Below, in pieces: positions 1-21,155 of a DNA stretch of 21,155 nucleotides. Made by a program: the position numbers and the translations under genes. The notes beneath the pieces were generated by a model that had not been told where the DNA came from, made no database searches, and saw nothing but the letters and a program-made list of their open reading frames with translations. Positions within the stretch are counted from its first letter, which is position 1. Every line of letters starts with the position of its first letter. Origin of the DNA: a virus (taxonomy: Duplodnaviria; Heunggongvirae; Uroviricota; Caudoviricetes); the IMG/VR virus record IMGVR_UViG_3300020048_000033, positions 1 through 21,155 of that record; one strand, 5' to 3'.

Positions 1-28
1 GCTATAGAGCTTGTCTTACTGAATATAG

Positions 29-129
29 AAAATAGCTTAACAAATCTGGAGGCGAAAAGTTTAAAATTTTTTTGAGTCCTGAAATTTTTGTTTTTACTTT
101 TTTTAAAACTTTCTGAAATAAGCTATTTT
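29..129. repeat. Nested inverted repeats around an A/T-tract region
   Basis: AAAATAGCTTA (29-39) and TAAGCTATTTT (119-129) form a perfect 11-bp IR. Inner imperfect IR: GAAAAGTTTAAAA (54-66) / TTTTAAAACTTTC (101-113). Confidence 0.6.
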
Positions 130-156
130 GACTTTATGTTAATATACTATTATACG
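128..156 (+). promoter_or_regulatory. Candidate promoter for 170..1468
   Basis: TTGACT (128-133)-17 nt-TATACG (151-156). Also contains the recurring TGTTAATATAC motif (137-147). SD-like AAGGA precedes ATG 170. Confidence 0.45.
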
Positions 157-169
157 CCAAGGAAAACTC

Positions 170-1468
170 ATGGTTCAAAAACTATTTAGGAATGCATCTA
201 CAAATGAGAATGTAAAAAAGCTTGCCTGTTTGTCTTATTACTACGACAAAAGGGGTGATACATATATAGGTCTAGATTTACTGAAAGCCTCTGGAATAAT
301 TGATATGACATTTGAGGATATATTAATTAATAATAAAAGAAATAAATCGGTATTAAGTAAATACACACAGAACTTGATTAGAACTGGATTTATTACTTGT
401 ATTTCTGAAAAATATGCTCCCGGTATTTTCAGAAAACGTTATAGAGTAAATAAGAGTGAGATTGTTTCCTACTATGGTAATGATGAGGTGGGGAGATACA
501 AAGAAATCTTCGCTACAAAATTTGGGTATAGATATTCAAAAGAAGCTTTTATAAAACAATTTGAAAAAATTGAAATAGAGGAACCTACTATTGAAAATAT
601 CCTATATGAGATACCACATTCTGGGGTTATTGTTTTTTATAGGGATGGAATTAAAATAAGAACCATAAAATATAAAGACAGATTTGGTAAACAGGGAATT
701 CAATTAAAGAGTTTTTTTTATAATAAAAGTGCAATAATGGATTTTGTTCAATCAATAGTATGTAGTGATGTACCTGAGTTTGTGAAAGAAACTCTTGAGG
801 TAATTAATGAGGGAGTACCAGTCGAGTTTAATGTAGAGTTCAAGGTACATAATAGTATTTGTTTAACAAAATCCGAAAAAACTATTGTATTTCGGAAATC
901 TGCAAGAGCGTATTCTTCTTTTTGTTCCTACAATAAGCATAATGGGGAGAGACAAAAAATTCTTGAAAGAGAAAGTCTCACTCAAGAGTTCGATATTAAC
1001 TCTACTGTTCCTAGACTTACCTATTTTTTAAATACCGGAAAATGGCTTTCTAATTCGGTAGATTTCTATAAAGTAATATATGAAAGAAGTGGTATAACAA
1101 AAGAGTGGAATACTACTATGAGGGAACATATAAAGACTTGTTTTATGAGAATATATTTTGTAGATACCCATCAAAAATCTTATAGGGCATATACAAACAT
1201 ACGGTATAAAATTCCTCATTTACTTACTGAGGAAGAATATAAGTATTTATTTATTGCTACAAGAAAAGTACTAGGTAAAACTTATGGTACCTCTATTTTT
1301 TATTATGAATCTCTTTTAGAACTGGATGTTGTTTATCATTTTAAAAAATTGGGTTATATAATGACACATATCTATGATGGATTCTTTTTCAAGGATGACT
1401 TACCTAAGTCTGAGGTTGAAAAATATATTTCTGAAAATGTTGAAAGAATATTTCAGGAGAGATTATAG
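170..1468 (+). CDS. Protein with C-terminal family-A polymerase-like palm (TV-Pol-like) and possible N-terminal DNA-binding region
   Basis: 432 aa. Motifs in PolA order: EFDINSTVPRL (motif A-like), REHIKTCFMRIYF (RxxxK motif B-like), YYESLLE, THIYDGFFF (motif C-like). Confidence 0.5.
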   Translation: MVQKLFRNASTNENVKKLACLSYYYDKRGDTYIGLDLLKASGIIDMTFEDILINNKRNKSVLSKYTQNLIRTGFITCISEKYAPGIFRKRYRVNKSEIVSYYGNDEVGRYKEIFATKFGYRYSKEAFIKQFEKIEIEEPTIENILYEIPHSGVIVFYRDGIKIRTIKYKDRFGKQGIQLKSFFYNKSAIMDFVQSIVCSDVPEFVKETLEVINEGVPVEFNVEFKVHNSICLTKSEKTIVFRKSARAYSSFCSYNKHNGERQKILERESLTQEFDINSTVPRLTYFLNTGKWLSNSVDFYKVIYERSGITKEWNTTMREHIKTCFMRIYFVDTHQKSYRAYTNIRYKIPHLLTEEEYKYLFIATRKVLGKTYGTSIFYYESLLELDVVYHFKKLGYIMTHIYDGFFFKDDLPKSEVEKYISENVERIFQERL

Positions 1469-1471
1469 TTC

Positions 1472-1482
1472 CACTACTAATT
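1472..1482 (+). promoter_or_regulatory. CACTACTAATT motif (candidate phage promoter)
   Basis: Identical 11-mer also at 8931-8941. The ACTAATT core recurs at other gene junctions. Confidence 0.4.
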
Positions 1483-1533
1483 ATGATATCACAGGGATTC
1501 CTAAGGAGTCCTAAGGATAAGGAGGGATATCAT

Positions 1534-1701
1534 ATGAAGAAAAGGACCTTAGTGGATTATATGAAAAGTGAAGACTCAACTCAAGAAGAAAAAAAGTCAT
1601 TTAATGATTTAATGAAATTTTTAGAAAAGGATATCTTTACAGAAAAACTTTCCCTCAACGAAAAAATCTTTTCACAGAGTCAGAAAAATTCTGAAAGTTA
1701 A
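1534..1701 (+). CDS. Small hypothetical protein (55 aa; alternative start 1483)
   Basis: Strong SD AAGGAGG about 8 nt before ATG 1534; fills the gap between two long ORFs. Confidence 0.6.
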   Translation: MKKRTLVDYMKSEDSTQEEKKSFNDLMKFLEKDIFTEKLSLNEKIFSQSQKNSES

Positions 1702-1705
1702 TATA
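1697..1705 (+). promoter_or_regulatory. GTTAATATA motif, possible leaderless promoter for the helicase
   Basis: TAATAT hexamer (1699-1704) ends 7 nt before ATG 1711, and no SD is visible. Overlaps the upstream stop codon. Confidence 0.35.
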
Positions 1706-1710
1706 TACTT

Positions 1711-3651
1711 ATGAATCAATTTACAATTTTATTTACCCTTACTAAAGACGAGAAAGACGTTGAAATTGTTACATTCGGAGGCAACTATGGAGACCCTGAG
1801 TTTCTTGAAGCTACAAAGTGTTTCAGAAAAGTAGGTGGAGATTTTAATAAGCTAATAAAAAAATGGTACATTCCAATAGAATCTTTAAGTCCTCTTGTAG
1901 AACAGATTAATACTTATGTAGGGGATGTAAAACTTTGCGGATTTAATTGTACAGAGTTCGAGGAGTTTCAAGAGAAAGTAAATAAGATTATTTCTGAAAA
2001 ATATATTTCAGAATTAAAACGTTCTACAGTAAGAAGACTATTTAATTCTGAGAACATGGCTTTTCCTCCTTTAGTAGGAATACATCCTTTCGAGGATTTT
2101 CAAAAAAGAGATATTCAAAGAGCTTTAAATCAGAATAGGTTTTTATTTAATTGGGAAATGGGTTTAGGAAAATCTTATGCTACTATCTCCTTAATAGACC
2201 ATTTACGTTTGTATGGGTGTATAGATAAAAGTGTTATCCTTACTACTACCATTGGTACTTTTAATCTTAAGTCTGAGCTATTGAAATTCAGTTTAGTATT
2301 AAAGGATGAAGACATTGTAGTTTGTAAAAATACCTCAGAAGCTAGAAAGCTAAAGATTAAAAATATAGTTGGAAAAGAAAGTAACTATAAAGTTTTAATT
2401 ACTACTTACTCGGTAATGAAATCTTTAGATTCTGATTTCTATAAACTTGAAAGTGGTGAAAGGAAAACTAAAAAGACAAAGAGCAAAGAAGGTTATATCC
2501 CATTTGATGAGTGGAGTGATAAACCCTTGGCACTTTTCTTAGATGAATCTCATAATCTTGGTAATCCAAAATCCTTACAATCTAAGTGTGTTGATTCTCA
2601 CAAACAATTCTTTGATTACATATATGAGTTCACAGGGACATTCGCTGACAAGTACGAAAAAATGTATCAGCAAATAAAGCTCTTAGATCCTAAGCTTGTT
2701 GCGGGTAAAAACTATAACAGTTGGATTCTTGAGTATGGTGATATAGGAACAAAGTTTTCTGAGTATGCGGTAAATCCTCTTTCTTGGAAACTAAACAAAT
2801 TAAATAAGCTTAATGATTTATTGATAGCAAATTATTCAGCTAAAAGAAAAATGGATGAATGCTTAAAGCTCCCCATTGATTATGAAGTACCTACTTTCAC
2901 ATTAGAAATGAGTAAGTCACATAGGGAATTGTATAAATTCTTTATTAAGAACGAACTTGAAAAAATGCAAGAGGAAGCTACAGAACAAGGTAAATCTTTG
3001 ATGTCTATAGTAATAAGTAAATTTGCATGGCTTCAATCCGCTTGTGAAAATCCTTTGGTATTACAGAACACTGAAAGGTTCCATGAGTTTCCTGATGAAT
3101 TGCAAAAGCTTATTAATAACTTTAATTATATTAAGGATAATGCAAAAGTAGCTTTGTGGGATGAAATTATTGCTGAACGTTGTGATGAAGAAGACCAGAA
3201 AGGAATTATTTGGTGTACTCATCCTGTTACAATGAAAATATTAAATGAGCATTATAAAAAATATAATCCTTATCTAATTACTTCTGAAACAGAGGATAAG
3301 TTTGGAGAGGTAGAAAAGTTCAAGAAAGACAAAAAAAGTAAATTACTTATAACTTCAATCTTCGTACTAAATACTTCGGTGACAATAACTGAAGCCAAGT
3401 TTAACCTCTATGCTGAGAGATGTTTCAATTTTACAATATATTCCCAATCAAGGGGACGTATTCATAGACCGGGTAAGACTGAGGTAACTAGAACTTATAA
3501 TTCTGTTTTCAACACAAGTACCGATGCAATACTTGATGCGAACCTAATTCAGAAGGGTCAGATGGTAGACCGATTATTATCAAAAGATTTTTTTACGGAT
3601 CAGGAATGGAAAAACTTTTTCAGTTTTAAGAAAGGCTCAAGTTTCATTTAA
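1711..3651 (+). CDS. SNF2-family (SF2) helicase/translocase
   Basis: 646 aa. Walker A WEMGLGKS, Walker B LFLDESH, motif III FTGT, motif VI QSRGRIHRPGK. Confidence 0.88.
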   Translation: MNQFTILFTLTKDEKDVEIVTFGGNYGDPEFLEATKCFRKVGGDFNKLIKKWYIPIESLSPLVEQINTYVGDVKLCGFNCTEFEEFQEKVNKIISEKYISELKRSTVRRLFNSENMAFPPLVGIHPFEDFQKRDIQRALNQNRFLFNWEMGLGKSYATISLIDHLRLYGCIDKSVILTTTIGTFNLKSELLKFSLVLKDEDIVVCKNTSEARKLKIKNIVGKESNYKVLITTYSVMKSLDSDFYKLESGERKTKKTKSKEGYIPFDEWSDKPLALFLDESHNLGNPKSLQSKCVDSHKQFFDYIYEFTGTFADKYEKMYQQIKLLDPKLVAGKNYNSWILEYGDIGTKFSEYAVNPLSWKLNKLNKLNDLLIANYSAKRKMDECLKLPIDYEVPTFTLEMSKSHRELYKFFIKNELEKMQEEATEQGKSLMSIVISKFAWLQSACENPLVLQNTERFHEFPDELQKLINNFNYIKDNAKVALWDEIIAERCDEEDQKGIIWCTHPVTMKILNEHYKKYNPYLITSETEDKFGEVEKFKKDKKSKLLITSIFVLNTSVTITEAKFNLYAERCFNFTIYSQSRGRIHRPGKTEVTRTYNSVFNTSTDAILDANLIQKGQMVDRLLSKDFFTDQEWKNFFSFKKGSSFI

Positions 3652-3661
3652 GGAGAAATGT

Positions 3662-4219
3662 ATGTCAGAAAATGTAGAGACCATTAATTTTAAAAGGATG
3701 AATATAAAAGCTTTATCAAACTCAGGACTTATTCAATATTTGTTAATATATATTGGTATGGTAGTTGTAGTATTTGATATACCTTTAGCTATAAAGCTTT
3801 TAGCTATATTAGGATTATCAATAACTTCAATAATCTATACTTTTGTCAATATCAGAATATTGAAAGTTTCTGATGATATAATTGACCAGTTGAATTATGA
3901 AGTATGTGAAGAATCTCTTGGGTACTGTTTATCTAAGTATAAAACCAATGATAATAAAGAAACCTTGAAATTCTTTTTTACTACAAATGATAATGAATCT
4001 CTTGAGTATCTTAACACTTGTATCTTAGATAAAGATGGAAATGAAATTGAGAATACCAAAGTTACTATAATGGAAATATGGAGATTTGAAAAAACCGAAG
4101 AGTTTCTAAAACATCCTAAGAGTTTCCTTGTTAGTCAGAAAGAGAGTTTGGTTGAGTCGATAAAAGAATCTGTTGATGAGTTCTTTGTTAAGTTCAAAGA
4201 ATATCTTAATACAAAGTGA
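3662..4219 (+). CDS. Hypothetical membrane protein (about 2 N-terminal TM helices)
   Basis: 185 aa. SD AGGAGA. Hydrophobic stretch LIQYLLIYIGMVVVVFDIPLAIKLLAILGLSITSIIYTF. Confidence 0.75.
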   Translation: MSENVETINFKRMNIKALSNSGLIQYLLIYIGMVVVVFDIPLAIKLLAILGLSITSIIYTFVNIRILKVSDDIIDQLNYEVCEESLGYCLSKYKTNDNKETLKFFFTTNDNESLEYLNTCILDKDGNEIENTKVTIMEIWRFEKTEEFLKHPKSFLVSQKESLVESIKESVDEFFVKFKEYLNTK

Positions 4220-4250
4220 AACAACACTTAAAAATAAAATAGGAGATTAC

Positions 4251-4979
4251 ATGAAAATAGAAAATGTAGAATATTCACTTATCCCTTTCGGAACAGCCAC
4301 AGGGGATAGAGCAATTAATGTTAAAGTAGTGGACACTAAAAATGGTGAGACAAGCGAAGAAGAAGCTAAAGCAATGATTTCTGACTTGAAAGCTTTTTGT
4401 TCTCAGGATAAGGTTTTGGAAGAACAACTGGAACTTGCTTTCATAGCAAAAACTCAGTTTTATTTTGAGGGTGATTGTTTGGCAGAAGGTAAGAACTCAA
4501 AAACTTCTTCACTATTTTTTGACCTTATCTCAGTAGAGTCTTTAAGCAGACAACAGAATAGTGTTCATGTAACTAAACTACGTCCACCTTTCTTGGGATA
4601 TACTGGTTCTCCAACAATGTATTCTGGTTCCAACAATTTTTATGAGCAATTTAATTATCTCATTATTTCTTGTGGTCTTAAAGGAATTAATGAAAGTAAC
4701 CTAAGCGAATACTACCGTGATTTTGCAATGATTGAAATTTCTCGTCATCAATTTTGTTCTTTCGCATTTAAGATTAAAGATGAAGCTGATATCAAAAGTT
4801 TTGAGACCTTCTATCGAGACCGTAATGTAGTTGATATTGACCCAAGAAGAATCTATTTTATTCCAGAAACTACTTCTGTAGAAAATATCAATTTGGTTGC
4901 AAAATACTGTCTTAAAACAGGGTACCGTTTTGGTCTTAATACCTCTCTTTACTGTGAAGAGTACATAAGAAGTATCTAA
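4251..4979 (+). CDS. QueE-like radical-SAM-fold protein lacking the CxxxCxxC motif
   Basis: SD AGGAG before ATG 4251. N-term KIENVEYSLIPFGTATGDRAINVKVV-DT and C-term FKIKDEAD...IYFIPE...ENINLVAKYCLKTGYRF resemble QueE as recalled; no Cys triad present. Confidence 0.55.
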   Translation: MKIENVEYSLIPFGTATGDRAINVKVVDTKNGETSEEEAKAMISDLKAFCSQDKVLEEQLELAFIAKTQFYFEGDCLAEGKNSKTSSLFFDLISVESLSRQQNSVHVTKLRPPFLGYTGSPTMYSGSNNFYEQFNYLIISCGLKGINESNLSEYYRDFAMIEISRHQFCSFAFKIKDEADIKSFETFYRDRNVVDIDPRRIYFIPETTSVENINLVAKYCLKTGYRFGLNTSLYCEEYIRSI

Positions 4980-5000
4980 AATTATTATTTAAATTTCTTA

Positions 5001-5027
5001 AAAGAGTCCATTTCTGGACTCTTTTTT
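5001..5027 (+). terminator. Rho-independent terminator
   Basis: AAAGAGTCCA-tttc-TGGACTCTTT followed by T run. Confidence 0.85.
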
Positions 5028-5036
5028 GTTAATATA
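5027..5036 (+). promoter_or_regulatory. TGTTAATATA motif
   Basis: Directly after the terminator and before the 5039 ORF; same motif at 137 and 19753. Confidence 0.4.
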
Positions 5037-5038
5037 TA

Positions 5039-5284
5039 ATGGATACTAAATACACTATGACCTTAGGAACTATTTGTAGACTACAGAACTCAAGCACCGA
5101 ATCTTTACTCATATATGAAACTTTGAAAAAGAAGTTACCTTTTCTTGTATGTCCTTGTTCATGGAAGAACAGGATAGTGGTTATCCAAGATTTGCTTTCT
5201 TCTAAACATTGCATAATATCCTTAAAGGGTTTTGAAAAACAAATGTCAGTGTGTGCATTAGCAGACTTAAAACAATTACATTAA
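5039..5284 (+). CDS. Hypothetical protein (81 aa; alternative start 5057)
   Basis: ORF fills the gap in a co-directional operon; no recognisable motif. Confidence 0.6.
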   Translation: MDTKYTMTLGTICRLQNSSTESLLIYETLKKKLPFLVCPCSWKNRIVVIQDLLSSKHCIISLKGFEKQMSVCALADLKQLH

Positions 5285-5294
5285 GGATTAGAAA

Positions 5295-5795
5295 ATGAAA
5301 ACTTCATGTGGAATAATACTCTCCGATGGTGAAAGTATTCTTGCAGGATTAGCTACAGGAAAAAAAGATGCACACCATATGTATGACCTTGCAGGTAAGG
5401 GTGGTAAAGATAAAAATGAATCCTACCTTGAAGCGGCAATAAGAGAACTTAGAGAGGAAACTGGAATTGATTTGCCTATTACTGTTTTTTCTCATATAAA
5501 AGATTTAGGACAATTTAAGTATATCAAAGATAAAGAACTTCATTTGTTTTCTTTACACATAGAAAAGATGCCAGAGATTTCAACCCTGTTTTGTGATTCT
5601 ACATACGAGATGTATGGTAGACAACTTCCTGAAATTGCTCAGTACAAAAACTTTGGATTAGATGAATTGTTTTGGTTTTATAAAAGCCTAGAGCCTGTGC
5701 TGAAAAAAGCAACTTCTGGGGATTGGCTTAATGATGAAGTAATATCCTTAAGTTCTTTTTTAATTAAGAAAAAGAAACAAGGTTTATTTATCTAA
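5295..5795 (+). CDS. Nudix hydrolase, T4 NudE-like
   Basis: Nudix box GKGGKDKNESYLEAAIRELREETGI; N-term SCGIIL as in NudE-like proteins. Confidence 0.9.
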   Translation: MKTSCGIILSDGESILAGLATGKKDAHHMYDLAGKGGKDKNESYLEAAIRELREETGIDLPITVFSHIKDLGQFKYIKDKELHLFSLHIEKMPEISTLFCDSTYEMYGRQLPEIAQYKNFGLDELFWFYKSLEPVLKKATSGDWLNDEVISLSSFLIKKKKQGLFI

Positions 5796-5812
5796 AAACT
5801 TTGGAGGTTACA

Positions 5813-6040
5813 ATGTTCACACTATTCATGTGTAAGAAATATGGTATCAATACTAAAATAGATATGGTATTCAAAGGGATATATTCCACTATTGATACGT
5901 TAAGATTAGCAATAAGTTCTGACCCAGAGCTTTGTGCAAATATGAGAGATTTATATTTCAACTTTTCCCAGATAGACTTTGTAGAAACTATTTCTGTAGA
6001 GTCCTTTTCACCAGTTATAATTAAAGATGGAGGTTATTGA
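5813..6040 (+). CDS. Hypothetical protein (75 aa)
   Basis: SD GGAGG before ATG 5813; the stop abuts the next gene. Confidence 0.65.
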   Translation: MFTLFMCKKYGINTKIDMVFKGIYSTIDTLRLAISSDPELCANMRDLYFNFSQIDFVETISVESFSPVIIKDGGY

Positions 6041-6041
6041 T

Positions 6042-8219
6042 ATGATATCAATATTGAAAGCAAAGTTAAAAAACTTTATGTGTATAGATGAGGCTGATTT
6101 AGATTTTCCAGAAAATAAATCTACTATGATTGTAGGTGAAAATGGTTCAGGTAAATCTGCGGTGTTGTGTTCAATTGGTTTAGCTTTTGATTCGTATAAG
6201 AAAGGTGCATCCTTTTCTGATTACATTAAAAAGAATACAAATGAAGCAAAAGTGTTTATTGAAGCTAAGATACATAATGAACCTATCACTTTCGATATTA
6301 CCCTTTCAAGAAAGGGTACTGCATTTGGTCGTATCATCACCTATAAAGAAAAAGAATATATCAATACTGAGTGTGACCAGTTACTTGAAACACTGGAAGT
6401 AACTTATTTTTCTAAAGTAATATTTTCCATGCAGGATGAAGGAGATATTACTTTGATGAAACCGGCGGCACGAGCCGATTTATTATCAAAGCTTCTTGAG
6501 TACGATTTCTCAACTATTGTTTCTAAAGTTTCAGAACTTATAGCTGACTTGAAAAATAAAGTTGTGGATAATAATGCCTCTATTAAACTTAATACGGAAT
6601 TAAGTGCCGAGAAGACAAAAGAAATTGCTATAGTAGAAACTCTTGATTTCACAAATGAAGATATTAAGACATATGAAGAAAAACAAAAGTCTGTTGAATT
6701 AAAGATACAAGCTTATGATAAAATTTCAGAAGACAATTCTTTAATAAATGAAGAGATTGAAACTGTTCGTAAATCTCTTGAACCTTTAACTAAAGAACTT
6801 GAAACTCCTACTTCTATAATCACAAGAGAATCTGAAAAACTTGTAGGTCTTAAAAAAGACTTAGAAAGTTATGAGTCAAGAAAATATTCTATTGAAGAAG
6901 AAATATTAAAAGCAGAAAGCACCATATTAGCTAAAACAATAAAATCAGAAAGTGTACTTGCTTCTCTTGATAATTCAGAGACAGCTATATCTGAGGTTGA
7001 AGCCAAACTTACTGAAAGCAGAAAAATTGGTACAAGTTATACAGTTTCCTACACTCAGATTTGCTCAAGTATCGAAAAAATTAATTCTGATATAAAGTTT
7101 ATGGAGCAGGGTACTTGTCCTACATGTTCATCTACTATTGATCAATCTCAAGTACCTGCATTAAACTCTCAGAAGGAAACACTTAGTAAAGATAAGACTG
7201 AAATTATCAGTAAACAAACTCTTGAAAGGGATAATCAAGTTAAGCTCGATGAAATTCTGAAAGATAAGCAGAAAATTAAAAGTGATATTAAGGGTGAACT
7301 TACTTCACTCACTGATGCAATAAAAACACTTAATGCTTCTATTTCAGAGTCCAAGAAGAAACTCGTAGAGTTAGTAAAACCTCTTGAAGAAACTCTATCC
7401 GCTTGTGAATTATTAATAAAAACAAACAGTGATAAGAAAAATGCAATACAGGAAAAAATTCTTGCTATACAGAAACAGATTTCCTTGCTTGAAACAAGTC
7501 GTGTAACTCAGGAACGAAGTGAGAAGGTAGCTTTTATTGTAGAAAAGAACTCTATCATAGAAAAACTTAAAGATTTTAGTAAAAGAATGGCTTCCATACT
7601 TGAGGTAGAACAATCAAATGCCAGACTTATTAAAGAGATAGCTTCTTGTGAACTTAAAGTAGTAGAACTTAAAGCATTAAATGTTTTAATGAATCAAGAG
7701 ATAGAAGATAATGTAGAAGCAAAGAAAGTTCTTGATAAGGATTTACCTAATTATCTTATAGTTAAGACCTGTGATAAATTAGAGAAAAGAATTAATAGGT
7801 TTGTTCATTCCGTATTTCCTGATATGACTATAAAGATGTATCAGGATAAAAAGGGTGTTGATTTCTTTTATGTCCCTGCTGGAAGCTATGATGCAGATCC
7901 AGAAAATAAAGAATCTTGGATTAATATTGCAATGTCTTCTGGTTGTGAAAAAGCCGCTCTTAGTGTAGGTTGGCGTGTTGCACTTGCAGAAAGTTATGGT
8001 ATTGATATTTTAATGCTCGACGAAGTAGACTCAGCGGCTACAGATAAATCCTCTGAAAAACTTTTAACAACAGTTCTTGATTCCTCAAAGTTCTCACAAG
8101 TATTTATTGTTACTCATAGGAAAGAAACAAGGGACTTTCTGGTAAATAGTAAAGACATAAAAGTTTATTATGCTGATCATGGAGAGTTCTCACTTGATGA
8201 CCCAGAGGATTTTGAATGA
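6042..8219 (+). CDS. Rad50/SbcC/T4 gp46-like SMC-family ATPase (recombination endonuclease subunit)
   Basis: SD GGAGG before ATG 6042. Walker A GENGSGKS, long coiled coil with central CPTC zinc hook, signature SSGCEK, Walker B LMLDEVDS, H-loop IVTH. Confidence 0.92.
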   Translation: MISILKAKLKNFMCIDEADLDFPENKSTMIVGENGSGKSAVLCSIGLAFDSYKKGASFSDYIKKNTNEAKVFIEAKIHNEPITFDITLSRKGTAFGRIITYKEKEYINTECDQLLETLEVTYFSKVIFSMQDEGDITLMKPAARADLLSKLLEYDFSTIVSKVSELIADLKNKVVDNNASIKLNTELSAEKTKEIAIVETLDFTNEDIKTYEEKQKSVELKIQAYDKISEDNSLINEEIETVRKSLEPLTKELETPTSIITRESEKLVGLKKDLESYESRKYSIEEEILKAESTILAKTIKSESVLASLDNSETAISEVEAKLTESRKIGTSYTVSYTQICSSIEKINSDIKFMEQGTCPTCSSTIDQSQVPALNSQKETLSKDKTEIISKQTLERDNQVKLDEILKDKQKIKSDIKGELTSLTDAIKTLNASISESKKKLVELVKPLEETLSACELLIKTNSDKKNAIQEKILAIQKQISLLETSRVTQERSEKVAFIVEKNSIIEKLKDFSKRMASILEVEQSNARLIKEIASCELKVVELKALNVLMNQEIEDNVEAKKVLDKDLPNYLIVKTCDKLEKRINRFVHSVFPDMTIKMYQDKKGVDFFYVPAGSYDADPENKESWINIAMSSGCEKAALSVGWRVALAESYGIDILMLDEVDSAATDKSSEKLLTTVLDSSKFSQVFIVTHRKETRDFLVNSKDIKVYYADHGEFSLDDPEDFE

Positions 8220-8929
8220 TACAAATGATTGGTATTACAGAAAGGGGCGACCCTAGATTTGATGATTCTTGGGTTAAATGGGTTAAGGATGGAAAACCTG
8301 CAATTCTCGTTACGAAGGATTTCCCTTTCGTAATCAATAAAATTGGCCCAAGAAAAAATATACTATTCCATGCTACTTGTACTGGTTTGGGTGGAACAAT
8401 TTATGAACCAAATGTTCCACTATCAGGACAAGTATTTGATATCTTAAAAGGTATTCCTGAATCCTATAAAAGCCATGTTGTTGTTAGAATTGATCCAATT
8501 ATTCCAGATATAATTTTTATTAGAAAAGCAAAAGCAGTATATGACCAAGCAATTTCACTTGGCTTTAAAACAAGAATCTCTTACATGGATTATTATCCTC
8601 ATGTGAAGGCTAGAATTTCACAAATAGATGAGGGACTCTCAATAAGTCTTAATGGAATTTATTCAGAGGGTATTCATGCACCTTTATCTATTAGAAAATA
8701 TATAACTGATTCATTTTTTCCTGAGGCAGTTATTTGTGGAGAACCGGGTTTTATTAGTGATGGTTGTGTAAATCAATCTGTTTGCGACATATTAGGTGTA
8801 GAGTTCTTGGGTGGAAACTCAGAACAAAGGATTGGATGTTCCTGTGGAAAACAAAAGTTTGAATTACTTAAAAGTAATAAACGCTGTCCCCACAATTGTT
8901 TTTACTGTTACTGGCGTGATTCTATTTAA
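8216..8929 (+). CDS. DUF1848-like radical SAM protein (spore photoproduct lyase-related fold)
   Basis: VVRIDPII, EPNVP, QRIGCSC and C-terminal CPHNCFYCYW (CxxxCxxC at the C-terminus), typical of DUF1848. ATGA overlap with the upstream stop. Confidence 0.7.
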   Translation: MIQMIGITERGDPRFDDSWVKWVKDGKPAILVTKDFPFVINKIGPRKNILFHATCTGLGGTIYEPNVPLSGQVFDILKGIPESYKSHVVVRIDPIIPDIIFIRKAKAVYDQAISLGFKTRISYMDYYPHVKARISQIDEGLSISLNGIYSEGIHAPLSIRKYITDSFFPEAVICGEPGFISDGCVNQSVCDILGVEFLGGNSEQRIGCSCGKQKFELLKSNKRCPHNCFYCYWRDSI

Positions 8930-8930
8930 T

Positions 8931-8941
8931 CACTACTAATT
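8931..8941 (+). promoter_or_regulatory. CACTACTAATT motif
   Basis: Identical to 1472-1482; 4 nt before ATG 8946, which has no SD. Confidence 0.4.
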
Positions 8942-8945
8942 CTTT

Positions 8946-9338
8946 ATGAGTGGAAGACGAACATCCTCGGATGTAGAATGGAAAGAATTAAAAGATAGAG
9001 TCAGATCACGAGATAAAAATGTTTGCAGATTGGTAAGAGTTATATCAATAAAAGATATGTTGATTTTGAAAAAAAACGCCCCATCTTATATGTTGAGTAA
9101 CTTAGACCCTGCACACATTTTACCCGTAGGGGCACACCCTGCTTACTGTTATTTAGATGATAATGTAGTAATGCTAAATCATTATTCTCATTCCAACTTA
9201 GATGATATGAAAAGCCCTATTGATGGACATTCAATATCTAGAGAGGAGAGAGATAACTGGTGGAAATTAATTGTCGGAGAAAAACAGCTACAAAACTTAA
9301 AAGTAGCTATAGCAAACTTGAGCAACAAAGAGGAATAA
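8946..9338 (+). CDS. HNH endonuclease-like protein
   Basis: WKELKDRVRSRDKNVC...LDPAHILP...DNVVMLNHYSH follows the W...RD..C / H / N...H pattern; most Zn-binding Cys are absent. Confidence 0.6.
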   Translation: MSGRRTSSDVEWKELKDRVRSRDKNVCRLVRVISIKDMLILKKNAPSYMLSNLDPAHILPVGAHPAYCYLDDNVVMLNHYSHSNLDDMKSPIDGHSISREERDNWWKLIVGEKQLQNLKVAIANLSNKEE

Positions 9339-9342
9339 CAGT

Positions 9343-9747
9343 ATGGAAGAAGTAACTCGGGAAAAAATAAAACTAAAGCCTATCGAAAAATCATTTATTG
9401 TTTTGGGTGTAGCCGTATTTGTAACTATTTTAGCTATGATTACAGGAATACTTGTTATTGAAGTAACACCTTATTCACTTATTGCTATGGGACTATTAAT
9501 GATATTTATTCTTATCTCATATTTTATCTTTGGACGATACATCATAGATGTACAGAGTAATTCTAATTTAGCAGATTTACAAGCTAATGTAGCTATTACT
9601 CAAGCAACTATAATGACTTCGGATGAAAAGGGTGGAACATCAAACATTGGTTTTAGAATGACCGATGAAGATTCTACTGATGACGATACAGAAGAAAAAC
9701 TAAGAAAGAAAGTAAGAGGTAAGAATCTTTTTACCAAACGCTACTAA
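9343..9747 (+). CDS. Hypothetical membrane protein (2 TM helices, charged C-terminus)
   Basis: SD GAGGA; two hydrophobic segments at about aa 18-63. Confidence 0.75.
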   Translation: MEEVTREKIKLKPIEKSFIVLGVAVFVTILAMITGILVIEVTPYSLIAMGLLMIFILISYFIFGRYIIDVQSNSNLADLQANVAITQATIMTSDEKGGTSNIGFRMTDEDSTDDDTEEKLRKKVRGKNLFTKRY

Positions 9748-9798
9748 TTAAAAGCTAAGTATATTAAGTGTAGGCATCGACCACACGAAAGGAAATGT

Positions 9799-12700
9799 AT
9801 GTACATAATTAAAAAGAACTCTGATGTAGTTCCGTTTGAATCGGATCACATTAAGAAGTCTATCGTTCGGGCGGCAAAAGCTGTTCTTGGTTCTGATTTA
9901 GAGAAAAAGATTGACATTGAATCAATCACTCAGTCAGTTGTTGAAAAGATTGAAGCACTAAATATCGAGAAAATCGGTATTGAAAAGATTCAAGATATTG
10001 TAGAGATTGCTTTGATGGAACATCATCAATATGACGTAGCAAAATCTTTTATCCTATATCGAAAAGCCCGTACAGATGAAAGAGAATCTAAAAATGATCT
10101 TATTTCTTATACAGAAGTAATGAATGGATATCTCGACCAGACTGATTGGCGCACAAAAGAAAACTCCAATGTAAACTATTCTCTCGGAGGTTCTATCCTT
10201 CATAACAATAGTGCTATTACTGCAAACTATTGGCTAAAGAAAGTTTATTCACCACAGATTGCCGATGCTCATAAAAATGCAGATTTTCATTTACATGATT
10301 TAGGTATCTTCGCTTCATATTGTGCAGGATGGTCATTACGAGAACTTCTTACTCAAGGTATCACTGGTGTATCAGATAAAGTAAGTTCCGCTCCCTCAAA
10401 ACATTTGAATACCTTGTGTCAACAAATTGTAAACTTTTTAGGTATCATGCAAAATGAATGGGCAGGTGCTCAGGCATTTAGCTCCGTAGATACTTACCTT
10501 GCACCTTTTATTAAAATTGATAGCCTTTCATATGAGCAGGTTTATCAGTGTGTTCAAACTCTTATCTATGGAATTAATACTCCTTCACGTTGGGGGTGTC
10601 AGTCCCCTTTCAGTAATTTTACATTAGACTGGACTGTTCCTTCCGATATGAAAGATAAGAAAGCAATTGTTGGTGGTAAAGAACAAGACTTCACTTATGG
10701 TGATTGTCAAGTAGAAATGGATATGTTCAATAAAGCATTTTTTGAGATGTTCTCCAACGGAGATAATCAAGGAAGAAGTTTTCAATACCCCATTCCTACA
10801 GTAAATATTACCCCAGAGTTTTGGAATCATAATCCAGAGAATCAGGAAATACTTTTTAAGCTTACCTCCAAGTTTGGAACACCTTATTTCCAAAACTTTA
10901 TTAATTCTGACATCGATCCATCGGATGTAAGATCGATGGCTTTGATGCCATCTCAAAGGGTTATCTATAAGAACAGAGATGGTAGAGTTTCTGTAAATGA
11001 AATTAGACATCTTGTAAACGAATGGTTTTTACAAGAAGATAAGAGTAAACCCTTATATGAAATGCTTATTGATGGAAGGTTTGTTCCTGTAACAGAAATG
11101 TTTAAAATCCCTTATAAAAAATATGGTAAATCAGTTAGTATTATGTTGTCAAATGGGTATGTACAGCCTTTTTCTATGGATCATAAATGTCAAGTATTAA
11201 GAGCGGGTGTTATTCAAACCATTCTAAGTCAAGAAGTTTTAGAATCTGATAGCTTTATTCTTTCTAAAAAACCTTTTGGAATTAATAATGGGGTAGGTAC
11301 ATATGATACAGGAAAAATTGTAGGATATTTTCTTGCGGAGGGTTGGTATAGTTCTCATTCAGCGAATGAGATTGTGTTTGCTATAAATATAAATCAAGAA
11401 CCTATTGTTTCAGAAATTAAAAACTTTTTCATGTCAATAGGGTGTAATGTCATAATTAAAAAACAGGAAGAAGTTAATATTTTTAGAGTCCAAGTTTATG
11501 GGAAACAAGCTGTAGGATTGGTTTCCAATTATATTCATGGAAATACGGCACTAACGAAGAGGCTTTCTTCTAATATGTGGAATAGTGATGATAGTTTTAG
11601 AGAGGGTGTCTATTCAGGATATTATGATACTGATGGTTGTAGGAAAGAAAAAAACTTTGCACATACCCCTAATAAGGATTTAATTCAGGATTTTATAATC
11701 CTTTCTTCCTCTTTAGGAAAAATATTAAAATATAGTGTAAACAAAAATAACACAAGATACTTTAAGGAAGATAAATCCGATCTCGAAGTATTTACAAGTT
11801 ACAAATTAGATGAATATTCATCTGATGAAACCTCTGAATATTTTATTGTTCCTGTCAAAGAGGTGAAGGTTGTTTCTTCTCGGGCAGAGTTTGTATACAA
11901 TTTTACGGTTGATACTCCTGAGCATCTTTTCGAGTTACCTAACGGTATTATTACCCACCAATGTTGTCGCCTTCGTTTGGACAAGAGGGAACTTCGTAAA
12001 AGGGGTGGTGGACTTTTCGGTTCAGCAGAACTTACAGGCTCAGTTGGTGTTGTAACATTGAACCTACCCAGAATTGGATATCTTGCAAATGATGAAGAAG
12101 ACTTCTATCAGAGACTTAATAGCCTTATGGATATCGCAAAGGATTCTTTAGAGATTAAACGAAAAGTTTTAATCAAAAACCTACAAGAGGGTTTGTACCC
12201 ATATACAAGAGCTTATATTTCTTCCTTCGACAATTTCTTTAGTACAATTGGTATTGTAGGTCTTAATGAAGCAATACAAAACTTGTTCGGTAAAGAAATA
12301 AATATCGGAACAGAAAAAGGTAAGGGTTTTGCTATTGAAGTTCTTAATCATATGAGAACCCATATATCAAACTATCAAGTTGAAACTGGAAACCTTTATA
12401 ACCTTGAAAGTACCCCTGCTGAAAGTACTTGCTATAGACTGGCACTCCATGATCAGAAAAAATATCCTGACATTATTACCGCAGGTAGCAATGGAGACCC
12501 CTACTATACAAATAGTTCAAACCTTCCAGTAGGTTTTACAGATGACCCTTGGGTAGCTATTGAACATCAAGAACCTCTGCAACTCAAGTACACTGGCGGG
12601 ACTGTATTTCATGCTTTCTTAGGTCAGCAAGTAGATAATGGTGAAGCAACCAGAAACTTTATTAAAAAAGTTTTTGAAAATAGTAAAATACCGTATCTTA

Positions 12701-12852
12701 CTATCTCACCTGTATATTCTATCTGTTCTGTACATGGATACCTTGCAGGTAGCCAAGAACGTTGCCCGAAGTGCAGGGATGAACAGGTAAAGGCTTACAA
12801 GAAGAAACTTAATGATCTTAAAAAACAAAAATCCGAATTAGAACTAATCTAA
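9799..12852 (+). CDS. nrdD: Anaerobic (class III) ribonucleoside-triphosphate reductase with ATP-cone, intein-containing, lacking the C-terminal glycyl-radical loop
   Basis: ATP-cone MYIIKKNSDVVPFESDHIKKSI; YCAGWSL, QNEWAGAQAFS, QSPFSN, RSM|CCRLRLD (split by the intein), YNLESTPAES, YTGGTVFH, CSVHG...CPKC. Confidence 0.95.
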   Translation: MYIIKKNSDVVPFESDHIKKSIVRAAKAVLGSDLEKKIDIESITQSVVEKIEALNIEKIGIEKIQDIVEIALMEHHQYDVAKSFILYRKARTDERESKNDLISYTEVMNGYLDQTDWRTKENSNVNYSLGGSILHNNSAITANYWLKKVYSPQIADAHKNADFHLHDLGIFASYCAGWSLRELLTQGITGVSDKVSSAPSKHLNTLCQQIVNFLGIMQNEWAGAQAFSSVDTYLAPFIKIDSLSYEQVYQCVQTLIYGINTPSRWGCQSPFSNFTLDWTVPSDMKDKKAIVGGKEQDFTYGDCQVEMDMFNKAFFEMFSNGDNQGRSFQYPIPTVNITPEFWNHNPENQEILFKLTSKFGTPYFQNFINSDIDPSDVRSMALMPSQRVIYKNRDGRVSVNEIRHLVNEWFLQEDKSKPLYEMLIDGRFVPVTEMFKIPYKKYGKSVSIMLSNGYVQPFSMDHKCQVLRAGVIQTILSQEVLESDSFILSKKPFGINNGVGTYDTGKIVGYFLAEGWYSSHSANEIVFAININQEPIVSEIKNFFMSIGCNVIIKKQEEVNIFRVQVYGKQAVGLVSNYIHGNTALTKRLSSNMWNSDDSFREGVYSGYYDTDGCRKEKNFAHTPNKDLIQDFIILSSSLGKILKYSVNKNNTRYFKEDKSDLEVFTSYKLDEYSSDETSEYFIVPVKEVKVVSSRAEFVYNFTVDTPEHLFELPNGIITHQCCRLRLDKRELRKRGGGLFGSAELTGSVGVVTLNLPRIGYLANDEEDFYQRLNSLMDIAKDSLEIKRKVLIKNLQEGLYPYTRAYISSFDNFFSTIGIVGLNEAIQNLFGKEINIGTEKGKGFAIEVLNHMRTHISNYQVETGNLYNLESTPAESTCYRLALHDQKKYPDIITAGSNGDPYYTNSSNLPVGFTDDPWVAIEHQEPLQLKYTGGTVFHAFLGQQVDNGEATRNFIKKVFENSKIPYLTISPVYSICSVHGYLAGSQERCPKCRDEQVKAYKKKLNDLKKQKSELELI
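10939..11961 (+). mobile_element. Intein (341 aa) with LAGLIDADG homing endonuclease; Ala1 and C-terminal His-Gln
   Basis: Removing it restores DVRSM-CCRLRLD. Block A ALMPSQRV, block B SMDH, block C IVGYFLAEG, block E GVYSGYYDTDG, block F VYNFTV, block G NGIITHQ/C. Confidence 0.92.
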
Positions 12853-12855
12853 TGG

Positions 12856-12882
12856 AAAAGACTGCTGAAAAGCAGTCTTTTT
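12856..12882 (+). terminator. Rho-independent terminator after nrdD
   Basis: AAAAGACTGCT-GAAA-AGCAGTCTTTT(T). Confidence 0.88.
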
Positions 12883-12898
12883 ACTTTTAAACTTAAAG

Positions 12899-12906
12899 AA
12901 CTAATT
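12899..12906 (+). promoter_or_regulatory. AACTAATT motif
   Basis: Between the terminator and the SD (AAGGA) of the 12925 gene. Confidence 0.4.
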
Positions 12907-12924
12907 AAATAAGGAAAATCAATA

Positions 12925-14028
12925 ATGTATAATTTTAAGAAAATATATGAAGCGACCCATTTGCTTGAGAAGAAAGACCATCTCATAAAAAAGATTCCAG
13001 AGTTATCTGAGGATGAAAAGTCTGAAGTAATTGACTGGTTTTCAGAGCATCCTAACAGGGAAACTGAAATTGATTGGAACAATATAAATTCTCTCAAGTT
13101 CTCAGATTTTGAAGTTTTAATGAAAACCGAATCAAAGACAGGAAGAAAAAATAAAGTTAAGGTAAATGGACTTCAAGGTTTACTCGAAGGTACGGATTTT
13201 GGTTTGGCTTATGAGGATGAGAATATTATTGGTCTTGTTCCATTTCATTATGAAGCCAGTAAATTACTTGCTTCCAAGTATGTTGGAAAAGTTGAAGCAA
13301 AGTGGTGTACAGCCTTTCAGAAAACTGACAAGCACTGGAAAGAATATATCCAACATGGTATAACCTTTGTTTATTTTATAAATAAAAAGGGTTCTGTTGG
13401 AGAGGAAGTAAATACTTTTTCTTGGAATAAAATTGCAGTAACTATATATCCTAAAAATATATTTGATGGTAAACTTGAAACTTATGATGAGACAGACAAC
13501 AAAGCTATTAAAATGAAGCCAAGACCAACTTCATGGTTATATAAGAGAATTGAAAAGTCAATTATTGATATCGCTGTTGAAGAAGCCAAACTTTTGGGAC
13601 AAAAGATAAACAGAGTATTTTTCAATGAGTTAAGTTTAGAGTCTTTAAAGGATTGGAAGATTAATTTTCAACTTGATTCTGAGGGTAAAGTTAATGTTGA
13701 AGGCGATTGTGATATATCTGGTAAATTCTTAAACACCTTTGGTACTGTAGTCTTTGGAAATATTAGTGGAGACTTTGATTGTTCCTTTAATAAACTAACA
13801 GACTTAACAGGTGGACCACAAACTACTGACGGTCATTATAAGTGTAACAATAATAAATTGACAAGCTTAGAAGGAATCCCCGATAAAGTTGGTGGAGATT
13901 TTGATTGCTCTGGTAATGAATTAAATGAAATTTGGTCTCCTGATTGGGTTGGTGGAGATATTATTGATTATGATAATAATATAGACTATGGATTTGAGGA
14001 AGAAGAACCAGAAGAAGATGACGAATAA
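12925..14028 (+). CDS. Hypothetical protein with N-terminal IYE/LLE propeptide-like motif, KWCT motif and C-terminal LRR-like repeats
   Basis: FKKIYEATHLLEK; AKWCTAF; repeats GDFDCSFNKLTDLTGGP / GHYKCNNNKLTSLEGIP / GDFDCSGNEL; acidic tail. Confidence 0.75.
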   Translation: MYNFKKIYEATHLLEKKDHLIKKIPELSEDEKSEVIDWFSEHPNRETEIDWNNINSLKFSDFEVLMKTESKTGRKNKVKVNGLQGLLEGTDFGLAYEDENIIGLVPFHYEASKLLASKYVGKVEAKWCTAFQKTDKHWKEYIQHGITFVYFINKKGSVGEEVNTFSWNKIAVTIYPKNIFDGKLETYDETDNKAIKMKPRPTSWLYKRIEKSIIDIAVEEAKLLGQKINRVFFNELSLESLKDWKINFQLDSEGKVNVEGDCDISGKFLNTFGTVVFGNISGDFDCSFNKLTDLTGGPQTTDGHYKCNNNKLTSLEGIPDKVGGDFDCSGNELNEIWSPDWVGGDIIDYDNNIDYGFEEEEPEEDDE

Positions 14029-14070
14029 TATTTATAAGGGAAAAACTCAGTTTTAAGAAGGGATAAAGAA

Positions 14071-14820
14071 ATGAAATACACAACGGATAAAGAAGGAAAT
14101 TTAATATTTGATGTCTCAGCAGGATTTTCAAATTCATCACAAAGAAACAATATATACGTAGATAAGGTTTTAAAAAAGTCTACAGCTTTGGTTGCCTGTA
14201 ATGCCACGTCAATGGGTATGGGGTTGGAATATACCGGGTGGTCTATTCCACAAAAGTATCTTGAATTAAAACAACAAGAGGATAACCTTATCAAGTTTTG
14301 TCAGGAAGACTCTATTGTATTAGATTACTATAAAAAAACTCTTCCTGCAATGTATGCTGCATGGTTGGTAAGAGCAAAAGACTGCTATGCACCAAATGAA
14401 GTACACGATGTTTTAAGCTATGCAATAAATATGTATATGGGTTCAAAAGTAACCTATTTTAAGGTTAATACCCTTGTAAGTGAAATTGTTTCCGATATCT
14501 CAATTAGAAATCTCCCAATCGTAATGAGCGGAAAGTTTGCAGGTTTTGGTCATGTTGTATGTTTAGTAGGTTTCAAGGCAAAGAAAGAATTCCTTGAGGG
14601 CTATAATAAAACAAAAACTATTACAGAGGATTTACTTAAGTTTATTTATGAGTGGACTATTGATGACCCTTATGGGGATTTTAGAAATGATTATAAGATT
14701 GTATTATCGGGAAATAATATTCCTATGACCTCACTACAATTTAATACAATGTTCAATCCCAGAGAAAGCACAACCGTTAAGTTTGCACATCGGTTTAATA
14801 AACCTCCAGTGAAATCCTAA
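14071..14820 (+). CDS. Papain-like cysteine peptidase, C39-like
   Basis: SQRNN (oxyanion Gln), ACNATS (Cys), GHVVCLVG (His), IDDPYG (Asp) in the order expected for C39-like peptidases. Confidence 0.75.
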   Translation: MKYTTDKEGNLIFDVSAGFSNSSQRNNIYVDKVLKKSTALVACNATSMGMGLEYTGWSIPQKYLELKQQEDNLIKFCQEDSIVLDYYKKTLPAMYAAWLVRAKDCYAPNEVHDVLSYAINMYMGSKVTYFKVNTLVSEIVSDISIRNLPIVMSGKFAGFGHVVCLVGFKAKKEFLEGYNKTKTITEDLLKFIYEWTIDDPYGDFRNDYKIVLSGNNIPMTSLQFNTMFNPRESTTVKFAHRFNKPPVKS

Positions 14821-14824
14821 TTAA

Positions 14825-14857
14825 AAAGACTACCTTATTGGTAGTCTTTATTTTTTT
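14825..14857 (+). terminator. Rho-independent terminator
   Basis: AAAGACTACC-ttatt-GGTAGTCTTT then A and T7. Confidence 0.85.
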
Positions 14858-14920
14858 AATCCAACTAACTAAGGATAACTTCATATAGGGTGAGTTCTAT
14901 AAAGTTTTTAGGGGGGTTTT

Positions 14921-16009
14921 ATGAAAAGCTTTTTGGGGTTGAAGGGTAGTGAAAGGGATAAGTTTTATCAGTCAAAATACGAGTATTTTTTAAAGTTAAA
15001 TTTAGGGGCAATATTTTCTTCTTATATTAGCTTAGTATTACTGTGGGTAACGGATTGTCAACTTTTTGGTAGATTAGCTTTTGAAACTCTTTTTCCCCGG
15101 GTAATAATGGTACTTCCGATAAGTCTATTTTATATTCTTGTTAAGAGGGGTGTAACTAATTACAGGATAATGATACCCTTTACTTATTTTATATTACATG
15201 GAATAATGTGGTGTACAATATGGGCATGTTACTATCTACCTACTAACAAGTTTTCAAGTCAAGGTTTTATGATGATGCAGTTTATGTTTCTTATAGTAGG
15301 TTTCAGTGCCCCCTACTTTAGAAATATATTTTTCCATTTAGGTATATTTTTAAATATGTATGTATCTCACTTCTTTATTAACTATGAAGATTTCCTTATG
15401 TTGATGCTCTTTGGTATTCCCTTATATATAGGGATTGCTATCATTCAGTATGTTTTAACTAACTCTTATAAAGAACAATACGATCTTAAACAGAAACTTT
15501 CGGAGTTAGCCACAGTTGATTTTCTCACAAAAGCTTATAATAGGAATATTCTTACTACCATTACTGAACCAGAAACTAAAAAGTTTATTAAAAAATTGGG
15601 TGTATCGATTAAAATCCTTCTTTTGGACATTGATTTTTTCAAGAAAATAAACGATGATTTTGGTCATGATGCAGGAGATACCGTTCTTACTACTGTCTCT
15701 GAAACAATAAAGTCCTGTATTAGGGATACCGATATTTTCCTTAGATGGGGTGGAGAGGAGTTTGTTGTAATTATGCCAAATATTACCCTTGAATCCGCAA
15801 AAATGATTGCAGAAAGAATTCGTTCATCCGTGGAAAAAGTAGAAACCGGTCTTCGAGGGGTAACAGTATCAATCGGTATTTCTGACTATGATAATGACAA
15901 TTATCAGGAATCAATAGATAACTCCGATAAGGCTTTGTATAAAGCAAAAGAATCGGGAAGAAACCAAGTACAGTATTTTAAGGAATTAAGAAGTGTTACA
16001 AATAACTAA
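14921..16009 (+). CDS. Membrane-anchored diguanylate cyclase (GGDEF domain)
   Basis: About 5-6 N-terminal TM segments; DFLTKAYNR, LLDIDFFKKINDDFGHDAGD, I-site RDTD, RWGGEEF, VTVSIG, DKALYKAKESGRN. Confidence 0.95.
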   Translation: MKSFLGLKGSERDKFYQSKYEYFLKLNLGAIFSSYISLVLLWVTDCQLFGRLAFETLFPRVIMVLPISLFYILVKRGVTNYRIMIPFTYFILHGIMWCTIWACYYLPTNKFSSQGFMMMQFMFLIVGFSAPYFRNIFFHLGIFLNMYVSHFFINYEDFLMLMLFGIPLYIGIAIIQYVLTNSYKEQYDLKQKLSELATVDFLTKAYNRNILTTITEPETKKFIKKLGVSIKILLLDIDFFKKINDDFGHDAGDTVLTTVSETIKSCIRDTDIFLRWGGEEFVVIMPNITLESAKMIAERIRSSVEKVETGLRGVTVSIGISDYDNDNYQESIDNSDKALYKAKESGRNQVQYFKELRSVTNN

Positions 16010-16661
16010 AAGTTTTAAGAGAATATATGAGGCATCCAATAAATATCAATCTTCCTCCGAGTTTTTGAAATGGTTTGGAAATTCTGTGGTGGTGAATGAG
16101 GAAGGTAAACCCCTAGTAGTTTATCATGGAACTCGATTTAAGTCTAAAAATGATAAGCTTCGGTCAGGTTCTTGGTTCACAGATAACTCAGATTTTGCAG
16201 GGGGTTTTATTAATGGAAGAAAGTCTAATGGTACCCCGAGTGAAAGAGAGGTAAAGGATAGAAGTAGAATATATCCTGCATTTTTATCAATAAAGAATCC
16301 TATAATATATAAAGCCGCATGGCATCACATTTCACCTGAAAGGTTTGCAAATATTGTAGGTATCCCCTATGAGGACTTAAATGCAAAGGCTCTTGAGTTT
16401 GCTCGACAAGGCAATAAAAAAGAGGAAGCAGAGCATGAGAATGACTGGGTAAGAAATCCTTACGCCTCAGGTTGGAGACAAAAGGACTTTCCAATCTCTG
16501 AAATGCCAGAGAATATGTTTGCCATATATTTTGATAATAAAAATCTTATAAAGGCTCTTCAATTTTATGGTTTTGATGGGGTTCAGTCTATGGAAGGTGG
16601 ATCGAACACTTGGCAGGTTTGGGACGAATCTCAGGTAAGGTCTATATATGGAAAAGGATGA
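15993..16661 (+). CDS. ART-PolyVal-like ADP-ribosyltransferase-fold protein with N-terminal FKRIYEA motif
   Basis: FLKWFGNSVVVNEEGKPLVVYHGT, WFT, IYPAFLSIKNP, GFDGV..MEGG...WQVWDESQVRS. GTG start with SD AAGGA; overlaps the DGC stop. Confidence 0.65.
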   Translation: MLQITKSFKRIYEASNKYQSSSEFLKWFGNSVVVNEEGKPLVVYHGTRFKSKNDKLRSGSWFTDNSDFAGGFINGRKSNGTPSEREVKDRSRIYPAFLSIKNPIIYKAAWHHISPERFANIVGIPYEDLNAKALEFARQGNKKEEAEHENDWVRNPYASGWRQKDFPISEMPENMFAIYFDNKNLIKALQFYGFDGVQSMEGGSNTWQVWDESQVRSIYGKG

Positions 16662-16689
16662 CCCAGAAAAAAGTTCCGAGTCATCCTTT
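16653..16689. terminator. Hairpin between convergent genes, probable bidirectional terminator
   Basis: AAAGGATGAC (16653-16662) / GTCATCCTTT (16680-16689), 17-nt loop. Confidence 0.6.
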
Positions 16690-16694
16690 AAGTC

Positions 16695-17081
16695 TTACAG
16701 GATGGGGATAACGGTGGGATTCAGGCTGTCAAAAAAATCGTTGATGGATTTGATTGGCGTAGAATTGTTACAGGAAAAAAGGTCATTTCCCCGATTTGTC
16801 CCTTCTCTGATGACAATCTCCTGAGGACTGTGAGTGTACCCAAAATAGTACCGTTTTCCTCCGATAATGCACCATACTGAGTTTCCCGTCTTATCCATCG
16901 GGTCTGAGGTGGAAATTACGGTAATTTCTTCATTACCTTGGGCATCTTTGTCGCTGTAGATGAAGATATTCCCTATGAGAAGTGGTACAATATCCCTGAC
17001 CTCAAGGGCATGATGGTTGCTTCGTGCGATAGCTTCCACGAAATGAAGCCGAAGGTCTGCGGGGGAAAGTTTCTGAGGCAT
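16695..17081 (-). CDS. Protein resembling the integron cassette protein Cass14 (VCH_CASS14) family
   Basis: SD AGGAG. ARSNHHA..V, NSVWCIIGGKRYYFGYTH...IVIREG..RG...NSTP match the recalled Cass14 pattern RADHHA / NVLW..I.G.RY.F.YNH / NSTP. GC about 45% by hand count. Confidence 0.65.
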   Translation of the reverse strand: MPQKLSPADLRLHFVEAIARSNHHALEVRDIVPLLIGNIFIYSDKDAQGNEEITVISTSDPMDKTGNSVWCIIGGKRYYFGYTHSPQEIVIREGTNRGNDLFSCNNSTPIKSINDFFDSLNPTVIPIL

Positions 17082-17109
17082 AGGTACTCCTTAATTGTGC
17101 AATAGAATA

Positions 17110-17138
17110 AATATAACCCCTTTATATATGGAAGTCAA
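17110..17138 (-). promoter_or_regulatory. Sigma70-like promoter for the minus-strand gene
   Basis: On the - strand, TTGACT (17138-17133)-17 nt-TATATT (17115-17110). Confidence 0.6.
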
Positions 17139-17139
17139 G

Positions 17140-17158
17140 AAAACTTCTAAGAAGTTTT
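17140..17158. repeat. Perfect 9-bp palindrome between divergent promoters
   Basis: AAAACTTCT-A-AGAAGTTTT. Confidence 0.6.
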
Positions 17159-17169
17159 AAAAAGTCTCT

Positions 17170-17206
17170 AAGTTTTGAACTTTTATTAAAATTCCTGTAT
17201 ATTATA
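17170..17206 (+). promoter_or_regulatory. Conserved sigma70-like (early-type) promoter
   Basis: TTGAAC (17175-17180)-17 nt-TATATT (17198-17203); near-copy at 20502-20538. Confidence 0.7.
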
Positions 17207-17242
17207 GGTAGATAATTTGTTTTTTAATCCTACTTGGAAAGA

Positions 17243-17252
17243 CTAACTAATT
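17243..17252 (+). promoter_or_regulatory. CTAACTAATT motif
   Basis: Intergenic, upstream of the SD (AGAGGA) of 17305. Confidence 0.4.
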
Positions 17253-17304
17253 CTCTATGAGCATTTAGAGATGCTTCAATATTAAGACGTAACAAGAGGA
17301 AACT

Positions 17305-17808
17305 ATGAAAATTATACTTAAAGAGGGTCAGGAATTGTTGGATATTCAGGGAAATACCCTACTTAGCGAAAGTGGAGACTTTATCAGCTCAGGCGAAAAA
17401 TTGCAGGAAACGATTTTTGATAATGAAAAAGCCGAGATTATAATGGGATTTTTAAGGGGTGCTTTGTTTACAGGAACCGATACTAATAACCCTGAATCCG
17501 GTGGAGAACCCCTAGAGGATAACTTCACACTTGAAGATTTCTGTGTAGAAAGTAAAGAAAAAGCCAAAAACATTGTAGAATGTTTCTTGAAAAAAATTGG
17601 TGATATTGATGTAGAAGTTGAAGGTAAAGATTTCGATGACCTTGGTATTGATCTTTGGATGACTATGACCCATCAGGGTGTAGGTTTCTGGGATGGAAGT
17701 TGGGGAGATATTGGCGATACCCTTGATGCCTACGCAAAAGAAGTAACTAAGGAATTTTATATAGAAGGTGCTTGGGATACTGATGAGGGTGAAGTAGAAA
17801 TTTATTAA
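17305..17808 (+). CDS. Acidic hypothetical phage protein with N-terminal LKE/LSE/LQE motifs
   Basis: 167 aa, SD AGAGGA. LGIDLWMTMTHQGVGFWD resembles a recurrent phage motif G.D.WLTRN.HG.GFWD of unknown function. Confidence 0.75.
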   Translation: MKIILKEGQELLDIQGNTLLSESGDFISSGEKLQETIFDNEKAEIIMGFLRGALFTGTDTNNPESGGEPLEDNFTLEDFCVESKEKAKNIVECFLKKIGDIDVEVEGKDFDDLGIDLWMTMTHQGVGFWDGSWGDIGDTLDAYAKEVTKEFYIEGAWDTDEGEVEIY

Positions 17809-17816
17809 ATAAAAGG

Positions 17817-17839
17817 AGGGTCAGAAGTCTGACCCTTTT
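17817..17839 (+). terminator. Rho-independent terminator
   Basis: AGGGTCAG-aagt-CTGACCCT-TTT. Confidence 0.75.
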
Positions 17840-17858
17840 AATTTTAAAGGACATTGAT

Positions 17859-19706
17859 GTGAAGTTACAAGAAAATATTACGGATTATGGAACAGATAAA
17901 CATGGAGTAGAATGGGTAAGATTCTTTTTACGAGGAACAGCTACTTGGATTACCCAACGAGATGAAAACTCTGTTTGGTGGTTTAGTGATAATACAGGTC
18001 TTGACCTAATTAGAGCTATAGAAGAAGCATCCGTTTTTTCTAAGAGTGTATATTCAATTAAAGAAATTGATACTGAGTTATATAATGACCTATCTGCATG
18101 GATGGATGGTAGTACAGATAAAACACTTATTGGTAAAGAATACCTAAAGGTAGAAAATAAAATGAGAAAAAACTTAAATGAAACCGAGAAGCGTGAATAC
18201 CGCTTATATGATAAATATCAAGGTGGAGAGGATGTAATTGCTACTTTCAAAACTTTGGAAAATGCTATTTCAAGACTAGTAGACTATGTTAAAGGAACAG
18301 AAGCTTCCGATTATGATAAGTACCAGTCTGTATTTGTTGAAGGTCCCGATCCGTGGAACCATAAGTATTTAATTGGATATGTAATATGTGACAAAGGGTT
18401 ATTTAATGATGATCTTTTTAAGCACATTGAAGATTCTGGAAATATGTATATAACTGTTTATACCGATGGAACTTGGAAAGCAAATGAACTTGCATTAAAA
18501 ACTTTAAAAGATCCATCTGAAAATACTTTAGAAGAAAAAAAGGAAGAAAATATGATTAATAGAATTAAAGAATCTACAAGTTGGTTCGTTACTTATGTAG
18601 GCGAATCTACTAACTGGGATAATAAAGGTGTTAAATATATACCTATGGTAGGTTCTGATAGTATTAGAGAATTTGATGGAAGATTGAGTTTAAACTCTGC
18701 CTTAGTAAAAGCCTGTGAGTATGGAAAAGTGTTGAACAGTAGAACTAAGGGTGGGTATGTCAAGGGCTTGGTAATAGGTCGTAGCGGGTCTCAAAGAAGT
18801 TTTGATGAAACCAATTTGGTTATTTATACCCTTTCGGGATCTAAGACAGGTAAGCATATTGACGACTATGTAGAATCAGGAGAATTTAATATGGATAAAA
18901 AGCCAATGAGAGAAGCAGGACAATATACCTTTGATGGGAGAGTGGAAGATGAGTTTTATGAAGGTAATTCAAGATTCAAAACCATTTACAATTATATCTC
19001 AAAAAGATTTGGACCTGAGTTTGGCAAAAGTCAATCACAGGTAAATGTAAAAGCTTTCTCAGAAGGTATTTATGATTTTATCATAGAAACAAAGGGTGAA
19101 AATCGTTCTGGCGACCAAGAAGAATTGATTGAGTATATTGACAACCTTTTTGAAGACTTTGATGATTTCTTAGACAGTGATATCATGGATGCTGTTAAGG
19201 ATTATATTTGTTCAGAAGTAGAGAATGTAGGAATCAGAGTTGACGATGATGAGTACCTTGAAAATATGTATGCTGATAGCGGTCTTGACTTGGAATATAA
19301 TGAGAATGAATCTGGTTTCGTTGATAGTGAAGATGAAGACACCTACCTATTAGAAAAAGGTCTTACAAAAAAAGACCTTGAGGATTGGTTATCACATCAG
19401 GAAAATCTTAACATTGAAACAATTATTGAAGATCGTTATCAGGATGCGTCTGGTCGTGGTGTAATTTTACTTGGATGCTACCCTATAGGTGAAATGGAAG
19501 AACAACTTCCTGATGAATTACTTCGATTCTTTAGAAATCCTGAGAATACAGATTTACTAATTGATTTAGATCGTAGATTTAAGTATCGGGTCGATAATGG
19601 TATGGTCTATATTGACCTTAGCCAAAAAACTATAAACTATGTAGTGTATTGGAGACAAATTGCTAAGAAGTTCTATGAAGATATGGGAATAGATTCCACA
19701 AAATAA
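17859..19706 (+). CDS. Composite acidic protein (615 aa), apparent fusion of 4-5 modules
   Basis: GTG start with SD AAAGGA. In-frame internal ATGs at 18162, 18552 and 18891, each with an SD-like sequence and followed by an (I/L/M)xE motif. Confidence 0.75.
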   Translation: MKLQENITDYGTDKHGVEWVRFFLRGTATWITQRDENSVWWFSDNTGLDLIRAIEEASVFSKSVYSIKEIDTELYNDLSAWMDGSTDKTLIGKEYLKVENKMRKNLNETEKREYRLYDKYQGGEDVIATFKTLENAISRLVDYVKGTEASDYDKYQSVFVEGPDPWNHKYLIGYVICDKGLFNDDLFKHIEDSGNMYITVYTDGTWKANELALKTLKDPSENTLEEKKEENMINRIKESTSWFVTYVGESTNWDNKGVKYIPMVGSDSIREFDGRLSLNSALVKACEYGKVLNSRTKGGYVKGLVIGRSGSQRSFDETNLVIYTLSGSKTGKHIDDYVESGEFNMDKKPMREAGQYTFDGRVEDEFYEGNSRFKTIYNYISKRFGPEFGKSQSQVNVKAFSEGIYDFIIETKGENRSGDQEELIEYIDNLFEDFDDFLDSDIMDAVKDYICSEVENVGIRVDDDEYLENMYADSGLDLEYNENESGFVDSEDEDTYLLEKGLTKKDLEDWLSHQENLNIETIIEDRYQDASGRGVILLGCYPIGEMEEQLPDELLRFFRNPENTDLLIDLDRRFKYRVDNGMVYIDLSQKTINYVVYWRQIAKKFYEDMGIDSTK

Positions 19707-19718
19707 TTTAACTTAAAG

Positions 19719-19745
19719 AAAGGACTGCTTACTTGCAGTCCTTTT
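19719..19745 (+). terminator. Rho-independent terminator
   Basis: AAAGGACTGC-ttactt-GCAGTCCTTT(T). Confidence 0.85.
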
Positions 19746-19752
19746 AATTTTA

Positions 19753-19763
19753 TGTTAATATAC
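19753..19763 (+). promoter_or_regulatory. TGTTAATATAC motif
   Basis: Identical to 137-147; lies between the terminator and the RNA ligase SD (GAGG). Confidence 0.45.
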
Positions 19764-19777
19764 ATTTGAGGATTATC

Positions 19778-20434
19778 ATGGAAAAGTACAAATACCCAAG
19801 AACATATCATCTTCCCTTCTCAAATACTTCTAATGATGATAAGAAACATCCTTCGGTGGATTTCTTATTGGGAAAGGAAGTTATAGTAACTGAGAAAATG
19901 GACGGAGAAAACTCTTCTTTTTCTCAAGAGTATTATCATGCAAGATCACTCGACTCAAACAATCATCCCAGTAGAGATTATGTTAAACACTTTTGGAGTT
20001 CTATTCAATACTTTATCCCTGAAGGTATCCGTATCTGTGGGGAAAATCTGTATGCTCAACATTCAATTCGATATGAAAATCTTCCTGATTTCTTTCTTGC
20101 TTTTTCTGCTTGGAAAGATGACACCTGTTTAAGTTGGGATGAAACACTTAGATTATTTAAAACTTTAAGTATTTTTCCTGTAAGAACCTTGTATGAAGGG
20201 GTTTATGATATTGAAAAGATTCATGCAAAATGGAAAACACTATCCGAGGGAAAAGAAGGATATGTTATTCGATTGAGGAACAGCTTTACCTATGACAATT
20301 TCTCTGAAAGTGTCGTCAAATTTGTTCGACCAAACCATGTACAAACAGGAGATCATTGGATGAACTCCACCATTATTAAGAATAAAATGAATCCAGACTA
20401 TACCAAATGGTATCGAGACCTTAGAATCAACTAA
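19778..20434 (+). CDS. RNA ligase family nucleotidyltransferase (Rnl2-like adenylation domain)
   Basis: KYPRTYHLP, motif I TEKMDGEN, motif III ICGENLY, IIIa FLAFSAW, IV EGYVIR, V VVKFVR. ATG 19778 after SD GAGG. Confidence 0.88.
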   Translation: MEKYKYPRTYHLPFSNTSNDDKKHPSVDFLLGKEVIVTEKMDGENSSFSQEYYHARSLDSNNHPSRDYVKHFWSSIQYFIPEGIRICGENLYAQHSIRYENLPDFFLAFSAWKDDTCLSWDETLRLFKTLSIFPVRTLYEGVYDIEKIHAKWKTLSEGKEGYVIRLRNSFTYDNFSESVVKFVRPNHVQTGDHWMNSTIIKNKMNPDYTKWYRDLRIN

Positions 20435-20483
20435 TTTTGTACTAAAACAGTACATTTAGTCTATTTTGCACTAAAACAGTACA
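20434..20483. repeat. Tandem 21-bp direct repeat, each copy palindromic
   Basis: ATTTTGTACTAAAACAGTACA (20434-20454) and ATTTTGCACTAAAACAGTACA (20463-20483), 20/21 identical; core TGTACT-N5-AGTACA. Confidence 0.8.
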
Positions 20484-20501
20484 CACTTAAAAATCGTAAG
20501 A

Positions 20502-20538
20502 AAGTTTTGAACTTTTTCTGAACTTCCTATATATTATA
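20502..20538 (+). promoter_or_regulatory. Conserved sigma70-like (early-type) promoter
   Basis: TTGAAC (20507-20512)-17 nt-TATATT (20530-20535); AAGTTTTGAACTTTT is identical to 17170-17184. Confidence 0.72.
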
Positions 20539-20562
20539 TATGTAAGGAAAAAGGGGTTTAAA

Positions 20563-21155
20563 ATGGACAAAGTAGTGCGATTGATGCTGGTTTCCGAAAA
20601 TAATAACAACAAATTTTACGATATGATAGCTCATGGGGATACGTTTACTGCCAATTGGGGTCGAGTCGGTGCAAAATGCCAGACAAAAGACTATCCAATA
20701 TCCTCATGGGATAAAGTGTACCGTGAGAAAACGAATCCAAACAAGTCAGGTGGCCCGTACACAGATGTTACCGCTCATGCTTCTATCAATAAGACTGAAA
20801 AGAATCTCAACATCAAGGACAAGGACGTAAAAGCCCTTATCAACTTCCTTATGTCATCGGCAAAACAATCAATAACTGAATCTTATACGGTCGCTGTAAA
20901 CGAAGTAACCAAAAAACAGCTTGAATCTGCACAGGAACTTCTGGAGAAACTTTCGATTATGTCCGGTAAGAAAACCATTTCTACCGAAGAGGTCAATGAA
21001 GTCCTCCTGCTCCTGTATCGAACCATTCCCCGAAAAATGAAGGACACCAGAAAGTATCTGCTTCAAGAAGCAAGCCATACATTCTTGGATGAACTCCTTG
21101 CCAATGAACAAAATCTTCTCAATACCCTTTCAACTCAGGTTGTAGTATCTACTTC
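20563..21155 (+). CDS. WGR-domain, PARP-like protein (5' part; runs off the window end)
   Basis: Not in the ORF track. Hand translation: MDKVVRLMLVSENNNNKFYDMIAHGDTFTANWGRVGAK...WDKVYREK...LLYRTIPRKMKD...EQNLLNTL, i.e. a WGR domain followed by a PARP regulatory-like helical domain. SD AAGGGG. Confidence 0.8.
   Translation, partial: MDKVVRLMLVSENNNNKFYDMIAHGDTFTANWGRVGAKCQTKDYPISSWDKVYREKTNPNKSGGPYTDVTAHASINKTEKNLNIKDKDVKALINFLMSSAKQSITESYTVAVNEVTKKQLESAQELLEKLSIMSGKKTISTEEVNEVLLLLYRTIPRKMKDTRKYLLQEASHTFLDELLANEQNLLNTLSTQVVVST

What the first reader, a model, noticed from the sequence alone, without database searches (positions are those of the whole stretch)
10939..11961. Doubly non-canonical intein (Ala1 plus C-terminal Gln) at the NrdD active-site cysteines
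Seen: the intein begins with Ala (GCT, two substitutions from a Cys codon, so not a single-base error) and ends His-Gln before Cys+1. It lacks the class 3 signature: block B has SMDHKC with no Trp and block F has Asn where class 3 has Cys. Known: Ala1 inteins cannot do the standard N-S shift and splice by class 2 (KlbA-type, direct attack by Cys+1) or class 3 routes; Gln-terminal inteins are a separate rare type. Inference: a class 2-like mechanism combined with Gln cyclisation, outside KlbA, inserted one residue before the probable thiyl-radical Cys (M-C-C-R aligns with M-G-C-R of T4/E. coli NrdD). RNR activity would then depend on splicing, possibly as a redox- or condition-dependent switch. 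Both LAGLIDADG acidic residues appear intact.
Basis: partly seen in the sequence, partly recalled or inferred. Interest (0 to 1): 0.82.

Follow-up and report, generated by a model that had tools for sequence, protein, structure and literature searches.

The report
Alanine-start, glutamine-end intein in phage NrdD
A large phage's anaerobic ribonucleotide reductase gene is interrupted at its twin-cysteine motif by a real, mobile self-splicing protein insert from a widespread, apparently undescribed lineage that has lost the usual first cysteine (Ala instead) and last asparagine (Gln instead), so it must splice by a rare route known so far from one archaeal protein family.

Summary
Window 10939..11961 encodes a 341-residue intein with a LAGLIDADG endonuclease, inside nrdD (9799..12852). 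It starts with Ala (GCT) and ends His-Gln before Cys-Cys-Arg. Removing it restores DVRSM-CCRLRL, the motif of 118 of the 119 closest listed intein-less NrdDs.

It is not an error. 66 protein clusters (about 370 sequences; large phages, Halanaerobium congolense DSM 11287 and bacterial MAGs) carry Ala1 and terminal Gln at this site, using all four Ala codons and both Gln codons. A second sample's contigs reproduce both junctions.

These inteins form one clade (support 99) nested among Cys1/Asn inteins of the same site. Ser-x-x-His in block B and Asn at block F position 4 are invariant, so there is no class 3 Trp-Cys-Thr triplet. No relation to KlbA was detected.

Most likely it splices like class 2: Cys+1 attacks the Met-Ala bond directly, then Gln cyclises. 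That chemistry is inferred, not shown. It could be an alternative nucleophile or a redox gate.

Verdict: a new variant of a known kind. The papers I could search describe no Ala1/Gln intein in NrdD. Earlier scan notes report other nucleophile-less NrdD inteins on other DNA, not this clade.

The parts
9799..12852 (+). nrdD precursor ORF (1017 aa): large subunit of a class III ribonucleotide reductase, including the intein
   Evidence: Pfam ATP-cone plus NRDD at E 2e-159. NCBIfam NF006126 matches both exteins.
9799..10938 (+). N-extein (aa 1-380), ending ...D-V-R-S-M. The ATP-cone is aa 1-92 (9799..10074).
   Evidence: It matches NF006126 positions 4-376 at E 9e-159. It is 66-68% identical to intein-less Treponema-type NrdDs.
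10939..11961 (+). Intein, 341 aa, from Ala1 to His340-Gln341
   Evidence: AlphaFold2 model with mean pLDDT 93.5. Foldseek top hits are the TliVMA, PhoVMA, PI-SceI and PI-PfuI inteins, E down to 4e-16. 66 homologous clusters sit at the same site.
10939..10977 (+). Block A: A-L-M-P-S-Q-R-V-I-Y... Ala1 is codon GCT. Gln6 and Tyr10 are conserved in the clade.
   Evidence: Ala1 in 66 of 66, Gln6 in 64 of 66, Tyr10 in 65 of 66. The register matches the canonical C-[LI]-x-G-x-[TS]-x-[VI] pattern.
11173..11190 (+). Block B core S79-M-D-H82-K83-C84, i.e. positions B:7 Ser, B:10 His, B:11 Lys, B:12 Cys
   Evidence: Ser 66 of 66, His 66 of 66, Lys 61 of 66, Cys 63 of 66. The exceptions at B:12 are Thr, Thr and Leu.
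11296..11838 (+). LAGLIDADG homing-endonuclease domain (about aa 120-300). Motif 1 is GYFLAEG at 11323..11343 and motif 2 is YYDTDG at 11620..11637.
   Evidence: Weak Pfam LAGLIDADG_3 match. Profile match to PI-PkoII at E 3e-6. I-DmoI and PI-SceI fold matches. Glu134 and Asp232 are nearly invariant in the clade.
11893..11937 (+). Block F: V-Y-N321-F-T323-V-D-T-P-E-H329-L-F-E-L. Position F:4 is Asn, not the Asp of classes 1 and 2 or the Cys of class 3.
   Evidence: Asn321, Phe322, Thr323 and His329 are each present in 66 of 66.
11941..11961 (+). Block G: N-G-I-I-T-H340-Q341 (CAC CAA)
   Evidence: Gln in 66 of 66. Position G:6 is His in 59 and Pro in 7.
11962..11967 (+). Cys+1 (TGT), the presumed splicing nucleophile, and Cys+2 (TGT), which aligns with the thiyl-radical Cys290 of T4 NrdD
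   Evidence: PMC4493059 aligns 328-SCCR-331 of T. maritima with 288-MGCR-291 of T4.
11962..12852 (+). C-extein (aa 722-1017) plus stop. It contains the Zn site C-x-x-H...C-P-K-C but no glycyl-radical R-[IV]-x-G-Y motif.
   Evidence: It matches NF006126 positions 377-663 at E 4e-135. The motif is absent.

Best explanation
This is a functional, mobile intein that carries a LAGLIDADG homing endonuclease. It sits between Met and the first Cys of the conserved S-M-C-C-R-L motif of a phage NrdD large subunit.

It belongs to one conserved clade that descended from ordinary Cys1/Asn inteins of the same site and then lost both terminal catalytic residues: Cys1 became Ala and the terminal Asn became Gln.

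The proposed mechanism is as follows, and every step is inferred rather than shown:
- With no residue-1 nucleophile and no Cys at block F position 4, the thiol of extein Cys+1 attacks the Met(-1)-Ala1 peptide bond directly. The bond is activated by block B Ser79 and His82. This forms the standard branched thioester, as in class 2 inteins.
- Gln341 then cyclises (to a glutarimide) and releases the intein.
- An S-to-N shift restores Met-Cys-Cys-Arg.
- Gln cyclisation is slow. This probably keeps C-terminal cleavage from outrunning the slow direct attack, which would explain why Ala1 and Gln always occur together.

Because the insert splits the motif that carries the catalytic cysteine, the reductase should be inactive until splicing occurs.
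For: Intein identity:
- Exact excision restores the motif found in 118 of the 119 closest listed intein-less homologues.
- The exteins match NF006126 positions 376|377 without a gap.
- The model is confident, pLDDT 93.5. Its best structural matches are solved LAGLIDADG inteins.

Not an error:
- Ala1 and Gln occur in 66 of 66 clusters that are only 33-59% identical to this intein.
- Ala is encoded by GCT, GCA, GCC and GCG, and Gln by CAA and CAG.
- Contigs from a second sample are identical at both junctions.

Selection and mobility:
- 47 columns are invariant in a 28-sequence alignment (inteins plus 10 flanking extein residues on each side), including Ser B:7, His B:10, Asn F:4, His F:13 and Gln.
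- Both endonuclease acidic residues are conserved.
- Intein and extein similarities disagree. The closest inteins sit in NrdDs only 44-52% identical, while the closest exteins are intein-less.
- The intein lies in the chromosomal nrdD-nrdG locus of the cultured anaerobe Halanaerobium congolense DSM 11287.

Origin:
- The clade is a single branch with SH-aLRT 99, nested among Cys1/Asn inteins of the same site.
- Its sister P0066 is still Cys1...His-Asn but already has Asn at F:4, Thr at F:6 and Lys at B:11.

Not class 3: F:4 is Asn in 66 of 66 and B:12 is never Trp.

B:12 Cys looks dispensable: three members lack it, including the earliest-branching one, which has Leu.

Literature basis:
- Class 2 chemistry and the rule that step 3 must not outrun branch formation come from PMC4031507.
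- Gln-terminal inteins do splice, as shown for Pab PolII and CIV RNR.
Against: - No splicing assay exists for any member, so the mechanism is inference.
- KlbA requires Asp at F:4 (PMC4031507), whereas this clade has invariant Asn. Activation of Cys+1 must therefore differ.
- Standard inteins mutated at residue 1 cannot attack the amide bond (PMC2807308).
- A Cys at B:12 that arises within the nucleophile-less clade and is kept in 95% of members hints at a role that the simple class 2 scheme does not need.
- H. congolense also has a weak class I/II RNR match, so its NrdD is not proven essential.
- This phage record lacks the glycyl-radical small subunit and NrdG, so activity of this particular NrdD is unproven. 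The record is only about 47% complete.
Confidence: 0.6

Rival explanations
1. Splicing runs through an internal nucleophile at a new position. Cys84 (block B position 12, two residues after the catalytic His) attacks the Met-Ala bond first and passes the N-extein to Cys+1. This is analogous to class 3, but uses block B rather than the block F Cys.
For: - Cys at B:12 is found in 63 of 66 clade members, against 2 of the 13 Cys1/Asn inteins of this site in the same alignment and 1 of 60 Pro1-type inteins.
- It is absent from the Cys1 sister P0066, which has Gln there.
- B:12 is the position of the class 3 Trp, which packs against the catalytic F:4/B:10 cluster in solved class 3 structures (PMC7664689). 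The side chain therefore faces the active site.
Against: - Three otherwise intact members have Thr, Thr or Leu at this position.
- The Leu-bearing P0063 is the earliest branch of the clade. Ala1/Gln therefore existed before Cys B:12, and without it.
- No distances could be measured in the model.
Confidence: 0.12
2. Splicing is conditional. Cys84 forms a disulfide with Cys+1 (or Cys+1 with Cys+2) under oxidising conditions. This blocks the only nucleophile, so the oxygen-sensitive reductase matures only when the cell is reduced. This is an add-on to either mechanism, not a replacement.
For: - Cys84 is conserved and Cys+1 and Cys+2 are invariant.
- Disulfide switches are documented for Gln-terminal PolII inteins and others (Nicastri 2013 and related work, cited in PMC4031507).
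- The host enzyme functions only anaerobically.
Against: This is inference only. The clade's basal and Thr/Leu members lack Cys84. Phage infection cycles are short, so delayed maturation has a cost.
Confidence: 0.15
3. The intein is a non-splicing or cleavage-only relic. The insert is retained or merely cuts NrdD, and the gene is dead or repurposed.
For: - Both canonical terminal residues are missing.
- Pfam Intein_splicing does not recognise the insert.
- This phage record lacks NrdG and the glycyl-radical subunit.
Against: - Splicing blocks are strictly conserved across 66 clusters that are only 33-59% identical to this intein, with synonymous codon turnover at Ala1 and Gln.
- The exteins are intact and the endonuclease motifs are conserved.
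- The intein is present in the nrdD-nrdG operon of a cultured anaerobe and in a phage recovered on more than 30 contigs.
Confidence: 0.05
4. The Ala codon, the Gln codon or both are sequencing or assembly errors in an ordinary Cys1/Asn intein.
For: None found.
Against: Each codon is two substitutions from the canonical one. An independent sample's contigs are identical. All 66 related clusters share both residues.
Confidence: 0.01

Closest known systems
Class 2 inteins: Methanococcus jannaschii KlbA intein and its archaeal orthologues (Southworth 2000; NMR structure 2jnq; reviewed in PMC4031507)
   Same: Both have Ala at position 1 and no Trp-Cys-Thr triplet. Both have Cys at +1, and block B has Thr/Ser-x-x-His. 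The most likely first step is the same: direct attack of Cys+1 on the N-terminal peptide bond.
   Different: - This intein is not an orthologue. The clade is nested among Cys1 NrdD inteins, and a clade profile finds no KlbA chain in the PDB up to E 10.
- KlbA inteins end Ser-Asn, whereas this one ends His(or Pro)-Gln.
- KlbA needs Asp at F:4, whereas this clade has invariant Asn.
- The KlbA intein described in the reviews ends Ser-Asn and sits in an archaeal membrane-associated protein (the host description is from my own knowledge, not tested here). This intein carries a LAGLIDADG endonuclease and lives in phage and bacterial NrdD.
Gln-terminal inteins: Pyrococcus abyssi and P. horikoshii PolII inteins (2lcj, 5bkh) and the Chilo iridescent virus RNR intein
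   Same: Both have a C-terminal His-Gln followed by Cys+1. Pab PolII is the second-best sequence match in the PDB (E 5e-5), and its ...VTHQ end aligns with ...ITHQ here. Splicing with Gln has been shown experimentally for these inteins (PMC4031507).
   Different: The PolII inteins were not among the nucleophile-less inteins tallied in InBase in 2009 (34 WCT + 1 WDT + 5 KlbA). Those inteins therefore keep an N-terminal nucleophile and use the class 1 route. Their host proteins also differ.
Cys1/Asn class 1 inteins at the same NrdD site (for example P0066, P0072-P0079, P0123)
   Same: They share the insertion point (RSM|CC), the LAGLIDADG architecture and 31-37% identity. Together with this clade they form one well-supported group.
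   Different: They keep Cys1 and Asn. Most have Thr at B:7, Pro at B:11, Asp at F:4 and Glu at F:6. P0066 is intermediate: Cys1/Asn, but with Asn at F:4, Thr at F:6 and Lys at B:11.
Class 3 inteins (mycobacteriophage Bethlehem DnaB; Msm and Mch DnaB-1)
   Same: Neither has a nucleophile at residue 1. Both have phage associations. Both have Thr/Ser at G:5.
   Different: Class 3 is defined by Trp at B:12 and an obligate Cys at F:4, usually with Ser or Thr at +1 (PMC2807308). Here B:12 is Cys, F:4 is Asn and +1 is Cys.

Membership tests
Intein (HINT splicing domain with nested LAGLIDADG endonuclease) | An in-frame insert whose exact removal restores a conserved host motif | tested here: met
   118 of the 119 closest listed intein-less homologues read DVRSMCCRL[RQ]L. 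NF006126 positions run 376|377 across the junction.
Intein (HINT splicing domain with nested LAGLIDADG endonuclease) | HINT fold plus LAGLIDADG fold | tested here: met
   pLDDT 93.5. Foldseek hits to TliVMA, PhoVMA, PI-SceI and PI-PfuI with E from 4e-16 to 1e-8.
Intein (HINT splicing domain with nested LAGLIDADG endonuclease) | Protein splicing activity | not testable with these tools
   Only indirect support: conservation, mobility, and presence in a cultured anaerobe's nrdD-nrdG operon.
Class 1 inteins | Cys, Ser or Thr at residue 1 for the N-S/O acyl shift | tested here: not met
   Ala (GCT) at 10939-10941. Ala in 66 of 66 clade members.
Class 2 inteins (KlbA type) | No N-terminal nucleophile, no Trp-Cys-Thr triplet, and Cys at +1 | tested here: met
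   Ala1, Cys at B:12, Asn at F:4 and Cys+1.
Class 2 inteins (KlbA type) | Orthology to the Mja KlbA intein. As of 2014 all known members are orthologues that arose from a single event (PMC4031507). | tested here: not met
   The clade is nested among Cys1 inteins of NrdD with support 99. No KlbA chain is matched in the PDB up to E 10.
Class 2 inteins (KlbA type) | Ser at G:6 with terminal Asn, and a required Asp at F:4 | tested here: not met
   G:6 is His in 59 and Pro in 7. G:7 is Gln in 66 of 66. F:4 is Asn in 66 of 66.
Class 2 inteins (KlbA type) | Direct attack of Cys+1 on the N-terminal amide bond | not testable with these tools
   This needs mutant and intermediate analysis in vitro.
Class 3 inteins | Trp at B:12, Cys at F:4, Thr at G:5 | tested here: not met
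   B:12 is Cys (63), Thr (2) or Leu (1). F:4 is Asn in 66 of 66. Only G:5 fits, being Thr or Ser.
Gln-terminal inteins | C-terminal Gln in place of Asn, next to a +1 nucleophile | tested here: met
   CAA at 11959-11961 followed by TGT. Gln in 66 of 66.
Class III RNR large subunit, NCBIfam NF006126 (PRK08270) type | Full-length match of the spliced protein to the family profile | tested here: met
   N-extein scores 529.8 bits over positions 4-376 and C-extein 451.7 bits over positions 377-663. The family cut-off is 548 bits.
Class III RNR large subunit, NCBIfam NF006126 (PRK08270) type | C-terminal glycyl-radical motif R-[IV]-x-G-Y in the same polypeptide | tested here: not met
   The motif is absent here and in 112 of the 119 closest listed homologues. 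In Breznakiella and Halanaerobium it is encoded by a separate small ORF.

The most novel reading that the evidence does not exclude
The conserved Cys two residues after the block B His (Cys84) is catalytic or regulatory. One possibility is that it is the first nucleophile, forming a block B thioester intermediate, which would be a fourth mechanistic route of protein splicing. The other is that it traps Cys+1 in a disulfide, so that an oxygen-sensitive reductase matures only under reducing conditions.
Probability: 0.15. Interest if true: 0.85.

Novelty: new variant of a known kind. Interest (0 to 1): 0.62.

Why it matters
Reviews state that all class 2 inteins are orthologues of one archaeal intein and that classes 2 and 3 each arose once (PMC4031507). 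This clade would be a second, independent loss of the N-terminal nucleophile without the class 3 solution.

Several features make it unusually useful for study:
- Its Cys1/Asn relatives at the same site are still extant, and one intermediate (P0066) is available. The order of compensating changes can therefore be reconstructed and tested by mutagenesis.
- Ala1 and terminal Gln are perfectly coupled. This gives a natural test of the idea that the rates of the first and third splicing steps must be matched.
- The clade occurs in a cultured anaerobe, Halanaerobium congolense DSM 11287, so experiments are feasible.

On the practical side, Pfam's intein model misses this clade, so such NrdD genes are annotated without their intein. 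A Cys1-free intein that needs only the extein's own cysteine may also be of use in protein engineering.

Tried and rejected
- Assembly error: rejected.
- Class 3: rejected.
- KlbA orthology: rejected.
- I recalled that the Chilo iridescent virus RNR intein also starts with Ala. The InBase 2009 tally of nucleophile-less inteins (34 WCT + 1 WDT + 5 KlbA) leaves no room for it, so I dropped the idea. The primary paper (Amitai 2004) is not held, and the supplement of Tori 2010 is not held.
- Sequence search of PDB chains with the single intein found nothing. Pfam found no intein family, only a weak LAGLIDADG_3 match. PF14890 finds nothing in this phage record.
- The cultured-phage collection holds no member. 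The only matches are 24-26% identical: an uncultured faecal phage record and the Clostridium phage c-st/D-1873 NrdD intein.
- The search for related loci with the 93-row alignment failed because no stretch was conserved enough. It worked with 28 rows.
- Model coordinates are not exposed, so the distances from Cys84 and Cys+1 to the scissile bond could not be measured.
- No RNA holder is listed among public runs, so nothing can be said on expression.
- NrdG (PF13353) and the small glycyl-radical subunit were searched for by family, by tblastn and by motif. Neither was found in the 143-kb record. The record is about 47% complete, so this is not evidence of absence.
- Literature searches for NrdD inteins, for class 2 inteins outside KlbA and for Ala1/Gln inteins found no description of this clade. 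[quoted passage not shown]
Full report
**What is in the window**

The ORF 9799..12852 (+) encodes a 1017-residue protein with an N-terminal ATP-cone and the Pfam NRDD domain split in two. Residues 381-721 (nt 10939..11961) are an insert. It starts A-L-M-P-S-Q-R-V-I-Y and ends G-I-I-T-H-Q, followed by C-C-R-L-R-L.

GCT is two substitutions from a Cys codon, and CAA is two substitutions from an Asn codon.

Block B reads S-M-D-H-K-C and block F reads V-Y-N-F-T-V. The two LAGLIDADG motifs are GYFLAEG and YYDTDG.

**The boundaries are exact**

Of the 119 closest listed NrdD homologues, 118 lack the insert (about 700 aa, mostly Treponema and other spirochaetes, 63-68% identical in the N-extein). They read DVRSMCCRL[RQ]L across the site. 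The 119th carries a different intein there.

The two exteins match NCBIfam NF006126 at profile positions 4-376 and 377-663, with no position lost or gained.

**It has the fold of an intein**

A precursor model (intein plus 10 extein residues on each side, 93-sequence alignment) has mean pLDDT 93.5. Its best matches among solved structures are endonuclease-bearing inteins: TliVMA, PhoVMA, PI-SceI, PI-PfuI and PI-PkoII, with E from 4e-16 to 1e-8. I-DmoI matches the nested domain.

Sequence methods almost miss it. Pfam gives only a sub-threshold LAGLIDADG_3 match and no intein family. PF14890 finds nothing in the whole phage record.

**It is a clade, not an oddity or an error**

A word-indexed search of 5.8 billion proteins and an exhaustive HMMER search of 1.84 billion representatives were run. 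They give 66 clusters at 90% identity, about 370 member sequences by my sum of the counts. These inteins sit at the same NrdD site and are mostly 42-59% identical to this one, with two outliers at 33-35%.

All 66 start with Ala and end with Gln. 59 have His-Gln and 7 have Pro-Gln.

Among the top 150 representatives related to the intein in any host protein, Ala1 and terminal Gln occur only in members of this NrdD clade. Wherever the other relatives' ends could be mapped, they start with Cys and end in Asn, apart from two whose alignments end in neither residue.

DNA from nine phage loci and two bacterial genomes shows Ala encoded by GCT, GCA, GCC and GCG, and Gln by CAA and CAG. The residues, not the codons, are therefore conserved.

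Logan contigs of a second aquatic sample from the same study cover 10833-11332 and 11940-12132 with no differences.

**Signature of the clade**

| Position | Residue | Count |
|---|---|---|
| Residue 1 | Ala | 66/66 |
| Residue 6 | Gln | 64/66 |
| B:7 | Ser | 66/66 |
| B:10 | His | 66/66 |
| B:11 | Lys | 61/66 |
| B:12 | Cys | 63/66 |
| F:4 | Asn | 66/66 |
| F:6 | Thr | 66/66 |
| F:13 | His | 66/66 |
| G:7 | Gln | 66/66 |

The Cys1/Asn inteins at the same site mostly have Thr at residue 6, Thr at B:7, Pro at B:11, Ser at B:12, Asp at F:4 and Glu at F:6.

**Origin**

A maximum-likelihood tree of 103 inteins places all Ala1/Gln inteins on one branch (SH-aLRT 99). This branch lies inside a well-supported group (100) that otherwise holds only Cys1/Asn inteins of the same site.

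The sister, P0066, is still Cys1...His-Asn. It already has Asn at F:4, Thr at F:6, Ser at B:7 and Lys at B:11, with Gln at B:12.

The earliest-branching Ala1/Gln member, P0063, has Leu at B:12. The most economical order of events is:
1. F:4 changed from Asp to Asn in a class 1 background.
2. Cys1 changed to Ala together with Asn to Gln.
3. Cys appeared at B:12.

The tree is unrooted, so this order is an inference.

**Mobility**

Intein and extein similarities are incongruent. The inteins nearest to this one (54-57% identical) sit in NrdDs whose exteins are only 44-58% identical. NrdDs with the most similar exteins (60-64%) hold inteins that are 45-51% identical. The most similar exteins of all are intein-less.

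Both endonuclease acidic residues are nearly invariant.

Carriers include:
- large phage contigs, one of them recovered on more than 30 contigs;
- the chromosomal nrdD-nrdG locus of Halanaerobium congolense DSM 11287;
- two MAGs.

**Which class**

Class 1 is excluded because there is no residue-1 nucleophile.

Class 3 is defined by Trp B:12, an obligate Cys F:4 and Thr G:5, usually with Ser or Thr at +1 (PMC2807308). Here F:4 is invariant Asn, B:12 is never Trp, and +1 is Cys.

What remains is the class 2 logic, in which Cys+1 attacks the N-terminal amide directly (PMC4031507). The operational definition of class 2 (no N-terminal nucleophile, no WCT triplet) is met, but family membership is not:
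- The literature describes class 2 as KlbA orthologues only, arising from a single event.
- KlbA orthologues all have Ser at G:6 with terminal Asn, and they require Asp at F:4.
- This clade is nested in NrdD class 1 inteins. A clade profile finds the Gln-terminal Pab PolII intein in the PDB (E 5e-5) but no KlbA chain up to E 10.

So it works like class 2, most probably, without being a member of that family.

**Why Gln**

Reviews stress that step 3 must not outrun branch formation. They also report that Gln cyclisation is slower than Asn cyclisation in the PolII inteins.

KlbA lacks the penultimate His that normally assists Asn cyclisation. This clade uses Gln, and in 7 clusters it also has Pro at G:6. 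I infer that the perfect Ala1-Gln coupling reflects kinetic matching of a slow first step with a slow third step. This is inference, not a result.

**The overlooked cysteine**

Cys84 lies two residues after the block B His. This is the position of the class 3 Trp, which superimposes as part of the catalytic cluster in class 3 structures (PMC7664689). It faces the active site and is kept in 95% of the clade.

It could be:
- a small residue that widens the pocket, in line with the steric explanation offered for KlbA;
- a first nucleophile;
- a disulfide partner of Cys+1.

The three exceptions (Thr, Thr, Leu), one of them basal, argue against an obligatory nucleophile but do not exclude the other roles.

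**The insertion site**

M-C-C-R aligns with 288-MGCR-291 of T4 NrdD, whose Cys290 is the thiyl-radical residue. The Met corresponds to the finger-loop Met proposed to form the thiosulfuranyl radical (PMC4493059). The intein therefore separates the Met from the two cysteines.

There is one caveat. In the only solved structure of a CC-motif NrdD (T. maritima, subclass NrdDh), the S-C-C-R motif lies in a disordered loop far from the finger-loop tip. The authors consider a large conformational change the most likely explanation.

**Context**

The window is the first 21 kb of a 143-kb IMG/VR virus record, estimated 47% complete, from an aquatic metagenome.

Neighbouring genes encode an SNF2-type helicase, a NUDIX hydrolase, an SbcC-like ATPase, a GGDEF cyclase, an ART-PolyVal domain and an RNA ligase.

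**What is not shown**

No member has been tested for splicing, and no expression data were found. This phage fragment lacks the activase and the glycyl-radical subunit. H. congolense has another RNR-like gene.

**Earlier notes of this scan**

Earlier notes on other DNA report an Ala1 GIY-YIG intein in NrdD, Pro1 inteins between the two cysteines, and an Ala1/Gln intein in an Fe-S protein.

Noticed in passing
window 11962..12852; L013 7221-7796; L014 6229-6927 and G001:C4:46825-46926: This NrdD has no glycyl-radical R-[IV]-x-G-Y motif after its Zn site, and 112 of its 119 closest listed homologues lack it too. In Breznakiella homolactica a 191-aa ORF directly after nrdD carries RIVGY plus a glutaredoxin-like domain, followed by nrdG. 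In Halanaerobium congolense a 46-aa frame matching the end of the NRDD profile follows nrdG. This NrdD type therefore appears to be naturally split into a large subunit and a small glycyl-radical subunit. Neither the small subunit nor NrdG is in the 143-kb phage record.
   Followed up: partly
proteins P0080-P0120 and others; e.g. P0263: A second large intein family sits one residue downstream, between the two cysteines (RSMC|...THN|CRL). Its block A register and its Cys1 relatives at that site both show that it starts with Pro, not Cys. It has Cys at block F position 4 in 59 of 60 members, but Asn or Gln instead of Trp at B:12. The two adjacent sites of one motif have therefore each produced a nucleophile-less lineage.
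   Followed up: partly
P0122 (209-aa fragment), residues about 160-209: In this fragment the Ala1/Gln intein ends ...ITHQ, followed by a single Cys and then P-L-T-K-D-T-R-V, the start of a Pro1-type intein. These are two inteins in tandem separated by one extein residue. That residue would be +1 for the first intein and -1 for the second.
   Followed up: no
P0066 (1036 aa), intein residues about 381-724: This Cys1...His-Asn intein at the same site is the sister of the Ala1/Gln clade. It already has Asn at F:4, Thr at F:6 and Lys at B:11. It looks like a living intermediate between class 1 and the nucleophile-less state.
   Followed up: partly
window 10939..11961: Pfam Intein_splicing (PF14890) and the Hint families do not detect this clade. 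Precomputed annotations for most of the 66 clusters list only NRDD, sometimes with LAGLIDADG_3. Standard pipelines will therefore report an over-long NrdD without an intein.
   Followed up: yes
L014 (Halanaerobium congolense DSM 11287, NZ_SOEF01000004.1), 1888-6228: The chromosomal nrdD of this cultured strict anaerobe is 1446 aa and carries two inteins. One is the Ala1/Gln type (GCA...CAA) and the other is a canonical type that Pfam recognises. This gives a culturable system for testing splicing.
   Followed up: partly
window 14921..16661 and 16695..17081 (-): The phage encodes a GGDEF diguanylate cyclase (E 2e-43) whose ORF overlaps that of an ART-PolyVal ADP-ribosyltransferase domain protein. 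On the opposite strand there is a homologue of the integron cassette protein VCH_CASS14.
   Followed up: no
P0262 (950 aa), residues about 367-412 and 524-569: This close NrdD homologue contains the uninterrupted stretch INSDMEPSDVRSMCCRLRLDLRELRK... twice, about 157 residues apart. This is either an internal duplication or an assembly artefact.
   Followed up: no

Follow-up and report, generated by a model that had tools for sequence, protein, structure and literature searches.

The locus considered here raises the question of whether a huge tailed phage encodes a working membrane sensor diguanylate cyclase (DGC), and if so, what such an enzyme would do for it. The window, i.e., the whole stretch of 21,155 nucleotides that was analysed, makes up the first 21 kb of an IMG/VR virus record of 143,203 bp (IMGVR_UViG_3300020048_000033), for which CheckV estimates a completeness of about 47%. 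The gene lies at positions 14921–16009 on the plus strand, as do all features of the window given below with coordinates, and its product is referred to as P0001. The best explanation overall, to which we assign a probability of about 0.6, is that the phage DGC makes regulated c-di-GMP in the infected cell and steers host behaviour. The parts of this reading differ in strength: P0001 is very probably an active, phage-borne cyclase, whereas a behavioural output of the enzyme is more tentative, at somewhat less than even odds.

The reading frame is open over 362 codons, from an ATG start to a TAA stop, and the assignment of the 362-aa product is based on its Pfam GGDEF match (E 2.1e-43) and on full-length homologues at 40–50% identity. 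A Shine–Dalgarno sequence, AGGGGGG (14910–14916), ends 4 nt before the ATG. Further upstream, a terminator-like hairpin (14825–14849) followed by a T run, together spanning 14825–14859, closes the preceding C39-like gene, suggesting that the DGC begins a new transcription unit; a promoter scan found no convincing sigma-70 site directly upstream of it. At the other end, the DGC stop and the GTG start of an ART-PolyVal ADP-ribosyltransferase gene (15993–16661; Pfam E 1.6e-14; called identically in independent annotations) share 17 nt, and the two genes are therefore probably co-transcribed. The codon usage of the DGC is typical of the phage: its GC content of 32.0% and GC3 of 28.9% compare with 34.0 ± 2.8% and 25.8 ± 4.9% in 59 phage genes, and it ranks 19th of 59 in synonymous-codon fit. 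The GC3 of bacterial DGC homologues is 37–65%.

The GGDEF catalytic domain (residues 197–349; 15509–15967) matches the whole 161-position Pfam model PF00990 with 148.3 bits (cut-off 23.8, E 2.1e-43) and TIGR00254 with 154.6 bits (cut-off 37.4, E 1.8e-45). Its best solved relatives, 5llw (2.8e-35), PleD (3e-27), WspR and DosC, are all proven cyclases. The metal-binding aspartates form a DID motif where the first GGDEF strand begins (residues 236–238; 15626–15634), and the active-site motif is GGEEF (residues 277–281; 15749–15763). Exactly five residues upstream of the latter lies RDTD, an RxxD allosteric I-site (residues 268–271; 15722–15733), which is also kept in the phage orthologues. N244 and D253 are the equivalents of the guanine-binding N335 and D344 of PleD, and the transition-state Lys/Arg residues are present as K343 and R347. 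In a 40-sequence family alignment, every one of these residues is invariant or at least 90% conserved, with D236, D238, D271 and GGEEF among the invariant ones and R268 at 90% or above. These observations support the view that P0001 contains the full set of residues to be expected in an active DGC under product inhibition, and the I-site, which would cap the c-di-GMP output, fits modulation rather than a flood.

The N-terminal half of the protein is predicted to consist of a cytoplasmic helix and a six-helix transmembrane module (residues ~1–180; 14921–15460). An AlphaFold model built from the same family alignment (mean pLDDT 89.9) places the six helices at residues 24–49, 54–75, 81–103, 111–127, 132–153 and 158–198, with only 4–7 residues in the loops that join the membrane helices. 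The hydropathy profile agrees with this arrangement and, together with a K/R-rich N-terminus, points to an N-in/C-in topology in which the GGDEF domain would be cytoplasmic. The Pfam family MASE8 (PF20968) matches P0001 over positions 12–153/154 with 13.1 bits (E 0.11), below the cut-off of 26.2. Among full-length homologues, P0087 reaches 31.8 bits, above that cut-off, while L016, P0028 and P0002 score 23.6, 20.8 and 18.7 bits, respectively. The module is thus named MASE8-like, i.e., a remote relative of that sensor. Eight intramembrane polar residues that are highly conserved in the family are kept in P0001 (D45, C46, T56, R60, H93, W97, C98 and T99; all but C98 are listed as family-invariant), and their conservation, combined with the absence of loops, suggests sensing within the membrane. 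Intramembrane sensing has also been argued for other MASE domains (bioRxiv 10.1101/2021.11.05.467447).

In the AlphaFold model, the sixth transmembrane helix runs into a long stalk helix (residues 158–198; 15392–15514), which is a predicted dimer interface in the homodimer model. The homodimer model gave an ipSAE of 0.75 against 0.00 for the best control, with a partner pLDDT of at least 83 and a contact agreement of at least 82%, and so passes its mark. Among proteins with solved structures, the mark is reached by 20 of the 30 that were solved as pairs of one chain and by 1 of the 23 that were solved as single chains. Since dimers of GGDEF proteins have already been solved, the pass may partly reflect likeness to known structures and is not a proof of binding. 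The modelled contacts involve residues 110–128 and 157–199, i.e., TM4, TM6 and the stalk. P0001 is accordingly predicted to form a parallel homodimer with a geometry that would bring two GTP-loaded GGDEF domains together. Both halves of the protein appear to be under purifying selection, since, of 77 positions with at least 90% conservation in the family, P0001 differs at only six, each time by a conservative change (A>S, I>M, M>L). Five of these changes fall in the sensor half, and the corresponding count in bacterial family members is 0–9.

The initial annotation had described the gene as a phage-encoded, apparently intact membrane DGC with a GGEEF motif, a DID motif and an RxxD I-site, a composition like that of the surrounding genes and a position between phage-type genes, and all of this is borne out by the open frame, the six predicted membrane helices, the domain match and the codon usage given above. 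The position is confirmed as well, as the adjoining genes are phage-type and phage genes extend for 15 kb on one side and 127 kb on the other. PHROGs matches on the record include a baseplate wedge, a DNA polymerase, a tail fibre, a UvsX-like recombinase and a helicase. The continuity of the contig, for which a check had been proposed, was examined in other assemblies. The DGC with the same neighbours recurs on a 163,769-bp ENA contig, which matches at 99.957% identity over 16.2 kb and continues for about 21 kb more on the upstream side, and on a Logan contig, which matches at 100% identity over 7.3 kb. A comparison over 12–19 kb used contigs from three samples, all belonging to one aquatic-metagenome study; the runs X2 and X3 cover this region piecewise, and their gaps are uninformative. 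One sample contig spans both DGC junctions, and a second sample contributed a contig that crosses the upstream junction and shows no difference. Thus, three assemblies show the same DGC neighbours, and chimerism at the DGC is very unlikely.

The main new result is that this phage DGC is not a one-off: orthologues occur in two other low-GC lineages, one of them at the same site. The site is bordered on the left by a conserved Peptidase_C39_2-like gene (14071–14820; Pfam 3e-05), which has only four homologues in a set of 5.8 billion proteins, each encoded on a contig from a related phage. On the right it is bordered by a conserved WGR/PARP gene (20563–21155), which runs off the window and whose homologues follow the C39-like gene in the relatives L186, L187 and L188. 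The gene order of the window is kept in three contigs with about 31% GC (L183, L187 and L269), which carry the orthologue P0002, and identities to them are 81% for NrdD, 61% for the C39-like protein, 50% for the DGC and 44% for WGR/PARP. A second set of five contigs with about 35% GC (L179, L184, L185, L199 and L200), which carry P0030 or P0031, has the DGC at 44–45% identity; these contigs share four further genes with this phage, i.e., an SbcC-like gene, ORF 94439, a giant ORF of 3767 aa and a clamp-loader-like gene.

Two high-GC relatives lack the gene at this site. L186 (51% GC) has 17 genes syntenic with the window and a GIY-YIG gene between the C39-like and PARP genes, and L188 (53% GC) has about 620 nt with no called gene at that place. 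The absence of the DGC from the site in these two relatives shows the site to be a variable accessory slot and the DGC to be dispensable for the phage group. It is well supported that at least three diverged lineages of this phage group, all of them low-GC, have retained the DGC and that it has adapted to phage composition; retention is limited to low-GC lineages. Exact-pattern scans of IMG/VR with P0001 alone and with a 615-aa neighbour returned nothing, and a megablast search of 50,697 phage records with the complete window gave no match. One record found through a 367-aa neighbour (L013) was considered as a relative and set aside, as it is not syntenic, has only a repeat-rich gene in common and carries no GGDEF.

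The closest proteins to P0001 among 5.8 billion are full-length matches, with 95–100% coverage and 40–50% identity. The few that have a named source come from Lachnospiraceae, Oscillospiraceae, Butyrivibrio, Eubacteriales and Treponemataceae MAGs. One homologue, P0006, sits in a plainly bacterial context, with genes for SASP, MBOAT and a paralogous cyclase nearby. A search with the membrane module found 80 metagenome loci, and 76 of them have no further gene in common with this phage, suggesting that the DGC family is mainly bacterial. In a tree of 122 sequences, P0001 falls in a clade with P0002, P0003, P0030 and P0031 (99% SH-aLRT), on a long branch of 1.13 substitutions per site versus a median of 0.16; the phage-clade DGCs keep all motifs, and the P0003 locus has 47% GC and a hydrolase neighbour. 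Two further IMG/VR records contain a family member, a 268-kb phage and a record classed as provirus, and both copies fall outside the phage clade, which points to separate acquisitions. Queries with the DNA polymerase and baseplate proteins found no kinship of this phage to either record. As a possible donor, the Treponemataceae protein P0026 (48% identity, the nearest from that family) was considered; it lies outside the phage clade, so that no donor can be named. The prevalence and phylogeny that had been proposed as checks have thus come out as orthologues in two further low-GC lineages, absence from the site in L186 and L188, and a strongly supported phage clade within a mainly bacterial family, and these outcomes strengthen the case that the DGC has a function for the phage.

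Circumstantial sequence evidence makes a spirochaete of the Treponematales the probable host. The record carries a CRISPR array with a type I-C repeat, and this repeat, with two compensatory stem changes, occurs as arrays in 2 of 301 sampled Treponematales genomes and in 0 of 401 sampled Clostridia genomes. Full-length matches to the DGC reach 48–49% identity in the Treponematales sample versus at most 39% in the Clostridia sample; this difference and the few named homologue sources are the basis for any view of the donor taxon. The two repeat-bearing genomes encode 3–4 PilZ-domain proteins each, and their matches to the GGDEF domain of P0001 at E ≤ 1e-20 number one and zero, respectively. With so few GGDEF matches in the candidate hosts, a phage cyclase could weigh heavily in the c-di-GMP pool. 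On the phage side, the 143 kb analysed contained neither a PilZ nor an EAL domain hit, and an Rfam scan of 139 kb of the contig gave tRNAs only and no c-di-GMP riboswitch; the phage itself therefore gives no pointer to the output. A search with RF01051 found nothing in four candidate host genomes, but it found nothing in any control genome either.

Taken together, the course of events that we propose is the following. P0001 would be made de novo after infection and inserted into the host membrane, since injection of a membrane protein with six helices along with the DNA is unlikely. It would then dimerise and turn GTP into c-di-GMP under an intramembrane signal and product inhibition. The raised c-di-GMP would act on the host's own receptors, e.g., the PilZ proteins of the candidate Treponematales hosts, and bring the cell into a high-c-di-GMP state in which motility is braked and the cell surface or matrix is changed. 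Such a state may favour phage production, hinder superinfection, or both. A motility stop, a change of receptor and superinfection exclusion had already been suggested as outputs, and they may be consequences of this state. A bolder version, which we regard as unlikely, is that the phage retains the entire sensor for its own use, that the loop-less membrane module reads the state of the infected-cell membrane (its energisation, a lipid or redox change, or the attack of a second phage), and that P0001 takes over the whole c-di-GMP pool of a cyclase-poor host, stopping its periplasmic flagella and blocking superinfection. If the membrane state were indeed read, the virus would own the input of a signal-transduction pathway as well as its output.

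Other explanations of the gene have to be weighed against steering of the host cell by phage-made c-di-GMP. The DGC may instead serve the host as a "moron", where the virus is a prophage, pseudolysogen or carrier and the enzyme alters the biofilm or motility of the lysogen to the advantage of the cell. This has been suggested for the Bordetella phage LK3, which has a GGDEF gene and whose lysogens over-produce biofilm (PMC8471281). The placement of the DGC in its own terminator-bounded unit would agree with such a role, and the kept sensor and I-site would suit long-term regulated use. However, the 143 kb yielded no tyrosine integrase and bear the marks of a large virulent phage, i.e., 28 tRNA genes, its own replication genes and CRISPR-Cas, although this evidence weighs little as it comes from about 47% of the genome. 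We therefore consider a benefit to the host cell an improbable reason for the presence of the gene.

A role in conflict or counter-defence, in which a cyclic dinucleotide disturbs the nucleotide signalling of host immunity or counters rival mobile elements, is more doubtful still. Iyer et al. (2017) described phage polyvalent proteins in which GGDEF is joined to ART, SNF2 and methylase domains, and suggested an interference with host nucleotide responses (PMC5512222). The surroundings of the DGC recall that setting, as its stop overlaps the ART-PolyVal start and the neighbourhood is rich in NAD/ADP-ribose functions, with NUDIX, SNF2, PARP/WGR, RNA ligase and NadD-type genes in the block around it, and the family member on the unrelated 268-kb phage adjoins PARG, RlaP and Ro60-like genes. 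However, the pairing of DGC and ART is not conserved: in L187 a PARP gene directly follows the DGC, and in L184 the DGC lies among replication genes. The bacterial-type sensor, the feedback site and the Asp at the guanine position fit ordinary c-di-GMP signalling better than a decoy or an unusual nucleotide, and no defence system that uses c-di-GMP was identified in the host.

It is highly improbable that the GGDEF domain is not a c-di-GMP synthase at all, but a receptor, a scaffold or the maker of another nucleotide. Degenerate receptors do exist among GGDEF proteins, and Hypr-type GGDEF enzymes, which have a Ser at the specificity position, make cGAMP. In P0001, a weak match to the Pfam family GGDEF_GdpP (22.8 bits versus a cut-off of 30) is sub-threshold. 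However, the catalytic residues are all intact, the specificity position is an Asp (D253) rather than a Ser or Thr, which argues for GTP as the substrate, and the nearest relatives in both structure and sequence are proven cyclases. Lastly, the reading of the locus as an artefact, i.e., bacterial DNA mis-joined to a phage contig or the host flank of a provirus, might appeal to the distance of only 15 kb from the contig end, to the mainly bacterial family (76 of 80 loci) and to the family member near a contig end on the record classed as provirus, but it is close to refuted by the phage genes on both sides, the agreement of three assemblies, one of which continues about 21 kb upstream, the same gene order in a related phage and the phage-like codon usage.

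The interest of regulated c-di-GMP synthesis by this phage lies partly in the state of the field. Virus-borne c-di-GMP synthases have been annotated in phages and viromes, and none has a demonstrated phage role in the literature searched. P0001 is a cleaner test object than most, being a stand-alone 362-aa gene product with its sensor, stalk, catalytic and feedback sites intact, and it has traceable orthologues in huge phages as well as natural relatives without the DGC at the same site. Motility and c-di-GMP receptors are features of the likely host group, and the two candidate genomes gave few GGDEF matches to P0001. If the enzyme is active and alters host motility or surface, large phages would steer a central lifestyle switch with a regulated enzyme and not a blunt one.

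Compared with known systems, P0001 most resembles bacterial cyclases that combine MASE8 and GGDEF (PF20968 and PF00990; uncharacterised members in Lachnospiraceae, Oscillospiraceae, Butyrivibrio and Treponemataceae), with which it shares size, full-length alignment at 40–50% identity, the intramembrane polar residues, the stalk, GGEEF and RxxD. It differs from them in being phage-borne, in its long branch and in its own MASE8 score, which is below the cut-off. More distant are YhcK (DgcK) of B. subtilis, the staphylococcal GdpS-type proteins and DgcF, DgcT and DgcC (AdrA) of E. coli, which likewise join a multi-TM region to GGDEF and match P0001 over the whole length in Foldseek (E ~1e-16, probability 1.00); however, identities are only 20–26%, TM-scores are about 0.4–0.48, and the membrane domains belong to other families, i.e., 5TMR-LYT, MASE2 and MASE4. 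To our knowledge, staphylococcal GdpS is not an active cyclase. PleD and WspR (1w25 and 3bre) and the bacteriophytochrome cyclase 5llw align end-to-end over the GGDEF domain and share the catalytic, guanine-binding and RxxD residues, whereas their inputs are soluble (REC or phytochrome) and that of P0001 is a membrane module.

In phage records, genes of this kind are rare, and the initial annotation had called DGCs uncommon in lytic phages: 65 of 50,697 INPHARED records have a GGDEF match, and several of these are plainly bacterial contigs. A review comparing 224 jumbo phages treats only phosphodiesterases directed against cyclic nucleotides, and no cyclase appears in its text (PMC7824862), and a survey of huge phages does not mention cyclases (PMC7162821). 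However, GGDEF genes have been annotated in Bordetella phage LK3 and Yuavirus phages (PMC8471281) and in a Mu-like virus from the Cariaco Basin (PMC7785012), further phage and virome cases are on record (PMC12484599), and the polyvalent proteins provide others (PMC5512222). Phage GGDEF genes were thus already known, and the initial annotation overrated the novelty of the find. Bacillus phage SP-15, phage G (gp350), LK3, the Yuavirus phages, the Mu-like virus and the polyvalent proteins all resemble the present case in that an apparently active GGDEF is virus-borne and its function inferred. We note that only the GGDEF domain is common to them and P0001, at 28–43% identity, with no match to the membrane module. 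What is distinctive here is a complete, bacterial-type MASE8-like sensor together with an I-site, vertical retention at a variable slot in a huge-phage lineage across which orthologues can be traced, and a probable spirochaete host.

Compared with L186, L187 and L188, three metagenome contigs of related phages, the interval from the C39-like gene to the WGR/PARP gene (window 14821-20562) is a variable accessory slot of this phage group. In the studied phage, the slot carries the diguanylate cyclase (DGC) gene, an ART-PolyVal gene, a reverse Cass14-like gene, a 167-aa ORF, a 615-aa ORF and an RNA ligase gene, whereas the slot of L187 contains nothing but the DGC, that of L186 has a GIY-YIG endonuclease gene, and that of L188 lacks any called gene. 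The Cass14-like gene (window 16695-17081, minus strand), the sole minus-strand gene here, matches the integron cassette protein VCH_CASS14 (4.5e-13). Its GC (45%) and GC3 (50%) lie above the phage values (34% and 26%, respectively), suggesting a recent foreign insertion.

Base composition also differs among the relatives. The 40-kb contig L186 (Logan SRR24540810) shares 17 syntenic genes with window 4173-21155, yet its GC is 51%, and that of L188 is 53%, versus 34% in the studied phage; the hosts of this one phage group thus seem to differ widely in base composition. For the studied phage, a host clue comes from repeat sequence: its type I-C CRISPR repeat (70542-72513 of the 143-kb record, i.e., 9542-11513 of locus L008) was compared with arrays of two Treponematales genomes (G456:C18:39608-40042 and G412:C190:43-343), from which it is distinguished by two substitutions that preserve stem pairing (CTCCCC/GGGGGT in the phage vs. 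CACCCC/GGGTGT), a likeness that may point to the host.

Upstream of the slot, NrdD (window 9799-12852) is 1017 aa long, so that an insertion is present. This insertion is not the same in L186, because its NrdD gene (5293-8938) is split into called pieces flanking a DUF7487 ORF; a weak match to intein splicing also occurs. The adjacent 367-aa ORF (window 12925-14028) has internal repeats, and public assemblies break or vary within it (13100-13330). Two paralogous copies (6137-7399 and 11396-12910) occur in L013, a 109-kb viral contig that is otherwise unrelated. The ORF may encode a mobile or hypervariable repeat protein.

A huge phage unrelated to the studied one, L016 (IMGVR_UViG_3300045988_167287, 268 kb), has its own MASE8-like GGDEF gene, surrounded (2652-17037) by genes for RlaP (RNA repair), PARG, YgjV-like, PMT_2 and Ro60-like (DUF2828) proteins. 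These accessory genes are reminiscent of the ADP-ribose and Ro60-like ones that the studied phage carries.

Follow-up and report, generated by a model that had tools for sequence, protein, structure and literature searches.

A composite gene of a large uncultured phage, probably formed by in-frame fusion of small accessory genes

Results

The window, a 21,155-nucleotide stretch of DNA from a large uncultured phage, carries on its plus strand a composite open reading frame (ORF; 17859-19706) that encodes a protein of 615 amino acids (71.4 kDa, pI 4.55). The ORF starts with GTG, seven nucleotides downstream of AAAGGA (17846-17851), and stops with TAA at 19704-19706. Upstream on the same strand lies a gene (17305-17808) whose product combines an N-terminal "LKEGQ..." tag of about 30 residues with a phrog_1915 domain, and which provides a syntenic anchor. 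A hairpin with a T-run (17817-17840, plus strand; the scan placed the stem on the minus strand, and the T-run was read from the sequence) lies 18 nucleotides before the GTG and leaves no space for a separate promoter, so the ORF is probably co-transcribed with the anchor gene. A terminator-like hairpin (19718-19745, plus strand) directly follows the ORF. Between 16500 and 20700, sigma-70-like promoter hits were no more frequent than in shuffled sequences. On the 143-kb contig that we analyzed, which covers 47% of the phage genome, the ORF is surrounded by replication, nucleotide-metabolism, and accessory genes and not by head genes. The neighborhood includes a solo ART-PolyVal (PF18760) encoded as a separate gene at 15993-16661, 1.2 kb upstream, together with genes for an RNA ligase, a WGR-PARP, and a C39-like peptidase.

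The complete ORF was carried by a single contig in a word-index protein search of 5.8 billion clusters, where it matched only itself at both "near" and "shorter" lengths. Neither tblastn nor megablast matched it to any of 50,697 phage records, and it belonged to no Pfam, PHROG, or NCBIfam family at E ≤ 0.001. An exhaustive HMMER/phmmer search of 1.84 billion representatives recovered 11 relatives, none of which (0 of 11) matched the full length. Instead, each relative aligned with one module only: residues 114 to 230 (module B), 235 to 351 (module C), or 345 to 611 (module D). With phmmer, module B was matched by P0003 and P0005, module C by P0010 and P0012, and module D by P0002, P0004, P0006, P0007, and P0008; a profile search added P0013 as a further relative of D. 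The relatives are distant (22 to 40% identity) and few, with three sequences each for B and C. The homologs of B, C, and D are separate or re-combined genes. Nor could their B, C, and D parts be assigned to a family in Pfam, NCBIfam, or PHROG at E ≤ 0.001. Scans of IMG/VR with the B, C, D, and phrog_1915-domain profiles, and of one JGI metagenome with the D profile, added no loci.

The N-terminal module A (17859-18191, plus strand; residues 1 to 111) had no phmmer match among the 1.84 billion representatives, and we therefore do not count it among the former separate genes. It includes M102 (ATG at 18162), which opens a 10-residue leader, MRKNLNETEK, ahead of module B (18192-18551, plus strand; residues 112 to 231). 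The homologs of module B are the 107-residue stand-alone protein P0003 and P0005, the latter in its N-terminal part; both proteins begin MKY(V/T)L, aligned to R112-E-Y-R-L of the window. An earlier note on this DNA had taken M102 as a module start. Although the ATG and an AAAGG motif are present, the unit defined by homology begins at about residue 112, 10 residues later. The C-terminal linker of B, PSENTLEEKKEEN, is common to the window ORF and P0005. A 104-residue gene in a related locus (L002) was considered as a remote B homolog and rejected (E = 0.043).

For the next two modules, the homology-defined boundaries fall on methionines. Module C (18552-18890, plus strand; residues 232 to 344; pI 8.7) is homologous to residues 1 to 110 of P0010 and 92 to 202 of P0012, and it lacks the C-terminal part of about 75 residues found in the 186-residue P0010 and in P0012. 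The N terminus of P0010 (MKRVLEASGQW) coincides with M232 of the window (MINRIKESTSW). Module D (18891-19703, plus strand; residues 345 to 615) is strongly acidic, with a pI of 4.2 and a net charge of -35. It has whole-length homologs in the stand-alone proteins P0004 and P0007 (266 to 272 residues) and in the D parts of P0002, P0006, P0008, and P0013. Homologs of D begin with MKKIKEAGQYTF or MEKIKEAGQYTF, compared with MDKKPMREAGQYTF at M345 in the window, so that the starts coincide within a few residues. When the full protein was aligned with all module homologs in MAFFT, the N termini of C and D were misplaced, and these alignments were left out. Module D probably consists of two sub-domains divided by an acidic stretch at about residues 420 to 500; a boundary inside it may exist because P0009 shares residues 432 to 607 only. 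The "fifth module" that had been proposed near 19345 (about residue 496) has no ATG, no Shine-Dalgarno (SD) motif, and no homolog beginning there, and we do not regard it as a gene boundary.

Structure prediction agreed with the partition into B and C. In an AF2 model of A-B-C, B and C each formed a confidently predicted block of its own, and the linker at residues 217 to 230 had low confidence. Overall pLDDT was 57.3, with A modeled poorly (27 to 55) and C best (about 74 to 87), while a model of D was poor (pLDDT 48.8). Structural matches of the A-B-C model grouped into residues 1 to 42, 110 to 218, and 238 to 331 (VIA-align), and the best Z score against 48,161 PDB chains (5.3) was in the noise range. 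With Foldseek, BFVD yielded no match at E ≤ 0.001, and the top-ranking entries were small uncharacterized phage proteins. Profiles of B, C, and D found nothing below E = 0.15 among PDB sequences; the best match, of D to 3qb2 ("Immunity factor for SPN"; E = 0.15), was not significant and was rejected.

In-frame ATGs at 18162, 18552, and 18891, each preceded by a purine-rich motif, had been pointed out before, and all of them are present in the sequence. The three differ in how closely they resemble gene starts. The SD motif of M102 is weak, a 4-mer match within AAAGG at 18146-18150, 11 nucleotides upstream. In the translation-initiation region of M232 (18540-18554, plus strand), AAGGAAG (core AAGGA at 18540-18544) is separated by a 7-nucleotide spacer from the ATG at 18552; its SD score is 5, and its folding energy from -30 to +30 (-0.2 kcal/mol) places it within the 0.2% of the 588 internal ATGs that have the least structure. 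In that of M345 (18878-18893, plus strand), AGGAG(A) at 18878-18883 is followed by a spacer of 7 to 8 nucleotides and the ATG at 18891, with an SD score of 5 and a folding energy of -3.6 kcal/mol. This layout resembles the AAGGAG-N6-7-ATG of the stand-alone D genes in loci L007, L010, and L002. As background we took 115 genes of the 143-kb contig and their internal in-frame ATGs, defining a strong SD as a 5-mer or longer at a spacing of 4 to 11 nucleotides. Strong SD motifs preceded 12 of 588 internal ATGs compared with 58 of 115 gene starts, and mean folding energies from -30 to +30 were -8.05 and -4.9 kcal/mol, respectively. Only M232 and M345 (2 of 588) combined an SD score of at least 5 with a folding energy of at least -4.0 kcal/mol, a cut-off that was set after the values had been seen. 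M232 and M345 thus qualify as candidate in-frame starts, each with a ribosome-binding site in mRNA predicted to be weakly folded and accessible.

It is possible, and we give it appreciable if lesser weight, that the ORF encodes an ordinary multidomain protein translated from 17859 only, with the methionines and SD-like motifs at the junctions being inert relics or coincidences of linkers rich in K, E, and G. The two motifs correspond to common codons, AAG GAA (K-E) and GGA GAA (G-E), and the AGGAG before M345 codes for S-G-E at the extreme end of the C homology, where coding constraint may account for part of the motif. Furthermore, other fused relatives function without a junction methionine, which is replaced by T in P0005, K in P0006, N in P0008, and E in P0013, and no SD motif was seen at those four junctions. 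The start signals in the window are therefore either young or maintained. Against translation from a single start, M232 and M345 are the only start-like ATGs among the 588 by SD and folding together, and they coincide with the homology-defined N termini of C and D. Ribosomes generally initiate at an accessible SD and ATG, whatever its origin. On balance, we consider internal initiation at M232 and M345 plausible, with about even chances that it occurs.

The surroundings of the module homologs bear on how the ORF arose. Homologs of the anchor gene precede B or D genes in four loci of related phages. In L002, the phrog_1915 gene is followed by genes of 104 and 113 residues and by D alone; in L007, by B joined to the tag and a domain X, and then by D with an extension; in L008, by tag-X as a gene of its own and then by tag-Y-D with an extension; and in L009, by a tag gene and then by tag-D with an extension. 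Over its entire length, the tag-X part of P0005 shares 55% identity with the separate gene at 7406-7981 of L008. Because D lies 3' of the anchor homolog, either alone or with varied partners, fusion appears to recur at this hot spot, and comparison of the loci indicates at least four independent fusions at the same locus in related phages. The A-B-C-D combination itself was found in none of the 11 relatives and nowhere else in the 5.8 billion clusters.

These arrangements could in principle have arisen in the opposite direction, with a multidomain ancestor split into the separate genes of the relatives and the internal starts serving as pre-adaptations. A split needs an in-frame internal start, and the B linker (NTLEEK...) is common to the window and P0005, so a fused state of B plus downstream sequence may be the older one. 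However, D occurs in at least five upstream states (alone, with the tag, with the tag and Y, with a divergent tag, and with A-B-C); C lies at a different locus in L004, where it adjoins a homolog of the window gene at 14071-14820; and tag-X stands alone in L008 but forms part of a fusion in L007. Many independent fissions and translocations would be required in place of few fusions, and we consider this direction very improbable. We infer that the direction was fusion.

The reading that we favor, with a probability of roughly 0.8, is that at least three once-independent genes were recently fused in frame, with likely nested products. This agrees with the earlier note in its central claim that several genes were fused in frame: the modules occur separately elsewhere, the homologs of C and D start where M232 and M345 lie, and the SD motifs and ATGs of both have been kept. 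The proposed route, loss of stop codons between genes, fared less well, as the junction sequences do not show simple stop loss. Specifically, C is cut short at the C/D junction relative to its homologs, which looks like deletion or recombination and not like a point mutation in a stop codon. A TAG in the +1 frame, 17 nucleotides before the ATG at 18891, was considered as a relic stop and dismissed as a coincidence, since the C homology crosses it in frame 0. Under the favored fusion, B, C, and D would be small accessory genes joined in frame behind an orphan N-terminal A, at a hypervariable locus in a T4-related clade of large phages where small neighbors keep being joined and changing partners. 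Units C and D would each have kept a ribosome-binding site and a start codon, both lying in weakly folded mRNA. The most likely products would be the full-length 71-kDa protein, a nested C-D protein of about 44 kDa from M232, and D of about 32 kDa from M345.

Discussion

A different use of the composite ORF was suggested in the earlier note, namely, as a "cargo" polyprotein of tagged modules that might be released by a protease. Spelled out, this would mean that the modules carry N-terminal h-x-E propeptides or capsid-targeting signals and that the fused chain enters the prohead and is cut after Glu by a T4-type protease, so that four effectors are injected with the DNA. The motif [ILM]-x-E does occur 3 to 8 residues after each of the four module starts (LQE at 3-5, LNE at 106-108, IKE at 236-238, and MRE at 350-352), and the D and C families have a conserved h-K/x-E-(A/S)-G-Q at their N termini. 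The contig of relative P0006 encodes a T4-type Gp23 capsid protein (PF07068). T4 IPs, Alt, and the ejection proteins of phiKZ and SPN3US are substrates of capsid targeting and prohead proteases, which in T4-type and giant phages cut after Glu, at L/I-x-E in T4 and A/S/G-x-E in giant phages (PMC5694885). T4 capsid-targeting sequences are 10 to 20 residues long (PMC5694885, where Mullaney and Black 1996 is cited for T4 capsid targeting). The ORF resembles these proteins in that short N-terminal leaders ending in x-x-E occur on accessory proteins that are unrelated to one another, in a large phage with T4-type relatives; in addition, T4 Alt is a packaged ART (PMC5512222), and a solo ART-PolyVal lies close upstream. 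As a generic signal, however, the motif is not enriched at N termini across this phage genome: [ILM]-x-E was found in 22.6% of N termini and 20.2% of interior windows (P = 0.24), and with a small residue after the E in 6.5% and 4.6%, respectively (P = 0.15). The ORF holds 16 [ILM]-x-E motifs in all, and stand-alone B homologs do not have the motif. Neither a PF03420 protease nor a PF07068 capsid gene was found in the 143 kb (47% of the genome), the context is not one of head genes, and the T4-late-promoter motif TATAAATA was not enriched (4 occurrences against 3.5 expected), with none upstream of the ORF. Release of packaged cargo by a protease is thus without support in these data and, in our view, improbable.

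Also unlikely is a reading in which small accessory genes have in common a transferable signal at the N terminus (h-K-E-(A/G)-G-Q or the longer LKEGQ...EKGD tag) that doubles as a recombination joint and a targeting or cleavage site, with the genes joined head to tail so that one frame delivers several effectors, either nested or released by a protease. If true, the ORF would be a snapshot of how polyvalent or injected phage effectors are assembled.

Independent of any packaging, the favored fusion has parallels in known systems. Arbiol, Comeau, Krisch, and colleagues reportedly described, in about 2010, the modular shuffling of small early genes in the hyperplastic regions of T4-type phages. 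There, as at our locus, small accessory genes vary between related phages while flanking genes are kept, and repeated regulatory or N-terminal sequences could act as recombination joints. In contrast, the units of hyperplastic regions stay separate genes with promoter-stem-loop cassettes, whereas here they are joined in single frames. Nested in-frame genes with an internal start are a second parallel, as in lambda C/Nu3, T7 gene 4A/4B, and phiX174 A/A*, where the start is conserved and the products have been demonstrated. As in these genes, initiation at an SD and ATG in frame within a longer ORF would yield N-terminally shortened products with the same C terminus. Unlike in those cases, the starts of the composite ORF would be inherited from recently joined genes and are found in one sequence, other fused relatives having lost them.

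The polyvalent proteins of phages and conjugative elements (Iyer, Burroughs, Anand, de Souza, and Aravind 2017; PMC5512222) are also similar in that several unrelated modules are combined in a single phage protein, the same modules exist as "solo" versions elsewhere among phages, and the gene neighborhood is of a conflict type that includes the solo ART-PolyVal. Modules B, C, and D are distinct units in one polypeptide, each with separate or re-combined homologs elsewhere. However, the ORF contains none of the catalogued domains (ART-PolyVal, MuF, MPTase, methylase-helicase, ArdC, and others), its four modules belong to no polyvalent-protein domain family or Pfam family, and it is small (615 residues) and not linked to virion, MuF, portal, or conjugation genes.

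If our reading is right, the ORF offers a clean, statistically supported case in which accessory genes were welded into a multidomain protein with the translation signals of the downstream partners intact. It would be a system for studying the origin of multidomain phage effectors and for asking whether isoform stoichiometry is set through relic internal starts and whether shared N-terminal mini-motifs are joints for module exchange. Because B, C, D, and the LKEGQ tag of about 30 residues are uncharacterized families found in metagenomic phages only, the biological pay-off depends on finding their function. Judging from the neighboring genes and the extreme acidity of D, the ORF probably has a role in host takeover or counter-defense.

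Module content and borders

The open reading frame (ORF) at 17859-19706 (+) comprises 615 codons and starts at a GTG (17859) with AAAGGA seven nucleotides upstream. Its protein matched no curated family (Pfam, PHROG, NCBIfam), and searches of phage records found no relatives in cultured phages. When 1.84 billion representative proteins were searched exhaustively with phmmer, 11 matches were found besides the protein itself; one, P0011 (1,408 aa), was set aside, with seven short matching stretches and an E value of 8.8e-4. The ten remaining relatives match single modules, and none (0/10) spans the whole protein. Specifically, residues 114-230 (module B) were matched by P0003 (107 aa) and P0005, residues 235-351 (module C) by P0010 (186 aa) and P0012, and residues 345-611 (module D) by P0002, P0004, P0006, P0007, and P0008. 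P0009 matched residues 430-607. Residues 1-111 (module A) had zero matches among the same 1.84 billion representatives. A profile search added one further relative, P0013.

Alignment with stand-alone proteins places the module starts. The stand-alone D N-termini MKKIKEAGQYTF and MEKIKEAGQYTF align with M345-DKKPMREAGQYTF, and the P0010 N-terminus MKRVLEASGQW aligns with M232-INRIKESTSW, in keeping with the starts first proposed for D and C. The stand-alone B N-terminus, MKY(V/T)L, aligns at R112-EYRL, so the true B border lies ten residues past the M102 first assigned to it. These alignments support corrected borders of 1-111 (A), 112-231 (B), 232-344 (C), and 345-615 (D). A fifth module had been placed near 19345, but stand-alone D proteins of 266 to 272 aa align straight across residue 496, and there is therefore no fifth gene-level module. 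A sub-domain border within D is possible, because P0009 shares only residues 432-607 and a weak structural model of D has two halves.

Fusion states at a common locus

Four metagenomic contigs carry homologs, at 48 to 55% identity, of the phrog_1915 gene directly upstream of the ORF (17305-17808, +; the anchor), and these mark the corresponding locus. In the window, the anchor is followed by A-B-C-D. In L002, it is followed by a 104-aa gene, a 113-aa gene headed by a short N-terminal module (the tag), and D alone (P0004). L007 has B, the tag, and a partner domain, X, as one 300-aa gene (P0005), then D with a C-terminal extension in a gene of at least 392 aa that stops at the contig end; the full-length P0002 in L010 has 395 aa. 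L008 carries tag and X alone (191 aa), then tag, a partner domain Y, D, and extension (P0008, 536 aa), while L009 carries a tagged gene, then tag, D, and extension (P0013, 437 aa). D is thus always the final element at this hot spot, whereas the small genes upstream of it vary and are linked to D or to one another in four or more independent ways. Fusion is a far more economical explanation than fission. The proposal that the ORF consists of fused genes is thus supported by stand-alone and differently joined relatives of B, C, and D and by synteny after the anchor.

The fused tag and X of P0005 align end to end, the first residue excepted, with a free gene (L008:7406-7981) at 55% identity; the initiator Met alone is replaced, by Thr. 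In P0005 (L007:1881-2783), residues 147-276, the X domain behind B, match phrog_21515, an uncharacterized family of stand-alone phage proteins (E = 2.4e-8).

At a different locus, L004:658-1969, the C gene (P0010) has a C-terminal part absent from the window's C and lies directly upstream of a 56%-identical homolog of window gene 14071-14820. A PARP gene lies 2 kb beyond that homolog, and the window counterpart of the C position is an unrelated 367-aa gene (12925-14028). The extension behind D in P0002, P0008, and P0013 resembles, at 30% identity and an E value of about 1e-4, residues ~247-333 of a 389-aa ORF that lies beyond the window in the same genome (137065-138234, +), so this domain also occurs in this phage, in another gene.

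Junctions and candidate internal starts

Stand-alone D genes have AAGGAG 6 to 7 nt before the ATG, with the upstream stop codon overlapping the Shine-Dalgarno (SD) motif or just before it. Window junction 345 is tcAGGAGaatttaatATG, read S-G-E-F-N-M, and junction 232 is aaaAAGGAAgaaaatATG, read K-K-E-E-N-M. In the other four fusions the junction Met is replaced by T, K, N, or E and no SD is found there, so the signals in this one window sequence would be either very young or kept through use. Loss of stop codons had been suggested as the route to fusion, but the C|D joint does not fit so simple a change: compared with P0010 and P0012, C is truncated immediately ahead of the SD, which points to deletion or recombination. 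The B linker (P-x-x-NTLEEK...) is common to the window and P0005. The partners behind it differ, yet both open M/x-x-x-I-x-(I/L)-K-E, which suggests partner exchange at a conserved gene start.

The three in-frame ATGs with purine-rich motifs described in the earlier note lie exactly at 18162, 18552, and 18891. The comparison set was the contig's 115 genes encoding 100 aa or more, with their 588 internal in-frame ATGs. A strong SD (a 5-mer or longer at 4 to 11 nt spacing) precedes 58/115 gene starts and 12/588 internal ATGs, and mean predicted folding from -30 to +30 is -4.9 kcal/mol at starts versus -8.05 at internal ATGs. With an SD of at least 5 and a ΔG of at least -4.0, the latter limit picked after the values were seen, only M232 (18552, -0.2) and M345 (18891, -3.6) pass on the whole contig; two of the three ORF junctions are therefore start-like well beyond chance. 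M102 has a weak AAGG at 11 nt (ΔG, -4.0). An earlier, stricter count gave 13/550 internal ATGs genome-wide versus 2/11 inside the ORF. Internal initiation at the retained starts is plausible, and the predicted shorter products would make the ORF similar to known nested in-frame genes, lambda C/Nu3 and T7 4A/4B among them.

The tag and the cargo reading

The tag (M-K-x-I-x-L-K-E-G-Q-x-h-x-D-x-x-G-N-x-Y-L-h-E-K-G-D-x-I, ~30 residues) heads the 17305 gene (17305-17400) and at least ten otherwise unrelated small genes in related loci, including those at L002:700-790; L007:3-95, 424-520, and 2220-2320; L008:7406-7500 and 8001-8100; and L009:277-370, 1957-2050, and 2427-2530. The 143-kb record holds one copy, on the phrog_1915 gene, and the tag matched no Pfam family. 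It may serve as a portable unit for targeting, cleavage, or recombination.

The ORF had also been read as a cargo polyprotein whose modules carry N-terminal signals, are packaged, and are released by a protease. Prohead proteases of T4-type and giant phages cleave behind Glu, and in T4 short N-terminal sequences direct proteins to the capsid (PMC5694885). An [ILM]-x-E motif stands behind each ORF module start, the C and D families conserve an N-terminal h-K-E-(A/S)-G-Q that resembles the tag start, and the contig of one relative encodes a Gp23-type capsid protein. However, [ILVM]-x-E is not enriched at this phage's N-termini (22.6% versus 20.2% in interior windows, P = 0.24), nor when a small residue follows E (6.5% versus 4.6%, P = 0.15), and stand-alone B proteins lack the motif. 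Neither a PF03420 protease nor a PF07068 capsid gene was found in the available half-genome (143 kb), the ORF lies outside a head-gene context, and a T4-late-promoter signal is absent. The cargo reading, with its packaging and protease release, is therefore unsupported, and we consider it improbable.

Three unrelated proteins begin with F-K-(K/R)-I-Y-E-(A/S), a shared motif of greater specificity than the generic x-x-E: MYNFKKIYEAT (12925-12960), MLQITKSFKRIYEAS (the ART-PolyVal protein, 15993-16040), and MKYNIEFKRIYES (gene 111484-113181, minus strand, outside the window). The two window copies share 75% DNA identity over 40 nt.

Predicted structure, gene context, and possible role

AlphaFold2 runs on shallow alignments gave a pLDDT of 48.8 for D alone and 57.3 for A-B-C together. 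In the latter model, C reached about 74 to 87 over most of its length and the B core 60 to 77; the linker at residues 217-230 fell below 50, and A was poor. In the weak D model, an acidic stretch of low confidence separates a helical half from an alpha/beta half. D is very acidic (pI 4.2, net charge -35), one 81-residue stretch having a net charge of -27. Matches from structural searches stayed at noise level (best Z, 5.3), and BFVD yielded none at E ≤ 0.001; these weak matches fell in residues 1-42, 110-218, and 238-331, agreeing with the module borders. Sequence-profile searches against the PDB were empty.

The window comprises the first 21,155 nt of an IMG/VR virus record of 143,203 nt (G+C about 32%), with nearly all genes on the plus strand; at an estimated completeness of 47%, the phage genome would be roughly 300 kb. 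Family searches identified an SNF2-type helicase, an SbcC-like ATPase, an NrdD with an intein, and a membrane GGDEF protein in the window. Nearer the ORF are a C39-like peptidase (14071-14820), a solo ART-PolyVal ADP-ribosyltransferase (15993-16661), a Cass14-like gene (16695-17081, minus strand), an RNA ligase (19766-20434), and a WGR/PARP-like gene (from 20563 onward). Relatives also have such neighbors (PARP in L004, an S-AdoMet lyase next to P0006). From this gene context, the ORF protein is taken to be a putative host-takeover or counter-defense accessory factor.

The ORF protein resembles a small polyvalent protein as Iyer et al. (PMC5512222) use the term: it joins unrelated modules in one chain, these modules have solo versions elsewhere, and the gene lies among conflict genes. 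Its domain content, however, places it outside that class, and the genes seen around it are not virion or transfer genes. Its modules belong to uncharacterized families.

GTG 17859 is preceded, at a distance of 18 nt, by a hairpin with a T-run, and a terminator-like hairpin (19718-19745) follows the ORF. The same CTTTTAATTTTA tail stands behind both (17817-17850, after the 17305 gene, and 19718-19755), and this arrangement may represent a terminator or regulatory cassette that is conserved at gene borders in the region. A 37-nt direct repeat of 86% identity (17170-17206 and 20502-20538; AAGTTTTGAAC...TATATTATA), upstream of the 17305 gene and the WGR/PARP gene, contains a promoter-like core, TTGAAC-17-TATATT; it is probably a phage promoter common to the two genes. 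The interval separating the RNA ligase and PARP genes (20434-20483) holds an operator-like 21-nt element, ATTTTG(T/C)ACTAAAACAGTACA, in two copies spaced 29 nt apart, each with the inverted repeat TGTACT...AGTACA.
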